Source: Clostridia bacterium (GTDB taxonomy: Bacteria; Bacillota; Clostridia; Christensenellales; CAG-138). Taken from it: DNA of 64,000 bases. This document shows, piece by piece, positions 1-64,000 of the stretch. The stretch lies in NCBI GenBank assembly GCA_017525875.1, contig JAFXSG010000048.1:1856-65855 (forward strand), given 5' to 3'. Position numbers and translations under genes: made by a program. The number at the start of each line of letters is the position of its first letter. Position 1 is the first letter of the stretch. The notes beneath the pieces were generated by a model. The model made no database searches. It worked only from the letters and a program-made list of their open reading frames with translations, and was not told where the DNA came from.

Positions 1-1067
1 TGTTAGGCAAGAGCAAAAAGGAAGTCACCGAGAAGCTGACGAAGATCAAGTACAGCATGATCACGGGGACCTATGTATCGCAGGAGCAGATCACCCTGCC
101 CGAGCTGGCAAGGCAAATGCTCAAGGACGATCTGAACATGAACTTTATCCGTCTAAGCACCTATTCCCGACATATCGAAACGCTGAAACGTATCGAAGCG
201 AACCCTTATATGAAAACGACGCCGATGCAGCAGCTCAGCTATACCGGCGTCAAGGAATATCTCTTAACCGAAACGAGAGCGGCGCAGAGCGTGATCGATA
301 AGATCTATATGATGATCCAGCGGATCATGCGCGAGGGCGTCAAAAGGACTATCCTCACCAAAAATCAGTTGGAAGGGATCAGAAAGCCGAAGTCGGAAAA
401 GCGTACCGAAAAGGTGCGGGCTCTCACCAAGGAGGAGCAGATAAAGCTCTATGAAGTGCTTACGACGGAGGACGTCAACTATTCCCATCAGATGCTGCTT
501 TCGATGTTTACGGGAATGAGGATGGGTGAGATAAACGCCCTGAAGATCGACGATATCAATCTCAAGATGAAGACGATCAGCATCAGCCGGACGATTTCGA
601 GGGATATCAAAGGCAGAGCTTTTGTGTCTCAAAGCGCAAAGACCGAAAACGGCAACCGAGTGATCGGTATTTCGGATACGGCATTGCCGCTCGTCAAAGA
701 GATCCTTCATTGCGCCGAAGACAGCGAGTACCTGTTTATTTACAGGGGCAAGCATATAACCACCTCACAGGTAAATATGGAGTTCAAACGCACCCTTGAA
801 AGATACGGGATCGTTGACCCGAAGGTCAAGGGCAAGGTTTCGCTCCATTCGCTGCGCCACACCTATGCGACAAGGTGTATCGAGGCGGGTATGCAGGCCA
901 AGGTGCTGCAGCACCTCTTAGGGCATTCGGATATCAGCATCACGCTGAATACCTACTGCGACGCATTCGAGAGCTTTCAGCGTGAGAACATCGCCATGGC
1001 GGACGAATATCTTGCGGGTATGGGTATTGGCTCAGGAAAGCTTCATCTGCTGAAAACAGCCGGATGA
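1..1067 (+). CDS. Tyrosine recombinase / phage-type integrase (5' end outside window)
   Basis: The frame is open from base 3 (LGKSKKEVTEKLTKIKYS precedes the first Met), so the N-terminus is off-window. The C-terminus carries the tyrosine recombinase signature HSLRHTYATRCIEAG ... LLGHSDISITLNTYCD. Confidence 0.9.
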   Translation, partial: LGKSKKEVTEKLTKIKYSMITGTYVSQEQITLPELARQMLKDDLNMNFIRLSTYSRHIETLKRIEANPYMKTTPMQQLSYTGVKEYLLTETRAAQSVIDKIYMMIQRIMREGVKRTILTKNQLEGIRKPKSEKRTEKVRALTKEEQIKLYEVLTTEDVNYSHQMLLSMFTGMRMGEINALKIDDINLKMKTISISRTISRDIKGRAFVSQSAKTENGNRVIGISDTALPLVKEILHCAEDSEYLFIYRGKHITTSQVNMEFKRTLERYGIVDPKVKGKVSLHSLRHTYATRCIEAGMQAKVLQHLLGHSDISITLNTYCDAFESFQRENIAMADEYLAGMGIGSGKLHLLKTAG

Positions 1068-1198
1068 CATTCGCCAGATAAAGACAAAAGCGGGAGATTT
1101 CGCATGTGTAATACGCGAGAATCTCCCGCTGTTTTTTTCATTTTTTCGGGGAAAAACAGGGCCCTCATTGCACAGGATTTTTCGACTTTTTCAATGCA

Positions 1199-1484
1199 GA
1201 AAAACCTAATACTAATAAGGCTTTTTTGAACCTCGAATCTTGACTCGGATACGCTAAAAAATGAGCCGCGTTGCACACGCGTTGCACAGCGGTTGCACAC
1301 GGCATAAGCGAAAAAGTCAATAAAACCAAGGACTTTTTCAAAGCTTGCGTCCGGTCACATGAAAATTCACGAGCCCGAAAAAGCGCTCAGAAAGGGCCCA
1401 AAAGTCGTTTGTGTGCAACCGTTGCACAACGGTTGCACACAAACAGGGCCAAAAAACCTAATAAAACAAAGGATTTTTTGAAGC
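1199..1484. repeat. Iteron-like repeat field downstream of the integrase gene
   Basis: Two arrays of three GTTGCACA 8-mers spaced exactly 11 bp apart: 1270-1277, 1281-1288, 1292-1299, and 1412-1419 (inverted), 1421-1428, 1432-1439. These are interleaved with three copies of an A/T-rich unit, AAAAACCTAATAnTAAnAAGGnTTTTTTGAA, at 1199-1232, 1311-1344 (diverged) and 1451-1484. Confidence 0.7.
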
Positions 1485-1663
1485 GTGTCCCACCACCGGC
1501 ACCACGTCGTCGCGGACTTCGCTTAGTTCGCGACGATTTCTTTATTTCATAAAAAATCGTCGCATCACCTTGCTCCGTCGCTCCTCCTTTCCGCAAAATG
1601 TCCCGCTCGGCCGAATACGCGGGGGCGGATGCGGCCGAAAGCGCTCCCCCGTCCCCTGTTTTC

Positions 1664-1692
1664 TTGTATTCCTTATTAAAATTTGATATAAT
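1664..1692 (+). promoter_or_regulatory. Sigma-A-type promoter upstream of holin gene
   Basis: TTGTAT (1664-1669), 17-nt spacer, TGaTATAAT extended -10 (1687-1692). The -10 and downstream 21 nt are identical to 30196-30216. Confidence 0.5.
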
Positions 1693-1740
1693 AATAGTAG
1701 AGGCAGATCTGTCGCATTCAATGGATTTCAGCAAACGATC

Positions 1741-2280
1741 TTGACAAAACTTATTCTGAATGCCGGAGCGGAGGCTCTTGAATCGAGGGTCTCCTTCGGC
1801 GCTGTAACGAGGATATTCTCCTCTGTGATGAGCTGGTTTTTCTGGCTCATTATACTGTTTTTCGCGGCGATGGTATTCGATTACGTCACCGGGACGCTTG
1901 CCGCGCGTAAATGCGGCGAATGGAGCTCCACTAAAGCGCGCGAGGGGCTGTATCACAAGCTCGGCATCGCAGGCGCGCTGATACTTGCGCTGCTTATAGA
2001 CATCGTGGTCGGGCTCGCGGCGGACACCGTTATCCGCCTGCCGTTCGAGTTCCGCGGGCTGTTCTCCCCGCTCTGCGCGGTATGGTACATCGTTACGGAG
2101 TTCGGCAGCGTTACCGAGAACCTGAACAGACTCGGCGCTAAGCTGCCCGCTTTCCTGACGCGCGGGCTGGCCATCCTCAAGGGCAGCATAGAAGAGCGGG
2201 ATGTTGAAGCTGGCGGACGAGATGAGAGCACGCGGAAGGAAAAAGAGCAAAGTCAGCGGATGGATAAGGATCAACAGTAA
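1741..2280 (+). CDS. Phage holin family protein (phi LC3 / Phage_holin_4_1-like)
   Basis: Membrane protein with MVFDYVTGTLAA, LGIAGALILALLIDIVVG and VWYIVTEFGSVTENL..LPAFL, which matches this holin family from memory. The start is uncertain (TTG at 1741 or ATG at 1828) and no good RBS is visible. Confidence 0.65.
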   Translation: MTKLILNAGAEALESRVSFGAVTRIFSSVMSWFFWLIILFFAAMVFDYVTGTLAARKCGEWSSTKAREGLYHKLGIAGALILALLIDIVVGLAADTVIRLPFEFRGLFSPLCAVWYIVTEFGSVTENLNRLGAKLPAFLTRGLAILKGSIEERDVEAGGRDESTRKEKEQSQRMDKDQQ

Positions 2281-2317
2281 AGAGACAAGATCGATTTTTT
2301 AGGGAAAATCGAACGAT

Positions 2318-2377
2318 AACACCTCATCCGTCATTTCGCCTAAGCAAAACGCCGCCTTCCCCTCCAAGGGGAAGGCC
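2318..2377. repeat. REP-like intergenic repeat, family 1 (ACACCTCATCCG ... CCCCTCnAAGGGGAAGGCC)
   Basis: One of five copies; the others are at 4054-4113, 7507-7598, 7941-8023 and 16820-16870. It contains the small hairpin CCCCT-CAA-AGGGG. Confidence 0.8.
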
Positions 2378-2410
2378 CGGAACCGCAAGCTTTGCTGTGG
2401 GAGCGACGCC

Positions 2411-2443
2411 GAAAAGGGAGCGCACCCCGTTGGGTGCGCTCCC
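2411..2443 (-). terminator. Rho-independent terminator of the Cys/Gly-rich peptide gene
   Basis: Perfect 12-bp stem GGGAGCGCACCC/GGGTGCGCTCCC with a 4-nt loop, followed by a T-run on the minus strand. Confidence 0.75.
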
Positions 2444-2466
2444 CGTCATTTGCGGCGGACGCCGTT

Positions 2467-2709
2467 TCAGTTGCAGCCGCAGCCGCAGCCGTTGTTGTTA
2501 TTGTTGTTGTCGCAGTCATTGCAGCCGCAGCCGAGGGAACCGTTGCCGAAAAGGATGATGAGGATGATGATCCACCACCAGTTGTTCCCGCCGAAACCGC
2601 AGCCGCAGCCGTCGTCGCAACCGCAGCCGAAGCCGCTGCCGCTGCCGTTCGCCGCGATGATGAGCAGGATGATCAACCACCAGTTGTTGTTCATGCAGTT
2701 GTTACACAT
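2467..2709 (-). CDS. Tiny (80 aa) Cys/Gly/Asn-rich tandem-duplicated membrane peptide
   Basis: Strong RBS GAAGGAGG 8 nt before the ATG and its own hairpin terminator. There are two halves, each an N-rich stretch, then a WW(L/I)IILxI hydrophobic helix, then a GCGCxxGCGC tail. Confidence 0.7.
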   Translation of the reverse strand: MCNNCMNNNWWLIILLIIAANGSGSGFGCGCDDGCGCGFGGNNWWWIIILIILFGNGSLGCGCNDCDNNNNNNGCGCGCN

Positions 2710-2821
2710 ATTGCCGTGCCTCCTTCAATTTCGGAGCGGCTTTCCGCCCCGTCTGCTTTATAATACGCGGCAGGGACGAAATGCGTGAAAGCGGTCCTTC
2801 CGAAAAAAGCGCCGCCGGCTA

Positions 2822-2850
2822 TTGCAATACCTGCGGGACGGTGCTATAAT
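2822..2850 (+). promoter_or_regulatory. Sigma-A-type promoter of riboswitch-ribU unit
   Basis: TTGCAA (2822-2827), 17-nt spacer, TGcTATAAT (2845-2850). Confidence 0.6.
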
Positions 2851-2851
2851 G

Positions 2852-2985
2852 GGATTGCTTCGGGGCAGGGTGAAAATCCCTACCGGCAGTTACAGTCTGC
2901 GAGTGCAGGCGGCCGCGCCGCCTGTTGCCGAACCGGTGGAATTCCGGTACCGACGGTCACAGTCCGGATGAGAGAAGCGGAACAA
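2852..2985 (+). ncRNA. FMN riboswitch (RFN element)
   Basis: Shows hallmark RFN strings: CTTCGGGGCAGGGTGAAAATCCCTACCGGCAGT ... CCGAACCGGTGGAATTCCGGTACCGACGGT.ACAGTCCGGATGAGAGAAGCGG. A possible terminator pairs AAGCGGA (2975-2981) with TCCGCTT (3012-3018), followed by TTTT. An anti-SD CCTCC sits at about 2999. Confidence 0.9.
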
Positions 2986-3049
2986 CATCAGGATATCGCC
3001 TCCTTTTGCGCTCCGCTTTTTCGGGGCAGATCAATAGGAGGTTTTTATT

Positions 3050-3799
3050 ATGGAAAAACTGAAAAAAACATTTGAAGCCGCGAAGGGCAACCTGGGTTTC
3101 CTGGGCGTTTGTCTGCTGGTCTTCGCGGGGATCTTCCTTGCTGCGCTCCTTTACGAGCGGCTGTTCATGAAGGACCGGAAGCGCCTGCGGGACACGCATT
3201 ACGTTGCCTACGTCGCGCTGTTCTCGAGCATGGCGGCGGTGCTGATGCTGCTGGAGTTTCCGCTGTTCTTCGCGCCGGGGTTCTATAAGCTGGACCTTTC
3301 GGAGCTGCCGGTCATGATTTGCACGTTCTATCTCGGCCCGGTGGCGGGCGTGGTGACGGAGCTTATCAAGATCGTCCTCAAGCTGCTGCTCAAATCCACC
3401 TCGACCGCGTTCGTGGGCGATTTCGCGAATTTCGTGGTCGGCTGCGCGTTCGTGCTCCCCGCGAGCATGATCTACCACGCAAAGCCCGGCAAGAAGACGG
3501 CCCTCATCGGCCTCGGCGCCGGTACGCTCGTTATGACGATCTTCGGCAGCGCCTTCAACGCGCTGTACCTGATCCCGAAATTCGCGGAGCTGTTCCATAT
3601 GGAGCTCGATGCGATCGTGGGCATGGGTACGGCGGTCAACAGCCGGATCAACAGCGTCTGGTCGCTTGTGCTGTGGGCGGTCGTGCCGTTCAACCTGCTA
3701 AAGGGGCTGATCGTTTCGGTGCTGACGTTCCTGCTTTACAAACGCGTTTCGCCGCTGATGCATTGGGGCGATAATAAGAAAAAGGCAAGGAAAGCCTGA
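3050..3799 (+). CDS. ribU: ECF transporter S component, riboflavin-specific (RibU-like)
   Basis: Multi-TM protein with YKLDLSELPVMICTFYLGPVAGVVTELIKIVLKLL, typical of RibU-type S components. It lies directly downstream of an FMN riboswitch, and an AGGAGG RBS precedes the ATG. Confidence 0.8.
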   Translation: MEKLKKTFEAAKGNLGFLGVCLLVFAGIFLAALLYERLFMKDRKRLRDTHYVAYVALFSSMAAVLMLLEFPLFFAPGFYKLDLSELPVMICTFYLGPVAGVVTELIKIVLKLLLKSTSTAFVGDFANFVVGCAFVLPASMIYHAKPGKKTALIGLGAGTLVMTIFGSAFNALYLIPKFAELFHMELDAIVGMGTAVNSRINSVWSLVLWAVVPFNLLKGLIVSVLTFLLYKRVSPLMHWGDNKKKARKA

Positions 3800-4053
3800 C
3801 GGAGTCAACGGTTTGAAGCCGCCTTCGGCGCATCCGCATAAGGATACGCCGTTCGGGCGGCTTTTTGATTTGCGAGCGAGGCGAGCCGCAGCGGAATGAG
3901 TGAGCTTCCGCGCTTGCGCGAAAACAAATGATATGGAGCTTGCGGTGATGCGGTGCTGCAAACCGATCGCGCTATCGCGAAAAAAGGGAACGGAAAGGGG
4001 CGGGAAAGAATGAATGATCGCGGTGGCTCTTCCTTTGATCAAAACCGGTTTGT

Positions 4054-4113
4054 GACACCTCATCCGTCATCTCTCTCAAGAGAGACGCCGCCGTCCCCTC
4101 AAAGGGGAAGGCC
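4054..4113. repeat. REP-like intergenic repeat, family 1
   Basis: GACACCTCATCCGTCAT ... CCCCTCAAAGGGGAAGGCC. Confidence 0.8.
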
Positions 4114-4156
4114 GCCGACATGTTCGGTTCTCCGCCGCATTCCGTGTCACGAACAA

Positions 4157-4184
4157 AGCGGGCGGCAGGCTGCCGCCCCTACGG
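4157..4184. repeat. REP-like hairpin repeat, family 2 (GCGGGCGGCAGnyTGCCGCCCCTAC)
   Basis: Hairpin GGGCGGCA/TGCCGCCC. Further copies are at 13829-13854 and 20745-20771, each preceded by a related TTCCGTnTCnC stretch. Confidence 0.8.
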
Positions 4185-4189
4185 GTATA

Positions 4190-4218
4190 AGAAAGGAGCG
4201 CACCCGCGGGTGCGCTCC
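4190..4218 (-). terminator. Rho-independent terminator of dockerin gene 4237-7317
   Basis: Stem GGAGCGCACCC/GGGTGCGCTCC followed by a T-run on the minus strand. Confidence 0.7.
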
Positions 4219-4236
4219 TTTCGGTCAAGTGCGGAA

Positions 4237-7200
4237 TTACAGGGTGATGAGGCCCATGGCGACCCTCATGATGATGAGCGCGTCGGAGATGTCCACGCTG
4301 CTGTCGCCGTTGACGTTCGCGCGCTGGAGCTGTGCGGGAGTCAGGGTGATGAGACCCATCGCGTAGCGCATCACGAGCAGCGCGTCGGTGATATCCACGA
4401 AACCGTCGTCGTTGACGTCGCCGAGGAGACCGCCGGGGGTGCCTGCTATATGCTCAACGTAATCGAGCTTGAAGCAGTCCATGCCGCGGTTGACGCTGCC
4501 GTCCTTATGGTAGGTCCACTCGAACTGATAGTTGCCCGCGGAAGGCGCGGTCCACTCGTACCAATCCCAATCGACAAGGCCGGACGCCGTGAAGGCTTCG
4601 CTGCCGTTGACGCGGAACACGAGATAGTCGTAATCCTGCTCGCTGGAAACGAAGTACTGGAAGCGGAGCTTGTCGCCCGCAGCCATCTGGACGGAGGTGG
4701 TGAGGGTGGCGTTGGTATCCGGCTCCGCCCAGGTCGCGGAGGTGGCGATATCGTCGTCATTCCAGAAGTCGGTCCAGACGTTGTCGTAATCGAAGTGGAG
4801 AGTGCCGCCTTCGACGTTCAGCGCCTCGTCGATAGAGTGCCATTCTATGCCGGCGTCGGGGCTGACGCCGCAGTTGCGAACGGCGATAACGTCGAACGGC
4901 TCGAACTCCCAGCCTCTCTCGGGCCTTGAATAGGTCCAGGTGAAGGTATACAGGCCGGAGGTGAACGCTTCGTAGTACTTGGTCGTCCAGCTCGACACGT
5001 TGGCGGACTGGTTGAGATCGAGGATGGTTTCGCCTTCTGTCGTTGTGACGGTGCAGGTGAAGCGCGGCGTCCAGTCGGAATAGCTGATGTTGTTAAGGTC
5101 GGCTTTGTACTGGAAGGAGAAGAGGGAGCCGTAGTCCATGTAGACCGTAGCGGAGACGGTCGCGGTGCAGGCGGAGCCGCTGCCGGTTAGGTTGTTGCGG
5201 TTGGTGGGCATAGCGCAGAGATCGGAGCCGAGGTAGGCGGATTCCCACTTATAGGCGCCGCTGCTGTTGAAGTGCAGGTTGCTGCCCGACGCGTTCATCG
5301 CGTTGTCGAGACCGGGATCGGGCGCAGCAGTGATCGCTAAGTTGCGCAGCATGCAGCAGTCGGGCTCGGTGTTGACGGAGGCGTCCTTCACGAACTCAAA
5401 GTGTATGACTACGTCCTCCGCATAAGCGCAGGTCCACGTGAAAGTGTGCCAGCTGTCGGACGCGTTGCCGGTGATGAACTGGTTGACGTCGTTCGAGGTG
5501 CCGTTAGCGTCGATATTGATGTGCAGCTTGTCGGTACTCTCGGAACGGACGGTATACTCGAAGCGGATCTGATCGCCGGGATGCATGCCGTCGCAGTAGA
5601 CGTCCGCAAAGGCCGTGGTGCTCTCATAGTACTTGTTGCGGGAGATCAGGCAGTTGTTGCTTCCGTCCTTATACGGGAGGAAGTACTCATTGCCGTCGAT
5701 GATATCGGAATAGACGCGGCAATCGCCTGCGTTGTTGTTCGCGTCTACGAACGCGTCCTGAACGGTGAACGTGTTGTGATAGCCCCATCCGTTCAGAGCG
5801 TTGCCGTAGCTGTGGCTGCCGACGTAGCGGATGGTGTCGATCATCGCATAGTCGAAGCCCTTGGAAACGGAGCTGTCCTTGGTGTATTCCCACCTCATCA
5901 CATAGCTGCCGGTGGACGGCGCGGTATAGGTGAAGGATCTCCAGTTCGACTGCTCCCAGCCGGAAGCGAACAGCTCGGTATCGCCGTTGACGCTGAACCT
6001 GAGTCCGTCATAATCCTCTTCGCTGGAGACCTGATACTGGAACGACAGCGTTTCGCCCGCCGCCATGTTTACGATGGTCTCGATGTAGGAGGAGGAAGCA
6101 GAGCCCTCAAGGTAGCGGTTGTTGTTGATCGCGCGGTAATCGTTGCCGCCCGCGTTATTGGTGCCGACGAAGCTCGAGGTGCCCTTCGGGGAGTTGAAGG
6201 TCAGGAACGCGTCGGAATTGGTGGCGTTGAGGTTTGCCTCATCGGACCAGACGTAGTTATAGTCGGCCGCCCTGCCGTAGGCGTCCTGCTGAGCGAAACG
6301 GAGGTTGTCGATGCAGACGACGTCTTCGCCCTGGTTGATGTTTCCGTCCTTTATGTAATCAAAGGTGAAGGTATAGAGGCCCTGGGCCGCGCAGGTGTAG
6401 GTATAGCTTGTCCAGCTGTAGTCGTTGTGGCCGGAGGTCCTGTATGCCTCCGTGCCGTTGACGGAGAACTTGAAATAGTCGTAGGTCGCTTCACAGGATA
6501 TGGCGTACGCGAATATGAAATCCACGGGGGCCTGCTCTACCCAAGCCTTGACGGTGAGGGTCGAGGTCGAGTTGCCCTCGCCCTTGTTGCCGCTGTAGAG
6601 ATAGAGCCCGTGGTCGGCGTTATCGGTCTCCTTGACGTAGAAGGGATAGGTGCCCGTTGTTGCCACGCTGATGATGTTGCCACTCATGCCCTTATTGAGC
6701 GCTGCGCGGGTAAGGTAGAAATCCTTCTGCCTGCTGTAGGTCAGATAGCCGATGCGTACGCAGTCCGCGCCGGTGTTGCCCGAGGGATCCTTGTGATAGA
6801 TGAATTCGAACTCGTGCTGACCGGAGCTCGTGCAGGTGTAGGTGTAGGTCTCCCAGCCGTTGGTCATCGAACCGCTCTTTGCGAAGACCTGATTGCCGTT
6901 GTCCTTGAAGATGAACTTGTCGTAGTTCTGCTCGGTCTCATACCAATACTGGAAGGTGATGGTCTCGCCGGAGTACATGTAGAACGAGTCGATGGAAATG
7001 GTCGCTTCCGTACTTGCCTGACCATAGTTGTTCGACTCGAGCCAGTAATAGGTCGTGCCGTCGGTTGTCGCTTCCTGCTCGCTGAAACCGGGAATGTAGT
7101 TGGTGAGATCAAGTTCCGTGCCGGGGGTGAAAAGATGATCGGCGAGAGACTTAAGCGCAGGATCGACCTTTTCGGCCTTGGGGGCGGCTTCGGCCTTGCC

Positions 7201-7317
7201 CGCCTCTTCCTCGGTATCGCCGGGAGCGGGGTCGGTCACTGCGAACGCGGCCGCGGGGATGACCGTCAGTACCATAAGCACCGCGATCAGAACGGCCATG
7301 ATCCGTTTGAAGTTCAT
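4237..7317 (-). CDS. Secreted multi-module protein with C-terminal type I dockerin
   Basis: N-terminal signal peptide MNFKRIMAVLIAVLMVLTVIPAAAFA. About six repeats of a roughly 130-aa module (e.g. ETLSFQYQVSSEEDYDGLRFSVNGDTELFASG...WRSFTYTAPSTGSYVMRWEYTKDSSVSKG.DYAMID). C-terminal dockerin duplicated EF-hand-like repeats GDVNDDGFVDITDALLVMRYAMG ... NVNGDSSVDISDALIIMRVAMG. Confidence 0.9.
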   Translation of the reverse strand: MNFKRIMAVLIAVLMVLTVIPAAAFAVTDPAPGDTEEEAGKAEAAPKAEKVDPALKSLADHLFTPGTELDLTNYIPGFSEQEATTDGTTYYWLESNNYGQASTEATISIDSFYMYSGETITFQYWYETEQNYDKFIFKDNGNQVFAKSGSMTNGWETYTYTCTSSGQHEFEFIYHKDPSGNTGADCVRIGYLTYSRQKDFYLTRAALNKGMSGNIISVATTGTYPFYVKETDNADHGLYLYSGNKGEGNSTSTLTVKAWVEQAPVDFIFAYAISCEATYDYFKFSVNGTEAYRTSGHNDYSWTSYTYTCAAQGLYTFTFDYIKDGNINQGEDVVCIDNLRFAQQDAYGRAADYNYVWSDEANLNATNSDAFLTFNSPKGTSSFVGTNNAGGNDYRAINNNRYLEGSASSSYIETIVNMAAGETLSFQYQVSSEEDYDGLRFSVNGDTELFASGWEQSNWRSFTYTAPSTGSYVMRWEYTKDSSVSKGFDYAMIDTIRYVGSHSYGNALNGWGYHNTFTVQDAFVDANNNAGDCRVYSDIIDGNEYFLPYKDGSNNCLISRNKYYESTTAFADVYCDGMHPGDQIRFEYTVRSESTDKLHINIDANGTSNDVNQFITGNASDSWHTFTWTCAYAEDVVIHFEFVKDASVNTEPDCCMLRNLAITAAPDPGLDNAMNASGSNLHFNSSGAYKWESAYLGSDLCAMPTNRNNLTGSGSACTATVSATVYMDYGSLFSFQYKADLNNISYSDWTPRFTCTVTTTEGETILDLNQSANVSSWTTKYYEAFTSGLYTFTWTYSRPERGWEFEPFDVIAVRNCGVSPDAGIEWHSIDEALNVEGGTLHFDYDNVWTDFWNDDDIATSATWAEPDTNATLTTSVQMAAGDKLRFQYFVSSEQDYDYLVFRVNGSEAFTASGLVDWDWYEWTAPSAGNYQFEWTYHKDGSVNRGMDCFKLDYVEHIAGTPGGLLGDVNDDGFVDITDALLVMRYAMGLITLTPAQLQRANVNGDSSVDISDALIIMRVAMGLITL

Positions 7318-7506
7318 AGTATTACCTCCATGTATTTATTGCGCAAAAACTGTTTTTCCAGACGTGTAGACTGCGCTTATCTATACTATACCACAATCTT
7401 CCGTTCGTTTCAATATATGATTTACGTTTTTTCGCGGGAGTTTCGGGCGGGAGGGAGGATGATGCGGTGTCCGTTGATTCTGTGAAGTATCGCTCCTCTG
7501 CTGCAA

Positions 7507-7598
7507 AACACCTCATCCGTCATTTTGCCGAAGCAAAATGCCCGCGACCTGCGGATCGCGTTGTGACCAGCGGATCGCATCCCCTCAAAGGGGAAGGC
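7507..7598. repeat. REP-like intergenic repeat, family 1 (long variant)
   Basis: AACACCTCATCCGTCAT ... GTGACCAGCGGATCGCATCCCCTCAAAGGGGAAGGC. Confidence 0.8.
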
Positions 7599-7940
7599 GA
7601 AAACGACACAGACATGAAGGAAATGCACTTTGCGAACGAAGTGAGCCGCAGCGAGTCAAAAGCCAGCAAGCTTACTTGGCCAAATTGCCGAGGCAATTAT
7701 GGCAGGCGCGCATAGTACCCGCAAAAGGTTGGTAGCGCAGCGTGACCTTTTGCGGAAAGGAGGAGCAGCGGAACGAGCGAGCTTTCGCACACCTGCGGAA
7801 GCGAGTGATATGGAGCTTGTGACGACGCGGCGCCGAACCGCGATTGCTCAGCAGCTAGGGAAAGGGGCACCGAAGGTGCTGCAAACCAATCAAGCTTGTG
7901 CGCTCTGACTAAGGAAGCGGAATGCTGCGGAAACCCTTAA

Positions 7941-8023
7941 AACACCTCAACCGTCTGCTTAGGGCTCTGCCCTTCGCATCCACCGTGCGACCAGCGGATC
8001 GCATCCCCTCAAAGGGGAAGGCC
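7941..8023. repeat. REP-like intergenic repeat, family 1 (long variant)
   Basis: AACACCTCAACCGTC ... GCGACCAGCGGATCGCATCCCCTCAAAGGGGAAGGCC. Confidence 0.8.
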
Positions 8024-8035
8024 GCCGGCATAGTA

Positions 8036-8068
8036 TAAAAACGGAGCGCACCCGGGGGGTGCGCTCCG
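8036..8068 (-). terminator. Rho-independent terminator of dockerin gene 8093-10621
   Basis: Stem CGGAGCGCACCC/GGGTGCGCTCCG followed by a T-run on the minus strand. Confidence 0.7.
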
Positions 8069-8092
8069 TTCGGTTGGTTTGGTTTGATGAGA

Positions 8093-10621
8093 TCAGAGTG
8101 TGATGAGGCCCATGGCGACCCTCATGATGATGAGCGCGTCGGAGATGTCCACGCCGCTGTCGCCGTTGACGTTCGCGCGCTGGAGCTGCGCGGGAGTCAG
8201 GGTGATGAGGCCCATCGCGTAGCGCATCACGAGCAGCGCGTCGGTGATATCAACGAAACCGTCGCCGTTGACGTCGCCGAGGAGGCCGCCGGAGCCGCCC
8301 GTGAAGCGGACGTTGTCGATGACTGCGGTGTCGTAGCCGCCGTTGACGCTGCCGTCCTTCTGGTAGGTCCAGGTGAGCTCATGCATGCCGGAGCCGATGC
8401 TGCAGGTGTAGGTCTGCCAGGTCTCGTCGCCCTCCTCGTTTCCGGAGAAGGCAGCCTGCTGAACGCCGTCTACGAAGAAGACCAGCTTATCGTAGTTGGT
8501 TTCGGAAGAGATGACGTAGTCGAAGCTGAGCGTTGCGCCGGATGCGCCGACCATCAGGCTGGTGGAGGTGCTGCAGCTGCTGTTTGAAATGCCCTGGTTG
8601 GTGGACCTTGCAAAGAGCCTGCCGTCGTATTCGCCAATCTGGAAGGGATAATCGCCGTCGTTGGTGAAGGAGAGATAATCGGCGCTCGAGGGATCCATGC
8701 CGTCGGGGTTCAGCGCCTCGTCAAGATCCGGGAAATAGCGGACGATCTCGACGTTGTCGATGTAGACGCGGTCCTCGCCGACGTTGACGCCGGAGTCCTT
8801 CGTGTTGTTCCACATGAAGACGAAGCTGCCCGAATACTCCGCAGTGTACTCGAAGTACTGCCAGCCGTTAGAATTGCCCGAGACGTTCTGAAGCAGATCA
8901 TAGCTGCTCGCTCCCTCGAGCTTGATATAGAAGCGCAGGAAGTCGCTGCCCGTTTCGGTATCGGTGGAATACATGAAGCGGAAAATGTCGCCCTCGTTAA
9001 GGCGGAAGGGATCGGTGTAAACGTACGCCTGGGTGTCCTCGAAGTACTTATTGGCTGCAGTAGCCGCGGAGTGGAAGTATTTATTGCATTCCACGAAGCC
9101 GAGCCCGCCGTTGTTGAAATGGAGGTTTCCGCCGGAGACGTTCAGAACGTCATCGAGATCCTGCTCGTAGTCGCCGTCGTAGGTGACGTTGCTGATCGTC
9201 GCATAGTCCCAGCCCCTCGATATGCTGTTGTCCTTGACGTATTTCCAGGTGAGGACGAAGGTGCCGTTCGAGGGAGCGGTGAAGGTGTAGGACCTCCAGG
9301 ACTCGTTCTGCCAGCCGCTCTGGCGCAGCTGCTCCTCGCCGTCCACGCAGAAGGAGAAATAGTCGTAGTTCTTTTCACAGCTGACGAAGTAGTCGAAGGA
9401 AACGGTCTCGCTCATGTTCATGGTGATGAGCAGCTCGAAGACCGAGGTGGAGTTGCTCAGATAGCGGTTGTTGTTGCGGACGCGCTTGTTGGAATTATCG
9501 CTGTTGGTAACGGGAACGTAGCCCTGCACGTCCTGAGGAGTGTTCAGGGGCTGCTCATACACGTCGAGACCGGGGCTCGCAAAGGTGTTCATGTAGAGGC
9601 GGCGGGTATTGGCGTTCGTCGTGCTCGTATCGAGGGAGATATTGTCGATGCAGGCGACGTCCTGGCCGCTGTCGGTCGAGCCGTCCTTATGGTAGGTGAA
9701 GTACACCGTGTGATAGCCCGTGGAAGTGAAGGTGTAGCCGTAGGTATGCCAGCTGAAATCCTCCAGCTCGGTGAAGGAAGCGACCTCGGTGCCGTCCACC
9801 TTGACGATCAGCTTGTCGTAGAACTGCTCGCCGGAGACCGCGTAGTCGAAGCTGAGGATCCAGTCCTGGTAAGCGTAGAGGTAAAGATAGAAGCTCGAAT
9901 CGCTGTTTGCGACGCCTTGGTTCGTGGAGCGGACGTACAGATCGTTGCTGCCGCCGCTAATGTTATACCTGACCTCGAAGGGATAGTTGCCGGCGGAAGC
10001 ATAGCTGAAGCCGCCTGAATTGCCCTGTGCGGACGCGGCGCGCGCGAAGTACTGCTTCTCATGCCTCATGAATCTCAGATCCATCAGGCGGACACAGTCC
10101 GCGCCGGTATCGGTGCCGCTGTCCTTCTGGTACTTCCAGGCGAAGGTGTGCTCGCCCGCCGTCGAGCAGGTGTAGGTGTATTCGACCCACGAGGGAGTGG
10201 AGCCGCTGCCGCCGCTGCTGCCCGAGTAGGCGAAGACCACCGTGCCGTTGTCGGTGAAGATGAACCTGTCGTAACCGGTCTCGGTATGATACCAGTACCA
10301 GAACGAAAGCGTTTCACCGACCGACATGGTGAACGTTTCGGCGGTGATCGTCGCGGTGGTGTTTGCCTGACCGGCGTTGCTGCTCTCTATGTACTTATAG
10401 GAGCCGTTGTCCTCCCCGGTGAAGCCGGGGTTGCCGTTAGTATAAGTTATATAGGTGCTGGCGTTGTTGAAAGAGCTTTCGAGCTCGGTGACGCTCTCCT
10501 TCTCGGGGAGCTCCTCCGCCGCCTTCCCGGCGGGCTCTGTTTCGGCAAAGACCGCCGCGGGGATGATCGTGGCCGCCATGGCAACGGCGAGAACGATCGC
10601 AAGGATACGTCTGAATTTCAT
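8093..10621 (-). CDS. Secreted multi-module protein with C-terminal type I dockerin (paralog of 4237-7317)
   Basis: Signal peptide MKFRRILAIVLAVAMAATIIPAAVFA. It has the same module family (ETLSFWYWYHTETGYDRFIFTDNG..., ETVSFDYFVSCEKNYDYFSFCVDG...). The dockerin differs from the paralog by 2 aa. Confidence 0.9.
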   Translation of the reverse strand: MKFRRILAIVLAVAMAATIIPAAVFAETEPAGKAAEELPEKESVTELESSFNNASTYITYTNGNPGFTGEDNGSYKYIESSNAGQANTTATITAETFTMSVGETLSFWYWYHTETGYDRFIFTDNGTVVFAYSGSSGGSGSTPSWVEYTYTCSTAGEHTFAWKYQKDSGTDTGADCVRLMDLRFMRHEKQYFARAASAQGNSGGFSYASAGNYPFEVRYNISGGSNDLYVRSTNQGVANSDSSFYLYLYAYQDWILSFDYAVSGEQFYDKLIVKVDGTEVASFTELEDFSWHTYGYTFTSTGYHTVYFTYHKDGSTDSGQDVACIDNISLDTSTTNANTRRLYMNTFASPGLDVYEQPLNTPQDVQGYVPVTNSDNSNKRVRNNNRYLSNSTSVFELLITMNMSETVSFDYFVSCEKNYDYFSFCVDGEEQLRQSGWQNESWRSYTFTAPSNGTFVLTWKYVKDNSISRGWDYATISNVTYDGDYEQDLDDVLNVSGGNLHFNNGGLGFVECNKYFHSAATAANKYFEDTQAYVYTDPFRLNEGDIFRFMYSTDTETGSDFLRFYIKLEGASSYDLLQNVSGNSNGWQYFEYTAEYSGSFVFMWNNTKDSGVNVGEDRVYIDNVEIVRYFPDLDEALNPDGMDPSSADYLSFTNDGDYPFQIGEYDGRLFARSTNQGISNSSCSTSTSLMVGASGATLSFDYVISSETNYDKLVFFVDGVQQAAFSGNEEGDETWQTYTCSIGSGMHELTWTYQKDGSVNGGYDTAVIDNVRFTGGSGGLLGDVNGDGFVDITDALLVMRYAMGLITLTPAQLQRANVNGDSGVDISDALIIMRVAMGLITL

Positions 10622-10886
10622 AATATTCTTCCTCCCAAACTGTTTATTTTCTGTTATTTCTCATAGGAAATATTTAGTCGTATGTTTATATTATCATATC
10701 GCGGCCTTGAATACAAGTGCCCGAGTAAAAAACGGCAAACCATATATTTGACGAGCCGCTGTCTGCGGCATTGAAAACGGCCGCAAAAAGGTGTAAAATC
10801 TATTTGTAAAAATGGCTGTCGGCTCCGGAGCGGATCCGGCTGCCTCCGCGGAGCACGCGGAAAGCAAAAATACGGAGGAAAAATAA

Positions 10887-12221
10887 ATGAACCCGAAGTT
10901 TGAAAACAATATCGGCATCGCAGTGCCCGAGATCATGATGCCCGAAAAGAGCGTCGACCTGACCAAGTGGGCCTGCGTCGCCTGCGATCAGTACACCTCC
11001 CAGCCCGATTACTGGAACAAGTGCGAAGAGATCGTCGGAGACGCTCCCTCCACGCTGCGCCTGATGCTGCCCGAGATCTATCTCGAAAAGCCCGGCGAAG
11101 CGGAGCGCATCGCCGCCATCAACGCCGCGATGAAGGAATACGTTGAGAAGGGCATCCTCGAGAACAAGGGCGAGGGCTTCGTGCTCACCCGCCGCTTCGT
11201 CGACGGCAAGTGGAGGAACGGCCTCGTCGTCTGCCTCGACCTTGAAGCCTACGACTACGCGAAGGGCTCCACCACCCTTATCCGCGCCACCGAGGGCACG
11301 ATCGTCGAGCGCATCCCGCCCCGTCTCCGCATCCGCGAGGGCGCAACGATCGAGCTGCCGCACATCATCGTTCTGATCGACGACGACGGAAAGACCGTTA
11401 TCGAGCCCCTTGTTCAAAAAGTGGCGAACGAAGAAAAGCTCTATGATTTCGAGCTCATGCAGGGCGGCGGCCACGTTGAGGGCTGGCTGATCAAGGACGA
11501 GGGCCTGATCCGCGGCGTTATCGACGCGCTCGCCGGTCTTGTCAACCCCACCAAGTACGGCACCGAGATGCCTCCCCTCCTTTTCGCAATGGGCGACGGC
11601 AACCACAGCTTCGCGACCGCGAAGGCAAACTGGGAGAAGCTCAAGGCGACCCTGCCCGAAGAGGAAAGGGCGAACCACCCCGCGCGCTACGCGCTGGTCG
11701 AGCTTGAGAACGTCCACGACGACGGCATCGTGTTCGAGCCCATCCACCGCGTTATCTTCAACGTGCACACCGGCGCGTTCCTCGAGGCGCTCCGCACGGA
11801 GCTCGAGAAGCAGAACGGCAAGTGCGAAGTTCGCTGGTTCGACTGCCCGCACTGCAGGGCCAGCGCGATGAAGGAGCTGCCCGCAGGCGCGCACGCGATC
11901 CCGTTCGTGATCGATGGCAAGATCGGCCTGATCATCGTTGAAAAGCCCGCCGCACAGCTCGAGGTCGGCACGCTGCAGAACGCGCTCGACGTCGTTCTCA
12001 AGAGGACCGAAGGCGCTGTCATCGACTACATCCACGGCGAGGACGTCGTGAACGAGCTCGGCTCCAAGCCCGGCAACATTGGCTTCCTCCTCCCGCCGAT
12101 GGCGAAGGGCGACCTGTTCAAGACCGTCGTGTTCGACGGCGCGCTGCCGAGAAAGACCTTCTCCATGGGCGAAGCTCACGAGAAGAGATATTACCTCGAG
12201 TGCAGGAAGATCGGGAAATAA
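10887..12221 (+). CDS. DUF1015 family protein
   Basis: GGAGGA RBS. Strings such as LTKWACVACDQYTSQPDYW and MGDGNHSFATAKANWE match the DUF1015 family from memory. Confidence 0.65.
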   Translation: MNPKFENNIGIAVPEIMMPEKSVDLTKWACVACDQYTSQPDYWNKCEEIVGDAPSTLRLMLPEIYLEKPGEAERIAAINAAMKEYVEKGILENKGEGFVLTRRFVDGKWRNGLVVCLDLEAYDYAKGSTTLIRATEGTIVERIPPRLRIREGATIELPHIIVLIDDDGKTVIEPLVQKVANEEKLYDFELMQGGGHVEGWLIKDEGLIRGVIDALAGLVNPTKYGTEMPPLLFAMGDGNHSFATAKANWEKLKATLPEEERANHPARYALVELENVHDDGIVFEPIHRVIFNVHTGAFLEALRTELEKQNGKCEVRWFDCPHCRASAMKELPAGAHAIPFVIDGKIGLIIVEKPAAQLEVGTLQNALDVVLKRTEGAVIDYIHGEDVVNELGSKPGNIGFLLPPMAKGDLFKTVVFDGALPRKTFSMGEAHEKRYYLECRKIGK

Positions 12222-12230
12222 GATTTTTGC

Positions 12231-12257
12231 AAAAGGGAAGCTGCGGCTTCCCTTTTA
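12231..12257 (+). terminator. Rho-independent terminator
   Basis: GGGAAGC-TGC-GGCTTCCC followed by TTTT. Confidence 0.7.
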
Positions 12258-12266
12258 TTGATTTTT

Positions 12267-13226
12267 ATGCTTGAGACCACATTCCATTCCCTGATCGCCG
12301 TGCTGATCGTGATGTTCATGGTCGGCGTCGGCTGGCTTTTCGGGAAGCTCGGCTACATCAAAAAAGAGCACAAAAGCCTGATGATAAAGCTCATCATCTG
12401 CGCCGGTATGCCCGCGCTCGTGGTGAACAACGTGTTCGGCAACCTCGATCTCGGCTCGCTCGACCGCCCGCTGCTGCTGTTCCTGCTGCCGGCGCTTTCG
12501 ATGCTGATCACGCTCGGCCTCGGCATAGTGCTTGCGAAGATACTGAAGCCGGATGCGCGCCGCCGCGGGGGCTTTATCACGATGTGCGCGTTCTCCAACT
12601 CCATCTTCGTCGGCCTTCCGATGAACACGGGGCTTTTCGGGAACGCCGCCGTGCCGTACGTGATGTGCTTTTACATCGTGAACACGACGCTTTTCTGGAC
12701 GATCGGCAACTACCTCATCAGCCGCTCCGGCGAGGGCGAAAGCCACCAGAAGGGCTTTTTCAAAAACCTCAGGAAGCTGGTCTCTCCCCCGCTCGTCGCG
12801 CTCGCGATCTCGCTTCCCCTTCTCGCGCTCGGCGTGAAGATGCCGGAGCCCGTCGTGAGGCTCGCGGGGTACATGGGCAATATCGTTACGCCGATCGCGC
12901 TGTTCTACATCGGCTACGCGCTGCATGAATACGGCCTCAAAAGCATGAAGCCCGACAAGCACATGCTCGGCGTGATGCTCGTCCGCTTCATCTGCGCGCC
13001 GCTCGTGATGGCGGGGCTCTCTTTGGCGTTCGGCTTCGGCGGGATGCCGGCGGGCGTGCTGGTGATCGAAAGCGCGATGCCGGTCATGACTCAGGCGGTC
13101 GTAGTTGCCGCCGCGCACGACGCGGACGAGGGCTTCGTGGCCGGAGGCATGAGCGTTACGACGCTGGGCTGCTTCGTGCTCGTGCCGCTTCTGATGCTGT
13201 TTTTGAAGGCGCTGGGGATAATATGA
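12267..13226 (+). CDS. AEC family (auxin efflux carrier-type) membrane transporter
   Basis: About 10 TM segments. The N-terminus MLETTFHSLIAVLIVMFMVGVGWLFGKLGYI..K.LMIKLIICAGMPALV is typical of the AEC/Mem_trans family. The ATG at 12267 is preferred over the TTG at 12258. Confidence 0.7.
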   Translation: MLETTFHSLIAVLIVMFMVGVGWLFGKLGYIKKEHKSLMIKLIICAGMPALVVNNVFGNLDLGSLDRPLLLFLLPALSMLITLGLGIVLAKILKPDARRRGGFITMCAFSNSIFVGLPMNTGLFGNAAVPYVMCFYIVNTTLFWTIGNYLISRSGEGESHQKGFFKNLRKLVSPPLVALAISLPLLALGVKMPEPVVRLAGYMGNIVTPIALFYIGYALHEYGLKSMKPDKHMLGVMLVRFICAPLVMAGLSLAFGFGGMPAGVLVIESAMPVMTQAVVVAAAHDADEGFVAGGMSVTTLGCFVLVPLLMLFLKALGII

Positions 13227-13744
13227 AGATCGCTATCATCGGTTACAGCGGGTCGGGCAAATCGACCATGGCAAAGCGCATATCGGAAAGGTTCGGCCTG
13301 CCCGTTCTGTATCTCGACACCGTGCACTGGCTGCCCGGCTGGCAGGAGCGCGAGCGGGAGGACAGCCAAAGGATCGTCCGTGAGTTCATGGACGCGCACG
13401 ATGAGTGGGTCATCGACGGGAATTACAGAAAGCTGGAGCACGAGCGGCGCATGAGCGAGGCGGACTGTATCCTCTTTATGGATTTCCCGCGGATCCGCTG
13501 TTTTTTCCGCGCGTGGAAGCGGCAGCGGCGTTTTCAGGGCAAGGCCCGCGAGAGCATAACTGCGGGCTGCGAGGAGAAGTTCGACCGCGAGTTCCGCCTC
13601 TGGATCCTCCGGGACAGCCGCACGAAGGCGGCCGTGACGCGGTACAGGAGCTACCAAGCGCAGTACCCCGAAAAGTTCTTCCGCGCAAGAAACGACCGCG
13701 AAGCGCGGCGGTTCTTTGAGATGCTGGAAAGGGAATTCGGCTGA
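13223..13744 (+). CDS. P-loop kinase-like protein (FlaR / DNA topology modulation, adenylate-kinase-related)
   Basis: The N-terminus MKIAIIGYSGSGKSTMAKRISERFGLPVLYLDTVHW carries a Walker A motif. A 4-nt overlap with the upstream gene suggests translational coupling. Confidence 0.6.
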   Translation: MKIAIIGYSGSGKSTMAKRISERFGLPVLYLDTVHWLPGWQEREREDSQRIVREFMDAHDEWVIDGNYRKLEHERRMSEADCILFMDFPRIRCFFRAWKRQRRFQGKARESITAGCEEKFDREFRLWILRDSRTKAAVTRYRSYQAQYPEKFFRARNDREARRFFEMLEREFG

Positions 13745-13828
13745 GAATAGGAAGGGCAGATCCTCCGCGAGCCGGGTCATGCGATCGCAGGTGCGTTTTT
13801 CTCCCCGCATTCCGTTTCCGTCACTTAG

Positions 13829-13854
13829 GCGGGCGGCAGATTGCCGCCCCTACG
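13829..13854. repeat. REP-like hairpin repeat, family 2
   Basis: GCGGGCGGCAGATTGCCGCCCCTAC. Confidence 0.8.
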
Positions 13855-14017
13855 GCGGCAAGTCCCGCTCGGAGCATCCGACTCATACCGCCGGCAGATT
13901 TATATGTGTCCGGATAATATGAATAGTAAGTTCACTTTTGAGCTTCACTCTGATATAATCAAAAACGATAAAGGCAAGAAAGGAAATCCCTGCAATAAGG
14001 GACAAGGTGTCACGCAA

Positions 14018-15427
14018 ATGTTTGAAAACCTGACAGAGCTTCGCCCGGCGCTGAAAAAACTCGTTGCCGCGCTGGACGAAAAGTTCAAGTTCGCGTCCGT
14101 GCTCGCAGTTTCGGAGCGTTTCCGCAGCTGGCGCGCTTCACGGAGCGGGATCTCGATCGGGAGCGCCGGCGTCCGCGGCTTCGGCTTCGTGATCCGCGTT
14201 TTCGATGAGACCGGCTGCGCGGAGTATTCGATCAACGAGTTCTCCGAGGAGATGATCCCGAAGATCGTGAGCGAGATGGAGACGAGGCTCGCCGAGGAAA
14301 AGGCGGCGCTGCCCGATGGCGTCACCCCGCTCGAGACGAAGATCCCCGAGGACACTCCCGCGGTCATCCGCAAGGAAGCGAGCTACAAGATCGACCCGAT
14401 CGAGATGGGCGACGAGGCGATCCTCGTCCTGCTGAACCGCATCCGCGAAAAGGGCATGGAGACCGAAGGCATACTCGATATGATGGTGAACGTTTCCTGC
14501 TCCGCGGAGCGCAAGATCTTCCTGAGCAGGAACCGCGACCTGGACGAGACCCACATGTGGACGAACGCCGCCATCGTTGCGCTCGCAATGCGCGGCGAGG
14601 AGGTCAAGGATTATTTCCGGCCGTATTCGATCCTCGGCGGCGCGGAGCTGCTTGAGGAGATGGAAAAGGACGTTCCCTCCGTCACCAAGGCGGTGCTTGA
14701 GCTGCTCGACAGCGAGCCAATGATCCCCGGTGAATATGACTGCATCTGCACGCCCGACGTAACCGGCATGATCGTTCACGAAGCGTTCGGCCACGGCGTG
14801 GAGATGGATATGTTCGTGAAGGACCGCGCGCTCGCGAAGCAGTTCATCGGCGAATACGTCGCGAGCCCGCTCGTGACCATGCACGACGGTTCCGCGATGA
14901 ACGAGAGCGCGACCTGGAGTTTTGACGACGAAGGCACGCCGACCGGCGACACGATCATCATCGATCACGGCATCCTGCGCACCGGCATGTGCGACGCGCT
15001 GAGCGGTATGCGCCTCGGCGTCGCCCCGACCGGCAACGGCAGGCGCGAGAGCCCCGAGCGCAAGGCTTACACCCGCATGACGAACACCTATTTCGAAGCC
15101 GGCGAGAGCACCGTTGAAGAGATGATCGCCTCCATCGACTACGGCTTCCTGCTCGACAACCCGTCGAGCGGCATGGAGGACCCGAAGAACTGGGGCATTC
15201 AGTGCATGGTGAACATCGCCAGGGAGATCAAGGACGGCAAGCTGACCGGCAGGATCTTCTCCCCAATCGTTCTGACCGGCTACGTTCCCGATCTGCTGAA
15301 ATCCGTTTCAATGATGAGCGGCAAGATCGAGCTCTCCGGCTGCGGTTTCTGCGGCAAGGGCTATAAGGAGTGGGTCAAGGTCTCCGACGGCGGCCCGTAC
15401 ATGAAGGCAAGGATCAGGCTGGGCTAA
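14018..15427 (+). CDS. tldD: TldD family metalloprotease
   Basis: Contains the HEAFGHGVEMD (HExxxH) motif and a C-terminal region typical of the TldD/PmbA fold. The start is taken at MFENLTELR (14018), because the longer ORF from 13841 runs through a REP element. Confidence 0.8.
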   Translation: MFENLTELRPALKKLVAALDEKFKFASVLAVSERFRSWRASRSGISIGSAGVRGFGFVIRVFDETGCAEYSINEFSEEMIPKIVSEMETRLAEEKAALPDGVTPLETKIPEDTPAVIRKEASYKIDPIEMGDEAILVLLNRIREKGMETEGILDMMVNVSCSAERKIFLSRNRDLDETHMWTNAAIVALAMRGEEVKDYFRPYSILGGAELLEEMEKDVPSVTKAVLELLDSEPMIPGEYDCICTPDVTGMIVHEAFGHGVEMDMFVKDRALAKQFIGEYVASPLVTMHDGSAMNESATWSFDDEGTPTGDTIIIDHGILRTGMCDALSGMRLGVAPTGNGRRESPERKAYTRMTNTYFEAGESTVEEMIASIDYGFLLDNPSSGMEDPKNWGIQCMVNIAREIKDGKLTGRIFSPIVLTGYVPDLLKSVSMMSGKIELSGCGFCGKGYKEWVKVSDGGPYMKARIRLG

Positions 15428-15441
15428 CGGAGGATAAAGCA

Positions 15442-16725
15442 ATGGAAAAAAGAATTTTGGATCTGCTCAATAAGGCAGGCATTGAGGAATACCGCATCAC
15501 CTTCTTCACCGAGCGCACGGCGGAGCTGTTCTTCGTCAAAAAGCAGCTCGACACGAGGCGCATCAAGGACGTCGCCAAATACCTCGTCACGGTCTTCCGC
15601 ATCGAGGAAAAGGGCGGCGAGAAACTGAAAGGCGCGATCGACGTTATGGTGCTCAGCTCCATGAGCGACGACGAGATCGTGAAAGCGTTCAAGGACGCGT
15701 ATTTCGCGGCGCAGTTCGCGCTGAACCCGTATTACGACGCGCCCAAGCCCGTCACCGCCGCGCCTGCCTTCAAGACCGGCAGGCTGGCCGAGCTCGCTCC
15801 CGAAAAGGCGGCGGGCCTCATGGCGGAAGCGCTGTTCGCCGCGGACAACGCGGAAGGTGCGTTCATCAACTCCGCCGAGGTCTTCATCAGCAAAAAGACC
15901 ATGCGCATCGTCACTTCCACCGGCACGGACGTGAGCTGGACGGACGCGAAGGCCAGCGGCGAGTACGTCGTTCAGGCGAAGGAGCCGGAGGACGTTGAGA
16001 TGTACCGTCAGTTCGCGTACACCGAGCTCGAGACCGAGGAGCTGACCCGCCAGGTCAAGGAGCAGCTGACCTTCATCCACGACAGGGCGCGCGCCGAGCG
16101 CATACTGAAGAGCGGCAATTACGACCTGATCCTGACCGGCGAGAACACGGCGGAAGTGCTCAGCTTCTACCTCTCCCGCAGCTCCGCGTACATGATCTAC
16201 CCCGGCTATTCCCGCTGGGCCGTCGGCGACGACGTGCAGGGCGAGGCCGCCGGCGAGAAGATGGAGCTGACGCTCCGCGCGAAAGCGCCGTACAGCGGCG
16301 AGGGCATCCCGATGATCGACCGCAAGCTGCTCGATAAGGGCGAACTGAAGCTGGCCCACGGCGGCGCGCGTTTCTGCGGCTACCTCGGCCTTGAGCCGAC
16401 CGGCGATTACGACAGCTTCAGCTGCGACAACGCTGGCAGCATGAGCTTTGAAGAGATGAAGAAGCGCCCCTGCCTGTGGGCGGTGACGTTCTCCGACTTC
16501 CAGATGGACGCCTTCTCCGGCCATTTCGGCGGCGAGATCCGTCTGGCGTATCTGATCGACGGTGAAAAGGCGATCCCCGTCACGGGCGGCTCGGTCAACG
16601 GCAGCCTCCTCGAGGCGCAGAAGGACATCGTGTTCTCCACCGACCGCTTCAAATCCGAGCATTACAGCGGCCCGTATGCAATGATGCTCCGCGGCGTCGC
16701 CGTCGCGGGAACGGACGCGGAATAA
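15442..16725 (+). CDS. pmbA: TldE/PmbA family protein (partner of TldD, no HExxxH)
   Basis: GGAGGA RBS 7 nt before the ATG at 15442. TldD/PmbA family length and adjacency. Confidence 0.65.
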   Translation: MEKRILDLLNKAGIEEYRITFFTERTAELFFVKKQLDTRRIKDVAKYLVTVFRIEEKGGEKLKGAIDVMVLSSMSDDEIVKAFKDAYFAAQFALNPYYDAPKPVTAAPAFKTGRLAELAPEKAAGLMAEALFAADNAEGAFINSAEVFISKKTMRIVTSTGTDVSWTDAKASGEYVVQAKEPEDVEMYRQFAYTELETEELTRQVKEQLTFIHDRARAERILKSGNYDLILTGENTAEVLSFYLSRSSAYMIYPGYSRWAVGDDVQGEAAGEKMELTLRAKAPYSGEGIPMIDRKLLDKGELKLAHGGARFCGYLGLEPTGDYDSFSCDNAGSMSFEEMKKRPCLWAVTFSDFQMDAFSGHFGGEIRLAYLIDGEKAIPVTGGSVNGSLLEAQKDIVFSTDRFKSEHYSGPYAMMLRGVAVAGTDAE

Positions 16726-16767
16726 GAAACAACCGCCGGCGATCGGCGGGTCGTGAACAGACAGTTG

Positions 16768-16798
16768 AAAACTCCGGAGGGAACACTCCGGAGTTTTT
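16768..16798. terminator. Bidirectional hairpin terminator
   Basis: ACTCCGGAG-GGAACA-CTCCGGAGT flanked by an A-run and a T-run. It sits between convergent genes. Confidence 0.75.
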
Positions 16799-16819
16799 AA
16801 TTGTGGATGAATTATTCAT

Positions 16820-16870
16820 AACACCTCATCCGAGCCCTTCGGGCCCACCTTCCCCTCAAAGGGGAAGGCC
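16820..16870. repeat. REP-like intergenic repeat, family 1 (short variant)
   Basis: AACACCTCATCCGAGCCCTTCGGGCCCACCTTCCCCTCAAAGGGGAAGGCC. Confidence 0.8.
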
Positions 16871-16929
16871 TGAAGCTTGACTCATGGCCATAATTAAGGG
16901 AAGGCCTCTTCTTTCGTTTTGCGTGATGT

Positions 16930-18363
16930 TTACGCTTCCGAAGTGCCGTTTTCGTCCGAAATGATGCGCACGATGCGGACCTCTTCGCCGGTCGTGGCGT
17001 CCATATAGACGAGGTATTCGTTTTCCATAAAGCTGCCGCGGAACTCCCAGCAGAGCTTTTCCGAAAAGTCGTCCATCGGGATCAGCGCGAGTCGTGACGA
17101 GCTCACCGAGAGATACGGCGAAAGGTTCGCCTGCGCCTGTTCGGCCGCCGTGACGTCCGCGAAGCTGCGCTCGGTATGGTTCATGAGGCACTTCGAGGCG
17201 TCCGCGCCGATGATATCGCCCGTCGCCGTGTCGAACCTGAGGCGGACCGCGTCGTTCATCATGATGACGCTCGGCTCCTCCTCCCCGTCCGCGAGCGCAT
17301 GGCCGAGCCCCTGCGTGCAGCAGCAGCTCACGACGACGCTACCGTCATAGGTCGAGTGATAGGTCGGCTCCGCGTGCTCATAGCCGAGAGCGCGGAGGAA
17401 CTCAAGCCCCTTGGTCTTGAGCGTTCCAAGGTCCTGCTCCGCCGGCGCCGTTTCGCGCGCGCCGTACAGCCGGAAATACACGAGCTGCCCGCCCTGCGCG
17501 GCGAGGGCGATATCGGCGGTCCTGCCGTCCGGCAGGACGAGCGCGAGGTCATAGCGCGGGTAACCGGCCTCGACGCGGGCAAGGCTCTGCGCAGTGATTT
17601 GCTCCGCCGCGCCTTCGTCGCCGAGCGCGAGCGCGACGAGCTCCTTTGCCTTCGTTTTCACCTCGTCCTCGCTCAGCTCGTCGCCCGAAACGCCGAGCGC
17701 TTGCCGGTTCTCAGCCGAGTCCGAATACGGGCCGTTGTAGTCGAGCTTCGGATACTCCGCGTTCTCCCCCGCCGGCTCCGCGTAGAACCGCTCCGCGTCG
17801 AGCGCCGTGAGTGGGATATTCCCTCCGGCGAGCCTGTTTTCAAGCTCCGTACAGATCTTTTCGCTCGCGTCGACGAGCGACAGGATCTGTTTGCGGTCGT
17901 TCTCCGTTAGCGGCTTCCCGCCGAGCACGGACGAGGAAAGCGAGCGGCAATAGTCCCCTGTCTGAACGATCAGGCGGTTCAGCGCGGCGTTCTCCGCGTG
18001 CGCCGAGGGGATGCGGCCGAGCAGCGCCGTGATCGCGCCGCTCTCGCGCCAGACGCCGTCCAGCGAAAGGGCGAGCGTCGAAGGCGCCTCGGAGAGCACG
18101 AGCTTTGAAAGCTCCGCGTTGAGTTCGCGCACCGAACCTGCGAGCTCCGTATAGGCCTCGCGGCAGACGTTTTCGTTCACGGCCCGCAGTTCCTCCGCCT
18201 CGCGGTGACGGTCCGCCGCCCAGAAGCCCATCGCGATGAGCCCGGCAAGGAGCACCATGGGCACGGCGAAAAGCGCCAGCGTCACCGGCGCGGCAAAGCC
18301 GCGGAACATGCCCGGAAAATGGCTGTTCCGTTTGGTTTTTTTGTTGTTGTTTTCGTCTTCCAT
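16930..18363 (-). CDS. ypeB: Germination protein YpeB-like
   Basis: N-terminal TM anchor followed by a long extracytoplasmic region. It lies immediately downstream of sleB (11-nt gap), the conserved sleB-ypeB arrangement in spore formers. Confidence 0.6.
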   Translation of the reverse strand: MEDENNNKKTKRNSHFPGMFRGFAAPVTLALFAVPMVLLAGLIAMGFWAADRHREAEELRAVNENVCREAYTELAGSVRELNAELSKLVLSEAPSTLALSLDGVWRESGAITALLGRIPSAHAENAALNRLIVQTGDYCRSLSSSVLGGKPLTENDRKQILSLVDASEKICTELENRLAGGNIPLTALDAERFYAEPAGENAEYPKLDYNGPYSDSAENRQALGVSGDELSEDEVKTKAKELVALALGDEGAAEQITAQSLARVEAGYPRYDLALVLPDGRTADIALAAQGGQLVYFRLYGARETAPAEQDLGTLKTKGLEFLRALGYEHAEPTYHSTYDGSVVVSCCCTQGLGHALADGEEEPSVIMMNDAVRLRFDTATGDIIGADASKCLMNHTERSFADVTAAEQAQANLSPYLSVSSSRLALIPMDDFSEKLCWEFRGSFMENEYLVYMDATTGEEVRIVRIISDENGTSEA

Positions 18364-18374
18364 ATTCGTCTCCG

Positions 18375-19052
18375 TCAGCAGAACGCGTGGTTGCCGATCG
18401 TGAGGATGACGGGCCGCGAGAGCATCCAGCGGCTCGTCGCGGTCCTCGGGTTATAATAATACAGGCAGCCGTAGGTCGGATCCCAGCCGTTCATGGCGTC
18501 GCGCGCGGCGTTGATGCTCTCCTGATCCGGCGAAAGGTTTATCTGCCCGTCGCTGACCGCGTCGAACGCGCCGCTTTGGTAGATCACGCCCGCGACCGTG
18601 TTCGGGAAGGAAGCGCTCTTCACCCTGTTCAGCACGACCGCCGCGACCGCCACCTTGCCCTTATAGGGTTCGCCGCGGGCTTCGCCGTGCACGAGCCTCG
18701 CAAGGAGACTGAGGCTGCCGCTCGACGCGCCTGCGCCGGAGCTTCCCGCCGGGCTGCTTCCGATACTCATGCCGAGCGCGGCTGCGGTCTTTGCGCCGAC
18801 GATGCCGTCCACGGTGAGACCGTTTTTCTTTTGGAACAGGCGCACGGCCTTTTCCGTGCCCGCGCCGAAGACGCCGTCCACCGCGCCTGTGTAGTACCCC
18901 CAGCGTTTGAGCCTTGTCTGCAGCTCGCGCACGAGCTGGCCCGTGCTGCCGCGGCGCAGCGTGTCCGCAAAGGCCGTGCCCGCAAGGAACGCGCACACGG
19001 CGATCGAAGCGGCGATGATGAGCGCAATTACTGTTTTCTTTCGCTTGTTCAT
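18375..19052 (-). CDS. sleB: Spore cortex-lytic enzyme SleB
   Basis: Signal/TM segment, then a peptidoglycan-binding domain (LRRGSTGQLVRELQTRLKRWGYYTGAVDGVFGAGTEKAVRLFQKKNGL). The Hydrolase_2 catalytic region is LLARLVHGEARGEPYKGKVAVAAVVLNRV...FPNTVAGVIYQSGAFDAV. Confidence 0.85.
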   Translation of the reverse strand: MNKRKKTVIALIIAASIAVCAFLAGTAFADTLRRGSTGQLVRELQTRLKRWGYYTGAVDGVFGAGTEKAVRLFQKKNGLTVDGIVGAKTAAALGMSIGSSPAGSSGAGASSGSLSLLARLVHGEARGEPYKGKVAVAAVVLNRVKSASFPNTVAGVIYQSGAFDAVSDGQINLSPDQESINAARDAMNGWDPTYGCLYYYNPRTATSRWMLSRPVILTIGNHAFC

Positions 19053-19058
19053 ATTCTC

Positions 19059-19709
19059 TTATTCTTCCTCGTTTTCTTCGGGGATAAGGCGGCTTTCCCC
19101 GCCGGTGATCAGCCTCCACAGCTTTACGATCAGGCTTTCAAAGCGGACCTTCGTCTCCGGCTCCGTCCGCGCCGCGCCGCTGTCTGTAATGCAGAGCGGC
19201 GGGAACAGTATGCACCACCAGTTCCGGCCTTTGGCTTCCCCCAGCAGGATCCGGAGCGCGCGGTAGCTGCCCGCGGGGTACAGCACGCCGCCGTACTCCC
19301 GGTCCGGGAAATCGAAATCACCGATGAGGAGCTGCGCGCCATAGTCCGCTCCCTGCTCGCCAAGCTCCTTTTCGACCGTTTCGAGCAGGCCGGAGCCGTC
19401 CCTGAGGAGCGCGTTCTCCGCGGCAAACGCGGTCGCCGCCGTGCCCGTGCGCCGCTCATAATCGAGCACCGCGTCCCGCACGGCGAGCTTGACGCGCTGA
19501 TCCTGTTCGGAATCGCTGTTCGCGATCACGTGCAGGCGAAGCACCGATCCGTCCGTGAGCGGGGAATAGACAGCCGTTTGCCGTTCCTTTTTAAACGTGC
19601 CCGCGAGCAGAGCCGCGCACGGCACGGCGCTTGCGGTGATGAAAGCCGCGGTAAGCACGGCCGCGATGATGATGACCGTTTTCTCAAATCTTGATGCGTA
19701 TCTGTGCAT
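19059..19709 (-). CDS. spoIIR: Stage II sporulation protein R
   Basis: Contains LRLHVIANSDSEQDQRVKLAVRDAVL, the characteristic SpoIIR motif. The start is at 19709, preceded by a GGAGGA RBS. Confidence 0.8.
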   Translation of the reverse strand: MHRYASRFEKTVIIIAAVLTAAFITASAVPCAALLAGTFKKERQTAVYSPLTDGSVLRLHVIANSDSEQDQRVKLAVRDAVLDYERRTGTAATAFAAENALLRDGSGLLETVEKELGEQGADYGAQLLIGDFDFPDREYGGVLYPAGSYRALRILLGEAKGRNWWCILFPPLCITDSGAARTEPETKVRFESLIVKLWRLITGGESRLIPEENEEE

Positions 19710-19810
19710 TTGTTCCTCCTTCCGCCGGGCGGCAGGCCGCCTCGTAAGGTTAGTGTTGACAAGCCGGGAAAAATTATGCATACTTATACCATCGTATCTG
19801 CCCGAAAGAG

Positions 19811-20719
19811 GTGTTGAAAACGAACAGGATCAAGCGCATCGCGCTGCGTGCATTCGCTAAAATAAATCTGACGCTCGAGGTGCTCGGCGAGAGGCCGGAC
19901 GGCTATCACGAGCTGCGCACCGTCATGCACAGCATCGGGCTTTTCGACACGGTCACGGTCACGGTCGAGCCGTTTTCGGGCCCGGACCGCTATATCCGCG
20001 TGCGCGCAAACGAGCCCCTCCCCTTCCGCAATACCGCCCGCCGCGCCGCGGAGGCGTACTTTGCGGCGGCGGACAGGCTTTGCCCGGAAAGCGTTTGCGG
20101 CCTTGCCGTTTCGATCGATCTTGAAAAGGGCATACCCTCGGAAGCCGGGCTCGGCGGTGCGAGCGCGGACGGAGCAGCGGTGCTCTTCGCGCTCGAAAAG
20201 CTGATCGGAGCGCTCGGGACCGAGAAACTGTATGAGATTGCCCCGTCCATAGGCGCGGACGTGCCGTTCTGCCTGCACGGCGGCTGCGCGCTCTGCGAGG
20301 GCATCGGCGAAAGGCTGACGGACTGTCCGGCGGCAGAGCTTCCGCTTCTCATAGTGAAGGGCGAGCGCGGGGTCTCGACCGGCGCGCTGTTCCGTGCCCT
20401 TCCCCCCGCCGCCGAAAAAGCAGGCGCGCCGTCTGCCGATATGCTCGAAGCGCTACGCAGCGGTGACGCCGAAGCCGTTTCGGGGCTTTTGATGAACGAC
20501 CTCGGGTCCGCCGCAGAGCAGGTCGCTCCGGAGATCGCCGAGTATCGCACAAGGCTGCTTGAAGCCGGTGCGGTCGGCGCGCTGATGAGCGGGAGCGGGT
20601 CGTCGGTCTACGGCATTTTCAGCAGCCTTGAAGAGGCGGAAGCCGCGCTCCGCGCGTTTCCCGATCTGCCGTTTCGCGCGGTCTGCGAAACGAAGGACAG
20701 GCCGTTTGAGGAAGTGTGA
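19811..20719 (+). CDS. ispE: 4-diphosphocytidyl-2-C-methyl-D-erythritol kinase
   Basis: Shows AFAKINLTLEVLGERPDGYHELRTVM and the GHMP kinase motif GIPSEAGLGGASADGAAVL. The start is non-ATG (GTG/TTG near 19811). Confidence 0.85.
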   Translation: MLKTNRIKRIALRAFAKINLTLEVLGERPDGYHELRTVMHSIGLFDTVTVTVEPFSGPDRYIRVRANEPLPFRNTARRAAEAYFAAADRLCPESVCGLAVSIDLEKGIPSEAGLGGASADGAAVLFALEKLIGALGTEKLYEIAPSIGADVPFCLHGGCALCEGIGERLTDCPAAELPLLIVKGERGVSTGALFRALPPAAEKAGAPSADMLEALRSGDAEAVSGLLMNDLGSAAEQVAPEIAEYRTRLLEAGAVGALMSGSGSSVYGIFSSLEEAEAALRAFPDLPFRAVCETKDRPFEEV

Positions 20720-20744
20720 AACGCGGCTTTCTGTGTCCGCCATA

Positions 20745-20771
20745 AAGCGGGCGGCAGATTGCCGCCCCTAC
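20745..20771. repeat. REP-like hairpin repeat, family 2
   Basis: AAAGCGGGCGGCAGATTGCCGCCCCTAC, downstream of ispE. Confidence 0.8.
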
Positions 20772-20838
20772 TGAAAACTTAATATTTTGCAGCAAAAAGC
20801 GCCTGCCGCGAAGCAGACGCTTTTCGTTTCGATTAGGC

Positions 20839-21504
20839 TTATTTGTTCTTTTTCTTTTTGGCTGCGATGACGATGCCGGCAACGAGCGCGGCTTCGGCAA
20901 GTGCGATCAGGAAATACAGCAGGAGCTTTCCGGCGCTTTTCTTCGGCTCGGGCGCGGGCTCCGGCTCCTGCGTCGCGTTCGGGTCGGCGGTCGGAGCGGG
21001 TTCGATGCCGGTGTTCTCGTTGACGCGGTAGATGCCGGAATACGCGGAGTCGAACTCCTCGATGTATTCATTCGTGTTCGGATCGAACTGCTCCACGCAG
21101 TAGCAGCAGCGCAGCTCCAGCATGGTCGAACGCGGGATTATCTCGCCGTCCTCGGCGATGCTGACGACGTAGGCGCGGACGTCGCCCGCGTGTGCGCCGG
21201 TCTGGCTGGTCCAGAGCACTGCCCATTCCTCCTCGCCCTGGATGCGGGCTTCGGTGCGGACTGTGACGCTGCCGCCGGCAGCCTCGATCGCGGCGATGTC
21301 CTCCTCAAGCTGAGCGGGGATCTTGAGCGAGAACTGCAGTACGGGGTTATCCTCAAACTCCTCCTCGAGCATAACGAGGCTGCCCACCTCCGGCGCGGGC
21401 ATGGTTTCCTGCGTGTACGGCAGGTGAGACCCGCCTGCAAGAGCGGCGCAGCAGGTCAGCGCGGCGATCAAGAAAACCGAGACCAAAAGAGCTGTTTTTT
21501 TCAT
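20839..21504 (-). CDS. Secreted protein with C-terminal TM anchor, unknown function
   Basis: AAGAGGA RBS. Signal peptide MKKTALLVSVFLIAALTCCAALAG. C-terminal LLLYFLIALAEAALVAGIVIAAKKKKNK. Confidence 0.65.
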   Translation of the reverse strand: MKKTALLVSVFLIAALTCCAALAGGSHLPYTQETMPAPEVGSLVMLEEEFEDNPVLQFSLKIPAQLEEDIAAIEAAGGSVTVRTEARIQGEEEWAVLWTSQTGAHAGDVRAYVVSIAEDGEIIPRSTMLELRCCYCVEQFDPNTNEYIEEFDSAYSGIYRVNENTGIEPAPTADPNATQEPEPAPEPKKSAGKLLLYFLIALAEAALVAGIVIAAKKKKNK

Positions 21505-21542
21505 TTTGATGATCCTCTTTCTTTTATTTTGAAGCAGATCCG

Positions 21543-22136
21543 TCACTCTGCCGATACGTTGATCACGAGGCAGCAGGCGATGTTTCCCCTGCAGCTGATG
21601 AGCAGGTCGTAAATGCCCGGCGCGGCTTGGGCGGGAACGGTGACGCCTCCGACAAAGCCCTCTTCACCCGGCGCATCGAGCTTTTCGAGCGCAAGCTTTT
21701 TCAGGAACGCAGGGCCGCCGCCGACGCCGTTGTAGCTTTCCGGCGCGGAATGCGGGACGAGGGTGACGCTGGAATCGGAGAACGCGTCGGCAGAGAACTC
21801 CCCGCTGATGAAGATCGAGATGCGTTCGCCCGTCAGGAAATCGCTGCGGATCCCGCTTGTGGCGAGGGCAAGGCCGTTGCTCTTTTCGACCTTGTCTCCG
21901 TCGAGCCTGGCGCCGGTTATATCAAAGCCCTTGTATTCATGGATGTAGCAAAGCTTGCCCAAAAGCTCGGCAGCTTCTATCTCGGCCTTGTGCGGGTCCT
22001 CAGTCGCAGGCGGAGCGGCGGTCGTGCGGCTGTCGGCCGGGGGGACGTTCTCCCCGTTGTTTTCGATCACCGCGCAGGCGGTGAATACGCTTATCAGCAG
22101 CGCGGCGGTCAGGGCCGCGGCAAGCAGTTTTTTCAT
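21543..22136 (-). CDS. Lipoprotein, unknown function
   Basis: MKKLLAAALTAALLISVFTACAV, a lipobox-like signal. Confidence 0.6.
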   Translation of the reverse strand: MKKLLAAALTAALLISVFTACAVIENNGENVPPADSRTTAAPPATEDPHKAEIEAAELLGKLCYIHEYKGFDITGARLDGDKVEKSNGLALATSGIRSDFLTGERISIFISGEFSADAFSDSSVTLVPHSAPESYNGVGGGPAFLKKLALEKLDAPGEEGFVGGVTVPAQAAPGIYDLLISCRGNIACCLVINVSAE

Positions 22137-22152
22137 AGAATAAGCCCTTTCG

Positions 22153-23121
22153 TCAGTTGATTTGAACGTTCACGGGTTCGAACGGCTCAAAGACGGCGTC
22201 CTCGCCGTAGCCGCTCTGCCTGCAGCCGTAACAGGTCAGCAGCCCGTCAGAGTTCAGGATGAACACGCGGCGCAGCGGAGAACGGTCGGCACACTCCGTC
22301 ACCCACTCCGCGGTAAGGTCCGTCCTGTTCCAAATGGAATCGGCCTCCGCGTCGTGCGTTACGGAAGCGGAAGTGGGCTTGCCGGCGTCCCAGTCGATCT
22401 CGTACACGGTCTCGGAATAGCTGTATTCGCGGATCACGCCGTCTTTCATCGTCACGAGAGCGCGGCAGGTCAGGCTTTGGAGCGCATACACTCCGCCGCC
22501 GAGTGCGACGCATTCGCAGAAATCGATCACGCTGCCGTTCGTTTCGGAGCGGTATCGGATCGAACCCTCGCTGTATTCGCAGCTGTCCTCGTAGCTGAAG
22601 ACGCTGCCGTCCTCCAGCTCGTCCGAATAGCAAACGCGGTAGCTGCCCGGTGCGGCGAGCGTGTATTCGACCCCTTCATAGCCGAAATCGCCGTACGAGT
22701 TCTGAACGAACGCGGCATCCATACCGTCGCAGAAGCCGGCGGTGAGCTCCATGCCCATCGAGATGAAGGGGATCACGGGGTTGAAATAGGCGGCGTCCTC
22801 CTCGGCGAGGCCGGGCTCGCGTTCCTCAATCGCCTGTTTTGCGGCGGCAAGATCCGCCGAAACGCGGGCGGTCAGCGCGGGGACGAGCTTTTCTTTGTAG
22901 AAGGCATAGGTCTCCGCATAGTCGGCCGGCGTTTTTTCCGGCGCTCCAGCAGGCGCGGCGGTCGCGGCGGGTACGGAAGTTGCAGCGGCCGCAGTGGGCT
23001 CCGCCGTGAGCGGAACGGCGGTCGGCGCGGCAGAATTGCCCGTATCCGTCGGCACGGCAGCATTGCACGCGGTCAGCGCGCAGAGAAGCGCGGCGAGAAC
23101 GATTACAGCAAGTCTTTTCAT
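22153..23121 (-). CDS. Lipoprotein, unknown function
   Basis: GGAGG RBS. MKRLAVIVLAALLCALTACNA (lipobox), then an A/T/P-rich linker. Confidence 0.65.
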   Translation of the reverse strand: MKRLAVIVLAALLCALTACNAAVPTDTGNSAAPTAVPLTAEPTAAAATSVPAATAAPAGAPEKTPADYAETYAFYKEKLVPALTARVSADLAAAKQAIEEREPGLAEEDAAYFNPVIPFISMGMELTAGFCDGMDAAFVQNSYGDFGYEGVEYTLAAPGSYRVCYSDELEDGSVFSYEDSCEYSEGSIRYRSETNGSVIDFCECVALGGGVYALQSLTCRALVTMKDGVIREYSYSETVYEIDWDAGKPTSASVTHDAEADSIWNRTDLTAEWVTECADRSPLRRVFILNSDGLLTCYGCRQSGYGEDAVFEPFEPVNVQIN

Positions 23122-23318
23122 GCGTAAGACCTCCGGGTTTATGTGTGGGCGAATGCGGCAGTCCGCATCGCCGGGAGCCATGCCAAAGCATATTCATCCA
23201 ATATTGCATTTTAGCATAACGCATAATAAAATGCAACGGTTTTCGGGACCTCTCGGCAGGATTTTCAGCCCGTCGCCCAACGGCGCTCAAGAAAACAATA
23301 TCCAAATTCCGTTTTATG

Positions 23319-23347
23319 TTGCACGGCGCTGTTTTCTATGCTATAAT
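23319..23347 (+). promoter_or_regulatory. Sigma-A-type promoter of the small-ORF/ncRNA/RT cassette
   Basis: TTGCAC (23319-23324), 17-nt spacer, TATAAT (23342-23347). Confidence 0.6.
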
Positions 23348-23368
23348 GGCCGCAAAGGAGGTGTTTTT

Positions 23369-23875
23369 ATGAGCATTTTTTCCAAGATCATTAAAAACAT
23401 AGTCAATGCAGTGGAGCAGCAGGCAAATGAGCTGAAGCCCGAAAAGCCCGAGAAGCCGTCCAGCGTAACTATCGGAGGCATGACCATCGGCGGCGGGCAC
23501 GTTGACAACGTGGTCTGCGACGCTCCCGAAAGCGGCTTCTCCTGGGGGCCGAATATGCCCGCCGAGGAGAACCAGTTCAACTATAAAGGCACCTATAAGC
23601 AGTATTTTGAGAACGTTTTCAAAGAAGCGTTCCCCGAATACGGGATCGTCCGCACGGATCTTGAAAACCGCGACGCGTCGACCTTCGCCTTCTTCATGGG
23701 CGAAACCAAGGTACTGGTCGTGGAGGTCATGAGCGACCGCAGCAGCGCTCAGAGGATCCGCCGCGAGTGCAGGGCGAACGGTATCCGCTATCTGCGCTAT
23801 TACCACAACCACCACGGCTGGTGGAACACCAAGGCCTACGTTATCGAGCGCACGGGGAATGCGCTGAACGGCTGA
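23369..23875 (+). CDS. Hypothetical 168-aa protein upstream of RT (candidate accessory/effector)
   Basis: AAAGGAGG RBS 8 nt before the ATG at 23369, so the longer 22994 start is rejected. No family recognised. The C-terminal half (TFAFFMGETKVLVVEVMSDRSS..RIRRECRANGIRYLRYY) vaguely resembles small endonuclease-like folds (weak inference). Confidence 0.7.
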   Translation: MSIFSKIIKNIVNAVEQQANELKPEKPEKPSSVTIGGMTIGGGHVDNVVCDAPESGFSWGPNMPAEENQFNYKGTYKQYFENVFKEAFPEYGIVRTDLENRDASTFAFFMGETKVLVVEVMSDRSSAQRIRRECRANGIRYLRYYHNHHGWWNTKAYVIERTGNALNG

Positions 23876-23887
23876 GGTTCAATTCGC

Positions 23888-24030
23888 AAAAACAGAAAGA
23901 GAACGCATTGCGCCTGCGGCGGGTCCGGCACGGGTCGTATGTATATGTGCTTCGCAGGCAGCCTGCCCGTGTACGATCTTGTACGGCCCAATAATTAATT
24001 GGGCCTTTAAGGATTTCTCTTTCTGTTTTT
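23888..24030 (+). ncRNA. Candidate structured RT-associated non-coding RNA (retron msr-msd-like / DRT-type template RNA)
   Basis: A perfect 16-bp inverted repeat, AAAAACAGAAAGAGAA (23888-23903) / TTCTCTTTCTGTTTTT (24015-24030), encloses 111 nt. The enclosed segment has internal hairpins: GCAGGC-A-GCCTGC at 23954-23966, and GGCCCAAT-AATTA-ATTGGGCC at 23985-24005. It lies between a stop codon and the RT start. Confidence 0.45.
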
Positions 24031-24060
24031 CTTATGCAAAAAACACGATCCGAGGCAAGC

Positions 24061-25302
24061 ATGAGCCTTCTTGACAGGCTGAAAGACCCTGCCGAATGGC
24101 AGTCGTTTTATGAATACAGGTGCGCGCGGCATCTCCCGAAGCAAAAGGCGCGGGAGCTTGCTTCGTTTATCGAAAACAAAGAATACCTGCCGGTTTGCGA
24201 GCGGATCCGCTCCGGCGCGCGCTTTCCCCTGCCGAAAAAAACGGTCATAAGCAAATCCGGTTCAAGCAAGAAGCGCGTTGTGTACACCTACCCACGCGCC
24301 GAAAACAACGTGCTGAAGCTTTTAACGCACCTGATCCTGCGCAAGTACAACGGCATATTCGACACGGGGCTTTATTCCTTCCGCCCCGGGCGCAGCGCGA
24401 AGGACGCCGTCGAAAGGCTGATGCGCATCCCGTGCATCGGAGAGATGTATTCCTACAAGGCGGATATCAGCAATTACTTCAATTCGATAGACATTTCGCT
24501 GCTGCTGCCGCTTCTCGGCGGGGAAATGGCGGACGATCCGGAGCTGCTTGCGTTCCTCAGGGCACTGCTTTCGGAGCCGAACGTGCTTTTTCGTGGGGAG
24601 GAGCTTTGTGAGCAGAAGGGCATCATGGCCGGCACTCCGCTCGCGTCGTTCTTTGCGAACCTGTTCCTGAGGGAACTCGACCACCGCTTTTACGAGCACG
24701 GGGCGATCTATTTCCGCTACTCGGACGACATCATCGTTTTCGCGCGGACGCCCGAGCAGCTTGCCGAATACGTTGAAGAGATCAAGGCTTTTCTCTCTAA
24801 AAAGCGCCTCGCGATCAACCCGAGCAAGGAGTTTTACAGCCGCCCCGGGGAAAAATGGACGTTCCTCGGTTTCTCCTACCTGAACGGCAAGGTGGACATC
24901 GCTCCCGTGTCGGTCGATAAGATCAAGGGCAAGATGCGGCGCAAGGCCCGCGCGCTCACCCGCTGGCAGCAGCGCAGGGGGCTCGGCGGAGAGAAGGCGG
25001 CGAAGGCGTTCATCCGCGTTTTCAACCGCAAGCTTTTTGAATACACGGACGAAAACGACATGACGTGGACGCGCTGGTTCTTCCCGGTCATCTCCACCGC
25101 CGAAAGCCTGCGTGAGATCGACCGCTACGCAGAGGACTGCATCCGCTTTATCATCAGTGAAACGCACACGAAAGCCAGATTCAACGTCCGCTATGAGGAT
25201 ATGAAAAGGCTTGGTTTCCGCAGCCTCGTGCACGAATACTACGCCTCGATCGCCAAGCCCGAAGAGGCGAAAACGCCGCCCGAGGGGGAAGATCCGGCGT
25301 AG
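24061..25302 (+). CDS. Stand-alone reverse transcriptase (group II intron-like palm/fingers, no intron ribozyme)
   Basis: RT motifs: KRVVYTYPRAENNVLK (1), YSFRPGRSAKDAV (2), YKADISNYFNSID (3), GIMAGTPLASFFANLFL (4), YFRYSDDIIVFA (5, YxDD box), and LAINPSKE..WTFLGFSY (6/7), followed by a thumb-like C-terminus. The ATG at 24061 is preceded by GAGG; the alternative ATG at 24034 has no RBS. Confidence 0.85.
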   Translation: MSLLDRLKDPAEWQSFYEYRCARHLPKQKARELASFIENKEYLPVCERIRSGARFPLPKKTVISKSGSSKKRVVYTYPRAENNVLKLLTHLILRKYNGIFDTGLYSFRPGRSAKDAVERLMRIPCIGEMYSYKADISNYFNSIDISLLLPLLGGEMADDPELLAFLRALLSEPNVLFRGEELCEQKGIMAGTPLASFFANLFLRELDHRFYEHGAIYFRYSDDIIVFARTPEQLAEYVEEIKAFLSKKRLAINPSKEFYSRPGEKWTFLGFSYLNGKVDIAPVSVDKIKGKMRRKARALTRWQQRRGLGGEKAAKAFIRVFNRKLFEYTDENDMTWTRWFFPVISTAESLREIDRYAEDCIRFIISETHTKARFNVRYEDMKRLGFRSLVHEYYASIAKPEEAKTPPEGEDPA

Positions 25303-25361
25303 GCTGCGGCGCGGAAAAGCGCACTTGCGGAAGAATCTGCAAAATTAACGGATTTTGCATC

Positions 25362-25390
25362 TTGCTTTTTTCGGAGCCGGGTGCTATAAT
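25362..25390 (+). promoter_or_regulatory. Sigma-A-type promoter of tRNA-Val
   Basis: TTGCTT, 17-nt spacer, TGcTATAAT. Confidence 0.55.
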
Positions 25391-25400
25391 ACTCGGGCAC

Positions 25401-25477
25401 GGGGATGTGGCTCAGCTGGTTAGCGCGCTTCGCTCACATCGAAGAGGTCGGGGGTTCGAGTCCCTCCATCCCCACCA
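25401..25477 (+). tRNA. tRNA-Val (anticodon CAC), CCA encoded
   Basis: Folded into a cloverleaf by hand: acceptor GGGGATG/CATCCCC; anticodon stem CTTCG/CGAAG with loop CTCACAT; T arm GGGGG-TTCGAGT-CCCTC; discriminator A plus CCA. There is one D-stem mismatch. Confidence 0.85.
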
Positions 25478-25536
25478 AAAAACAAGAGGTCCATTTGGGC
25501 CTCTTGTTTTTTGCATTATATAAAAGGGACTCGAAG
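25478..25536 (+). repeat. 59-bp direct repeat, copy 1 (includes the tRNA terminator hairpin)
   Basis: AAAAACAAGAGGTCCATTTGGGCCTCTTGTTTTTTGCATTATATAAAAGGGACTCGAAG, identical to 26283-26341. Confidence 0.9.
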
Positions 25537-25641
25537 CCCGTCGCGAAATGATCCGGTGGATCGTTTTGCAGGGCCGATTTTTCGATGCAGGGCGAGAAGG
25601 CGGCGGTGTGAGCCGACTTCGAGACCCGATGCGCGAAAAAT

Positions 25642-25661
25642 GAGTCCCTCCATCCCCACCA
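25642..25661 (+). repeat. Duplicated 3' end of tRNA-Val (att-like scar)
   Basis: GAGTCCCTCCATCCCCACCA, identical to 25458-25477. Confidence 0.85.
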
Positions 25662-25791
25662 TCAAAGAAACCTCTTTTGTCTACTGGGGCAAAAGAGGTT
25701 TCTTGTTGATTCATACACATACTTGCTTGATAACGAGGCAAAAAAACAGTATAATATTTGCAGATCGTTGTGCCGGAAGGAGAAATACGAT

Positions 25792-26226
25792 ATGGGGATT
25801 TTAATGAGGAATACATCGAATTACTCTGCGGGCGAAATCTTTTATTACGTAAGTAAAAAACGGATGTTTGGCTGCGTAATCCTGTTTCAACAGCAGGATT
25901 ATTATTTGATTGCTCTTTCAGAAGAGATTACGAAAACAACGAAGGATATTTGCTGCGATGATGTTCTCCAATCGGCCCTTTATACACTTGCATGGTATTC
26001 TGATGTTGAGATGCTGCTGCCTCACAGACTGCACCGACTCGGAACAATACCCCTTACCGCAGATTATACGAATCGTGCAGGATTGTTGATTGATGATCAA
26101 GGAATAATCCTGAAGAATGTTGGGCAAAGCGGAACGTGGACACATACATACCGTTCCTTCGCTCTCCGTGATGTAAAAGTAAAGAATGTTCTGGACACGA
26201 AATATGTACCGAAAACGATACGGTAA
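25792..26226 (+). CDS. Hypothetical protein in low-GC islet
   Basis: GGAAGGAG RBS. The DNA is visibly AT-rich compared with its surroundings, and the gene is flanked by the 59-bp direct repeats. No family recognised. Confidence 0.6.
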   Translation: MGILMRNTSNYSAGEIFYYVSKKRMFGCVILFQQQDYYLIALSEEITKTTKDICCDDVLQSALYTLAWYSDVEMLLPHRLHRLGTIPLTADYTNRAGLLIDDQGIILKNVGQSGTWTHTYRSFALRDVKVKNVLDTKYVPKTIR

Positions 26227-26282
26227 AAAATGTCTTTTACGCGCTTTTTCTATGGTTTCGTACCTTTTAGGTGCTCTTTCAC

Positions 26283-26341
26283 AAAAACAAGAGGTCCATT
26301 TGGGCCTCTTGTTTTTTGCATTATATAAAAGGGACTCGAAG
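26283..26341 (+). repeat. 59-bp direct repeat, copy 2
   Basis: Identical to 25478-25536. Confidence 0.9.
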
Positions 26342-26362
26342 GGCCGTTAAGCAAAGGCAAGG

Positions 26363-27076
26363 TCAACTTTGATTTTCGTTTTCTCCGGGTTCCCTCCGGG
26401 CCGAATTGCCTTTCCCTCCTTTTGCGGCGCGCGCCATGACGAACGCGGCGCAGGCGCCGGAAAACGCGAACGCAATGAGGATCGCGAGATGCTCCGCAAA
26501 TACGAGGGCGGCGGACCTGCCGTTATCCCGGAGAGCGAAGGGGATGCGGAAAAAGATATAGTCCGGTATCCCGTTCCTCACAAAAAGCCAGAACCCTGCC
26601 GCCGCTGCCGCAGCGAATAAAGCCACGGCGGCGGTTTTGATTCTTCCGTTCAGTTTGAATCTCGCCGTCATCGCGGGGATATGCAGCCCCAGATGGAAGC
26701 CCATGAGTATGAACGACCAGAAGGACAGGGCGAGATGAAAACGCCGCGCGAACGTGGCGGGCAGCATCCCGTACATAAACGGGACCGCGTGCGCGCTCAT
26801 CGCCATGCCGCAAAGCGCCGTCAGCGCGGCGCAGGTGAGCAGAAGCGCGTTGACGGTCAGCGTCACGATCCGGTACGCGCTGTACTTCCCTTTGAAAAGA
26901 GCGGCATACCACTTGCGGTTGAGGATGTGGTGCACGATCAGGAGCGCCGTCATCCCGACGCCGAACCACTCGTGCAGGGCCTCCCCCGTGACCTGATACG
27001 CCATCAGCAGGAGCAGCAGGACGGTCATGCATGCGTCAACGAGCGTCTTTACGGTGTTTTTCCTTCGGGCTTTCAT
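26363..27076 (-). CDS. DUF4405-like polytopic membrane protein
   Basis: GGAGGA RBS. TM helices carry conserved His residues (ALHEWFGVGMTALLIVHHILNRKW; HLALSFWSFILMGFHLGLHIP). It is paired with an upstream flavodoxin gene. Confidence 0.6.
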   Translation of the reverse strand: MKARRKNTVKTLVDACMTVLLLLLMAYQVTGEALHEWFGVGMTALLIVHHILNRKWYAALFKGKYSAYRIVTLTVNALLLTCAALTALCGMAMSAHAVPFMYGMLPATFARRFHLALSFWSFILMGFHLGLHIPAMTARFKLNGRIKTAAVALFAAAAAAGFWLFVRNGIPDYIFFRIPFALRDNGRSAALVFAEHLAILIAFAFSGACAAFVMARAAKGGKGNSARREPGENENQS

Positions 27077-27096
27077 CCGCCGCCATCCTCCGACGA

Positions 27097-27765
27097 TCAT
27101 TTCAGGCTGTCGATCCACGCGCGGAGCTCTGCCTCCGTCACGCCGGCGCCGAAGCGTTTCCCTTCAAGCCAGTTCCCGCTCTTTGCGTTCTCCGCGAGGT
27201 TTCTTCCGCTTCTTCCTATGCCGCTGCTCGATGAGGTGCAGAACGGTATCAGGGTGACGCCGTCAAAATCATAGCTTTCCACAAAGGTGTCCATGATGCG
27301 CGGCTCTTCACCCCACCAGATCGGGAAACCGATATATACCGTGCTGTAACCGGCCGGATCGAGCGCGTCGCTTCCGATTGCCGGCCTCGAGGCTTTGTCG
27401 TTCTGCTCGATCGTGGAACGGCTGTTCCGGTCGTTCCAGTTCAGATTGGCTGCCGAATACGGCTCGGCCGGAACTATCTCGTACAGTTCGCCGCCGGTGA
27501 GCGCGGCGAGCTTTTCCGCAACGCCCTTTGTGGTGCCGGTGGCGGAGAAATACACGACAAGAACCTCGCTGTGCGGCTCCGGCGCGGCTTCCGCGGTGGA
27601 TCCGGCGTCTGGAGAACCGGTCGGCCCGGCCGTCGATGCTTCGATCGGTTCCGCGGTCGGCGCCTCCGTGTCCTTCGGCTGCTCAGCCGCCGGAGGCTGC
27701 GCCGCGCACGCCGCAAAGACGAACAGCAGAGCTGCCGCCAGGAGAATGATAAACGATTTTTTCAT
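27097..27765 (-). CDS. Flavodoxin-like lipoprotein (extracytoplasmic)
   Basis: Signal peptide with Cys (MKKSFIILLAAALLFVFAACAAQ) and a Pro/Thr/Ala linker. The flavodoxin core is VLVVYFSATGTTKGVAEKLA...YIGFPIWWGEEPRIM...LIPFCTSSSSG. Confidence 0.75.
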   Translation of the reverse strand: MKKSFIILLAAALLFVFAACAAQPPAAEQPKDTEAPTAEPIEASTAGPTGSPDAGSTAEAAPEPHSEVLVVYFSATGTTKGVAEKLAALTGGELYEIVPAEPYSAANLNWNDRNSRSTIEQNDKASRPAIGSDALDPAGYSTVYIGFPIWWGEEPRIMDTFVESYDFDGVTLIPFCTSSSSGIGRSGRNLAENAKSGNWLEGKRFGAGVTEAELRAWIDSLK

Positions 27766-27934
27766 TTTGCGCAGATCCCCGAACGGCCGTCAGCAGTGTC
27801 CATGCCGCGCAAAGCCGTCCGCATTCAGAAGGATCGGCGATCTTCTTTCGGGAGCGCCGGAGATACTTGACCTTTTAGCATCGCTGTGCTATCTTATGGT
27901 TTGGAAATAATACATAACGATCCGAGGAGTACGT

Positions 27935-28414
27935 ATGATCCGTCTTGAAAAACTGACCTACGAGAACTTTTACGACGTGTTCGGGCTGAAGGTGAACAAG
28001 GCTCAGAAAGAGTTCGTGGCGAGCAATATGTTCAGCGTTGCGGAAGCCTACGTTACCGCCGTGAACGGCGGGCACGTCTTTCCCTTCGCGATCTACAACG
28101 ACAGGAAGCTCGTCGGCTTCATCCAGCTTGCGTACGGCGAAAACGCCGATCAGGACGGCGTGAGCATGGAGAAGGACAGCTATGAGATCTGGCGCTTCAT
28201 GATCGACAAGAGGTATCAGGGCAGGGGCTACGGCAGGGAAGCCCTCCGGCAGGCGATAGAGTTCATCCGCACATGGCCCTGCGGGAAGGCGGACCTCTGC
28301 TGGATATCCTACGAGCCGGAAAACGAGACCGCGAAAAAGCTCTACGCATCCTTCGGCTTTGAGGAGACCGGCGAAATGTGCGGCGACGAGATCGTTGCCG
28401 TATTGAAGCTGTGA
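27935..28414 (+). CDS. GNAT family N-acetyltransferase
   Basis: WRFMIDKRYQGRGYGREALRQAIEFI matches the acetyl-CoA-binding motif Q/RxxGxG/A. Confidence 0.8.
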   Translation: MIRLEKLTYENFYDVFGLKVNKAQKEFVASNMFSVAEAYVTAVNGGHVFPFAIYNDRKLVGFIQLAYGENADQDGVSMEKDSYEIWRFMIDKRYQGRGYGREALRQAIEFIRTWPCGKADLCWISYEPENETAKKLYASFGFEETGEMCGDEIVAVLKL

Positions 28415-28434
28415 TACGAAAAGGAGTATTGAAA

Positions 28435-29151
28435 ATGTCGGATATCACCGAGGGCAGGAACGACCGCATCAAAGGCTACGGAATAGTTTTGGGCATTGCT
28501 TATCTGATTTTGCAGCACTGTTTTTACCTGGCCGGGCACGGCCTTGCATTGGTCGTCGGGTTCACGCCCTTTTTGCCGAAGCTCGCTCTGGACGACGCGA
28601 TACCGATCGTTTCGGTGTTCATCGTTCCGTACATCTGGTCGTACGCTTTCTGGGCGATGGGACCGATGGTCGTTTCAAAATGCGAAAAGCAGCATTTTGC
28701 GGACTACATGGCGGCAAACCTCATTGCCTGCACGGCCGGGATGCTCGTTCTTGCGTTTTTCCCGACCTATATGGACAGAGTCGCCGAAGGACTTTTCGAC
28801 GTGCCGGAGGACCCGACGGTGTTTGACCGGCTGCGAATGTTCTGGTATTCGCTGGACGGGGCCAAGATCGCGTATAACCTGCTCCCCAGCTTCCACTGCA
28901 TAAACAGCACCCTCTGCTATCTCGGAGTTGCCCGCCGCAAGGAGATCCCCTTGTGGTTCAGGGTCTATTCCCTTATAACGGCTCTGCTGATCTATGCTTC
29001 CACGCTGTACGTCAAGCAGCACTTCATTCTGGACGTGGTTACCGGCATCCCGCTTGCCGCAGCTGCATTTTTCCTGTGCAAAAAGCTGCACTGGGGAAGA
29101 ATGTTCGACCCGATCGTGCGCCTCTTCGCAAAGCGGAAGGAAGCGCACTGA
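28435..29151 (+). CDS. PAP2 superfamily membrane phosphatase-like protein
   Basis: AAGGAG RBS, multiple TM segments, and LPSFHCINS ... YVKQHFILDVVTG (PSxH / HxxxD-type PAP2 motifs). Confidence 0.6.
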   Translation: MSDITEGRNDRIKGYGIVLGIAYLILQHCFYLAGHGLALVVGFTPFLPKLALDDAIPIVSVFIVPYIWSYAFWAMGPMVVSKCEKQHFADYMAANLIACTAGMLVLAFFPTYMDRVAEGLFDVPEDPTVFDRLRMFWYSLDGAKIAYNLLPSFHCINSTLCYLGVARRKEIPLWFRVYSLITALLIYASTLYVKQHFILDVVTGIPLAAAAFFLCKKLHWGRMFDPIVRLFAKRKEAH

Positions 29152-29223
29152 AGGCAGCGCTATGGCAGCACGTCCCGTTTACGCAGTTAAAAGCAGCGCG
29201 CCTCCCCCGCCCCGGCCGTGCCG

Positions 29224-29376
29224 AAAGCCGGCGACAGGATCGTCCACAAGGCGTTCGGCGCGGGCGTCGTGACCGCCGTCACCGCCTCCGGGCTTCGGAT
29301 CGATTTCAAGTCCGTCGGCTAAAAGACGCTGAGCGCGGAATGGGTGATGAAGAACTGCGAGATCGTGAAAGAATAG
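29224..29376 (+). pseudogene. Remnant of a small Tudor/DUF3553-like or helicase C-terminal module, interrupted by an in-frame TAA
   Basis: KAGDRIVHKAFGAGVVTAVTASGLRIDFKSVG*KTLSAEWVMKNCEIVKE, with the stop at 29320-29322. No proper start is visible. Confidence 0.35.
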
Positions 29377-29434
29377 TTTTATCCCATCTATCAAAAACCA
29401 GGAAGGGCGGCCCTTCCCGGTTTTTTCTTGATTT

Positions 29435-30106
29435 TCAGCTCACTCCCCCGCTTTTCCAGGTGAGCTCGTGCGGGCTGAGGGGTTCGGTCCCGTTCAATAT
29501 GCGGCGAAGCGCGTCCTCGCAGACGGGGAGCGCTTTTTTAATGAACTCGTCGATGAGCTCCGCGGAGAGGAAGCGCGTATCGCCCGCCGCTTCGTCGGCA
29601 AAGTCCGCAGCGAGATCGGCGCGCAGCAGGGGCAGATCGAACGGGAAGATCGAGTTTATCGGCTCCGCTTCGATCCCGATATCGGGCGAGAGGCGGTTTT
29701 CAAGACCGTAGGCCGTGACGATATGACGGTTAAGGATATGATAATCCCGGTGCAGGAAGCTGACGTCCTCAAGGGAGCGGATGTTCTCACCGAGCCGGAG
29801 CCCGTGCCAGAACACCCGGAAACACGCGTCCTGTGCAAGATGGAGATAATAGCCGAGATACAGCCCGTCCGACGGGATCTTCTCCGCGAAGTTCAGGCGG
29901 AAGCGCTCGAAATCGGATATGCGGCCCCGCTCCGTTTCGGCGATAAAATGCGTTTTCTTCCTAAGATCGGGCGAGGGCTTGCCCGGGCCGTACGCGTCCG
30001 GCAGAAGATTGCCTGCGCGGAAGCGCGCGGCATTGCAGGCGGAAAGCCGGGGTGCGTTTTTGAGCAGCGCCTCTCCCAAAAGGTAATGCACGAGCCTTTG
30101 CGCCAT
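29435..30106 (-). CDS. Hypothetical protein (possibly zinc-dependent phospholipase C-like fold)
   Basis: Coding-like ORF. The N-terminal HYLLGEALL ... LLPDAY ... THF is reminiscent of that family; the functional call is weak. Confidence 0.5.
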   Translation of the reverse strand: MAQRLVHYLLGEALLKNAPRLSACNAARFRAGNLLPDAYGPGKPSPDLRKKTHFIAETERGRISDFERFRLNFAEKIPSDGLYLGYYLHLAQDACFRVFWHGLRLGENIRSLEDVSFLHRDYHILNRHIVTAYGLENRLSPDIGIEAEPINSIFPFDLPLLRADLAADFADEAAGDTRFLSAELIDEFIKKALPVCEDALRRILNGTEPLSPHELTWKSGGVS

Positions 30107-30174
30107 GAGTTTTCCCCTCCCCTTTTTTCGTTATTTTAACACGCAAACCCGCCGCCCGCAATCCCCCGCTTTGA

Positions 30175-30203
30175 TTGACCGTGAAAGCGTTTTGTGATAT
30201 AAT
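30175..30203 (+). promoter_or_regulatory. Sigma-A-type promoter of tail-fibre remnant cluster
   Basis: TTGACC, 17-nt spacer, TGaTATAAT. The 21 nt at 30196-30216 are identical to 1685-1705. Confidence 0.55.
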
Positions 30204-30255
30204 AATAGTAGAGGCAAGTTTCGATAAATCGCATTCTTTTCTTTCAGATCGATCA

Positions 30256-31341
30256 ATGAGTGAGATCATTAAAGTGATCGTGCAGAACAACACGGTCTAT
30301 GTTCCGTACGGCGCGGAGATCGTTTCCGACAACACGAAATATGCGATCCAATTCCTCTTTGACGACGAATGGAGCTCCTACAAGCACAAGACGGCCCGAT
30401 TCGTGATCGACGGCGAGTACACGGACGTGGATTTTTCCGGCGACCTTGCCGCCGTCCCCTGTCTGAGCCCCGATACGGATCATATCCTCGTGGGCTGTTA
30501 CATCACGCCGAGCGGCGGCGGGTTCATGACGACCACCGCGGGCCGCATCCCGGTGCGCGCTTCGGTGCTGGGCGATTCGCAGACGAACGCCTCGCCCTAC
30601 GAACCCGGGGTGATCGGGCTGGCGTCCGAACTTGATGAGGACGACACGGTGATCGTCTGCAGTACTTCCGGCGGCGTGTACGTCAAGGCGACGCTCGGGC
30701 AGCTGGCTGCGCTGACGGGCGCTGAAAAGGTGAGCGTCGACCAGGGCGCCGCTAACGCCGGCAAGGTGCTTGCCGTCGGCCAGGACGGTGAAGTGACCCT
30801 CGTGAGCGCGGGCGCGAACGGCAAGTCCGCCTATGAGCTGGCCGTTGACAACGGCTTTTCCGGCACGGAGGCCGAATGGCTGACCTCGCTGAAGGGCGCG
30901 GCGGGCAGCACTCCCGTGCGCGGCGTGGACTATATGACGAGCGAGGATATCTCCTCTATCGCAAGCGCCGCCGCTTCAGGCGCGGCTTCGCAGCTGCAGC
31001 CCGGCATCACCTCGCTTTCCTCTGCGGTCGCGGCAAAGGCCGACAAGGCCGCCGAGGTGACCGTCCCGACCGCGGGCGCGGTCACACAGGCGCTCGACGC
31101 GGGCAAGATCTATCATTTCACAGGCAGCCTTACGAGCCTGACGCTGACGCTGAACGCGGCTGCCTCCGGTGAAACCGCGCAGTATCATTTCGACTTCACG
31201 GCGGGCGCTTCCGCGCCGACGCTGACGCTGCCGAACGCCGTATCCATGCCGGACGGCTGGAGCGTTGACGCGAACACGCGATATGAGGTGGATATCCTGA
31301 ACGGCTACGGCGTCGCTGCCGGTTGGGCGGTGAGCGCATGA
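30256..31341 (+). CDS. Phage tail fibre-like protein
   Basis: GKSAYELAVDNGFSGTEAEWLTSLKGAAGSTPVRG is a motif common in phage tail fibre and receptor-binding proteins. The start is at 30256. Confidence 0.65.
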   Translation: MSEIIKVIVQNNTVYVPYGAEIVSDNTKYAIQFLFDDEWSSYKHKTARFVIDGEYTDVDFSGDLAAVPCLSPDTDHILVGCYITPSGGGFMTTTAGRIPVRASVLGDSQTNASPYEPGVIGLASELDEDDTVIVCSTSGGVYVKATLGQLAALTGAEKVSVDQGAANAGKVLAVGQDGEVTLVSAGANGKSAYELAVDNGFSGTEAEWLTSLKGAAGSTPVRGVDYMTSEDISSIASAAASGAASQLQPGITSLSSAVAAKADKAAEVTVPTAGAVTQALDAGKIYHFTGSLTSLTLTLNAAASGETAQYHFDFTAGASAPTLTLPNAVSMPDGWSVDANTRYEVDILNGYGVAAGWAVSA

Positions 31342-31961
31342 GCCTGACGGAAAGACGCAGGATGCTTGCGCAGGCGGGCGCCGCTGAACAGTGGGACTTT
31401 AAGTGGGACTATACGATGGGTAAGCTTGAAGAGCAGACCGGATGGACTGCCAGCGTGAGCGGCAGCGGTTCGACCTCCCTTACGGCGAACGGAGAGGAGT
31501 TCGTCACCGCGACCGGTTCATACCTCCAGGTCGGCCCCGGTTCTAACCACCCGCAGGCAAGCGCGCTTCGCCGTTTCACCGAAAACGGATACGGCGTTGT
31601 CGAAGCCGTAATGTACGGATCCTTTTCCCCAACGGGCGCGAATCTGCGCATCACCGCAGCGGCGTCAAATCAAAAAAGGATCACTCTCTTCCAATACGGC
31701 GGAAAATGGAAGTTGTATGACAACAACTCAATCGTGGCCTGCAGCGTGCTTGCAGACGCGGTCAACAACACCGAATACAAGGTCAGGATCGTTTTCAAGG
31801 ATACCGCCGCCGATATCTATATCAACGGCGAGTTGGCGGCAGCGGATCTTGATACCTCAAAGACCGTGTACGGCTCGACAAACAGCGTTATGCACCAAAA
31901 CGGCGGCAGCGGCTATTACGCCGTGCTGAAATCCCTGAAGATCAAATGCGGGAGGATCTGA
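31338..31961 (+). CDS. Phage-associated hypothetical protein
   Basis: Its start overlaps the upstream stop (ATGA), indicating co-transcription with the tail-fibre gene. Confidence 0.55.
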   Translation: MSLTERRRMLAQAGAAEQWDFKWDYTMGKLEEQTGWTASVSGSGSTSLTANGEEFVTATGSYLQVGPGSNHPQASALRRFTENGYGVVEAVMYGSFSPTGANLRITAAASNQKRITLFQYGGKWKLYDNNSIVACSVLADAVNNTEYKVRIVFKDTAADIYINGELAAADLDTSKTVYGSTNSVMHQNGGSGYYAVLKSLKIKCGRI

Positions 31962-31966
31962 TAAAC

Positions 31967-32215
31967 ATGTATGCAAAAATAATAAGCCACGTATTCACAC
32001 CCGCTCCGCGCCGCGCCGTCATCGGCAGCGAGCAGGTGTTCAACCCGACGGAAGCGCAGCTCGCGGCGCTCGGCTACAAGCCCGTGATCTTCACAGAGCC
32101 GTCCGAAGTGCCGGAGGGCTTTTACGCAGAAATCCGCTGGGAGGAGACCGAAGACTCAATAGTGCAGACCTGGACTCTTGCCGCAGCCTCGGACGGGGCA
32201 AGCGGTGCTGACTGA
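31967..32215 (+). CDS. Small phage-associated hypothetical protein
   Basis: Third gene of the cluster. NPTEAQLAALGYKPV is typical of small ORFs next to tail fibres (from memory). Confidence 0.5.
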   Translation: MYAKIISHVFTPAPRRAVIGSEQVFNPTEAQLAALGYKPVIFTEPSEVPEGFYAEIRWEETEDSIVQTWTLAAASDGASGAD

Positions 32216-32278
32216 CGGCTCTGCAAACCGAACATAAACACATAAACAGAAGAACGGCCCTCAGGGCCGTTCTTTTTA

Positions 32279-32800
32279 TTAAGAGTTTTGCCGTTTTGTT
32301 ATCCTGTAATAACAGCAGGTATGCTCTCTTCCGCGGTAGGTTATCGTTTCGGTCTCGTCCGTGCGGTGCATGCCGCATTTTTCCATCACGCGGATGCTCG
32401 CTTTGTTTTCGATGAACGCGCCGGTCTTTACTGCGGAAAAGCCCAACCGGAAAAGCTCGGCCGTTGCCGCGGCAAGTGCTTCCGAGGCATAACCGCGGCC
32501 TTGGTGCGCCGGAGCGATCGCGCAGCCGAGCTCGATCTCCCGGCCCTGTCGGTCGGTCTCGTTGAGGAGGCCGATCAAGGTATCGCCGAGGAAGACGCCC
32601 CAAACGAAGCGCTCCGGGTCCTCCGACAGCTGCTTCAGCCTTTGAAAGAGCCGCTCCTTTGCCTCCGGGGTCTCAAGAGGCGGTACCATATAGGTCTCCG
32701 TGACGGACGGGTCGGTGAGGAGCGCGATCAGCGCGGGGGCATCCTGCGGACGCAGGGCCGCGAGGCGCAGTCTCTCGGTTTTCAGTTCGCTTTTTTGCAT
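32279..32800 (-). CDS. GNAT family N-acetyltransferase (RimJ/RimL-like)
   Basis: TERLRLAALRPQDAPALIALLTDP ... HQGRGYASEALAAATAELF. Confidence 0.8.
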   Translation of the reverse strand: MQKSELKTERLRLAALRPQDAPALIALLTDPSVTETYMVPPLETPEAKERLFQRLKQLSEDPERFVWGVFLGDTLIGLLNETDRQGREIELGCAIAPAHQGRGYASEALAAATAELFRLGFSAVKTGAFIENKASIRVMEKCGMHRTDETETITYRGREHTCCYYRITKRQNS

Positions 32801-32834
32801 AGGCGGTTTTGGGCCGGAGCCCCTTTGCGGGATG

Positions 32835-33167
32835 TCACGCCCACCACATGTGGGTGATAAAGAGGTATGAAAGGCCGAACGCGCACGCGGCGGCGATCAG
32901 CGGGAAAGCTATGCGCATCCAGCGTTTTTCGCACCTGCGGGCAAGGAGCGCGCTGATGACGACGGCGATGACCGCGACCGACGTCCAGAAGATCGCCGTG
33001 ATTGAATTGGCGTTGAAGCGGCGCACGACCGTATTCCCGGCTTCGTCGATGACCGGACAGCTGCAGCCGAACCGCTCCACAAGCACTTTTTCGTTCAGTA
33101 TTTTGTATGGATACAGCAGGACCGGGTAGAGGAGCAGCGGCAGGAATGTAATGATATTGCGTTTCAT
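32835..33167 (-). CDS. Small membrane protein, unknown function
   Basis: Three hydrophobic helices; coding-like ORF. Confidence 0.5.
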   Translation of the reverse strand: MKRNIITFLPLLLYPVLLYPYKILNEKVLVERFGCSCPVIDEAGNTVVRRFNANSITAIFWTSVAVIAVVISALLARRCEKRWMRIAFPLIAAACAFGLSYLFITHMWWA

Positions 33168-33200
33168 GGTTTCAGACCTCCTGTATTATTCAGCCGCATT

Positions 33201-33785
33201 TCAGGCGGCAAAGGCAGCGTGAGCAAAGAAGACCGCAAAGGCGATCACCGCCGAGGCGATGAACATCAGCGCCATGCTCGCGGCCCATCTGCCGCCCGCA
33301 TTGAAGCCGTAGAAATCATCCCAGCGGCGCTCCTCCGGCGCGAAAACGACCATCCGGCAGTAGACAGCGCCGTACAGCAACACCGGGAGCACGCCGAAAA
33401 CGACTGTCCACAGCGGCAAAGCGGTCCCTTCAAAGAAGATGAACGAGCAGAGCGCGAGAAGCGGGCAGATAAGGTGCAGCATCAGCTGCGCCCCCGTAAG
33501 CAGCAGCTTCCATTCATGAGAGACGGGGCCGAGGAAAAGCAGCACCGTAAGCATCGTGACCGTAACGGCGGCAGTGCCGGAATACTTGAGCATGACCGCC
33601 CAGACCGGCGTCGCGCCATACGGACAGGCGAGCAGCACGGCCGAGGAAACGGCGAGGAGCACGTTTGAAAGCGTTGTGAAAAACATGAAGAACCTGCCCG
33701 CGGGCTTCGTCTGTTTGACGCCGACGATCACGCAACAGGTCACGATCACAACGATCAGCGCATTCAACACAACCGAAACAAGCAT
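33201..33785 (-). CDS. Polytopic membrane protein (Pr6Pr/FAR-17a-like?)
   Basis: Six TM segments, with FFTTLSNVLLAVSS reminiscent of the Pr6Pr family. Confidence 0.5.
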   Translation of the reverse strand: MLVSVVLNALIVVIVTCCVIVGVKQTKPAGRFFMFFTTLSNVLLAVSSAVLLACPYGATPVWAVMLKYSGTAAVTVTMLTVLLFLGPVSHEWKLLLTGAQLMLHLICPLLALCSFIFFEGTALPLWTVVFGVLPVLLYGAVYCRMVVFAPEERRWDDFYGFNAGGRWAASMALMFIASAVIAFAVFFAHAAFAA

Positions 33786-33811
33786 TTTTGCCCTCCTTGG
33801 ACGCGCCGCGC

Positions 33812-34495
33812 TCAGACGCTGCCGTTGACGATCGCCGCGTAGGTCTCCTCCGGGATCATCGGCGAGCAGATCTCCGCAAGCAGAGCTTCGTCGACGCCGC
33901 CCGTTTCCGCGTACTGTTTTCCCGCCTGACGGATCAGCGCGAGCCTCGGCTGCGTGACCGGGGCGGCCTGAGGCACGTTGAACATCGGGCTTTCGGGCAC
34001 GGTGACGATCGTGTGCCCGTCCGGGAAGAGCAGTTTGAACTGCGCGGCGGCAGGCTCGAAATTATGCCTGCTGTTCGGGAAACCGCAGCCGCAGATCATC
34101 AGATAGCGAAGGCGGGAAAAATCCGCCTGACCTACGTGCTCGTAGCGGTCGCCCACCTTCGTCATCGCCATGGACGAAAGCGGCAGAACGCGGTCTATGA
34201 CCGCCTTGAGCGGCGCGGGCATGCCGTAGCAGTACAGCGGGAAGCTCAGGATCAACAGGTCGCTTTCGAGGATCTTTTCGAGTATGGGCCTCATATCATC
34301 ATCGTGGATGCAGGCGCCGCCGTTTCGCATGCAGGCAAAGCAGCCCGTGCAGTACTCGATATGCTTGTCTATGACGTCTATGATCTCCGTCTCCTGCGGC
34401 GCCGCCGCGTTCATGCCGTCGAGAAAAGCGCGGGTGATGTGCATGGTGTCGCTCTTATCGCGCTTCGGGCTTCCGTTCAGAACGAGTATTTTCAT
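33812..34495 (-). CDS. Flavodoxin-fold NAD(P)H-dependent FMN reductase / iron-sulfur flavoprotein-like
   Basis: MKILVLNGSPKRDKSDT ... CTGCFACMRNGGACIHDDDM ... LLILSFPLYCYGMPAPLKAVIDR. Confidence 0.75.
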   Translation of the reverse strand: MKILVLNGSPKRDKSDTMHITRAFLDGMNAAAPQETEIIDVIDKHIEYCTGCFACMRNGGACIHDDDMRPILEKILESDLLILSFPLYCYGMPAPLKAVIDRVLPLSSMAMTKVGDRYEHVGQADFSRLRYLMICGCGFPNSRHNFEPAAAQFKLLFPDGHTIVTVPESPMFNVPQAAPVTQPRLALIRQAGKQYAETGGVDEALLAEICSPMIPEETYAAIVNGSV

Positions 34496-34641
34496 GGTTT
34501 GCGGTCCTTTCCGTTTGCATTTATGACAGGTTTATTATAGCACGCCGGCCCGCAATGCGAAAGGGTTTGTTTGCGCACCGTTCCCTTCCGATGAACGGAG
34601 CGCGGCTTCCCGCAGGATACTCAGGAATCACGCGGTGTGTA

Positions 34642-34670
34642 TTGCATTTGCGCCCCGGATTTGATATAAT
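34642..34670 (+). promoter_or_regulatory. Sigma-A-type promoter
   Basis: TTGCAT, 17-nt spacer, TATAAT. Confidence 0.55.
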
Positions 34671-34721
34671 CTTATCAGATATATTTTATATCTGTATCAT
34701 TTTCAAACGGAGGGAGAACAA

Positions 34722-37289
34722 ATGAAAAGGAAACTGATCGGACTGATTATAGCCGTTCTTCTCGCTGCAGAGCTGATACCCTTTGCGGTGTTCGCCCGCA
34801 CCGATGAAACGGCGGAACAAACAAATCCCGACCCCGCGCCGGCGTCAGCGACGATAGAGCTGCGCGGGGAAGAAGGCGAAGACGTCGTCGACGATCTCAA
34901 GGTCTCGCCCGCGATCAATGAAGCAACCAAGGCAACGGCTTTCCAAACCTATGATTTTGAGTACTCTTCAAACTCCGAGTTCACCAACGAATGGGCGCTG
35001 TACGATGCCGACGGCGACGGTTTTAATTGGGAATGGTTCAGCTCCCCGAGCGCGGCAAGCGGCAGCGGACTCATCATGTCCGCCTCGTTCGACAACGATT
35101 CCTACTCCGCGCTGACGCCCGACAACTGGGCGGTCTCCCCCGGCGTCGCGCTTCCCGCGGCCGCGCTGAGCCCCTACATGACCTTCTATTATGCATCCGC
35201 CGACCCCAGCTATCCTACGGAATACCTTGAGGTGTACGCGGCCACGACCAGAACGATGTCCGGCGCGACGCTCCTCTTCTCCGTTACGTCGACTTCGTCC
35301 AACTGGACCAGCGCCACCTGCGATCTGTCCGCCTTTGCCGGACGGACCGTTTACATCGCCTTCCGCCACTGCAACAGCACCGGTATGTTCATGATCTGTG
35401 TGGACTGCGTCCGGTTCTATCAGACCGACCCCGCGAGCCTCAACGAGGCGGCGAACGGCGCCGGCAACAAGCTGCTCTTCACCTCCGAAGGCGATTATCC
35501 CTGGGCAGTTGCGTACGACGGCGATGAGGCCTACGTAAAGAGCAGCAACGAGAGCGTTACGAACTCCACCTCCGTGCTCAATTCCTCTGTCAACGCGATG
35601 GAGGGCGACACGCTGAAATTTGACTTTATGGCCTGGGGCGAAGGCAGTGCAAAGGCCATTTGGGACAAATGTATCTTCTCCGTCAACGGATCGGACGTGC
35701 AGATATGGGGCGCATATCAAAACAACAGCTGGGAGACCTTCAGCTACGCCATCCCGGCCGACGGCACGTACGACCTTTCCTGGACCTACTCCAAGGACAG
35801 CTCGGTCAATCCCACCGGCGACTATTTCGCGATCGACAACGTGCGGCTTGAAAAGGGCACTCCCGATAACCTTATCGCCGGCTACTACTTTGAGGACGAC
35901 GGCACCGGCAGCCCCTCCTGGATGGGCGACTGGTACACCGCCGACAACGACGGCGACGGGAACAAGTGGGTCTGGGGCTATAACGAGGGCCTTGCTCCGT
36001 ACTGCTACGAGGGCTCCGGCATGTACGCCTCCCTTTCCTCCGTGAACGGCGCCGCGCTGACCCCCGACAACTGGGTGATCGTCGGCCCGATCACGCTCAA
36101 GCCGAGCCAGAACCTGCTCAGGTTCCATGCGGGCGGCATCGGCAGCGACAGCCAGAACCAGGAGCATTTCCGCCTGTATTACAACACGAGTCTCAGCGGG
36201 AGCTGGACCTCGATCACAGGGGAGATCACGACGAACGGCGAATACCGGACCTATGAGGTCAATTTGGACAGCTTCGCCGAGCAGTCGATCTACGTAGCCT
36301 TCCGCCACTTCAACTGCACGAACCAGAATATGCTGCGCCTTGACGCGGTCCAGTTCTTCGGTTCCGACGAGGTCCCTCAGCCGATCGACACGGTCGAGAT
36401 CAACGGTTTCGTGGTCCCCGAATGGGGCGAGACCCCCAACACGAGCCAGACCGTTCCGAGCGGCGTGCATTACACCCTCAACAACACTGCGTGGGCATAT
36501 CGCGACATGACGAACGGCAACCAGGCGCAGCTGCCCGCGGGCGAGATCTTCAACAACCCGAACTATGAGTATTATCAGATATTCCTGATCCTTGCGGACA
36601 CGGGCTATCAGTTCGCGGACAGCGTCACCTTTATGATCAACGGCGACACGAGCCTCGTGCAGCAGACCAGCTATAACTCCGCGAACAACTATTACCTTGT
36701 CTACACGAGAGGCTTCACTGTGGTCGATCCGGCGTCGCTGGTCATCGACACGGTCGAGATACTCGGCTACGTCGAGCCCGAGTGGGGAGCGAGCCCGAAC
36801 TTTGGCGTCACCGTGCCCGCAGGCGCTCATTACACGCTCGACTTCTGCAGCTGGGAATACTGTGCAGACGGCATGTACTACATCCTCACCGAGTCCGATC
36901 ACTTCGACGACCCTAACTGTGAATACTTCCTGTACTGCCGCATCCGTGCCGATGAAGGCTGGTACTTTGCGGACAGCGTGACCGTTATCTACAACGGGAA
37001 CGCGCAGCCGGCCTCGCAGGACAGCATTGACGATTACTTCTGGTTCGAGACGGAGCACGTTACCGTTTCCGCGCCGCCGGCCGGCCTGCTGGGCGACATC
37101 GACGGCAGCGGCTCGGTGACCTCGGTCGACGCAGTCTACGCGCTGCGCTATGCGATGAACATCATCTCGCTGGATGCGGACCAGCTCGCACGCGGCGACG
37201 TTGACGGCAGCGGCGCCGTGAACACGTCCGACGCCGTCTACATCATGCGCTACGCGATGGGTATAATATCCTCCTTCCCCGCCGAATAA
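34722..37289 (+). CDS. Secreted dockerin protein with two cleaved-adhesin/choice-of-anchor-J-like domains
   Basis: Signal peptide. Two copies of the W..YDADGDGFNWEW ... LTPDNWAVSP ... EYLEVY ... VYIAFRH pattern. One module of the FxF..W..F.VNG type, two repeats of about 100 aa (IDTVEI.G.V.PEWG..PN), and a C-terminal dockerin GDIDGSGSVTSVDAVYALRYAMN ... GDVDGSGAVNTSDAVYIMRYAMG. Confidence 0.85.
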   Translation: MKRKLIGLIIAVLLAAELIPFAVFARTDETAEQTNPDPAPASATIELRGEEGEDVVDDLKVSPAINEATKATAFQTYDFEYSSNSEFTNEWALYDADGDGFNWEWFSSPSAASGSGLIMSASFDNDSYSALTPDNWAVSPGVALPAAALSPYMTFYYASADPSYPTEYLEVYAATTRTMSGATLLFSVTSTSSNWTSATCDLSAFAGRTVYIAFRHCNSTGMFMICVDCVRFYQTDPASLNEAANGAGNKLLFTSEGDYPWAVAYDGDEAYVKSSNESVTNSTSVLNSSVNAMEGDTLKFDFMAWGEGSAKAIWDKCIFSVNGSDVQIWGAYQNNSWETFSYAIPADGTYDLSWTYSKDSSVNPTGDYFAIDNVRLEKGTPDNLIAGYYFEDDGTGSPSWMGDWYTADNDGDGNKWVWGYNEGLAPYCYEGSGMYASLSSVNGAALTPDNWVIVGPITLKPSQNLLRFHAGGIGSDSQNQEHFRLYYNTSLSGSWTSITGEITTNGEYRTYEVNLDSFAEQSIYVAFRHFNCTNQNMLRLDAVQFFGSDEVPQPIDTVEINGFVVPEWGETPNTSQTVPSGVHYTLNNTAWAYRDMTNGNQAQLPAGEIFNNPNYEYYQIFLILADTGYQFADSVTFMINGDTSLVQQTSYNSANNYYLVYTRGFTVVDPASLVIDTVEILGYVEPEWGASPNFGVTVPAGAHYTLDFCSWEYCADGMYYILTESDHFDDPNCEYFLYCRIRADEGWYFADSVTVIYNGNAQPASQDSIDDYFWFETEHVTVSAPPAGLLGDIDGSGSVTSVDAVYALRYAMNIISLDADQLARGDVDGSGAVNTSDAVYIMRYAMGIISSFPAE

Positions 37290-37418
37290 AAGTTCACATG
37301 CAACCTGAAAGAGAAGGCTCCGCGGAGCCTTCTTTTTTCGCGCAGCAGCTGCGTCCCGGACCGAAGCTCAGCGGAAGAGCCGCGGGCTGCGCAGGCGCGA
37401 TGCGCCGTGCACTTTTAA

Positions 37419-37447
37419 TTGACATTGGCGGCCGAATATGTTATATT
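37419..37447 (+). promoter_or_regulatory. Sigma-A-type promoter of the pruA operon
   Basis: TTGACA, 17-nt spacer, TATATT. It is followed by a leader of about 95 nt. Confidence 0.6.
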
Positions 37448-37547
37448 GTCTACCAGAAGTTTATATGACTTCCTGTTCGTATATTACAATTTGAAGCGGT
37501 CGCAGCACAGGCCGGACGCTTTTGTGTGCGAGCCGAAAAGGAGGATT

Positions 37548-39176
<1,629 letters not shown>

Positions 39177-39259
39177 TGGCAACGGCCGGCGGCCGCCTTT
39201 CCCGGGCGGCTCCCGGCCGATCTTAAGCTTGCAAAACTTTTTTGAAAGGAAATGCGGAT

Positions 39260-39565
39260 ATGAGGATTATTGAGCACCCGATTCTCAACTTCGACCGCGG
39301 CAAGGAGATCAATTTCACCTTCAACGGTCAGCCCATGAAAGGGTATGAAGGCGAAACGATCGCGGCGGCCCTCCACGCGGCAGGCGTCAAAGTGCTTGCA
39401 AAGAGCCTGGAAAAGCACCGCCCCCGCGGTTTTTACTGCGCAATCGGCAACTGCGCCTCCTGCCAGATGATCGTTGACGGCGAACCGAACGTCAGGACCT
39501 GCATCACGCTCCTTCGTGAAGGCATGACGGTCGAGACGCAGGAAGGCAAGGGGAGGATCGTATGA
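39260..39565 (+). CDS. (2Fe-2S)-binding small subunit (sarcosine oxidase alpha N-terminal-like)
   Basis: FNGQPMKGYEGETIAAALHAAGVKVL ... RPRGFYCAIGNCASCQMIVDGEPNVRTC. Confidence 0.7.
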   Translation: MRIIEHPILNFDRGKEINFTFNGQPMKGYEGETIAAALHAAGVKVLAKSLEKHRPRGFYCAIGNCASCQMIVDGEPNVRTCITLLREGMTVETQEGKGRIV

Positions 39566-40653
39566 AAGAAGTTGAACTGCTGATCATCGGTTCCGGCCCC
39601 GCCGGCCTGTGCGCCGCCATCTCCGCGGCATCGTCCGGAGCGAGCGTGCTCATTCTCGAGCGCAGCTTCCGCCCGGGCGGACAGCTCATCAAGCAGACCC
39701 ACATGTTCTTCGGTTCGGAGAGCCAGTACGCCTCCCACCGCGGCGTGGACATCGCCGGCATCCTGCTCAAAAAGCTTGAGGAGTACGGCGATCGGATCGA
39801 GCTCATGCTGAACTCGACCGCCGTCGGCTTCTACGAGGACAACGTGGTCACCGTTCTGCGCGACGAGAAGGAATACTTCAAAGTCAGGGCCGGATCCGTC
39901 ATCTGCGCCACAGGCGCATTTGAAAAATCCCTGGCGTTCCCGAACAACGACCTGCCCGGCATCTACGGCGCGGGCGCCGTGCAGACCCTGATGAACGTTT
40001 ACGGCATCCAGCCCGGCAACCGCGTTCTGATGGTCGGCGCGGGCAATATCGGCGTTATCGTGAGCTATCAGCTCATGCAGGCCGGCATCGAAGTCGTGGC
40101 CGTGCTCGACGCGGCGCCGCGCATCGGCGCGTACCTCGTCCACGCGTCGAAGCTCGCGCGGATGGGCGTCCCCATCCTCACCTCCCACACGGTCAAAGAG
40201 GCCATCGGCACGGACTGCCTCGAGGCCGCGATCGTATGCGAGGTGGACGACAGGTTCCGCCCCATCCCCGGCACCGAAAAGCGCTATGACGTGGACGTTA
40301 TGTGCATCTCCGTCGGCCTCAGCCCGCTCAACGAGCTGCTCGCGATGCGCGGGGTCGAAATGAAATACGTTCCTCAGCTGAGCGGACAGGTCCCGATGAG
40401 GACCGAAAACTGCGAAACGAGCATCCCCGGCATCTTCGTCGCCGGAGACGCCTCCGGCATCGAGGAAGCCAGCTCCGCCATGGCGGAGGGTTATCTCGCC
40501 GGCCTGTGCGCGGCTGCGAAGCTCGGCCACGTTCCCGGGGATTTCGAACAGCGCAGGAAGGAATACCTCAGCCAGCTTGACGGTCTGAGGTCCGGCCCGG
40601 TCGGCGACCGCATCCGCGCCGGCATGAAGATCACTGAGCTTAAGGAGGAATGA
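39562..40653 (+). CDS. NAD(P)/FAD-dependent oxidoreductase subunit
   Basis: Two Rossmann dinucleotide motifs (LLIIGSGPAGLCAA; VLMVGAGNIGV) and GIFVAGDASG. A 4-nt overlap with the upstream gene. Confidence 0.75.
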   Translation: MKEVELLIIGSGPAGLCAAISAASSGASVLILERSFRPGGQLIKQTHMFFGSESQYASHRGVDIAGILLKKLEEYGDRIELMLNSTAVGFYEDNVVTVLRDEKEYFKVRAGSVICATGAFEKSLAFPNNDLPGIYGAGAVQTLMNVYGIQPGNRVLMVGAGNIGVIVSYQLMQAGIEVVAVLDAAPRIGAYLVHASKLARMGVPILTSHTVKEAIGTDCLEAAIVCEVDDRFRPIPGTEKRYDVDVMCISVGLSPLNELLAMRGVEMKYVPQLSGQVPMRTENCETSIPGIFVAGDASGIEEASSAMAEGYLAGLCAAAKLGHVPGDFEQRRKEYLSQLDGLRSGPVGDRIRAGMKITELKEE

Positions 40654-41144
40654 AGATGTTTGAGAAAACAGGTGTGGCCTCCCGTGAAATGGTCATGACG
40701 AAATTTCCTCCCATTGAGAGGATCAACAAAGGCCCCGTCGCGGTGGTGGAATGCTATCAGAAGATCCCCTGCAATCCCTGCCAGACCGCCTGCCCGTTCG
40801 GCGCGATCCGGATCGGCGAGGATATCAACAACATCCCGGAGAGGGATGAAGCGGTTTGCACCGGCTGCGGCATGTGCGTTGCGAAATGCCCCGGCCTGTC
40901 CATCATGATCGTGGACGGATCGAAATCGGCTGAGACCGTCGAGTTCCGCATCCCCTACGAGTTCCTGCCGCTGCCCGCGGCGGGCGAAAAGGTCGTCGGC
41001 CTCGACCGCGCCGGACAGCCCGTCTGCGAAGCGAAGGTCATAAAGGTGATGAATCCCCCCTCCTTCGACCGCACGCCGGTCATCACGCTCGAGGTCGACC
41101 GCAGATATCTCTATGATTTCCGCAATTTCAGGAGGGAGGCGTAA
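40650..41144 (+). CDS. 4Fe-4S ferredoxin-domain subunit
   Basis: CNPCQTACPFGAI and CTGCGMCVAKCPG cysteine clusters. Confidence 0.7.
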   Translation: MKMFEKTGVASREMVMTKFPPIERINKGPVAVVECYQKIPCNPCQTACPFGAIRIGEDINNIPERDEAVCTGCGMCVAKCPGLSIMIVDGSKSAETVEFRIPYEFLPLPAAGEKVVGLDRAGQPVCEAKVIKVMNPPSFDRTPVITLEVDRRYLYDFRNFRREA

Positions 41145-41147
41145 CAC

Positions 41148-41435
41148 ATGGATATGGATGAAAACACCATCATTTGCCGCTGCAGCGACGTTACGCTGAA
41201 GGACATCCGGGACCTTATCGCCCAGGGCTACGTGACCTACGACGAGATCAAGCGCATCACCCGCATCGGCATGGGCCCCTGCCAGGGCAAGACCTGCGGC
41301 CAGCTCGTGCTCCGCGAGATCGCGAACGCCACCGGGCAGAACATTGCCGATCTCAAGTTCCACAACATTCGTCCCCCCGTGGTCGGTGTGAAGCTGCATC
41401 TTATCGCAGAGGAGGCCGCAAAGCATGAAGACTAA
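41148..41435 (+). CDS. BFD-like (2Fe-2S)-binding small subunit
   Basis: ICRCSDVTLKDIRDLI ... GMGPCQGKTC. Confidence 0.7.
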   Translation: MDMDENTIICRCSDVTLKDIRDLIAQGYVTYDEIKRITRIGMGPCQGKTCGQLVLREIANATGQNIADLKFHNIRPPVVGVKLHLIAEEAAKHED

Positions 41436-42573
41436 AGCTGATATCGTCATCATCGGCGCCGGCATGTCCGGCTGCTCCATCGCCTACAATCTCGCCGTCC
41501 GCGGTGCGAAAAACATCGTGGTGCTGGAAAAGGGCTTCATCTGCTCCGGCTCCACCGGCGCGTGCGGCGCGGGCTTCCGCATGCAGTGGGGCACCGAAAT
41601 GAACTGCCGCATGTCCAAGTTCTCCACGGAGTTCTTTGAGCACGCGAACGAGATCCTCGAATACGACGGGGATATCGAGCTGCGCCAGAGCGGCTATCTG
41701 ATGATCGCCGACACCGAGAAGGAGCTCACCCAGTTCCGCAAGAACATCGAGGTGCAGCACGCCTGCGGCATCCCCTCCCGCATGGTCAGCCTTGAGGAAG
41801 CGAAGGAGATCGTCCCCCACCTCAACACCTCCATCCTTTCCGGCGCCGCCTACTGCCAGAAGGACGGTTTTTTGAACCCGCACAAGACGACGGACGCCTT
41901 CTACAAGGCCGCCAAGCGCCTGGGCGTTGAGTTCAACACCTATACCGAGGTGACCGGCATCAAGGTCGAAAAGGGAAGGATCGTCGGCGTTCAGACCAAT
42001 AAGGGCTATATCGAGACCCCGATCGTCGTCAACGCCGCCAATGCCTGGTCCCAGGGCATCGCGAAGATGGTGGGCGTGGACCTGCCGCTGTATTCCGAGC
42101 GCCACCAGATCCTCGTCACCGAACCCGTCGAGCCCATGCAGGACCCGATGGTCATGGCGTTCAACCTGAACCTCTACGTTCAGCAGACGCCGCACGGCTC
42201 GTTCATCATGGGCCGCAGCGACTCCTCGGAGCCGAGGGACCTTCGCAGGACCTCCTCGTGGCACTTCCTTGAGGAGATGGCAAAGACCATCGACAACGTG
42301 CTGCCCGCCATCGGCAAGCTGCGCGTCATCCGCCAGTGGGCCGGCCTCTACAATATGTCGCCCGACCGCCAGCCCATCTACGACAAGGTGGAGGAGGTCG
42401 AGGGCTTCTACGTTGCCTGCGGCTTCAGCGGCCACGGCTTCATGTTCGGCCCCGTCACCGGCACGGTCATGAGCGAAATGATCCTCGGCCTCGAGCCCAC
42501 GATCGACGCGTCGAGGCTGAAGCTCACCCGCTTTGCCGAGGGCAATCTGTTCACCGAGCCTTCCGTCGTTTGA
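41425..42573 (+). CDS. FAD-dependent oxidoreductase (DAO family; sarcosine oxidase beta / L-proline dehydrogenase beta-like)
   Basis: ADIVIIGAGMSGCSIAYNLA (FAD GxGxxG) and a C-terminal GFSGHGFMFGP motif. Confidence 0.75.
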   Translation: MKTKADIVIIGAGMSGCSIAYNLAVRGAKNIVVLEKGFICSGSTGACGAGFRMQWGTEMNCRMSKFSTEFFEHANEILEYDGDIELRQSGYLMIADTEKELTQFRKNIEVQHACGIPSRMVSLEEAKEIVPHLNTSILSGAAYCQKDGFLNPHKTTDAFYKAAKRLGVEFNTYTEVTGIKVEKGRIVGVQTNKGYIETPIVVNAANAWSQGIAKMVGVDLPLYSERHQILVTEPVEPMQDPMVMAFNLNLYVQQTPHGSFIMGRSDSSEPRDLRRTSSWHFLEEMAKTIDNVLPAIGKLRVIRQWAGLYNMSPDRQPIYDKVEEVEGFYVACGFSGHGFMFGPVTGTVMSEMILGLEPTIDASRLKLTRFAEGNLFTEPSVV

Positions 42574-42613
42574 CGCGGGGTCCGGGCGGACAGATCAAAA
42601 CCGCAAAACAAAA

Positions 42614-42646
42614 GGGATGGGATCCTCTCGGGTCCCATCCCTTTAT
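42614..42646. terminator. Bidirectional hairpin terminator between convergent operons
   Basis: GGGATGGGA...TCCCATCCC flanked by an A-run and a T-run. Confidence 0.7.
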
Positions 42647-42698
42647 CATGCTCCGTCAGTTCGCTTTTCTTCTTTTTGAAATGGTCGTCCTGCGCCCG

Positions 42699-43709
42699 TC
42701 AATTCGGCTCGATCATCAGGATCAGTCCCGATCTTGATACGCTGTATCTCAGAGCGTTCGAACCAAACCCCGGGATCGTGTATGCCTTATGGGAATCGAT
42801 CAGATCCCGCTCGGCCTGTTCCGCAGAAGCTCTTGTCTTAAACTTCAAATAGAACTTTTTTGAATACCGGAGCTGCTGTGCGGCGATCGCGCTCGCCTGC
42901 TGGAACGAGTATCTGTCAAGAAACCACCCGCGGTACTTGAAATAATCGAACCTCTTGCCGAAGTTCTGCGGAATGAACTGCCCTGCGGCAATAACATGGG
43001 TCCGGAGCAGCTCCTGAAGATCCAGGCAGAAGAAATCATGCGACAGGTTGTCGCCGCCCGCGCCGTTCGTTACCCTCGGATCATCCCAGGTGACGTCGAC
43101 GAAGTAGTATCCGTCGCTGAGCTTTATATAGTTCCACTCATGGTCCACCGCACCGGTCCGTGCCGAACTCGACCTGCCCGCTACGCGGCCGCACTCTACC
43201 CCGATCTTCTGCATCAGGACCTGGAAGGCAGCCGCATACCCGGCGCAAACGGCGCGGCGCTGCACAAGGCAGCCGTAAGCATCGTAGCAATGCGGCTCTG
43301 CCTGCACGTAATCGACGTCGTTAACGATGCGGTCATGCAGATAAAGTATCTGCTCATAAAGGTCCGATGAGCTGCGCATTGCGTCTCTGACGTATCCGGC
43401 GGCGACGTTTTCCAGCTGCCGGCGCATTGCCGGGACGGCGGATAATGCGCATGCGAAGTTTGGCCTGAATTCCAGCGTTATACTGCTGCCGCGGGTCGTG
43501 GTGGTGCTGCTGCTTCCGTTTGAAAGCCAGAAGTATTCCGGGTGATCCCGAAGAACGGCCTTATAGACCCGCTTAACAAAATCGTAGTTTTGCTGCTGAA
43601 ATACCCAAACGGGCTTGTATGACTCTATCAGGCCGACGATCTCATTGTAGCACCTCTGCTCCGCAGCGGTCAGCGTCCCGCTGCCGTTTCCCGAGTTGTT
43701 GAAAAACAT
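42699..43709 (-). CDS. Transglutaminase-like cysteine protease-fold protein (no signal peptide)
   Basis: CAGYAAAFQVLMQKIGVECGRVAG ... DHEWNYIKL.DGYYFVDVTWDD (a Cys-His-Asp triad arrangement). It is the last gene of the operon. Confidence 0.75.
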   Translation of the reverse strand: MFFNNSGNGSGTLTAAEQRCYNEIVGLIESYKPVWVFQQQNYDFVKRVYKAVLRDHPEYFWLSNGSSSTTTTRGSSITLEFRPNFACALSAVPAMRRQLENVAAGYVRDAMRSSSDLYEQILYLHDRIVNDVDYVQAEPHCYDAYGCLVQRRAVCAGYAAAFQVLMQKIGVECGRVAGRSSSARTGAVDHEWNYIKLSDGYYFVDVTWDDPRVTNGAGGDNLSHDFFCLDLQELLRTHVIAAGQFIPQNFGKRFDYFKYRGWFLDRYSFQQASAIAAQQLRYSKKFYLKFKTRASAEQAERDLIDSHKAYTIPGFGSNALRYSVSRSGLILMIEPN

Positions 43710-43732
43710 ATTCGTTCCCTCTCTCCGATCGT

Positions 43733-43966
43733 TTACAGCATCAGCTTTATCTTGTGCAGGAAGTATATGCAGGCTTCCTTTTCGGTGCCGAACTCCATAA
43801 GCTCATATCTTCTCCCGCGTTCACCTCTGAACACGATCCACTTGCCGTTCTCCTCCATGATGCAAAGAGCTTCCTCGGCATAGCGGCCTATACCGCAGTG
43901 ACGGGGCGGCGCTCCGATTTTGACCAATGCCTGCTTAAGCAATTCGATATAGTTTACTTCTTCCAT
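43733..43966 (-). CDS. Small (77 aa) putative immunity protein for the TNT toxin
   Basis: AAGGTGA RBS. It starts 7 nt after the toxin stop. The call rests on position only. Confidence 0.5.
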   Translation of the reverse strand: MEEVNYIELLKQALVKIGAPPRHCGIGRYAEEALCIMEENGKWIVFRGERGRRYELMEFGTEKEACIYFLHKIKLML

Positions 43967-43973
43967 TCCGGGA

Positions 43974-44684
43974 TCACCTTATCTTCATCATTGTTCTGTT
44001 CGGGTTGTTCGGGTTGGACATTTCAGCAAAGCTCTGTGAAAAATGGTACTGCTGTCCGCCGCCGACTTCTCCGAAATTCGGGGCTGCCTTGCCGCTGGTG
44101 CAGTTCACCGGCTTTATGATCTGGTATTCGTGATACTCCTGGGAGTTCTCTTCATAAGGCAGCGACAGTTTCGAATGATCCGTCCCCACATCCGTTGCGT
44201 TGGATCCGAAGTCGCTCCCGTATCTGGCAATGACCTTGCCGGGTTCAAGCGTTGTTTCGTCTATCTTCTCGTTCTTGTCAAAGCCTTCCCCGTCGGAGTG
44301 CTTTGCATACGCGTCCCAGTCTATCGACCACTCGCCCGTCTCGTTGTAGTTTTCGCTGTATTTAATGTATTTCTCATCCTTAACGATCGGCACTTCCGGG
44401 ACAAGCTTGCCGTCCTTATTAAGGGCCGGTTCTTCTTTGGACTGTATAACCGTTTCTTCGCCTTTTTCGCTCTTGGTAAAGCTGACATCCGTCAGCAGTT
44501 CTTCTTCGTATTCATGCGGATCGTATCCGGGGTCGTACAAGTCCTTCTCGCTTTCATCCGTAAACAGATCGCTGTTTTCAGTTTCACCGCTCTCGATGCC
44601 GCTCTCAAAAGCTTCGCCCGAAGATTCGCCGCTTCCGCCCTGGCTTCCGTTATTGCCGGAATCTCCGCCTTCTTCGCCTGGCAT
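43974..44684 (-). CDS. TNT-domain (NAD+ glycohydrolase) toxin with an acidic disordered N-terminus
   Basis: GGGAGGAA RBS. The C-terminus IARYGSDFGS...KLSLPYEENSQEYHEYQIIKPV...GKAAPNFGEVGGGQQYHF matches the TNT consensus (RxG ... LP ... YxVxKP ... GxxAPxFGxxGGGxQ). Confidence 0.75.
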   Translation of the reverse strand: MPGEEGGDSGNNGSQGGSGESSGEAFESGIESGETENSDLFTDESEKDLYDPGYDPHEYEEELLTDVSFTKSEKGEETVIQSKEEPALNKDGKLVPEVPIVKDEKYIKYSENYNETGEWSIDWDAYAKHSDGEGFDKNEKIDETTLEPGKVIARYGSDFGSNATDVGTDHSKLSLPYEENSQEYHEYQIIKPVNCTSGKAAPNFGEVGGGQQYHFSQSFAEMSNPNNPNRTMMKIR

Positions 44685-44733
44685 TTACTGTTCCTCCCTT
44701 GGTTTATTCTTCGCCGCATGATCGGCGCCGCGC

Positions 44734-45138
44734 TCAGATACGCGCGAACCTCGCAATGATATAGCCGTTCAGCTTCAGATTGGTCTCCGACAAGGTGTTG
44801 TTTCCGGGAATGAAGCGATAGACCTTGTCGTTGCTGTCAACGAGAATAAAATCCCAGTCTCCCCTGTCTTCAAGCGCGATCATGTCCTTCGTCTGCGGAA
44901 AACGTTTATGAAGGGAAGCCGTCCTCACGATCATGTCGGACTTCTCCATCTGTATGCTGTTGACTCCGTAGAATTCGATGTGACTGCAGCCAAGGTATCC
45001 GTAGTCGGTAATATAAGAAGCGAGCTGTTCTCCGATCCTCACGCCGACGAGTCTCTCCATTTCCGGTATGTACGACGCGTCCACCCTGTTGTAGGTAAAG
45101 TCCACGTCATTCTGATCAACAAACTCACTGAGTTTCAT
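44734..45138 (-). CDS. SMI1/KNR4 (SUKH-1) family immunity protein
   Basis: AAGGAGG RBS. It starts 2 nt after the nuclease toxin stop. YIPEMERLVGVRIGEQLASYITDYGYL is a SUKH-type N-terminal motif. Confidence 0.7.
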   Translation of the reverse strand: MKLSEFVDQNDVDFTYNRVDASYIPEMERLVGVRIGEQLASYITDYGYLGCSHIEFYGVNSIQMEKSDMIVRTASLHKRFPQTKDMIALEDRGDWDFILVDSNDKVYRFIPGNNTLSETNLKLNGYIIARFARI

Positions 45139-45140
45139 CG

Positions 45141-45923
45141 TTAAGCCTCCTTTGCTCTTGCCTTCCAGTGATCCGGGCGGTGATGGTTATTGTAGTAGTT
45201 CTCCTTCGTATTGTCGCTGCGCCAGCTTTCTTCCGCCTTTGTATGAAGCGTTGAATAGTGTTCCCCGTGTTCCGAATCCGCGGTCAGCTCCGCGAGCGGG
45301 GAATCGTATTCCTGCCCGATATGGTGCAGCTCTATTTGTTCCCCTGTTTTTGCATCAAACGGCGGACGGCCCTCTTCCATAAGCTGCCGATTGGTCATGC
45401 CGGTCTTGGGGTCGACGTAATCCATATCTATATCTTCCCTCACAAGGCAGGTACGCCCATCGACTTCGGTCTCCTTCAGGCCGGCGTTCTGATAGACCTC
45501 CAGCTCCTCCACCGAGGAGATATGATCGTTCACCTCGTCGGAATACTCGCTTTTCTCGTATATCTCGGAACGGTCCGCCTCTTCGTCCGTCTCGCCTTCC
45601 TCGGGCTGTTCTTCCTCCGGAGTTTCCTCCTCGGGCTGTTCCTCCTCCGGAGTTTCCTCCTCGGGCTGTTCCTCCTCGGGCTGTTCCTCCTCCGGAGTTT
45701 CCTCCTCGGGCTGTTCTTCCTCCGGAGTTTCCTCCTCGCCGTTCCCGTCGGACTTATCCATCAGGTCATCGTCGGCGCCTTCTTCGCCTTCATCCCCTTC
45801 GGGCTCCTCCGTTTCAACAAGATCGTCTTCCTCGCCGGGTTCTGAGGACTCATCCATTCCCTGTTCGGGATCATCGCTTTCGTTCGTGGAATCATAATCA
45901 TCTTCAGGGCACATTGCGTTCAC
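45141..45923 (-). CDS. HNH/EndoVII-fold nuclease toxin (LHH-type motif) with an acidic repeat N-terminus
   Basis: C-terminus KTGEQIELHHIGQEYDSPLAELTADSEHGEHYSTLH. The GTG start at 45923 overlaps the ATPase stop (GTGA), and an alternative ATG at 45914 has an AGGAAG RBS. About 120 N-terminal residues are D/E/P-rich. Confidence 0.7.
   Translation of the reverse strand: MNAMCPEDDYDSTNESDDPEQGMDESSEPGEEDDLVETEEPEGDEGEEGADDDLMDKSDGNGEEETPEEEQPEEETPEEEQPEEEQPEEETPEEEQPEEETPEEEQPEEGETDEEADRSEIYEKSEYSDEVNDHISSVEELEVYQNAGLKETEVDGRTCLVREDIDMDYVDPKTGMTNRQLMEEGRPPFDAKTGEQIELHHIGQEYDSPLAELTADSEHGEHYSTLHTKAEESWRSDNTKENYYNNHHRPDHWKARAKEA
45597..45737 (-). repeat. Tandem 30-nt coding repeats (EETPEEEQPE units) inside the nuclease toxin gene
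   Basis: Plus-strand unit ctcctcgggctgttc(c/t)tcctccggagtttc, iterated about 4.5 times. Confidence 0.85.
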
Positions 45924-48610
45924 TTCCTTTTGTTTATTCTTTCTTTGATATACACGCGCACCAGCTTTTCGCAGAGCTCGGGATCTGTATTCTTAAGGTC
46001 CCACGTCCGGATCAGGCAGTTCAGCATGCAGTTTTTCGCGTGCTGTCGTTCGACCGGATCCGAAAGGCCCATCTGCGCGTCAACAAAGCGCTCCATGCCG
46101 GTATCGATGGTCTTCACCACGCAGCTTTTGGTTACCGCCGGATCCAGCGACCTTGCAAACCGCCGGAAATCGTCCGCGCCGCCCTTCGTCCACAGTATCT
46201 CCTCCGGATCTTTTCTGCACAGACGGTCACAGGCCATGCAAAGCTTCGAACGCTTGTCCGTGAGCGATTCATAATCCTTGTTTCCTTCGGTGCTTATGCA
46301 GTTTTTCGCGGTTTCAAATAAAACCTGCTCGCGCGTTATTCTGTGTTTTCCGGGTTCTTCATACGAGCCTGCGAATTTGGGTTTTACGAGCTTCGGCCTG
46401 TTATCCCCCTCGGAATATACGGCGGCGACGCCCTGCCGGAGCGACGCAAGGCTGTCTATCTGCTCATCGGTCATGTGCATCGCTCCGCCGATAAGCATGC
46501 GCTCTTCTGCTGCGACCGTTCGGTGAACGATCTTCAGGTTGGTGTTCTTGATAAGGTCCGGAGCCAGTTTTGACGGGATCTGATCCGCAATGATGAAGCC
46601 CTGGCCCTTGCTGCGCAGTTCTGCAAGCAGATTGCAGAAGAATTCGACCGCTGCCCCGCGGGGATCCGCGTTTTCGCCCGAACCGCTCTGAACGTTTTTA
46701 AGCAGCCTGTGCGCTTCCTCGATCAGCATCAGATGCCTGACCTCAAGCTGGCAGTCCTCCTGCTGACGCCTGTACTCCAAAAGATTTACCAGCAGCAGGC
46801 TTATGATGAACGCCTTCACGTCGTCATCGCCGATATCCTCAAGCTCGATCACGACGCTGCCGTTCAGCAGCCGATCCATCGGGAATGAGCGGAGCACGTT
46901 CAGCGTGTCGCCCTTCGTGCCGAGCCGCATGGAGTTCACCCTCGCCTGCAGCGATCCGATCAGGTCGTTGCGCATCCTTGTATCGTAGCCCATCTCGTCC
47001 ACGATCTCCGGGATCGCATAATAGAGGTCTTCGATCGTAGGATAAACGTCCTTCCCGTTGGCGTTTCTGTCGTTATGAATATCCCAGCCATAGTCTTCGT
47101 AGATCTTGTAGATCGCCCTTTCGAGCACGTACGGCATTGGCGTGTACATTATGAAGCTGGCCTTGAACGCCGCGTAAACGAAATCGATATGAGTCTGTAT
47201 CGGTACGGTCCTGACGTTCCCGTTTTCGTCTTTGAAAGCAGCTCGCTCAAACGGATTGATGCAAAATCTGTGGGAATGCGGCCCGACGGAGCCGACGCTG
47301 TAGATCTGCAGGTCGGAATAACCGAGCTTATAGAGTTCCCAGTATTCCTTTTTGGCGGGTTCAATGACCATGAGCGGCCGCGAGGAACCCTTTGTAAGCT
47401 CGCAGATCAGGCTTTTCAAGGTGTTGGTCTTGCCCGAACCCGTAAGGCCGACCACCAGGCAGTGCCTGTTGAATTCATTTGCATCGATGCGATACGTGCT
47501 TTCGGTCTCGACCCCGGAATCGATGATCCTGCCGATGACAAGGTCTCCGCGTTCGCTCCTGTTTACGTCAAACTCCACGTAGTCGATCACCGAAAAACCG
47601 AAAGTATCGATCGTCGGAAGAGCGGCGTAGACTGCAAGCGCCTTACTGCTCAGCATCGTTGAATACCTCGGGTACTGAATGCCGCAATAGTTATCATGCA
47701 AAAACCGAAAACCGTTAACAAGCGGTTCCCTTATCGGGCGCATGCTGTAGATCGCGTGGACCGGTTCCGGCTCAGACTCGTCGCCATAGAACGCGGAAGT
47801 CAAAAGCCCGCCGAGCAAGCATGCGTTTTCTTCGGAATCGGAGCTGAAATTGATCGTTGTGCACCATTCTCCGGAGGCTATGCCCTCCGTCAGCCTTTCG
47901 CAGAAGGCCAATGCCTTTTTGATCAGCATCTCGCTGTGGGGGTATTGCTGCTTGTAGGCGACCGTTTCGAGATTGTTCTCCGACTCCGTGAACGATACTT
48001 CCGTCAGCATACTGTACTGGGATTCAAGGCGCGTCCAATCCTGCTGCTTTGCGAGCATGTCATCATTGTGCACCGGGATGGCAAAAAGCGAGAGTATCCA
48101 TGATCTTTGGCTCATGCCCTTTATCACGGAGTCGATCTGATAAACGTTTTGATAGTTTTTATTGCCGGTAGGATCGCCCTTCAGGAAACCGCCGTACACA
48201 CAGCTGCGGCCGTCGTCGATCTCCCTATATGCAAAGAGCCTGTCGCCGTTTTCTGTTTTTTCAAACCGGAGCTGAGGGAAGACGCCCGCGAGCATTTTTG
48301 AGAGGACCTCGAGCTTTTCAACGACCGTTCCGACGAACAGGGAAATGCGTTTCCCATCGCCCTTCAGGATGAATGAATACGGGATCCCAACGCTGTATAG
48401 GCCGACAAAGAAGCTGGACATAAGGCTCCATATAGGCGTTTCATCCGCGATCCACCGCTTTGAGATCTCGTTCAGCTTGATGTAGTAATATCCCTGCGTA
48501 TCTCCGGTTTCTGTGGTTTCGTCAGTTTGGGACATCGTCATTTCACGATTCATTATCTCGTAAAAAGAACCGATCTCCGCATTGCGTTTATTGATATCGC
48601 TTCTGTTCAT
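45920..48610 (-). CDS. HerA/FtsK-clade P-loop ATPase (DUF87-like) with large N- and C-terminal extensions
   Basis: Walker A HCLVVGLTGSGKTNTLKSL. Walker B RHLMLIEEAHRLL (the hhhhEEAH typical of HerA/DUF87). GFIIADQIPSKL ... NLKIVHRT. A C-terminal Cys cluster LCMACDRLC. Confidence 0.75.
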   Translation of the reverse strand: MNRSDINKRNAEIGSFYEIMNREMTMSQTDETTETGDTQGYYYIKLNEISKRWIADETPIWSLMSSFFVGLYSVGIPYSFILKGDGKRISLFVGTVVEKLEVLSKMLAGVFPQLRFEKTENGDRLFAYREIDDGRSCVYGGFLKGDPTGNKNYQNVYQIDSVIKGMSQRSWILSLFAIPVHNDDMLAKQQDWTRLESQYSMLTEVSFTESENNLETVAYKQQYPHSEMLIKKALAFCERLTEGIASGEWCTTINFSSDSEENACLLGGLLTSAFYGDESEPEPVHAIYSMRPIREPLVNGFRFLHDNYCGIQYPRYSTMLSSKALAVYAALPTIDTFGFSVIDYVEFDVNRSERGDLVIGRIIDSGVETESTYRIDANEFNRHCLVVGLTGSGKTNTLKSLICELTKGSSRPLMVIEPAKKEYWELYKLGYSDLQIYSVGSVGPHSHRFCINPFERAAFKDENGNVRTVPIQTHIDFVYAAFKASFIMYTPMPYVLERAIYKIYEDYGWDIHNDRNANGKDVYPTIEDLYYAIPEIVDEMGYDTRMRNDLIGSLQARVNSMRLGTKGDTLNVLRSFPMDRLLNGSVVIELEDIGDDDVKAFIISLLLVNLLEYRRQQEDCQLEVRHLMLIEEAHRLLKNVQSGSGENADPRGAAVEFFCNLLAELRSKGQGFIIADQIPSKLAPDLIKNTNLKIVHRTVAAEERMLIGGAMHMTDEQIDSLASLRQGVAAVYSEGDNRPKLVKPKFAGSYEEPGKHRITREQVLFETAKNCISTEGNKDYESLTDKRSKLCMACDRLCRKDPEEILWTKGGADDFRRFARSLDPAVTKSCVVKTIDTGMERFVDAQMGLSDPVERQHAKNCMLNCLIRTWDLKNTDPELCEKLVRVYIKERINKRK

Positions 48611-48661
48611 CGCTCTGTCGCCATCCTTCCTCGCCGTTCATCAGCACGTTGCCCGGAGCTG

Positions 48662-50032
48662 TCAAAACAATCCCAGTATCAGTTTCAGTATCACAAATAT
48701 AACGACTATCGTTACGATCGCCGATATCACTTTGGAGAGCACTCCGGAGAGCAGACTGCCTGCATTCGCTCCGAACCCATAAACTATCAGCATCGCGATC
48801 ACCAGTGATACCAGCAAAATGCCGACCAGCGGGAAACTTCGGCGTTTTCCCGAACTCATTCTCGAGAGCATGCCGATCTTCGAAAACGAGAACAGAAAGT
48901 ACAGCACCGTAAGGACCGCCGCAGTGATCAGCCAAGTGGTAAGCAGTTTGCCTAACTTATCGAAAAAATTCCCGCCGGCGCCGGCTGTCAATATGATGAT
49001 GAACGCAAGCACGGCGACGGCGAGTACAGCGTACATCGTGCCGCCGACGGACCGCTGAAAATTGACCGGGCTCCTGTATCCGTTGTTGACGACGTTGATC
49101 CTGCGGGCCATCAGGACGCCGTTTTTGTATTTGCCGCTGACCTCCACCTCGGAATTATCTGCGATCAGCGAGCCGCCCGAGATCGTTCCGTGTACGTTGA
49201 CCTCCACGTCCGTGTACTTCTCATTTCCGAACGTATCGACGCCTTCCGAAACCCGGACCTTAAACCTGTGCAGCAGATCCTCGGTCCTTTGGCCGTACAG
49301 CATTGCGTCAAACAGTTTTTGAGCGAACAGTCTGCGGTATCTTCCGCCTTCAATATCCGAATTGCTGTATTGGGATACCTTGCCCTTGATCTCCGTCGGC
49401 GGGAGCTTTGACTTGCCCATGCTGAACGGCAGCGGTTTTTCCCCGTTTGAGTTTGCCTGATCCGCAAGGCCGGTGTGCTGCGATCCGCTTGGGGTCAGCT
49501 GCCCTTTATCGTCTTTGCCCGTTGGCGTCAGCGGGGGCTGAACAGGCGCAGGCCAGACAGAGCCTCCTGTGTTCCGGCTGCCCCACGTCGGTTTCGCTGC
49601 GCTGCCGGAAGGCGTGCCGCCAAACGCGGAACTCCCGCCCGAAGGAGCGCCGCCGAACGCGGGATTCTTGCCGGAAGGAGCGCCGCCAAACGCGGAACTC
49701 CCGCCGGAAGGAGCGCCGCCGAACGCGGAACTGCCACCCGAAGGAGCGCCGCCAAACGCGGGATTCTTGCCGGAAGAAGCGCCGCTGAACGCGGAACTGC
49801 CGCCGGAAGAAGCGCCGCCGAACGCGGAACTGCCGCCCGAAGGAGCGCCGCCGAACACGGGAGCGCCGCCGGAACGGGTGCTGCCCGAAGGAAGGACCTG
49901 CCTGTTCGCAAGCAAGGCGTCCGGGACCATTTCTGTCTCCAGTTTAGCCGAGCAATAGGGGCAGTTGGTTTGAGTATGGTCCTTGGTATAGGGTCTGCCC
50001 GAACACTTTGGGCAATATTTTACAACGCTCAT
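48662..50032 (-). CDS. Zn-ribbon / xAFGG-repeat / four-TM membrane protein
   Basis: N-terminus YCPKCSGRP...NCPYCSAKL (CxxC..CxxC). Eight (S/P)AFGG-type repeats, a globular domain of about 150 aa, then four C-terminal TM helices. Confidence 0.8.
   Translation of the reverse strand: MSVVKYCPKCSGRPYTKDHTQTNCPYCSAKLETEMVPDALLANRQVLPSGSTRSGGAPVFGGAPSGGSSAFGGASSGGSSAFSGASSGKNPAFGGAPSGGSSAFGGAPSGGSSAFGGAPSGKNPAFGGAPSGGSSAFGGTPSGSAAKPTWGSRNTGGSVWPAPVQPPLTPTGKDDKGQLTPSGSQHTGLADQANSNGEKPLPFSMGKSKLPPTEIKGKVSQYSNSDIEGGRYRRLFAQKLFDAMLYGQRTEDLLHRFKVRVSEGVDTFGNEKYTDVEVNVHGTISGGSLIADNSEVEVSGKYKNGVLMARRINVVNNGYRSPVNFQRSVGGTMYAVLAVAVLAFIIILTAGAGGNFFDKLGKLLTTWLITAAVLTVLYFLFSFSKIGMLSRMSSGKRRSFPLVGILLVSLVIAMLIVYGFGANAGSLLSGVLSKVISAIVTIVVIFVILKLILGLF
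49598..49870 (-). repeat. Coding tandem repeats (GGAPSGGSSAFGG / GKNPAFGG) with core GCGTTCGGCGGC
   Basis: Plus-strand gccgcc(g/a)aacgc recurs about every 45 nt. Confidence 0.9.
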
Positions 50033-50034
50033 TA

Positions 50035-51612
50035 TCAGTTGCTGTCCTTTTTCGAATTATTGCCGCCGAACGCACCGCGGTTGCCGCCGAACGCACCGCG
50101 GTTGCCGCCGAACGCTCCGGGGTTGCCGCCGTTCCCGCCGAACGCTCCGGAGTTGCCGCCGAACGCACCGTGATTGCCGCCGAAAGCGCCGCGGTTGCCG
50201 CCGAACGCTCCGGGGTTGCCGCCGTTCCCGCCGAAAGCGCCGTGATTGCCGCCGTTCCCGCCGAACGCACCGTGATTGCCGCCGAACGCTCCGGGGTTGC
50301 CGCCGTTACCGCCGAATAAGCCCTTGCCGCTGTTCGGTTTTTCATCAGCGGAAGTGCTGAAGCTGATACGCTTGGTATCATTGTTGTTGTTCTTGTCTTC
50401 GGAAAGCTGTTTGAAGCCGCCGGGGCCGCCGTCTCCGCCGCCCGGTCCGCCGCCGACCGTTGTCGGCAGCTGTACGCCGGTCGAGACAGCGTAGCACAGC
50501 GTTCCCAGTACGACCGCCCACGCAAGGCAGAACATCAATCTCACCATCGAAACAGGCAGTATCCTTGACAGGAACTCCATTATCAGCGCGCCGCCGATGC
50601 AGAGCAGGATATACACAAGAACACTGTTATTCATAGTGCTTTTAATGTTCTGTGCTGCAAGTTTTTTCATCAGCGACCAGAAGACGCCGACTATTGAAAG
50701 GAAACCGATCCTCATCGCGCAGTACAGCCCGTCTTTCTCCATCATGAATCTTGCGGAAAGCAGGTTGCGCTCAAGGTTGTTGGACGCCGCCTTTTTCATG
50801 CTTGCCGCAAGGTTTGAGGCATCGTCGCAATAGACGTAGACGCCGCCGGTCAGGTTTGCGATCCTTTTAAGGAAACCTGAGTTGCAGCCTCCGAAGCCCA
50901 CGCTGCAAATCGAAACGCCGTTGGCAACGCAGTCTTTCGCAACGTCGCGCATACCGAAAGCGGAGCTCCCGCCGTCGCTGAAAAGGATTATCCTCGGTTG
51001 ATCGCCTGCGCCGGTGAGCTTACCTGAACGCAGATCATCCAGGACCGTTCTGACCGAACCCAGGATATTCGTTCCGCCGTATGACTGGAAGTTCAGTTGA
51101 GCGGCGTCGCCGGGAGCATATTTCCCCATACCCTTCAGCAGCGTGGCCCCGGACTCGAATTTATAAACGGCATAAGGAAGTTCTGCCGAATCCTTCATTA
51201 TCTCTTCGATGGCAGAGGGCCTTACGTTTGAGCGGTCGTTTCCCGCCATTGAGCCGGAATCATCGATCAGGAAGATGTATGAGGTCGGCCGGATATCGTT
51301 TTTTCCGCCAAGTTCATACAGGAATTCGAACACACCGGCCAGCAGGAACACCAGGATCAGAACAATGGCTAAAAGCCCGATCGATCCCTTGGTGTTGCGG
51401 GCGTTGTTTGTGTTGCTGAGATCGACCTGAAAATAGCCGCAGGCCGTTACGACAATGCAGAGGATGATCCCGAAGATCAGGAAATAAAGGGCGACGCCAA
51501 GCGGAGTGAACATTTTCTGCGTCAAGGTGTTGAACAGCAGCTCGCCCAGCAGCCAGAACACCACTCCCACTATCAATGATATCAGCGGCAGCTTGATTTT
51601 GTTCTCTTTCAC
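50035..51612 (-). CDS. Polytopic membrane protein with a central MIDAS-vWA domain and a C-terminal GAFGGN repeat tail
   Basis: GTG start. Three N-terminal TM helices. vWA domain YIFLIDDSGSMAGNDRS ... GGTNILG ... IILFSDGGSS, then three more TM helices and 11 xFGG repeats. Its stop is 2 nt from the next start. Confidence 0.8.
   Translation of the reverse strand: MKENKIKLPLISLIVGVVFWLLGELLFNTLTQKMFTPLGVALYFLIFGIILCIVVTACGYFQVDLSNTNNARNTKGSIGLLAIVLILVFLLAGVFEFLYELGGKNDIRPTSYIFLIDDSGSMAGNDRSNVRPSAIEEIMKDSAELPYAVYKFESGATLLKGMGKYAPGDAAQLNFQSYGGTNILGSVRTVLDDLRSGKLTGAGDQPRIILFSDGGSSAFGMRDVAKDCVANGVSICSVGFGGCNSGFLKRIANLTGGVYVYCDDASNLAASMKKAASNNLERNLLSARFMMEKDGLYCAMRIGFLSIVGVFWSLMKKLAAQNIKSTMNNSVLVYILLCIGGALIMEFLSRILPVSMVRLMFCLAWAVVLGTLCYAVSTGVQLPTTVGGGPGGGDGGPGGFKQLSEDKNNNNDTKRISFSTSADEKPNSGKGLFGGNGGNPGAFGGNHGAFGGNGGNHGAFGGNGGNPGAFGGNRGAFGGNHGAFGGNSGAFGGNGGNPGAFGGNRGAFGGNRGAFGGNNSKKDSN
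50056..50325 (-). repeat. Coding tandem repeats (GAFGGN[HRS/GGNP]) with core GCGTTCGGCGGC
   Basis: 21-30-nt units; plus strand gccgccgaacgc(a/t)ccg. Confidence 0.9.
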
Positions 51613-51663
51613 CGATCGTTCACCTTCCTATAAGTAATCGACGTTCCGGCAGATCCGCCGGAT

Positions 51664-51768
51664 GAAAAAACGTTTTTTCACAATCTATACCGAAAGCGCC
51701 GGTCAAGCACGGCGCATTCGGTATAGCTGTTTATGCGCGTCCGCGGCAAGCAAATGCCGCGGACGCGC
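51664..51768 (-). other. Three consecutive hairpins in the 169-nt intra-operon spacer
   Basis: A 14-bp perfect stem GCGCGTCCGCGGCA/TGCCGCGGACGCGC (51735-51768). A 10-bp stem CTATACCGAA/TTCGGTATAG enclosing an inner stem (51685-51726). The palindrome GAAAAAACGTTTTTTC (51664-51679). Confidence 0.7.
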
Positions 51769-51781
51769 CCGGTTGATGGTA

Positions 51782-54700
51782 TTATAAGTCTCCGGTCTCC
51801 TTGAGGTCCTCAAGGGCTTTTGCGAAAGCCTTGAAGTTGCCGATAAGCGTTTCTGCGTCGTTCGGCCCTGCGCACTTCTTCGGAATATTGTAATACTCGA
51901 AGTAATTGGAGGATGCAAGCTGCTTTCCGATATCCCTGTTCCTTGCGGCGATATCCCTCATTGTGAACAGAGACGAGTTAAGGGCGGCATTGATGTTGTC
52001 AAGCACGTCCTGGCAAGACGGCAGCTTGGCGCCGCGGTTCTTGCTCTGATAATCATCGCATGCCCTGTCTATCGCGTCGGTCACGACGTCATTCAGCGCT
52101 TCCCTGACGAAAGCGGAGAAGACGATAAAGTCCATAAAGGGAACGTCGATCTTCTCGTTCTTCTTCTTGTAGTCGTCGAGGAAGAGGATCGGCTTGTCGT
52201 GTTCGTTGGCGCTGTACGTGCAGAACCAACCCTTATCGGGATCATTGGAGATCATACCGCACTGCCTTGCCCTGATATAGTAGCTGACGTTCCTGTCGAA
52301 CTTCGAAACGCCGGCAAGGTTTTCGAACAGGTTCATGCTCTTATACTCGTTGTACTTCTCAAGCAGCAGCCTGTGCATGACCATATCGGAACGGACGATG
52401 CGGTAAATGTTCTTGAGGTCGAACCTGTTGCCCGGCATGTTGGTCTGCCTTGACTTAAGGCTGTCGTTATTGATAGCCCTTTCAAGCCGAATCTCCGAAT
52501 AATACTTATGATTGTCCTCAGCGTTGATGCTGTCAAGCGCGTCTTTCCAGGTGTGGTCGCCTCCTCCGCTCCGGAGCTCGACGATCTTCTTTTCGATCCT
52601 GTCGATGAATTCCGGACTGGTGTCCCCAAGGACGCAGACGACGTATTTGTTGGTTGGATCCGTGTAGATATACCCGTTCTCGAGACCGAATTCGACGATC
52701 TTTTTGATCTCGTCATACATCTCTACGTCGTTATTGAACACCTTGCCGTTCTTTATGCAGCGTTTATCGTCCTGGATACGCGCAGAAAACTCGGGCTTAT
52801 TGATCGTTTGAACAAAATAGTCCTCCGTATCCTTGCCGTAGATCTCGGGAAGGTAAGTCTGCCATTTTTCCGAGACCTCGTTCAGATGACGCCCGGCTGA
52901 ATTCGAGACCAGTTTTTCGGCATTGAAATACTCGGACGCATAGTCCTTCATGTTCCTGACCATCTCGGGGGAGAAAGGCCTGATGCATTCGAATTCGGAG
53001 ATCTCGGTAATGAGGCCGTCCGCTACGCTCGTGCTGTATCCGCCGGGATATCTTTGCATCAGCTCCGCTTCGATCTCACGGTTAAGGTTGGGAGTATCGG
53101 CCAGGAGCACGATGTCAATGGTTTTGTCAAACTTGTTGGCAGCGGTGGTCAGTCTTTCATCGAAGGCAATCAGCGCGCTGCCGGAGATGGTATCCACTAT
53201 TCTCACGGCAGCTTCACGCAGCGCGTTGTTCCGGAGAATAACATTATTCCAGATATTGTTCAAAGCCTCGATATCTATGGCCTCGTTATTGCCGTTGCCC
53301 CAGACGATCTGTTCCTTATTGCCGTATACGAGCACGACGAACTTCTCGAGCTTGTCCCCGATGATCGGCTGTATCGCGTCGCTGAACACATTACGGAGTT
53401 TATCACAGAGCAGATCGGGAGAATTGATATACGTCTGCCAGTTCCCGCGCTCGTCGGCGCTGAACAGCAGATCGGTCAGGTTATTCTGGATCAGCTGCAT
53501 AGTCTCGGGATCAGCTACCATGCCTTCGAACATCTTCTCGAACAAGTCGTTCCGTTCCATCGCGCCGTCCAGATTGAACGCGTTGAGTGAGAACACGGTG
53601 CGCCTTTCCTCATGCCTGAGATAGTATTTTGCGAAGATATCCGAATCCTCGTTCAGGATATCGGCAAGGTTCATTATGATCGGAGTGTAGATCTCGAAGG
53701 TCTCGTTGCTGTATGTGCGCAGCTGATTGATCAGCATCCCGATGAACTGCTGCATGTAATTGTTTATAAAGAGGCTGTCGAAATACGCATCCGAATATGC
53801 TGCGCACGCGCCGATAAAGGTTTCGACCTCCTCGTCATGCGGGTTGGAATCCTTCTGCAGAGTTTCTTTTGCGGCCTCAAGATTGTTCTGCTGCTGCGCA
53901 AGCGCTGTATTCGCTTGCGTGAGCGCGTCCGGAAGCGTGTTATAGATATCGGTAAGGATTCCGATAAGTCCCTGGATGTGAACGTTGCCGCCTCCGTCAG
54001 TACCTGCGAGGATGACGTTCGCGCCTACGGGGCCGTACTCCTCCCAAAGATTAGCCGCCCTGCCGTCAGGCATATAGAAAGCGCTCTTGCCCTCAAGGAG
54101 CTGCTGCACGGTATAAACGATGTTGGAAACGCATGTATCAAGGCCGGTCATGGAGTTTATCTTTATCTCCGCCGCTTCTTTCGCCGCCAGGATGGATTCA
54201 TCAAGGCCTTTCATCTTCCCCAGCCACTGTGTGCCGATCCTTTGAGGATACTTATCTTTTCCGATCCTTAAGCTCTGTGAGCTGATGCCCTTTTTGTCTT
54301 TGATCGAACGAAGTATGTCATGGGCCGAGTCGATACCGAGGCCGCCGGCGATATAGTGCGCGTCATCGGTGGTGAATTTGAACGCACGCTTATAGCGCTC
54401 AATGATCTGCGCAAACGCCTTGTTCGCGACGTACGCCGCCATCTCGTTCTTCGGCAGATACACGGAGCGGTAGCCGAACGAGGAGAAGGAGTTGTTCATA
54501 AACGCGGGGAAATAGGTATTCTTTATGCCGCAGGGATCCGGATCGACCCCTGCTTCGGGAATACCCACGACGTCCGTTTCCCAGGTGCCGACGTTTCTTC
54601 CGATATTGCACAGCGTACTGATGATCGACTGGCGCTTTGTTCTGTCAACTGCGTCGATCTGCCCCGGGCGGAACATGTTGAGGATGCTTTCGGCCACGCA

Positions 54701-55615
54701 CTCGATCGTCTCTTCAAACCTGTTGACCTGAGGCGTAGCGGAGACCATGAAAGCATACCCGCGCTTGAAGATCGGCTTGCTGCAGGTCCGTTCTCCGCCC
54801 GCCGGGTCTACAACGTGCAGCGTATATACCGGTTCTATCTCTGCCTCGCTGCCAACGTTCATAAAATAGCTGAGCTCCTTCATTGCCGCATAGCCGTTCT
54901 GCTGGACCGTTTTCCATTTAGCGGCATTCTCGCCGACTTCCGGAATGGATCTCTGAACGTCCGGAGTGTAGAATATGCCGTAAAGATTTGTCGATATGCC
55001 GTCTTCCAGGCCCAATTTCTCGAGGATCATCCTAACCATATAGGAGATATCGATAAAGGTGCCGCTGCCGGTGCCGCCGGAAATACCGGCGCAGATAACC
55101 ACTTCGATAATGCCGTTTGCGGAAAAGCCTTTGATCAGGTTTTTGATCGTTTTCTCAAGCGCGGCATATTTTTGAGTACCGCAGAGCAAAACACGGCCGA
55201 CTACACGCCTGCTCTTGGCGCCGGTCTCATCGATGATCTCCGAGGGCACGTCCGTACTCAGCCAGTCCTTGACGATCTCGGGCCGGTCGATGAGCAGGCG
55301 CTGTGAATCCTTATCATACAGCTCAAAGATCTCATTGACAACAATGTTGCCTCCGTTCTCCCGTTTCAAAGCCTTGACGTCGTTTTCGTCAGTATCTATG
55401 CACATGAACTTTACGTCAGGGTTCTGTTCAAACTTGGCCTCGTAGGCGCCTTTGATCTTGCTGACGGTCTGACAGCCCGCACCGCCGATGCCGATGAACA
55501 GTATCCTGCTGTTGGTGTTCAGCTTATGCCTGTTGACCTTGCCCAGAATGCTGCCGCCTTTTTTTACGGACAGTTCTTTGAGCAGTTCTCTTGCTTCTTC
55601 CTGTGTGATAGGCAT
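51782..55615 (-). CDS. Giant (1277 aa) tubulin/FtsZ-like GTPase-domain protein
   Basis: AAGGAGAAAG RBS. The N-terminal 230 aa or so carry ILFIGIGGAGCQTV (T1-like GxGGxG), CIDTDEND, ETGAKSRRVVGRV (T3-like) and VVICAGISGGTGSGTFIDISY (tubulin signature GGGTGSG). The remaining ~1000 aa are mostly helical-looking and unassigned. Confidence 0.8.
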   Translation of the reverse strand: MPITQEEARELLKELSVKKGGSILGKVNRHKLNTNSRILFIGIGGAGCQTVSKIKGAYEAKFEQNPDVKFMCIDTDENDVKALKRENGGNIVVNEIFELYDKDSQRLLIDRPEIVKDWLSTDVPSEIIDETGAKSRRVVGRVLLCGTQKYAALEKTIKNLIKGFSANGIIEVVICAGISGGTGSGTFIDISYMVRMILEKLGLEDGISTNLYGIFYTPDVQRSIPEVGENAAKWKTVQQNGYAAMKELSYFMNVGSEAEIEPVYTLHVVDPAGGERTCSKPIFKRGYAFMVSATPQVNRFEETIECVAESILNMFRPGQIDAVDRTKRQSIISTLCNIGRNVGTWETDVVGIPEAGVDPDPCGIKNTYFPAFMNNSFSSFGYRSVYLPKNEMAAYVANKAFAQIIERYKRAFKFTTDDAHYIAGGLGIDSAHDILRSIKDKKGISSQSLRIGKDKYPQRIGTQWLGKMKGLDESILAAKEAAEIKINSMTGLDTCVSNIVYTVQQLLEGKSAFYMPDGRAANLWEEYGPVGANVILAGTDGGGNVHIQGLIGILTDIYNTLPDALTQANTALAQQQNNLEAAKETLQKDSNPHDEEVETFIGACAAYSDAYFDSLFINNYMQQFIGMLINQLRTYSNETFEIYTPIIMNLADILNEDSDIFAKYYLRHEERRTVFSLNAFNLDGAMERNDLFEKMFEGMVADPETMQLIQNNLTDLLFSADERGNWQTYINSPDLLCDKLRNVFSDAIQPIIGDKLEKFVVLVYGNKEQIVWGNGNNEAIDIEALNNIWNNVILRNNALREAAVRIVDTISGSALIAFDERLTTAANKFDKTIDIVLLADTPNLNREIEAELMQRYPGGYSTSVADGLITEISEFECIRPFSPEMVRNMKDYASEYFNAEKLVSNSAGRHLNEVSEKWQTYLPEIYGKDTEDYFVQTINKPEFSARIQDDKRCIKNGKVFNNDVEMYDEIKKIVEFGLENGYIYTDPTNKYVVCVLGDTSPEFIDRIEKKIVELRSGGGDHTWKDALDSINAEDNHKYYSEIRLERAINNDSLKSRQTNMPGNRFDLKNIYRIVRSDMVMHRLLLEKYNEYKSMNLFENLAGVSKFDRNVSYYIRARQCGMISNDPDKGWFCTYSANEHDKPILFLDDYKKKNEKIDVPFMDFIVFSAFVREALNDVVTDAIDRACDDYQSKNRGAKLPSCQDVLDNINAALNSSLFTMRDIAARNRDIGKQLASSNYFEYYNIPKKCAGPNDAETLIGNFKAFAKALEDLKETGDL

Positions 55616-55635
55616 GTTTCTTTCTCCTTTGGTGA

Positions 55636-58233
55636 TTATTTGGTATATTGAATCGATACGTGGCTGACAGGCGTGTTGCCGTCGTTGTCCTTATCGCCCG
55701 CCTTTACCGAAATATCGATATTGATCGTCCTTCCATTCGGGTTAACAGTGGTCTTTTTCTTGAACCCGGGCTCATGGAACATCACCGACTTGCCGGAGTT
55801 CTTGATGATCGTTCCTCGCTTACCGAACGGAGCGGTGCCGCAAAGCATGACGCTGCTCAGCGTCGCCTTGAATGAACTTTCGACGAATTCTCTGACTTCG
55901 TCGTAGAGGATGCTGGTTTTGCCGTTTTCATTCATAGCCTGGCCGTACTTGGAGACGAATTCCTCAAGGACCGAATACAGCGATCTTTTCTTAAGCCTGC
56001 CGCTCAGCGAGACCGGCGTGTTGAATTGGTTGCTCTTTTGTTTTTCCTCCTCGCGCACTTTATCCTTAAGGTTATCGGTATTACTGCTGAAGAATCCGCC
56101 GTTCCGATCGGACGGTGTGGCTGCCTGTCCGCCGAACGCCGAGCCGCCGCCGAACGCCGAACCGCCGCCAAACGCAGAACCGCTGCCGAACGCCGAGCCG
56201 CCGCCAAACGCCGAGCCGCCAAACGCAGAACCGCCGAACGCCGAGCCGCTGCCGAATGCCGAGCCGCCTGTTGTGTTTCCTGACGGAGCCGCTGACTTGA
56301 ACGGGTCGTTTACGACGGGCGGTACTCCCTTCCCGGGCGCCGTCCTCGTCCTGTTGACCTGATGCTTACCATCGGGCATGGAATTTGGGTTGCGGTAGAC
56401 GTCTTCTTCGTTATGGAACGTGCCGGAACCGTCCACGCAGCCTTTTGCGAGCAGCAGCACTTTCATTTTGCCGGGAACGCGGATCGTTGCCCTGACGAGT
56501 GCGGAGACTATCGCCAGCGCTATGAGCGCGATGCCGAGGATTATGCCGATTATTATCGCAAGCGCTCCGGGATCGTCCACGCTGACCTTAAACGTTGATT
56601 CAACGGAATTGTTCTGTGCGTCCGTGAATTGCAGAGTGACGAGGGTGCTCGCCCACCAGCCCTTAACGCCGGTTATGTTCACCTTATCCCCGTCAATGGC
56701 AACGTCGGCAACGTCCGCCGGGGAAACGCTCTTTACGGTGACTTCCACAGGGTCGTTTTCCGCATCGTAAACGTACCGGAAGATATCGCTGACGGTAACC
56801 GTTTTGCCCTTTCTGACGCGGGTGTCGGGGATATCCTTAACAAGCTCCACGGGAGTGTTGCTTGACATGACCGTCAGGGTGTCTTCGCGATACAGGGTGT
56901 CCCATTCGAGCCTAATCTTTACGTCGTAAAAACTGTCTTCCGAGACCACAAAGCTCCCGACGAACGATCTGCCGTCGCGCTGCAGGTCGAGCACTCTCGT
57001 ATCGTCAGGGTTCGCTCTTGAAACGATGGTCGCTTTCGCGGAGGTTACGCAGTCGTAGATCTCGTCGTTCTCGAGAGCGGCGTCGTCGTAAGTCAGCCAG
57101 GTCCTGATCCCGACAACGTCGTTCGTATACGCAACGCCTACGGGGTTGCCCTCCGGGAAAACGAGCTGGCTGGTGAGGTTCATTTTATAATGCTCCAGCA
57201 GGCCGATGTGGATATCGTCCCCCTGAATGTTGCTGACGGAAAGCAGCCATGTGCCGGGCTGAGGCATTATGACCTTTATGCTTGCCGCAGTCACGTCCGT
57301 ATCGAAGCGGACGTTGCCGGAGTTGGCCAGCTGGACCTCTCTGCCGCTGGGATCGAACAACCTGATCTTGCCTTCTTTAATGGCGTTCGGGTTGCCGCCG
57401 GAAATGCGGATATTTGCCTCTATAACGCTCGGGTTGATGGGTATCTCGCACTGGTGGGCGCCGCCGTCGCCGGGGATCACGCCTACCGGCAGATAGATAA
57501 GATCACATTCCTCCGCAAGCAGATCGATGAAAAGCTGCTCGATCTCGCCGGTGCTGTGTATCGCGCGGAACGATCCGCCCGTGCTTTCCGCAATATTGCT
57601 GAGCTTTTTCAGGCCTTCTCCGTCCGCGCCCATCGAGCTTTCGCCCGAGGAAGTTATATAGTCGTATCCGACGCAGTAAATATGGCAGTTGTTGCTCTTT
57701 GCCCACTTTATCGCATCGACCTCGTTTTCCTCGCAAGCGGCAAGCGCGAGCAGATTATAGCCAAAGTCGTTCACGCCGTCGGTGAACAGGATGATCGCCC
57801 TTGCATGATCTTCGTCCGAACAGCTGTTGAGCAGATCGGTCGCGGCAAGCACCGCGTTGCCGATGCCCGTATCGCCCTTGTACTTGATCGAATCGACCGC
57901 GCTTCGGACCGTTTCGATCCCGGTAAACTCCTGCAGTGCGATCAGCGCGGGGTTGCCCGCATGGTCCGTCGTCAGGATCGTCGGATCCGTGTTGAAGCTG
58001 ATGATGCCCACACGGCTGTCCTGCGCCGGCATCATATTGACGAGCATCCTGATGGCTGACAGAGCTGTTTTTTCTTTATCGGAATGCAGCATCGATCCGC
58101 TGGAGTCGATGACGACCACCAGATCCAAAGGCTTATACTCTTTTTCGGTCTCCAATTCTTCCGCAAAGCATTCGAATGCTGTGAAAGTCAAAAACAGCAG
58201 GGCTAACAAAAGAGCGGCTATCCTCTTCATCAC
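55636..58233 (-). CDS. Signal-peptide MIDAS-vWA protein with Ig-like region, single TM and a cytoplasmic SAFGG-repeat tail plus C-terminal domain
   Basis: Signal peptide MMKRIAALLLALLFLTFTAFECFA. vWA domain LDLVVVIDSSGSMLHSD ... GDTGIG ... IILFTDGVND. TM helix ALAIIIGIILGIALIALAIVSALV followed by RATIRVPGKMK. Eight SAFG repeats and a 160-aa C-terminal domain. Confidence 0.85.
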   Translation of the reverse strand: MMKRIAALLLALLFLTFTAFECFAEELETEKEYKPLDLVVVIDSSGSMLHSDKEKTALSAIRMLVNMMPAQDSRVGIISFNTDPTILTTDHAGNPALIALQEFTGIETVRSAVDSIKYKGDTGIGNAVLAATDLLNSCSDEDHARAIILFTDGVNDFGYNLLALAACEENEVDAIKWAKSNNCHIYCVGYDYITSSGESSMGADGEGLKKLSNIAESTGGSFRAIHSTGEIEQLFIDLLAEECDLIYLPVGVIPGDGGAHQCEIPINPSVIEANIRISGGNPNAIKEGKIRLFDPSGREVQLANSGNVRFDTDVTAASIKVIMPQPGTWLLSVSNIQGDDIHIGLLEHYKMNLTSQLVFPEGNPVGVAYTNDVVGIRTWLTYDDAALENDEIYDCVTSAKATIVSRANPDDTRVLDLQRDGRSFVGSFVVSEDSFYDVKIRLEWDTLYREDTLTVMSSNTPVELVKDIPDTRVRKGKTVTVSDIFRYVYDAENDPVEVTVKSVSPADVADVAIDGDKVNITGVKGWWASTLVTLQFTDAQNNSVESTFKVSVDDPGALAIIIGIILGIALIALAIVSALVRATIRVPGKMKVLLLAKGCVDGSGTFHNEEDVYRNPNSMPDGKHQVNRTRTAPGKGVPPVVNDPFKSAAPSGNTTGGSAFGSGSAFGGSAFGGSAFGGGSAFGSGSAFGGGSAFGGGSAFGGQAATPSDRNGGFFSSNTDNLKDKVREEEKQKSNQFNTPVSLSGRLKKRSLYSVLEEFVSKYGQAMNENGKTSILYDEVREFVESSFKATLSSVMLCGTAPFGKRGTIIKNSGKSVMFHEPGFKKKTTVNPNGRTINIDISVKAGDKDNDGNTPVSHVSIQYTK
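56128..56268 (-). repeat. Coding tandem repeats (GGSAFGG) with core GCGTTCGGCGGC
   Basis: Plus strand gccgccgaacgccgagcc / gccgccaaacgcagaacc, in 18-24-nt units. Confidence 0.9.
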
Positions 58234-58407
58234 GCAATGTTTCCTCCGTTATGATCTTGATATTGGCTGTACGGGGAGCAAAGTGCGAATATGATCTTTG
58301 CCCAAGGCGGCACTTGCTTCGGCCGTGATAAATAAGAAAAAGGCAGTTTGAATTGGCAAGTCAGTACGGTACACACCCTATATCACCTTTCCTAAACCTA
58401 CTATTTT

Positions 58408-58435
58408 ATTATATCATATCATTAGGCAGAGTCAA
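58408..58435 (-). promoter_or_regulatory. Near-consensus sigma-A promoter of the ten-gene operon
   Basis: On the minus strand: TTGACT (58435-58430), 16-nt spacer, TATAAT (58413-58408). This implies a leader of about 170 nt before the ATG at 58233. Confidence 0.6.
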
Positions 58436-59012
58436 GCCAAATAACCGCAAATGCGTCGATTTTCGACAGCAAACACGCCGGCGGGACAGAGGAAGACCCG
58501 AAGCTCTCCGCGCCTGCGCCGCAGCGAGGGTGCGTGAGGATCATCTCGCTGTTTTATGAAAATTTCGTTGTATTCTAATGATAAAATGACACGCTCTGAC
58601 AGACCGGTCCGGTATGCTTCATGCAGCCAGCCCCGCGACCCCGGGACCGTTTGTGATCCGGATCGCGAGCCGTCCGCTGCAAAAGCACCGTTTCACGCGC
58701 TTGCCATCACAGCTCCCGCTTTCCGCCATGTGCCGCATCCGCCGGTCGGGGCAAGCCCCTATGCATTCCATGGAGGAGGACCGAAAAATCGGCGGAAGAA
58801 AAGGAAAAGCGAGTATCGACTGAGAACCGTTGTCAATACTCGCTGTGTAGATTTCGTCGCGCTCTTGTTTGCCCTTGTATGCCTTATGACGATCCGTTTG
58901 CCTGCTGCGTTCTGCGGCAGAGGGCTGCGGCGCAGAGCAGGCGATGAGCGTCATCGGGTTCGTTCTTTTTGATCGGCAGCGCGAGCTCTTTCCGCACGCC
59001 GGGCCGTCGGGA

Positions 59013-59211
59013 TCAATACCCGGTATAGTCGAACTCGAAAGTTATCCACTCGCCGAAATCGTTTTCATCCAGGCAGGAAACGATATGATCCTCATGGGAA
59101 AAGCTTTCGAACGTGTGATCCCACAGAGGCGCGAACGTATCGTCGTCGGCTGCGTAGTCGGGATGCGGGTGCTCCTGTGAATATATGCAGGTAATGAAGC
59201 AAGCGTTTCAT
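59013..59211 (-). pseudogene. Small ORF apparently split by a frameshift
   Basis: AAAGGAAG RBS, then ATG at 59211 (MKRLLHYLHI...). The protein-like continuation SQEHPHPDYAADDDTFAPLWDHTFESFSHEDHIVSCLDENDFGEWITFEFDYTGY* is in the +1 frame, ending at 59013. Confidence 0.3.
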
Positions 59212-59437
59212 AATTCTTCCTTTCATTTCGTTATTTCGTAATGGAGCATTTGAATGCGAGCGTATTTCCCGGCTGCGGACCCTGCCCGCCTCTATTATCA
59301 GCGGGCAGGGATGCTTCCACAGGCTAATGCCTTTATGGTATTAGGCAGCATCGTTTGTGCCGAAGAACTCATAGTTTGCTTTGACGCATATGAGTTTCCC
59401 TTCGGCATCGAACCGGCCAGCTGAAGGAACATACGGT

Positions 59438-60382
59438 TTATCCGAGCGTGACGAGATTCAGATTGAATATGTATTGGCAAAGCACATCGCCCGCAGTTGT
59501 GCCTTTGGTAATGAAGAGCGGCATATAATTGTCAGCGCTGCCTTCGAATACGGCGACCAGCTTATCGTAGACGGCATTATGCTCCGCATCAGCACGGATG
59601 CCGACGAGAATGATCGCGCTGTAATCGGTGGGAGAATTCGGATCATCGACGGTCATACAAAAATCGTAGAACTCGTCTTTCAAGATCCTCTCGGAGACCT
59701 CCTCATCATAGACGGCGTCGAGCATGGAGAGCGCCTCGGTCAGTTCGTCGATCTCGAAGGCGATTGGGAAGGCCTTGAACACGGCGGTATACTTCGCAAG
59801 CTCCTTTGCCGAGACGATCTCGAAATCGCTGAGGCTGCGTTCCACCTTTGTGGCGGAAACGATATCGGCGCAGAGCTCCTTCGCTTCTTCGTATGGCGTG
59901 CACGCGGAAACGGTCCAGCCGCTGCCCTCTCGGCGGAGGGTGAAGAAGCAGGCCTTTGAAATGTCGGCGGGATCCCTCGAGGTTGAGCCGTAGACGTATG
60001 AAGCTTCATCGGCGGAATAGACGAGCTTCTTGAAGACAGCTGCGTTGACGGTACCGTCAGCTTCGATGCTCGACTTGAGCGCATCCACCTGTTCGTGTGA
60101 GAGCGGGCAGTCCCTGCGGAGCAGGCAGAGCTTTTCGCCATCCCCGGAAACGAGGAAGTAGGCGTCATTGTCAGCATCGATGGTGTATTCGGTGCCATTG
60201 TCCTCCCCGTCGTGCGGAGTCGGCGTGGTGGTGTTCGGCGTCGGCGCCTCGGTCACGGGCGCTTCGGTAACGGGATTTGCGGTCGTTGGGTCTGCGATCG
60301 GCTTGGGTGAAGCGGTGCAGCCGGCAATGGTCGAAAGCAGCATCGTGGCTGCGATTACAAAAGCAATCAGTTTCTTTTTCAT
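59438..60382 (-). CDS. Lipoprotein, unknown function
   Basis: AAGGAG RBS. MKKKLIAFVIAATMLLSTIAGCTAS (lipobox), then a T/P-rich linker. Confidence 0.7.
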   Translation of the reverse strand: MKKKLIAFVIAATMLLSTIAGCTASPKPIADPTTANPVTEAPVTEAPTPNTTTPTPHDGEDNGTEYTIDADNDAYFLVSGDGEKLCLLRRDCPLSHEQVDALKSSIEADGTVNAAVFKKLVYSADEASYVYGSTSRDPADISKACFFTLRREGSGWTVSACTPYEEAKELCADIVSATKVERSLSDFEIVSAKELAKYTAVFKAFPIAFEIDELTEALSMLDAVYDEEVSERILKDEFYDFCMTVDDPNSPTDYSAIILVGIRADAEHNAVYDKLVAVFEGSADNYMPLFITKGTTAGDVLCQYIFNLNLVTLG

Positions 60383-60473
60383 AAGAAAACTCCTTTCTGT
60401 GATATGTGATTTCAGACCGAATCACTTCGGTTTTATCTTAGAAGGGGAGAGAGCGCAGGAGATCGACCGCCGC

Positions 60474-60520
60474 TCTTCCCCCTCTACTACTATAACAAAC
60501 GTTATGCATGCACTGGGACA
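60474..60520 (-). promoter_or_regulatory. Conserved bipartite promoter-like motif, copy A (TGTCCC-N16-TTGTTATAGTAGTAGAGGGGGAA on the minus strand)
   Basis: Lies about 95 nt upstream of the lipoprotein start. It shares both boxes and the exact 16-nt spacing with copies B and C. Confidence 0.55.
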
Positions 60521-60811
60521 TTGAACAAATAATATATTATTGGCCGTTGTCCCAAATGATAATGATCAGTCATTTCCCAGTTCCCCGGTTGCAGCAACTC
60601 GTACAGTATATGAGTAAGAACTTAAGCCGGGGCTGGATACAACGATCGTCCACTCCCCGATCGTATCAAACTCAACTTGCGCACTAATGGAGCGACACTG
60701 TGTTTCTGTACTGCCGGCGCGGCGTCAGCCGATTGTCCCTCCTCCCCCGAGGACGCCTCTGTCCAACTGCAGTCCAAACGCTACTCAAGCATAACGTCAG
60801 AAAAGTTTTTT

Positions 60812-60856
60812 CTCCCCCTCTATTACTATAACAATCCGGGATTGCTGCAGGGGACA
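60812..60856 (-). promoter_or_regulatory. Conserved bipartite promoter-like motif, copy B
   Basis: Minus strand TGTCCC-N16-TTGTTATAGTAATAGAGGGGGAG. Confidence 0.5.
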
Positions 60857-60880
60857 AATCGATACGCACTTTTTTAATCA

Positions 60881-60909
60881 TTGATTTCGGCTTGAAACCA
60901 TGCTAATAT
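60881..60909 (+). promoter_or_regulatory. Sigma-A-type promoter of the sigma/anti-sigma operon
   Basis: TTGATT, 17-nt spacer, TGcTAATAT. Confidence 0.5.
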
Positions 60910-60973
60910 ATTAAGAGAATCATTCAAATTGTGCCTATATATGTCCTCGTTTGCGATAAAGGAGGTTTCATAC

Positions 60974-61534
60974 ATGCTTCTGATGTATCTGTCAATGCTG
61001 CAAACGGATGAGGAACGTGCTTTTTTCACGCAGCTGTATACCAAATACCGCTATCAGATGTTTCGCGTTGCAAAAAAGTACTTGCACAACGAATTCGATG
61101 CAGAGGATATCGTTCATGACATTTTCAAGATCGTTGCAGACGATCATATGCGGGATCTTGAGAATCGAACCGATGCGGATGTGCGCCGTTTTCTCTTATG
61201 CTGTGCAAAAAACAGATCTCTCAACCTGATGAAAAGCCGCTCGAAAATAGTATCTCTGGATTCACTCATGGAGCAGGGCTGGGATGAGATCGACCTCAGT
61301 AAGGATCCGATCGACGAGATAATTGCGGATCGTGCTCTCACAAAGCAGGCTGAGGAAGCTATCGCCGGGCTGGATCCTATGTACGGTGATCCGCTTTGGA
61401 TGCATCTGAAGGGGTACAGCGCGGCAGAGGTCGCAAAGCTGTTCAACGAAAACTACGAAGCGGTCAAGAAACGCACGTACAGGGCAAAGCTCCTGCTCAG
61501 AAAAGCCGTGCTCGGGGAAGGAGGCGAAGCATGA
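60974..61534 (+). CDS. Sigma-70 family (group 4/ECF-like) RNA polymerase sigma factor
   Basis: AAAGGAGG RBS. Region 2 string DAEDIVHDIFKIV and region 4 HTH GYSAAEVAKLFNENYEAVKKRTYRAKLLLRK. Confidence 0.8.
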   Translation: MLLMYLSMLQTDEERAFFTQLYTKYRYQMFRVAKKYLHNEFDAEDIVHDIFKIVADDHMRDLENRTDADVRRFLLCCAKNRSLNLMKSRSKIVSLDSLMEQGWDEIDLSKDPIDEIIADRALTKQAEEAIAGLDPMYGDPLWMHLKGYSAAEVAKLFNENYEAVKKRTYRAKLLLRKAVLGEGGEA

Positions 61535-62199
61535 TGGAAAACAACAAGCAGATCATTGCCGATGCATACGGAAAAGCGATGGACGCCGAATACGACGCGA
61601 TCCTTGCCGAAGACGAAACCGAGCCGCATCAGTTCTCAGAACGGTTCGAGGAGAAAATGAATGACCTGATAAACGGGGATGCCTCCGAAAAGAAAGGCGC
61701 ATCCCGCCGCAGGCTCCGCCCGATATGGCTGATCGCAGCAGCGGTACTCCTGCTCGCGGCGACTGCCTGTGCCGTGCCGAGCATAAGAAAGTCCATCGCC
61801 GGATTCTTCGTTAAGATGTTCGGGGATCATGTGGAATACACCGATCCGGATATCACCAAAGACCGTATCGAAGAGGAGTATGAGCTTGTGCCGATACCTG
61901 AAGGGTTTGAGTTAAATACTGAATCTGGCAGTAAAACCCGAACGCTACGATATGAGGATGACAAGGGCAGGTATATTATCTTAATTCAAACCGTAGATAC
62001 AGAAATACAGCTATCAGTCGATAATGAGGAAGGAGAATTTTCTGAACAAACGATTGCGAACAAGTCGTGTAGAATGTACATATCTGATGATGGCTCCCAA
62101 GCATCATGGATCGAAAATGGTTACTTCTTTTCGATGACATGTTCAGCAGGAGTAGACATAACAAATATGATCGAATGCGTTAGAACAATTGATGAATAG
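61531..62199 (+). CDS. Anti-sigma factor-like membrane protein (DUF4367-type C-terminus)
   Basis: Its start overlaps the sigma gene stop (ATGA). A single TM helix (IWLIAAAVLLLAATACAV) is followed by an extracytoplasmic domain. Confidence 0.6.
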   Translation: MMENNKQIIADAYGKAMDAEYDAILAEDETEPHQFSERFEEKMNDLINGDASEKKGASRRRLRPIWLIAAAVLLLAATACAVPSIRKSIAGFFVKMFGDHVEYTDPDITKDRIEEEYELVPIPEGFELNTESGSKTRTLRYEDDKGRYIILIQTVDTEIQLSVDNEEGEFSEQTIANKSCRMYISDDGSQASWIENGYFFSMTCSAGVDITNMIECVRTIDE

Positions 62200-62314
62200 T
62201 ATTAATGCGTTCCCATCTTTGACTACAGCGACCGGGCATAAGGAAGAATGCCCGGTCGCTGCATTGAATGATTGGCTTCACTGTATCATGACAAGGAGAA
62301 ACGGATATATGCAG

Positions 62315-62749
62315 TTAATACGTTATAGTTTGGGTTTTCGTGATTATGTCATTTGCTCCACCCGAACCAGAAACCGTATAGGTCACGGTGACTCTGAATG
62401 TTCCGTGTGAAGGAAGATAAGTACTGAATGTATTACTGTAACAGCTTTTAGTTGTATAGTCTGTCCAAACGTTGTTCTCGTATCCGATATTGACACGAGA
62501 CCAGAACAAACCAAGGATTTGTTTGTCTACATAAAGTTCGACCGCGATTCGTGTTGTACCGCTTTTCCCTGCTACAGAAAGATAAGAATACAGGCATCCG
62601 GCAGAATCTACATCGCAAGAGAGCGTAGCACTTACTGTGTTGTTATACATCGTTGCCGCCGAAACCTTTGAAGTCGGCACAGCGAAGAAAGCAAACAGTG
62701 TAAGCAGGGACAGTACAAGGGCGATACTTCTTTTGATGGTGTTTTTCAT
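62315..62749 (-). CDS. Small secreted protein, unknown function
   Basis: GGAGGT RBS. Signal peptide MKNTIKRSIALVLSLLTLFAFFAVPTSKVSA. The DNA is AT-rich. Confidence 0.65.
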   Translation of the reverse strand: MKNTIKRSIALVLSLLTLFAFFAVPTSKVSAATMYNNTVSATLSCDVDSAGCLYSYLSVAGKSGTTRIAVELYVDKQILGLFWSRVNIGYENNVWTDYTTKSCYSNTFSTYLPSHGTFRVTVTYTVSGSGGANDIITKTQTITY

Positions 62750-62816
62750 TTTTTACCTCCGTTTTGAGCGGCGTCTGCCGCAGTTTTATATTGCGCCTGT
62801 TTTAGCGGCGCGGTTT

Positions 62817-63317
62817 TCACAATGGCTTTATCTCTCTGCCGTCAATGTACCGTCTGTGAGTGATACACGTCAGAACAACGGCAAATCGGCACTCGGGAAT
62901 GTTTTTGGGATCCCGTATACAGGTTATCTCATCGGCAAGGTGCAGCAACTCCACGAAATCGCTTTTTCTCTCTCCGCTCAGGATATCCGCGCCGAACAGC
63001 AGCCAGCAGGCGACCGACGCCTTCTGCCGATAAATATCCGCTGATATCTCGTACCGTGAAGAGAATCGCTTTGTTTTCCTGATAAGGCTCTCGGCCCTGC
63101 TTTCGCCGTTGCTGTCGGGAATGTACTTTATGCGCTCGAACCGGCTCAGGAGGTGAGAGATGTCATCGTCCCTGCCCGTATCGGAAGACCGATCAGTATG
63201 TTCGCTCGCTCCGTGCCCGGTAGGTCCAGGGTTTCCCTCTTCACAGGCCTCATCAGGATCCGATCCCATCCAATCATCGGGGTCGTCATAGCGTACAGAA
63301 TAAATGAGTTCATCCAT
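62817..63317 (-). CDS. Hypothetical protein with an acidic N-terminus
   Basis: RBS GGAGGAAAGGAGAG immediately downstream of motif copy C. Coding-like ORF. Confidence 0.55.
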   Translation of the reverse strand: MDELIYSVRYDDPDDWMGSDPDEACEEGNPGPTGHGASEHTDRSSDTGRDDDISHLLSRFERIKYIPDSNGESRAESLIRKTKRFSSRYEISADIYRQKASVACWLLFGADILSGERKSDFVELLHLADEITCIRDPKNIPECRFAVVLTCITHRRYIDGREIKPL

Positions 63318-63330
63318 TTTTAGCTCTCCT

Positions 63331-63374
63331 TTCCTCCTCTACATCTATAACAACAGGGACGATTATCAGGGGAC
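63331..63374 (-). promoter_or_regulatory. Conserved bipartite promoter-like motif, copy C
   Basis: Minus strand TGTCCC-N16-TTGTTATAGATGTAGAGGAGGAA, directly upstream of the 63317 start. Confidence 0.55.
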
Positions 63375-63741
63375 ACGAGCAAGCAAATATATTATTTTGA
63401 GATTTATGCATCCTCTGTCATAAAACAATTCTAATGTGCCAAAAGATGCTGTTTAGTTGAGAAACTACAGCACCGTGCTTTTGTGAGACATTCTTTTTGA
63501 GCCTTTCAAGATTATTATTGGATCTATGCGCAGCCCTGTCCCGGCTTAGTTTTACAGACAATGTGATCTATCATAGTGCGCATTTTTCAGCATAGCGCGT
63601 CTCACGCATCCTTATATATTCATTGCTTTGAGGACATAGAAAAACAGCCTCCGTTTCGGATGTGAAGCGGAGGCTCGAAGAAGGCAGTATTGTTATGCTT
63701 GTTCGAATCGTGTGAAGAAAACAGCTTCGGCATTACCTCCC

Positions 63742-64000
63742 TTACATCGTTATCTTCAATACAATGTAAGCATCTGACAGTGAAATGGCTGCATAGACCG
63801 CTCCGTCACTACCTAGCTGATAGCGGATGACCGGGTCCCATTGATCGTCGCTGCCGAATGGGAACTCCAATTCACTTACCGTACTTACATCCGATGAAAT
63901 TTTGATGAGCTTTTCAGTTTCGCCAAGCTTGCTCAGAAACAGATTGCTTTTAGAATCCACCCCGATCAAAGCATAGCCGCTGCCAGGCAATGTGAGTTCT
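63742..64000 (-). CDS. Hypothetical protein, 5' end outside window
   Basis: The minus-strand frame stays open past the listed TTG at 63990 to the window edge. Confidence 0.45.
   Translation of the reverse strand, partial: ELTLPGSGYALIGVDSKSNLFLSKLGETEKLIKISSDVSTVSELEFPFGSDDQWDPVIRYQLGSDGAVYAAISLSDAYIVLKITM

What the first reader, a model, noticed from the sequence alone, without database searches (positions are those of the whole stretch)
49598..56268. Three different membrane proteins of the operon share uncharged xAFGG (FG-like) low-complexity tracts encoded by the same GCGTTCGGCGGC core
Seen: protein 48662-50032 has 8 (S/P/V)AF(G/S)G units, protein 50035-51612 has 11 xFGG units (GAFGGN), and protein 55636-58233 has 8 SAFG units. 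The tracts consist almost only of G/S/A/N/P/F with no charged residues. At the DNA level all three arrays (49598-49870, 50056-50325, 56128-56268) reuse the core gccgccgaacgc (A-F-G-G on the coding strand). Inference from a positive-inside reading of the TM segments: all three tracts face the cytoplasm, while both vWA domains face outside. That would concentrate about 27 Phe-Gly motifs per protomer set at the inner face of the membrane. The composition resembles cohesive FG domains of nucleoporins (an analogy only). By contrast, both toxins carry highly acidic disordered N-termini. The shared repeat core also provides substrates for slippage or recombination, so repeat number may vary.
Basis: partly seen in the sequence, partly recalled or inferred. 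Interest (0 to 1): 0.72.

Follow-up and report, generated by a model that had tools for sequence, protein, structure and literature searches.

The report
FG-repeat tails in a toxin machine
Three membrane proteins of an uncharacterised gut-Clostridia gene cluster (giant tubulin-like GTPase, HerA/FtsK-type ATPase, two toxins) carry real, length-variable Phe-Gly repeat tails that are predicted to face the cytoplasm; relatives keep the feature, and it looks more like a multivalent docking array than a nuclear-pore-like gel.

Summary
Proteins 55636-58233, 50035-51612 and 48662-50032 (minus strand) carry 8, 11 and 8 xF(G/S)G units in acid-free low-complexity tracts. These are encoded by in-frame tandem arrays of 18, 21/30 and 33 bp.

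The positive-inside rule, a signal peptide, a zinc ribbon and an AlphaFold model place all three tracts in the cytoplasm, and the model shows the one in protein D as disordered.

The genes belong to a conserved, undescribed five-gene core: vWA-TM, a 1277-aa Tubulin_2 protein, polytopic vWA, Zn-ribbon/OB/4TM and a DUF87 HerA/FtsK ATPase. Acidic-leader toxins and immunity genes follow it.

In 13 related loci all three proteins, where recovered, carry spaced Phe or FG motifs at the same positions (weak in L082). The motif flavour is genome-specific and shared among the three proteins. Five lineages have acidic tracts. A more distant clade lacks the tracts and has a strongly diverged tubulin-like protein.

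Near-identical strains carry 4-8 (D) and 4-11 (C) units.

The shared 12-mer is explained by preferred codons, not by recombination.

Best reading: multivalent Phe-centred docking arrays for a cytoplasmic partner, probably the tubulin-like protein. A cohesive FG phase is possible in this lineage but is not conserved.

The parts
58408..58435 (-). Promoter-like site (TTGACT-16-TATAAT with an extended TG), about 175 nt upstream of gene A. It is the likely operon promoter.
   Evidence: 11 of 12 matches
55636..58233 (-). Gene A, 865 aa: signal peptide (aa 1-25), extracellular vWA domain with an intact MIDAS motif (aa 37-219), beta-sandwich region, one TM helix (about aa 561-585), a conserved juxtamembrane segment, the FG tract, and a C-terminal cytoplasmic domain (aa 715-865).
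   Evidence: orthologues
56119..56271 (-). FG tract of A (aa 655-705): 8 SAFG(G/S) units and no charged residue; an 18/15-bp tandem array.
51782..55615 (-). Gene B, 1277 aa: cytoplasmic giant tubulin/FtsZ-like GTPase (Tubulin_2 domain, aa 39-405) with an 850-aa C-terminal region of novel fold. It is the candidate partner of the FG tracts.
50035..51612 (-). Gene C, 525 aa: 3 TM helices, an extracellular vWA domain (aa 113-267, intact MIDAS motif), 3 more TM helices, then a cytoplasmic tail.
50056..50328 (-). FG tract of C (aa 429-519): LFGG plus 10 (G/P)AFGGN units, with no acidic residue; a 21/30-bp tandem array.
48662..50032 (-). Gene D, 456 aa: N-terminal zinc ribbon (aa 1-50), a disordered region (aa 51-208), an OB-fold-like beta domain (aa 210-325) and 4 TM helices (aa 329-455).
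49610..49867 (-). FG tract of D (aa 56-141): 8 units of the type SSAFGGAPSGG; a 33-bp tandem array.
45920..48610 (-). Gene E, 896 aa: HerA/FtsK/VirB4-class P-loop ATPase (DUF87) with a 350-aa N-terminal extension. It is the putative translocation motor.
45141..45923 (-). Toxin 1: acidic disordered leader (52% D/E over aa 1-120) followed by an LHH HNH/EndoVII nuclease domain. Its start overlaps the end of gene E by 4 nt.
44734..45138 (-). SUKH_5 (SMI1/KNR4) immunity protein.
43974..44684 (-). Toxin 2: acidic leader followed by a TNT (NAD+ glycohydrolase-type) domain.
43733..43966 (-). 77-aa ORF directly after the TNT toxin. It is a likely cognate immunity gene, inferred from position only.
42699..43709 (-). 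Transglutaminase-like protein that closes the cluster. The same kind of gene is at the same place in L003, and I take the last ORF of L011 to be one as well, from sequence resemblance.

Best explanation
The three tracts are disordered, cytoplasmic, multivalent arrays of Phe-centred short motifs (x-F-G). They hang from the three membrane subunits of one envelope-spanning complex. They probably act together as a 'velcro' that recruits or holds a cytoplasmic partner at the membrane. The most likely partner is the giant tubulin-like GTPase B. The complex also contains the HerA/FtsK-type ATPase E and is dedicated to the acidic-leader toxins encoded downstream.

In this lineage the motifs have been amplified by in-frame replication slippage into AFGG tandem repeats. 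Their number drifts between strains, while the Phe-Gly core and a minimum of about 4 copies are kept.

Shown: the tracts, their repeat structure, their conservation at the same positions, co-variation of motif flavour within genomes, length polymorphism between strains, and the association with the gene cluster.

Inferred: cytoplasmic topology (sequence rules plus AlphaFold), binding rather than gelation, the identity of the partner, and toxin export as the output of the system.
For: (1) The same five-gene core plus acidic-leader toxins and immunity genes occurs in all related loci examined.

(2) In the 13 loci where B is 30-80% identical (L001-L003, L005-L008, L010-L012, L081-L083), A, C and D, where recovered, carry spaced Phe/FG motifs at the same positions. 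In the ten loci quantified the tracts have 4-15% Phe (L005 C, which looks frameshifted, is the exception) and FG counts are above the composition expectation in most tracts. The motifs are weak in L082.

(3) Motif flavour is genome-specific but shared by the three proteins of a genome: AFGG here, (N/S)PFGG in L010, (S/D)PFG(D/S) in L002, L006 and L083, G(V/L)FG in L011, GFG in L012. The cosine similarity of residues around each Phe is 0.57 within genomes and 0.41 between genomes (permutation p about 2e-4). This is what co-evolution with one shared ligand would produce.

(4) Charge is not conserved (0-30% D/E), so the motif is selected rather than a cohesive composition (PMC9918544).

(5) Phyletic correlation: the far clade (L018, L019, L030, L036) lacks FG tracts. 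It keeps the A ectodomain (41-56% identity), D (31-52%) and E (48-55%). B drops to 22-24%, its C-terminal third is unalignable in 3 of 4 loci, and the A tail is replaced.

(6) More distant A-B-C systems end both A and C with short acidic Phe peptides (DDFDDFTF, DDDFMGG, DDDFFNDF). This suggests an ancestral single docking peptide.

(7) All 27 Phe codons are kept despite synonymous TTC/TTT variation. Strain variants have 4-8 (D) and 4-11 (C) units, always in frame and never zero.
Against: - No binding was tested.
- The AlphaFold model of B residues 420-1277 has no recognisable FG-binding fold such as HEAT or karyopherin repeats, and no PDB match.
- Part of the within-genome similarity reflects shared amino-acid composition (cosine 0.865 against 0.78).
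- L082 has only weak Phe motifs.
- About three quarters of D-family representatives are not Phe-rich in the linker.
- The window's own tracts do fit the composition of a cohesive FG domain, so gelation in this particular lineage is not excluded.
- Repeat counts from short-read metagenome assemblies can be collapsed (the L084 contig breaks inside the arrays).
Confidence: 0.45

Rival explanations
1. Cohesive FG phase. The roughly 27 FG motifs per protomer set, multiplied by oligomerisation, condense into a nucleoporin- or PEX13-like selective meshwork at the cytoplasmic mouth of the complex. This meshwork gates or concentrates the toxins.
For: - The window tracts have no Asp or Glu, are 73-77% G/S/N/T/P/A/Q, and carry one FG per 6-11 residues. 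That is denser than the 1 per 12 of Nup98 (PMC9918544).
- They are anchored to one membrane complex on the same side.
- L010 and L011 are also nearly uncharged.
- There is precedent for an aromatic-Gly phase acting as a membrane conduit: the PEX13 YG domain (PMC9795577).
Against: - Tracts are 51-91 residues long, against 500-700 in Nup98.
- Five orthologous lineages have acidic tracts. L002, L005, L006 and L012 have 11-30% D/E, and L083 is acidic by inspection. One Asp per repeat abolishes phase separation (PMC9918544).
- The toxin leaders are 23-52% acidic with few aromatic residues. By published FG-phase rules, as I recall them, such sequences would be excluded rather than enriched.
- Acidic tracts sit beside acidic leaders.
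- Copy number drops to 4 in near-identical strains.
Confidence: 0.2
2. Passive spacers. The tracts are merely flexible entropic linkers whose sequence is shaped by slippage and GC-rich codon bias. On this view Phe has no specific role.
For: - Unit number is highly polymorphic.
- The linker is hypervariable across the D family, and many members lack Phe.
- The far clade works without the tracts.
Against: - Phe is enriched to 4-15% in polar linkers at the same positions in three different proteins, across lineages whose tract sequences are unrelated.
- FG exceeds the composition expectation in most tracts.
- All 27 Phe are kept despite synonymous codon variation.
- Motif flavour co-varies among the three proteins.
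Confidence: 0.15
3. Membrane-active tails. The spaced Phe residues insert into the inner leaflet and help the tubulin-like protein bend or remodel the membrane. This follows the 'membrane remodelling' prediction made for FtsZl1-vWA operons.
For: - The Tubulin_2/FtsZl1 plus vWA association was predicted to be a membrane-remodelling system (PMC2875224).
- The tails are tethered next to the membrane.
Against: - Gly/Ser/Asn-rich tracts have no amphipathic periodicity.
- The acidic versions would be repelled by anionic bacterial lipids.
- In D the tract is separated from the membrane by a folded OB-like domain.
Confidence: 0.08
4. Inverted topology. On this view the tracts are extracellular, wall-spanning Gly-rich linkers.
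For: Gly/Ser-rich repeats are common in Gram-positive wall-associated proteins (general knowledge).
Against: - A has a signal peptide, and its single TM helix is followed by RATIRVPGKMK.
- In C the predicted inside loops carry 8 K/R and the outside loops 2 (my count on the sequence).
- D starts with a four-Cys zinc ribbon and has no signal peptide, and its KRR loop lies between TM2 and TM3.
- Kaur et al. also place the vWA domain of the polytopic protein outside the cell (PMC7159879).
Confidence: 0.03

Closest known systems
Cohesive FG domains of nucleoporins (Nup98/Nup100/Nup116 GLFG type)
   Same: Both are disordered, low-complexity, Phe-Gly motif arrays with uncharged G/S/N/A/P spacers. FG density is similar or higher. 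Both are anchored around a transport machine.
   Different: - The tracts here are bacterial.
- They are 51-91 residues long, not 500-700.
- The motif is AFGG, not GLFG.
- Orthologues tolerate many acidic residues, which abolishes cohesion in Nup98 (PMC9918544).
- No homology is implied.
- No transport-receptor analogue has been identified.
PEX13 YG domain of the peroxisomal import conduit (PMC9795577)
   Same: Both are aromatic-Gly low-complexity domains belonging to an integral membrane protein and associated with protein translocation across a membrane.
   Different: - PEX13 uses Tyr, not Phe.
- The YG domain is proposed to sit within the membrane conduit itself. Here the tracts are on cytoplasmic tails, spread over three different subunits.
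- No phase behaviour has been shown here.
Multivalent short-motif arrays of endocytic adaptors (DPF/NPF/FxDxF repeats of Eps15 and epsin); comparison from my own knowledge
   Same: Both have many copies of a 3-4-residue Phe motif in a disordered, often acidic region that binds folded hub domains with low affinity and high avidity. Orthologues L002 and L006 literally carry DPF and NPF/SPFG repeats.
   Different: - The endocytic arrays are eukaryotic and cytosolic, and the hub domains are known.
- Here the partner is unknown.
- Here the arrays sit on membrane proteins.
FtsZl1 (Tubulin_2)-vWA operons (Makarova & Koonin 2010, PMC2875224) and the GAP1-N2 GTPase-tubulin-vWA conflict systems of Firmicutes (Kaur et al. 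2020, PMC7159879)
   Same: Both combine a Tubulin_2-family protein with two vWA proteins. One of these is polytopic with an extracellular vWA domain. Both occur in Firmicutes and are predicted to assemble at the membrane.
   Different: - This operon has a single tubulin-like gene.
- Pfam detects no GTPase, OmpA or kinase partner in the operon.
- Instead there is a HerA/FtsK-class ATPase, a Zn-ribbon/OB/4TM protein and polymorphic toxin-immunity cassettes.
- In the passages of those papers that I read, I found no mention of FG tracts.
Secretion systems driven by an FtsK/HerA/VirB4-class ATPase and carrying polymorphic toxins (T7SSb EssC with LXG toxins; T4SS coupling proteins)
   Same: Both have a P-loop pumping ATPase encoded next to membrane components, directly followed by toxin-immunity pairs. 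The toxin domains (LHH, TNT) and the SUKH immunity protein are typical of polymorphic toxin systems.
   Different: - Pfam gave no WXG100, LXG, EssB or EsaA hits.
- The toxins have acidic disordered leaders instead of known trafficking domains.
- A giant tubulin-like protein and vWA ectodomains have no counterpart in those systems.

Membership tests
Cohesive (Nup98-type) FG repeat domain | Intrinsically disordered low-complexity sequence | tested here: met
   AlphaFold pLDDT is 32-43 for D residues 51-208. The tracts are 73-77% G/S/N/T/P/A/Q.
Cohesive (Nup98-type) FG repeat domain | Regular FG motifs at about one per 12 residues | tested here: met
   There is one Phe per 6.4 residues in A, 8.3 in C and 10.8 in D.
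Cohesive (Nup98-type) FG repeat domain | Extreme depletion of charged residues, especially acidic ones, conserved across orthologues | tested here: not met
   The feature is met in the window, which has 0 D/E. It is not conserved: L002, L005, L006 and L012 tracts have 11-30% D/E, and the L083 tracts are visibly acidic.
Cohesive (Nup98-type) FG repeat domain | Domain length of about 500-700 residues | tested here: not met
   The tracts are 51, 91 and 86 residues long. The criterion comes from PMC9918544.
Cohesive (Nup98-type) FG repeat domain | Phase separation or hydrogel formation with selective permeability | not testable with these tools
   This needs purified tails and permeation assays.
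FtsZl1/Tubulin_2-vWA system (Makarova & Koonin 2010) | FtsZl1 (Pfam Tubulin_2) protein | tested here: met
   PF13809 matches B at E = 7.4e-43, aa 39-405.
FtsZl1/Tubulin_2-vWA system (Makarova & Koonin 2010) | Adjacent vWA protein(s) with an intact MIDAS DxSxS motif, membrane-associated | tested here: met
   vWA domains are found in A and C. The motifs DSSGS and DDSGS are visible in the sequences.
FtsZl1/Tubulin_2-vWA system (Makarova & Koonin 2010) | Associated divergent GTPase, OmpA-like protein or protein kinase | tested here: not met
   Pfam, NCBIfam and PADLOC give no such domain in the eight to nine operon proteins scanned.
GAP1-N2 GTPase-centric tubulin system of Firmicutes (Kaur et al. 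2020) | GAP1-N2 and TRAFAC GTPase components, plus two tubulin genes with coiled-coil tails | tested here: not met
   There is one tubulin-like gene and no GTPase hit. The two-vWA module is shared, including the polytopic protein with an extracellular vWA domain (PMC7159879, section 29).
Polymorphic toxin-immunity system | C-terminal toxin domain with an adjacent cognate immunity gene, and toxin domains that vary between loci | tested here: met
   LHH, SUKH_5 and TNT are found in the window. Toxins are swapped in orthologous loci: WHH/colicin-DNase in L082, and unannotated toxins in L002 and L083.
Polymorphic toxin-immunity system | Known N-terminal trafficking domain (LXG, RHS, PT-TG, signal peptide, and so on) | tested here: not met
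   The leaders give no Pfam hit. They are acidic disordered regions.
Type VIIb secretion system | EssC-type multi-domain FtsK ATPase with WXG100/LXG substrates and EssA/EssB/EsaA | tested here: not met
   E has a single DUF87/HerA-type ATPase region. No WXG100, LXG or Ess families were hit.
HerA/FtsK/VirB4-class pumping ATPase (protein E) | DUF87/HerA central P-loop domain | tested here: met
   - PF01935 matches at E = 2.9e-13.
- FtsK_SpoIIIE matches at 1.3e-5.
- PDB sequence hits include HerA, VirB4-like and DUF87 proteins.

The most novel reading that the evidence does not exclude
The aromatic-Gly tails of three membrane subunits form a nuclear-pore- or PEX13-like selective layer at the inner face of a previously unrecognised Gram-positive toxin-export machine. 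That machine is built on a giant tubulin-like scaffold and a HerA/FtsK motor. It would thread or admit toxins by their polyanionic leaders. This would be the first bacterial protein-translocation system to use an FG-type phase.
Probability: 0.12. Interest if true: 0.92.

Novelty: new variant of a known kind. Interest (0 to 1): 0.66.

Why it matters
Arrays of Phe-Gly motifs in disordered regions are a hallmark of eukaryotic transport machines: nuclear pores, the analogous YG phase of peroxisomes, and endocytic adaptor hubs. I found no description of a bacterial counterpart in the papers I searched.

Here such arrays sit on three different subunits of one membrane complex. They co-vary in motif flavour between genomes and expand and contract between strains. 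This gives a compact, genetically tractable system in which to ask how multivalent aromatic motifs organise a membrane machine.

The surrounding cluster also appears undescribed in the papers and family libraries I searched. It combines a giant Tubulin_2 GTPase, two vWA ectodomain proteins, a Zn-ribbon/OB/4TM protein, a HerA/FtsK ATPase and acidic-leader LHH/TNT toxins with immunity genes. It is a strong candidate for a new toxin-delivery or conflict system in gut and rumen Clostridia. It would also assign a function to the enigmatic FtsZl1-vWA module first noticed in 2010.

Tried and rejected
(1) Recombination or gene conversion between the three arrays. Rejected. The arrays have different periods (33, 21/30 and 18/15 bp) and 62-74% cross-identity over 38-61 nt. 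The 12-mer is made of the three preferred codons.

(2) Phase-variable on/off switching. Rejected. All units are multiples of 3 bp, and all 16 complete strain variants are in frame.

(3) A karyopherin/HEAT-like FG-binding fold in B. The AlphaFold model of residues 420-1277 has pLDDT 80.6 and no PDB fold match (best E = 0.11). A profile search of PDB sequences also found nothing. This gave no clue.

(4) A known defence or secretion annotation. PADLOC and NCBIfam return only generic HerA/VirB4/CedD-like hits for E and nothing for A-D.

(5) The metagenome-contig scan returned only distant tubulin-domain relatives and added no near-clade loci.

(6) Pfam on the extra genes of the distant A-B-x-C systems (L016, L025) found no GTPase. 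Their relation to the GAP1-N2 systems of Kaur et al. stays unresolved.

(7) Literature searches for this gene combination or for bacterial FG repeats found no description.

(8) Electrostatic matching between toxin leaders and FG tracts. Rejected from the orthologues.

Full report
**1.

The minus strand between 58233 and 42699 carries a tight operon. A strong promoter-like site lies at 58435-58408.

Three of its proteins contain dense Phe-Gly tracts.
- Protein A (55636-58233, 865 aa) has 8 SAFG(G/S) units at aa 655-705.
- Protein C (50035-51612, 525 aa) has LFGG plus 10 AFGG units at aa 429-519.
- Protein D (48662-50032, 456 aa) has 8 xAF(G/S)G units at aa 56-141.

None of the tracts holds a single Asp or Glu. 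A has no charged residue at all. C has 4 K/R and 3 His. D has 2 Lys. Hydrophobic residues other than Phe number 0-1 per tract.

The DNA consists of in-frame tandem arrays.
- D: 33 bp x 8.2, with a 99-bp higher-order block at 91% matches.
- C: 21 and 30 bp units, with a 93-bp block.
- A: 18 bp x 8.1.

The 12-mer GCCGCCGAACGC occurs 10 times against 0.06 expected, only in the arrays. No other ORF of the window has a comparable FG density.

**2. The shared DNA core is not evidence of exchange between arrays**

Outside the repeats, GCG, TTC and GGC are each the most used codon for Ala, Phe and Gly (0.41, 0.68 and 0.60). Codon usage alone therefore gives AFGG this exact 12-mer with P of about 0.10. 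Ten of 22 AFGG units use it, and most of these are tandem copies of each other.

The arrays differ in period. They align to each other at only 62-74% over 38-61 nt. I conclude that the three arrays expanded independently while encoding the same peptide motif.

**3. Topology and disorder**

- A has a signal peptide. Its vWA domain has an intact MIDAS motif (DSSGS). A single TM helix (about aa 561-585) is followed by RATIRVPGKMK. Its tail is therefore cytoplasmic.
- In C the N-terminus (MKENKIK), the TM2-TM3 loop and the TM4-TM5 loop (KKLAAQNIK) carry 8 K/R. The two short opposite loops carry 2. This places the vWA domain outside and the tail, which follows three further TM helices, inside.
- D begins with a four-Cys zinc ribbon and has no signal peptide. 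A KRR loop lies between TM2 and TM3. Its N-terminal 325 residues are therefore cytoplasmic.

These topologies come from reading the sequences with the hydrophobicity segments.

An AlphaFold model of D, built on 17 sequences, gives four regions.
- The zinc ribbon has pLDDT 88-95.
- Residues 51-208 have pLDDT 32-43.
- A beta domain spans aa 210-325, followed by four TM helices.

The beta domain matches OB folds of the PriB/SSB type (Foldseek probability 0.99-1.0, target TM-score 0.55-0.61). Topology remains a prediction, not a measurement.

**4. What the genes belong to**

Pfam gives the following.
- A: vWA.
- B (51782-55615, 1277 aa): Tubulin_2, E = 7e-43.
- C: vWA.
- D: nothing.
- E (45920-48610): DUF87/HerA plus FtsK_SpoIIIE.
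- Next, an LHH nuclease toxin with a leader that is 52% D/E, a SUKH_5 immunity protein, and a TNT toxin with an acidic leader.

A 77-aa ORF follows the TNT toxin, and a transglutaminase-like protein closes the cluster.

Homologues of B are about 1250-1300 aa long and come from gut and rumen Clostridia MAGs. Their contexts show the same order: A, B, C, D, E, then toxin and immunity genes. A scan of 185,579 species genomes returned 77 loci. The full A-B-C-D-E core is present in 14 distinct related loci.

D is a rare family. It has 76 clusters at 50% identity among 1.84 billion representative proteins.

NCBIfam and PADLOC give no name to the system. Five literature searches found no description of it.

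The nearest published relatives are two.
- The FtsZl1 (Tubulin_2)-vWA operons predicted to remodel membranes (PMC2875224).
- The Firmicutes GAP1-N2 GTPase systems with two tubulins and two vWA proteins, one of them polytopic with an extracellular vWA domain (PMC7159879, section 29).

As far as I read them, neither paper mentions a HerA/FtsK ATPase, toxins or FG tracts in these operons.

**5. The tracts in relatives**

In the near clade (B 30-80% identical) there are 13 loci: L001-L003, L005-L008, L010-L012 and L081-L083. In these, A, C and D, where recovered, all carry spaced Phe motifs in polar linkers at the same positions. The sequences are otherwise unrelated.
- L081: GAFGG, with fewer units.
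- L083: (S/D)xFGG and SPFGSGGD x 4.
- L001: PAFGN and AAFGN.
- L002: (S/T)PFGD and DPFSD.
- L005: DAFGG and GFGD.
- L006: (N/D/S)PFG.
- L003: G(I/L)FG.
- L008: GGFG.
- L010: tandem NPFGGS(A/T)SAAGT x 7 and SPFGGTNT(S/P)GAP x 5.
- L011: G(V/L)FG(N/S).
- L012: GFGFG.
- L082: only weak Phe motifs.

In the ten loci quantified, Phe makes up 4-15% of these linkers. FG counts exceed the composition expectation in most tracts, for example 14 against 4.3 and 7 against 1.5. L005 C is an exception and looks frameshifted.

The residues around each Phe are more alike among the three proteins of one genome than between genomes (cosine 0.57 against 0.41, permutation p about 2e-4). Part of this reflects shared composition (cosine 0.865 against 0.78).

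Charge is not conserved. L002, L005, L006, L012 and L083 have acidic tracts, 11-30% D/E in the four quantified.

Four more distant A-E loci (L018, L019, L030, L036) have short, charged, Phe-poor tails. These loci keep the A ectodomain, D and E at 31-56% identity. Their B is only 22-24% identical and loses alignability beyond residue about 930 in three of four. The A cytoplasmic tail is different.

Still more distant A-B-C systems end both A and C with acidic Phe peptides such as DDFDDFTF and DDDFMGG.

Across 59 D-family representatives the linker is always present. Its content varies.
- 14 have at least 6% Phe.
- 9 have at least 3 FG motifs.
- Others carry DPF or WG repeats, or no aromatic residues.

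**6. Repeat-number polymorphism**

Ten strain variants of D have FG-tract flanks identical or nearly so. Five of them are 99-100% identical to the window over the C-terminal 261 residues. The ten are 414-458 aa long and carry 4-8 units.

Proteins in the 90%-identity cluster of C are 470-525 aa long and carry 4, 5, 8 or 11 units.

All complete variants are in frame and none lacks the tract. The window carries the largest allele of C. For D, no variant has more than its 8 units.

The exact D sequence was seen on 9 contigs. This argues against a one-off assembly artefact. Collapse of repeats in short-read assemblies nevertheless remains a caveat, because the L084 contig ends inside the A and C arrays.

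All 27 Phe codons are retained although both TTC and TTT are used.

**7. Interpretation**

The conserved property is a set of Phe-centred motifs on disordered cytoplasmic tethers of three subunits, with a flavour shared within each genome. Freedom from charge is not conserved.

By the rules established for Nup98, one Asp per repeat abolishes phase separation, and native domains are 500-700 residues long (PMC9918544). A cohesive gel therefore cannot be the function common to the clade. The uncharged, very FG-dense tracts of this particular lineage could still be cohesive.

The pattern fits a multivalent docking array best. It resembles the DPF/NPF arrays of endocytic adaptors.

The phyletic correlation of section 5 points to the tubulin-like protein B as the co-evolving partner. 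That is an inference. The model of B's C-terminal 858 residues has a novel fold with no PDB match and gives no independent support.

The idea that the acidic toxin leaders partition into the tracts finds no support. Acidic tracts co-occur with acidic leaders.

**8. The system as a whole (inference)**

Several features suggest a toxin-delivery machine.
- A HerA/FtsK/VirB4-class ATPase is encoded directly upstream of toxin genes, and its end overlaps the first toxin's start.
- A membrane protein carries an OB-like domain.
- Two ectodomain vWA proteins are present.
- The toxin-immunity cassettes vary between loci.

In such a machine E would be the motor and the polyanionic leaders the recognition or threading element. 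An abortive-infection or conflict role, as proposed for the related tubulin-vWA systems (PMC7159879), is not excluded.

**9. Verdict**

The feature is a new bacterial variant of multivalent aromatic-motif arrays. It is embedded in an apparently undescribed variant of the Tubulin_2-vWA systems.

Noticed in passing
window 45141-45923 and 43974-44684; L001 19333-19980 and 20419-21078; L002 19181-20287; L018 8440-9402; L019 19454-20203; L083 19482-20681: The toxins downstream of ATPase E have 60-250-aa strongly acidic leaders (23-52% D/E). This holds in every near-clade locus where that region was recovered and in two of the far-clade loci. The leaders share a recurring short motif (D/E/T/S)-E/D-L-(Y/F), for example TELYDE, SELYTD and DELYEE. 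In the window it appears as NSDLFTDESEKDLYDP and EDDLVETEE. This motif is a candidate export or recognition signal. In L083 the leader also contains DLFG and ELFGG motifs.
   Followed up: partly
window 49058-49405 (protein D aa 210-325): The conserved cytoplasmic beta domain of D is predicted to be an OB fold resembling PriB/SSB (Foldseek probability 0.99-1.0). It sits next to a DNA-pump-class ATPase and toxins with polyanionic leaders. This raises the idea that the leaders mimic nucleic acid.
   Followed up: partly
window 43733-43966 (-): An unannotated 77-aa ORF lies immediately downstream of the TNT toxin. It is probably the toxin's immunity protein.
   Followed up: no
window 42699-43709 (-); L003 22085-23146; L011 21731-22729: A transglutaminase-like protein closes the cluster in several loci. 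The window protein has an NF045980-like hit at E = 1e-23, and the L003 protein has a weak Transglut_core hit. I infer the L011 protein from sequence resemblance only. Its role is unknown.
   Followed up: no
L015-L017, L022, L023, L026, L034, L048, L051, L025 (tails of the A and C homologues): In distant A-B-C systems of Erysipelotrichaceae, Thomasclavelia and Lachnospiraceae, many A homologues, and in several loci the C homologue too, end in short acidic Phe peptides (DDFDDFTF, DDDFMGG, DDDFFNDF). These may be an ancestral single-copy version of the docking motif.
   Followed up: partly
proteins P0013, P0016, P0053; P0152: Some tubulin-like orthologues carry N-terminal zinc-ribbon fusions. One D-family member has Trp-Gly repeats (WGWGN, PGWGN, TGWGD) in place of FG repeats.
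   Followed up: no
L002 20771-22738; L006 21457-22542; L082 2514-3809 and 5616-6881: TIR-domain or TIR-like genes lie next to the system in several loci. Pfam calls TIR in L002 and L082. The L006 ORF only resembles a TIR N-terminus by eye. L002 also has a NACHT/WD40 gene, a kinase and a PP2C phosphatase upstream. This is a conflict-island context.
   Followed up: no
L005 13839-15332: The C orthologue in L005 has an aberrant hydrophobic C-terminus (TMLLKVMTGSPMRLL...). It looks like a frameshifted reading of a repeat tract. This may be an assembly error or a real frameshift in the FG array.
   Followed up: no
window 45598-45738: A second in-frame tandem array (15/45 bp, 9.4 and 2.5 copies) encodes the PEEEQPEEET repeats of the LHH toxin leader. 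Slippage-driven low-complexity expansion is therefore not limited to the FG tracts.
   Followed up: no

Follow-up and report, generated by a model that had tools for sequence, protein, structure and literature searches.

Why would a tubulin-like GTPase be encoded among membrane proteins, an ATPase and toxins? The question is raised by a gene in a 64,000-nucleotide stretch of DNA from a Clostridia bacterium, analysed here as a whole and called the window. A preliminary description had placed in it a 1277-aa protein with an N-terminal tubulin/FtsZ signature, and proposed that a polymerising or scaffold GTPase could organise or gate the apparatus encoded around it.

The tubulin-like protein

The open reading frame is indeed present, as 1277 uninterrupted codons plus a stop at 51782-55615, and it lies on the minus strand, which had not been stated; translated on the plus strand, the stretch runs into many stops. 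Its start is the ATG at 55615, with an AGGAG ribosome-binding site 8 nt and the stop codon of the upstream gene 20 nt to the 5' side. The whole Pfam Tubulin_2 profile (PF13809, cut-off 27 bits) matches aa 39-405 of the protein, hereafter Tub, with an E-value of 7.4e-43 and 147.6 bits, and 317 homologues were found at E<1e-5. On these sequence grounds Tub is a member of the FtsZl1 family of Makarova and Koonin (2010), equivalent to Pfam Tubulin_2, which is also the poorly characterised "tubulin-like" family of large proteins mentioned in the preliminary description; the link to membrane remodelling noted there was made for FtsZl1 by the same authors (PMC2875224). No experiment on any FtsZl1 protein was found in the literature searched. 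The gene and its three regions are:

51782-55615, minus strand: Tub1277, 1277-aa protein of the FtsZl1/Tubulin_2 family (ORF, Pfam Tubulin_2, homologues, ribosome-binding site)
54401-55501, minus strand: tubulin/FtsZ-fold GTPase region, aa 39-405 (AF2, Foldseek, hhalign, column conservation)
53636-53968, minus strand: long hairpin of antiparallel helices, resembling a coiled coil, about aa 550-660 (AF2 model)
51785-53635, minus strand: C-terminal alpha/beta region, about aa 661-1277 (AF2 model, invariant columns)

The four motifs originally quoted do follow one another in the order given, all within aa 38-192. They comprise a T1-like string (ILFIGIGGAGCQTV, aa 38-51, 55463-55504) with the T1 GIGGAG at aa 42-47, CIDTDEND at aa 72-79, a T3-like string (ETGAKSRRVVGRV, aa 130-142, 55190-55228) containing GAKSRRVVGR, and a T4 string (VVICAGISGGTGSGTFIDISY, aa 172-192, 55040-55102) containing SGGTGSG. 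YTPDVQ makes up a T5-like segment of the same region. Across 79 homologues no variation was seen at G44, G45, G47, G132, R137, G177, G180-G185, D189 or N240, the last of which sits in the helix NGYAAMKELSYFM. This set of motifs and its order are far beyond chance.

Structure prediction points in the same direction. The AF2 model of residues 1-480 has a pLDDT of 83.9, and in a Foldseek search against the PDB its top 50 matches were all FtsZ, CetZ, TubZ or tubulin (E 5e-7 to 7e-5), in alignments of about 300 columns. Moreover, hhalign of the Tub profile with E. coli FtsZ gave an alignment spanning T1 to H4 and including T1, T3 and T4. The proposed tubulin/FtsZ nature of the N-terminus is in this way backed by the HMM, by the profile alignment and by the predicted fold: the N-terminal ~400 aa have a two-domain tubulin/FtsZ fold with the nucleotide-binding loops T1, T3 and T4 intact, and the model suggests an FtsZ-like second (activation) domain, undetected by sequence methods in 2010. 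The T7 synergy loop that had been singled out for checking gave a different result, as no T7-type catalytic loop of Tub could be aligned to that of FtsZ and none is conserved among the homologues. The loop that follows the core helix varies, and Tub carries a Ser at the 91%-conserved D249. Lacking an alignable or conserved T7 loop and having Ser at this position, Tub would be a doubtful case of GTP hydrolysis within a polymer, and none of the analyses lent support to the polymerisation that had been proposed.

Beyond the N-terminal domain, the remaining ~1000 aa, in which no motif could be placed at first, have no match in Pfam, NCBIfam or PADLOC. The AF2 model of aa 481-1277 (pLDDT 82) places the hairpin helices at 81-108 and 114-177 in the numbering of the model; a PDB profile search over the hairpin returned only coiled-coil chance matches. 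The same coiled-coil segment was described for FtsZl1 in 2010 (PMC2875224). A conserved AGRHLDE motif (G908, H910, E913) marks the C-terminal region. Fold searches with aa 481-1277 gave nothing below E 0.07 in the PDB or below E 0.03 in the viral BFVD, and among 1.84 billion (1.84e9) representative proteins only 43 relatives of the C-terminal region were found, either at the same position in proteins of ~1250 aa or as fragments. The C-terminal ~600 aa of Tub are clade-specific alpha/beta domains that follow a long helical hairpin.

The operon and its relatives

Tub is gene 2 of a ten-gene minus-strand operon (58233-42699) in the order vWA865, Tub, vWA525, unk456, ATPase896, LHH260, SUKH134, TNT236, Imm77 and TGase336, with intergenic gaps of -4 to 169 nt, two 4-nt overlaps and a convergent gene downstream:

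58408-58435, minus strand: promoter-like TTGACT-16-TATAAT, its -10 extended by TG, ~175 nt 5' of vWA865 (consensus match only)
55636-58233, minus strand: vWA865 (Pfam VWA E 8e-13, weak GBD_Hemicentin match, TM prediction)
50035-51612, minus strand: vWA525 (Pfam VWA_2 and VWA, TM prediction, tandem array)
48662-50032, minus strand: unk456 (sequence, TM prediction)
45920-48610, minus strand: ATPase896, HerA/FtsK/VirB4-superfamily P-loop ATPase (Pfam DUF87 E 3e-13, FtsK_SpoIIIE)
45141-45923, minus strand: LHH260 toxin with a C-terminal LHH (HNH/EndoVII) nuclease domain (Pfam LHH E 5e-19)
44734-45138, minus strand: SUKH134, SUKH_5 immunity protein for the LHH nuclease (Pfam SUKH_5 E 6e-8)
43974-44684, minus strand: TNT236, acidic leader and C-terminal TNT (NAD+ glycohydrolase) domain (Pfam TNT E 4e-19)
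43733-43966, minus strand: Imm77, 77-aa presumed TNT immunity protein (ORF; function from position only)
42699-43709, minus strand: TGase336, transglutaminase-core (papain-fold) protein (Pfam Transglut_core E 9e-9)

The promoter-like site fits 11 of the 12 consensus positions and is the best of its region. The product of vWA865 reads as a signal peptide, an extracellular vWA domain with intact MIDAS (DSSGS), beta-sandwich domains and one TM helix (~aa 568-586). Behind this helix come a cytoplasmic tail that carries GSAFGG repeats (56129-56268) and then a globular domain at the C-terminus. In vWA525 three TM helices precede and three follow an extracellular vWA domain (MIDAS DDSGS), before a cytoplasmic tail built from GAFGGN repeats (50060-50316). 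The start of unk456 and the stop of vWA525 overlap by 4 nt. The unk456 product, with no Pfam match, has a zinc ribbon (CPKC...CPYC) at its N-terminus, repeats of SSAFGGA (49604-49874), a beta-rich domain that is conserved, and four TM helices at its C-terminus. The three AFGG arrays have a common 12-nt core, with 26 matches against 1.8 expected.

ATPase896 is a single P-loop domain (Walker A GLTGSGKT, Walker B LIEEAH) without a TM segment, preceded by ~350 unassigned aa; the Walker residues are invariant, 861 homologues were found, and the nearest PDB sequences are HerA, VirB4 and DUF87 proteins. Its stop codon is overlapped by 4 nt by the start of LHH260, whose polyanionic N-terminal leader has a net charge of about -61 over 125 aa and a PEEEQ tandem repeat (45598-45738). 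Imm77 belongs to no Pfam family.

That the Tub gene sits in a membrane-protein/ATPase/toxin operon was seen correctly, and the arrangement is conserved. The same operon set is found in at least 12 loci of gut Clostridia, with differing toxin types. The series vWA, Tub, vWA(TM), ZnR/4TM, ATPase, toxin and immunity gene occurs in L001, L003, L004, L005, L007, L008, L080, L082/83, L085, L086 and L088; in L015 it is kept as far as the ATPase, which is followed by a MotA/ExbB-like protein instead of a toxin-immunity pair. ATPase, vWA and Tubulin_2 also occur together, in another gene order, in two environmental contigs (L139, L152). In all close loci the ATPase gene is immediately preceded by a homologue of the C-terminal half of unk456; this holds also for L084 and L087, where no Tub gene was seen within the fetched region. 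vWA865, for its part, is kept 5' of Tub in almost every locus. Its cytoplasmic tail domain and the FG-type repeats occur only with Tub of the window subtype (at least 30% identity) and are replaced where Tub is of the 23% subtype; FG-type tails are absent from several loci.

Across loci the toxin domains are LHH, WHH/colicin-DNase, Gln_amidase, an unknown 617-aa protein, TNT and ADP-ribosyl-cyclase-like, while the leader type stays constant. LHH is kept after the ATPase in 10 loci at 50-72% identity, with SUKH always 3' of it in the loci compared; TNT236 is kept in L001, L005, L007, L085 and L086, and homologues of Imm77 lie directly 3' of TNT in L005, L007, L085 and L086. The LHH/SUKH/TNT cassette is better conserved across loci than Tub itself. 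Homologues of TGase336 are found at the same position in L080 and also within L021; papain-like C39_2 proteins are carried by the related loci L081 and L139. Neighbours in other loci include Cas10/Cmr3/RAMP genes of CRISPR type III (L086), Card1 (L085), TIR-LRR (L004), and integrase, resolvase and HTH-M78 genes (L081).

A possible role for Tub

We infer that the operon is made of two modules. In module A, Tub would be joined by two membrane proteins whose MIDAS-intact vWA domains face the outside of the cell and whose tails, here with AFGG repeats, stay inside; module B would comprise the zinc-ribbon/4-TM protein, the HerA/FtsK-type ATPase, and the LHH DNase and TNT NADase with their polyanionic leaders and immunity proteins, the transglutaminase-like protein closing the operon. 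Tub may act under the membrane as a GTP-dependent assembly scaffold or switch that binds the cytoplasmic tails of the vWA receptors. Upon ligand binding outside or GTP loading inside, it would nucleate or gate the 4-TM/ATPase complex, which would then deploy the toxins. To such a scaffold or switch role in a toxin-deploying system we give about even credence; the earlier suggestion that Tub could organise or gate the apparatus stands as a reasonable hypothesis. The Tub-tail link is favoured by the way in which the vWA865 tail and FG repeats track the Tub subtype, and by the common core of the AFGG arrays; the lack of FG-type tails in several loci counts against it, and the missing T7 loop speaks against a role that depends on polymer hydrolysis.

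How the toxins would be deployed is a more doubtful matter. The version we favour, itself of low confidence, has the ATPase thread the acidic leaders, in unfolded form, through its 4-TM partner across the membrane, in a toxin-export apparatus functionally analogous to EssC of type VII secretion, for competition between bacteria where the papain-fold protein could be a leader peptidase. In its favour, a 4-TM protein always immediately precedes the ATPase, whose stop codon is overlapped by the first toxin gene, variable toxin domains are combined with a constant leader type, and a small immunity gene follows each toxin; SUKH families are characteristic of polymorphic toxin systems (PMC3482391), and the vWA domains are extracellular (TM prediction; PMC7159879). 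Against it, the ATPase is itself devoid of TM segments, the toxins have no known secretion domain (LXG, WXG, signal peptide), the operon holds no obvious conduit through the cell wall, the cassette is conserved, unlike classic hypervariable polymorphic toxins, and some loci adjoin the CRISPR type III, Card1, TIR or mobile-element genes mentioned above. For sibling Tubulin_2/vWA systems, moreover, the predicted role is an intracellular one against invaders (PMC7159879).

An alternative is an intracellular conflict system of the abortive-infection type, which we consider rather unlikely: the vWA/Tub module would sense an attack by phage or damage to the envelope, Tub would set a threshold through its GTP-dependent assembly, and the HerA-type ATPase would release or activate DNase and NADase in the producer, for example by stripping immunity proteins, so that the infected cell is killed or arrested. 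In known defence systems HerA ATPases partner NADase or nuclease effectors; the PADLOC matches of ATPase896 (HerA, mad8) are both weak. A DNase with an NAD+-consuming effector is a typical pairing in abortive infection, the effector cassette shows conservation, not hypervariability, the window ATPase family is also present in a DO-GTPase2/GAP1-M locus (L084), and defence-type neighbours occur in L086, L085, L004 and L081. The closest described systems, in which Firmicute Tubulin_2 is accompanied by two vWA proteins, a DO-GTPase and GAP1-N2, were predicted to act against invaders by NTP-dependent multimeric assembly (Kaur et al. 2020), and Paenibacillus L024 is exactly of this DO-GTPase/GAP1-N2 type. 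However, PADLOC models gave no match to Tub, to the vWA proteins or to the toxins, viral contigs yielded no relatives, and no defence island directly adjoins the operon in the window. The ATPase always comes with the 4-TM protein, and an intracellular trigger has no obvious need for the large extracellular domains of two components. A SUKH-type immunity gene after each toxin is a signature of exported polymorphic toxins and not of most abortive-infection effectors (PMC3482391).

The proposal of 2010, that FtsZl1/vWA operons serve membrane remodelling and vesicle biogenesis (PMC2875224), would make Tub and the vWA proteins a machine that shapes membranes or forms vesicles, with the ATPase-toxin-immunity genes as an independent neighbouring cassette. 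Such independence is suggested by minimal loci like L019 (vWA-Tub-vWA-ZnR/4TM, without ATPase or toxins), by 4-TM/ATPase/toxin modules lacking Tub, as in L087 with vWA, PP2C and kinase instead, and by the distant metagenome relatives of the ATPase, the majority of which have no Tub nearby. We nevertheless find it improbable, given that both modules stay together in the same order even where Tub has 22-24% identity (in another order in L139 and L152), that the operon genes are translationally coupled, and that no BAR, ESCRT-III or dynamin domain was found, the F-BAR fold matches being non-significant (E>1). Even less can be said for a cytomotive TubZ/PhuZ-like filament that would segregate mobile-element DNA, the FtsK/HerA ATPase serving as DNA pump, which we regard as highly improbable. 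TubZ is among the best fold matches of Tub, FtsK/HerA ATPases are mostly DNA translocases and L087 lies on a conjugative-type element, but the window lacks a TubR-like centromere-binding gene, genes for replication or partition, and any phage or plasmid setting. What constantly accompanies Tub are toxins and extracellular vWA membrane proteins, and Tub, devoid of a T7 loop, has 800 extra residues that are absent from TubZ and PhuZ.

Comparison with known systems

With FtsZ, TubZ, CetZ and tubulin, Tub has in common the predicted fold (aa ~36-400) and the T1 GGxG, T3 GAxxxRxxGR and T4 GGTGSG motifs, at 10-16% identity and TM-scores of 0.35-0.49 to their structures. It differs from FtsZ and tubulin in having no alignable S6/H6, NxDxxD/E T7 loop, FtsZ_C or Tubulin_C, and in 35 conserved extra N-terminal and ~870 extra C-terminal residues.

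FtsZl1 (Makarova & Koonin 2010, Biol Direct 5:33) likewise has a vWA operon partner with intact MIDAS and often a signal peptide or TM helices. The 2010 operons contain kinases, a divergent GTPase and OmpA-family proteins, whereas the window has the HerA/FtsK ATPase, the ZnR/4-TM protein and toxin-immunity pairs, and the C-terminal 800 aa of Tub are limited to a small clade (43 representatives). Closer still are the Firmicute GAP1-N2 DO-GTPase systems (Kaur, Burroughs, Iyer & Aravind 2020, eLife 9:e52696), with a coiled-coil Tubulin_2, a beta-sandwich vWA protein upstream and a multi-TM extracellular vWA protein downstream; the Paenibacillus loci found with Tub (L010, L020-L079) are of this type. 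The 64 kb of the window hold no DO-GTPase, GAP1 or second tubulin paralogue, and the 4-TM/ATPase pair and classical toxin-immunity pairs are not mentioned for those systems (PMC7159879). The operon had been called unusual, which does not apply to its membrane/vWA setting, a defining trait of the Tubulin_2 family (PMC2875224; PMC7159879); for the HerA/FtsK ATPase with its toxin-immunity module, no description was found in the papers searched. The family itself is known; the combination of a Tub-type GTPase with a DNA-pump-type ATPase and two toxin-immunity pairs is one that we could not find described.

Type VIIb loci encode the FtsK/SpoIIIE ATPase EssC followed by variable toxin-immunity genes. 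The window resembles them by analogy, not homology (PMC3482391): an FtsK/HerA-superfamily ATPase stands beside membrane proteins with large extracellular parts, and nuclease and NADase toxins with variable domains come directly after it, each with a small immunity gene. In contrast to type VIIb secretion, the window has no homologues of WXG100/LXG, YukD, EssA or EssB and its ATPase has no TM or FHA domains; its toxins use polyanionic leaders, and its tubulin-superfamily GTPase and vWA proteins are both features that the T7SS does not have.

The tubulin-like protein and its two regions

The protein under study (Tub1277, hereafter Tub) is encoded by 1277 uninterrupted codons at 51782-55615, the length given in the preliminary description, and on the minus strand; translation of the plus strand is riddled with stops. 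Its start codon (ATG at 55615) lies 20 nt past the stop of the upstream gene and is preceded by an AGGAG at the right distance, while homologue alignments begin at residue 1. The four motif strings quoted earlier by eye are all present and in the order reported (aa 38-51, 72-79, 130-142 and 172-192), and the N-terminal tubulin/FtsZ signature read from them corresponds to the Pfam family Tubulin_2 (PF13809) over aa 39-405 (E 7.4e-43; 147.6 bits against a cut-off of 27), with profile positions 1-355 of 356 covered. The classical Tubulin model PF00091 scored slightly under its threshold over aa 37-186 (30.8 vs 33 bits). The 'tubulin-like' family of that description is real: Tubulin_2 is the 'FtsZ-like 1' family (FtsZl1) of Makarova and Koonin (2010, PMC2875224), a correspondence stated in PMC9871819, and within the tubulin/FtsZ superfamily no branch is more divergent. 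The membrane-remodelling link was indeed proposed for FtsZl1 in that 2010 work, where the family adjoins vWA-domain proteins with intact MIDAS motifs. What did not hold was the view of this genomic context as unusual, since membrane and vWA surroundings are a known hallmark of the family.

A search of 5.8 billion proteins returned 317 homologues at E<1e-5, about 37 of them aligning over the full length of Tub with 28-97% identity; the few named ones are annotated as 'tubulin-like domain-containing protein' and come from MAGs of Faecalibacterium, Oscillospiraceae and Eubacterium. Across 79 homologues, the nucleotide-loop signatures GIGGAG (T1) and SGGTGSG (T4) are invariant, the full list of invariant residues being G44, G45 and G47 in T1, G132 and R137 in the T3-like loop, G177 and G180-G185 in T4, together with D189 and N240, a pattern that points to selection for nucleotide binding. 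In the tubulin/FtsZ superfamily the Rossmann-type GTPase domain is marked by a glycine loop at T1 and by GGGTG(S/T)G at T4. An AlphaFold2 model of aa 1-480, built from the homologue alignment (pLDDT 83.9, pTM 0.72), was compared with the PDB by Foldseek, and the structural check proposed earlier came out in favour of the tubulin assignment: the 50 best matches (E 5e-7 to 7e-5, probability 1.00) were all FtsZ, CetZ, TubZ or tubulin. Likeness was modest, with TM-scores of 0.35-0.49 and 10-16% identity, and the alignments spanned 290-350 columns against FtsZ cores of about 305 aa, that is, the entire two-domain core. The predicted fold thus comprises the GTPase domain, the core helix H7 and the C-terminal activation domain, an indication that Tub would retain the second FtsZ-like domain, which we did not find described in the literature searched.

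At the sequence level, a profile alignment to Escherichia coli FtsZ (with an approximate query sequence) pairs T1, T3 and T4 and ends at H4, in agreement with the failure of Makarova and Koonin to align the family beyond H5. No T7 'synergy' loop, which would supply the catalytic Asp/Glu to the GTPase site of the adjacent subunit, was identified. The loop that follows the long helix of aa 231-253 (aa 254-263) is variable among homologues, and of the acidic residues nearby only E247 (100%) and D249 (91%) are conserved, both positions falling inside the modelled helix in the motif N240-G-Y-A-A-x-K-E-L-D-Y-F; Tub itself carries a Ser at 249. Polymerisation-coupled GTP hydrolysis is therefore only a possibility for Tub, perhaps in modified form.

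The remainder of the protein had been described as free of any motif that could be placed, and in effect the other ~870 residues have no Pfam, NCBIfam or PADLOC match. The C-terminal 797 aa gave a confident AlphaFold2 model (pLDDT 82.2) with an antiparallel helical hairpin of around 100 residues followed by several alpha/beta domains. Foldseek found nothing significant for it in the PDB (best E 0.076) or BFVD (best E 0.036); likeness to dynein, tape-measure or F-BAR proteins was meaningless (E>0.03, TM-scores <0.25), and PDB matches of the family alignment profile to designed helical bundles and haemagglutinin HA2 were discarded as coiled-coil chance. HMMER, run exhaustively over 1.84 billion representative proteins, recovered no more than 43 relatives of this region (29 at E<1e-30), all of them either at the same position in proteins of ~1250 aa or fragments. 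These ~1000 aa without assignment are real, structured and clade-specific, and Tub as modelled has the architecture given for FtsZl1 (PMC2875224): an FtsZ-like N-domain, an extended coiled coil and an alpha-rich C-terminal domain in a protein of ~1000 aa or more.

The operon and its FG-type tails

The gene for Tub belongs to a head-to-tail series of ten on the minus strand (58233 to 42699), with gaps of -4 to 169 nt. The region's best consensus promoter match, TTGACT-16-TATAAT, lies upstream at 58435-58408, and a convergent FAD-oxidoreductase gene follows downstream. The G+C content is 51-56% in the operon and 58-63% in its flanks.

Genes of the operon, in order of transcription
55636-58233, minus: vWA865, signal peptide, extracellular vWA domain (MIDAS DSSGS), beta-sandwich domains and one TM helix
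51782-55615, minus: Tub, tubulin-like protein
50035-51612, minus: vWA525, three TM helices, extracellular vWA domain (DDSGS), three TM helices and a cytoplasmic tail of GAFGGN repeats
48662-50032, minus: unk456, zinc ribbon, SSAFGGA repeats, beta-rich domain and four TM helices
45920-48610, minus: ATPase896, HerA/FtsK/VirB4 superfamily, Walker A and B intact
45141-45923, minus: LHH260, HNH-type nuclease toxin
44734-45138, minus: SUKH134, SUKH_5 immunity protein
43974-44684, minus: TNT236, NAD+ glycohydrolase toxin
43733-43966, minus: Imm77, 77-aa ORF kept after TNT in other loci
42699-43709, minus: TGase336, transglutaminase core with papain fold

A vWA partner of the Tub family is kept in more than 70 loci, and here vWA865 and vWA525 flank the gene with intact MIDAS motifs. 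The homologue search for Imm77 yielded only three matches, near-identical. For ATPase896 alone, NCBIfam gave weak matches to 'ser_rich_anae_1' and CedD and to no specific family. PADLOC-DB 2.0 gave weak HerA and mad8 matches at the P-loop region of the ATPase and matched neither Tub nor any vWA, toxin or immunity protein, so that the operon corresponds to no defence-system model in that database.

All three membrane proteins carry tandem arrays on predicted cytoplasmic segments, which in vWA865 form a tail of GSAFGG repeats with a terminal globular domain.

Tandem arrays on the membrane proteins
56129-56268: array of vWA865, period 18 nt
50060-50316: array of vWA525, period 21 nt
49604-49874: array of unk456, period 33 nt

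The three arrays share a 12-nt core, GCCGCCGAACGC, read as AFGG on the coding strand; it occurs 26 times against 1.8 expected, with 24 of the 26 matches inside the arrays; FG dipeptides are 2.4- to 2.8-fold above the expectation from composition. The AFGG arrays shared by the three membrane proteins are one of the few bacterial examples of FG-type repeat tails for which a common partner is plausible. Among the related loci fetched with Tub or ATPase homologues (designated by L numbers), other flavours of these tails (PFGS, acidic GFGF, G[IL]F) occur in L002, L003, L005, L080 and L082. The loci devoid of them (L008, L015, L019 and L085) are exactly those with the divergent Tub subtype of 22-24% identity, in which conservation of the vWA865 homologue extends no farther than its TM helix. 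This co-variation between tail and Tub subtype, a correlation only, is the best computational hint that Tub may contact the cytoplasmic tails.

Some neighbouring features of the window were also recorded. Between vWA865 and a putative lipoprotein gene (59438-60382, minus strand) there are ~1.2 kb without a convincing ORF (58234-59437), where no Rfam family scored above threshold. The opposite strand carries, some 2.7 kb upstream of the operon, an ECF-type sigma factor gene (Sigma70_r2/r4_2) followed by an overlapping one for a DUF4367 membrane protein, likely an anti-sigma factor (60929-62199). Farther away, an Rfam RT-5 RNA (77.7 bits) directly precedes a 422-aa reverse transcriptase (RVT_1, E 9e-21; 23908-25302), with a tRNA-Val just downstream (25401-25477), a stand-alone unit of reverse transcriptase and ncRNA that is possibly a retron-like or defence-related element. 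There is also an FMN riboswitch (RF00050, 2852-2983, plus strand, 100 bits), and the Cleaved_Adhesin domains and type I dockerin of an 855-aa protein (34722-37289) suggest a cellulosome-bearing host like the Ruminococcaceae/Oscillospiraceae.

Related loci, exchangeable modules and toxin leaders

Comparison of loci by tblastn and Pfam-annotated contigs showed gene content and gene order to be shared with the window by L001, L003, L004, L005, L007, L008, L080, L082/83, L085, L086 and L088, which belong to MAGs of Ruminococcus, Oscillospiraceae, Eubacterium, Ruminiclostridium and Acutalibacteraceae as well as to gut metagenomes, even where Tub identity falls to 22-24%. In L015 the set is kept through the ATPase, and a 509-aa MotA/ExbB-like proton-channel protein (21204-22730) replaces the toxin-immunity pair. 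A Ruminococcus locus (L002, 6643-13783) encodes a tandem pair of full-length Tubulin_2 paralogues, 1094 and 1271 aa long, against the single gene of the window, and in some homologues (P0013, P0016 and the L019 protein) C-terminal zinc-ribbon repeats are fused to the tubulin-like protein. A phage origin was rejected after a scan of viral contigs found no relative.

The operon is made of two modules: module A comprises the vWA gene, Tub and the multi-TM vWA gene, and module B the 4-TM protein, the ATPase, and toxin with immunity. Module A is common to the DO-GTPase systems discussed below. Module B moves as a unit: in all close loci an unk456-like protein immediately precedes the ATPase; the pair appears in a DO-GTPase2/GAP1-M context in L084, and with vWA, PP2C and kinase genes in L087, where the fetched region has no Tub. 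The ATPase family is large (861 matches at E<1e-5), with a 100%-identical member recorded in a 'Clostridia bacterium' MAG, and its distant environmental relatives mostly have no Tub nearby. A metagenome scan with the ATPase alignment gave chiefly environmental ATPases of 31-42% identity in mixed contexts, the informative loci being L088, L139 and L152. In the last two the trio of ATPase, vWA and Tubulin_2 occurs in another gene order, which independently supports a functional link. Another recurring component is a papain-fold protein, of the TGase type in the window, in L080 and in L021, and of the C39_2 type in L081 and L139.

The toxin slots are variable. The first one holds LHH in most loci, a WHH/colicin-DNase with SUKH_6 in L082/83, a Gln_amidase in L087 and a 617-aa protein without recognised domain in L084. 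The second holds TNT and the 77-aa ORF; in L003 there is an ADP-ribosyl-cyclase-like protein (below threshold). Immunity genes following the toxins encode SUKH_5, SUKH_6 or small ORFs. This is the layout of polymorphic toxins (Zhang et al. 2012), with a variable C-terminal toxin domain, a constant type of leader and the immunity gene next to it. Every toxin has a long polyanionic N-terminal leader (net charge -18 to -104), which starts with G/S/D-rich motifs containing Tyr or Phe and often presents (S/T)ELY repeats. The latter were observed 16 times against 0.56 expected, a lead only, as the motif was chosen post hoc. In the leader of LHH260, a 15/45-nt tandem repeat at 45598-45738 gives PEEEQPEEET units, with a local AT skew to -0.32. 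We infer that the polyanionic leader may act as a trafficking signal. A YxxxD/E signal like that of T7SS was uninformative, chance occurrence being expected in such acidic sequence.

In some loci the toxin cassette is followed by other genes: a TIR-LRR protein in L004 (21368-23335), the Card1 endonuclease in L085 (14703-15989) and the type III CRISPR genes Cas10/Cmr3/RAMP in L086 (12681-16168). An association of these three loci with defence islands is possible.

Candidate roles and comparison with known systems

Starting from what is established (fold, family, nucleotide loops, operon structure, topologies, toxin and immunity domains, and conservation pattern), Tub would be a cytoplasmic, GTP-dependent scaffold or switch joining the outward-facing vWA receptors to the module of 4-TM protein, ATPase and toxins. 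For such a role within a toxin-deploying system, proposed from sequence, we see even chances. How the toxins would be deployed is a more tentative matter. Their export, implying interbacterial antagonism, is rated below even odds, and is favoured because dedicated immunity genes of the kind known from polymorphic toxins accompany each toxin, the toxin domains are exchanged while the type of leader stays constant, the ATPase is always paired with the 4-TM protein and translationally coupled to the first toxin, and two components carry large extracellular parts. It competes chiefly with an intracellular system for abortive infection or conflict, the role predicted for the sibling DO-GTPase systems. 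For this second reading, judged about as probable, speak the defence-type neighbours of some loci (Cas10/Cmr, Card1, TIR-LRR, integrases), together with the fitting pairing of a DNase with an NADase and an effector cassette that is unusually well conserved. Pure membrane remodelling, in which the neighbouring genes would be unrelated, appears improbable, the trio of ATPase, vWA and Tubulin_2 being found together in different gene orders; DNA segregation in the manner of TubZ, a structure among the Foldseek matches of Tub, is ranked far lower still, as very improbable.

If the toxins are exported, the FG-repeat tails of the integrin-like vWA receptors could be the platform on which Tub assembles beneath the membrane, and Tub could gate a pump that derives from HerA/FtsK and is docked to the 4-TM protein. 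The polyanionic leaders, which would mimic DNA, would be what the pump grips to thread the toxins; aromatic, G/S-rich motifs of the toxin N-termini might partition into the same FG-repeat layer, and the papain-fold enzyme could then cut off the leader. That the operon amounts to an unrecognised protein-export apparatus of monoderm gut Clostridia is, on this evidence, rather doubtful.

In the literature searched, proposals for FtsZl1 function number only two, both from comparative genomics: 'membrane remodelling' (2010) and 'conflict system' (2020). We found no experimental study of any FtsZl1 member in the literature searched. The operon links this family to readable outputs, namely a DNase, an NADase, immunity proteins and a pump-type ATPase, which makes the role of Tub directly testable. 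Export, if true, would mean a new type or route of secretion for abundant gut Firmicutes, a new use of the tubulin fold, and an FtsZl1 protein would for the first time have an assigned function; defence, if true, would mean a tubulin-based immune switch.

With regard to known systems, ATPase896 has one DUF87/FtsK domain and no TM helix, whereas EssC of the T7SSb is a multi-domain protein with TM and FHA domains, and no operon protein belongs to the WXG, LXG, YukD or EssB families, which places the operon outside the T7SSb. A system combining a tubulin, a HerA/FtsK ATPase and toxins was not described in the literature searched, mostly outside subscription journals, nor did we find there a case in which a HerA/FtsK ATPase, its 4-TM partner and polymorphic toxin-immunity pairs take the place of DO-GTPase/GAP1, or the polyanionic toxin leaders and shared FG-repeat tails seen here. 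The closest relatives are the 'GAP1-N2-type DO-GTPase systems', in which Kaur, Burroughs, Iyer and Aravind (2020, PMC7159879) placed Firmicute tubulin and vWA genes. They comprise two coiled-coil tubulins, two vWA genes (one multi-TM, with its vWA domain outside), a DO-GTPase of the TRAFAC clade and GAP1, and an NTP-dependent conflict (anti-invader) role was predicted for them (PMC7159879). The Paenibacillus and Bacillus loci retrieved with Tub are such systems, as in L024, with the order vWA, Tubulin_2, degenerate Tubulin_2, multi-TM vWA protein, DO-GTPase and GAP1-N2/M. In the operon of the window, no protein matched the Pfam models for DO-GTPase or GAP1 (GAP1-N2, -M, -C), and tblastn against the whole window gave nothing below E 0.59 for three DO-GTPases or below E 0.29 for GAP1; as a positive control, the Paenibacillus locus matched GAP1-N2 at E 7e-42. 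Those systems also have two tubulins, whereas the window has one, with no second copy in the 64 kb. Both share the coiled-coil tubulin accompanied by two vWA genes, one of them encoding a multi-TM protein with an extracellular vWA domain.
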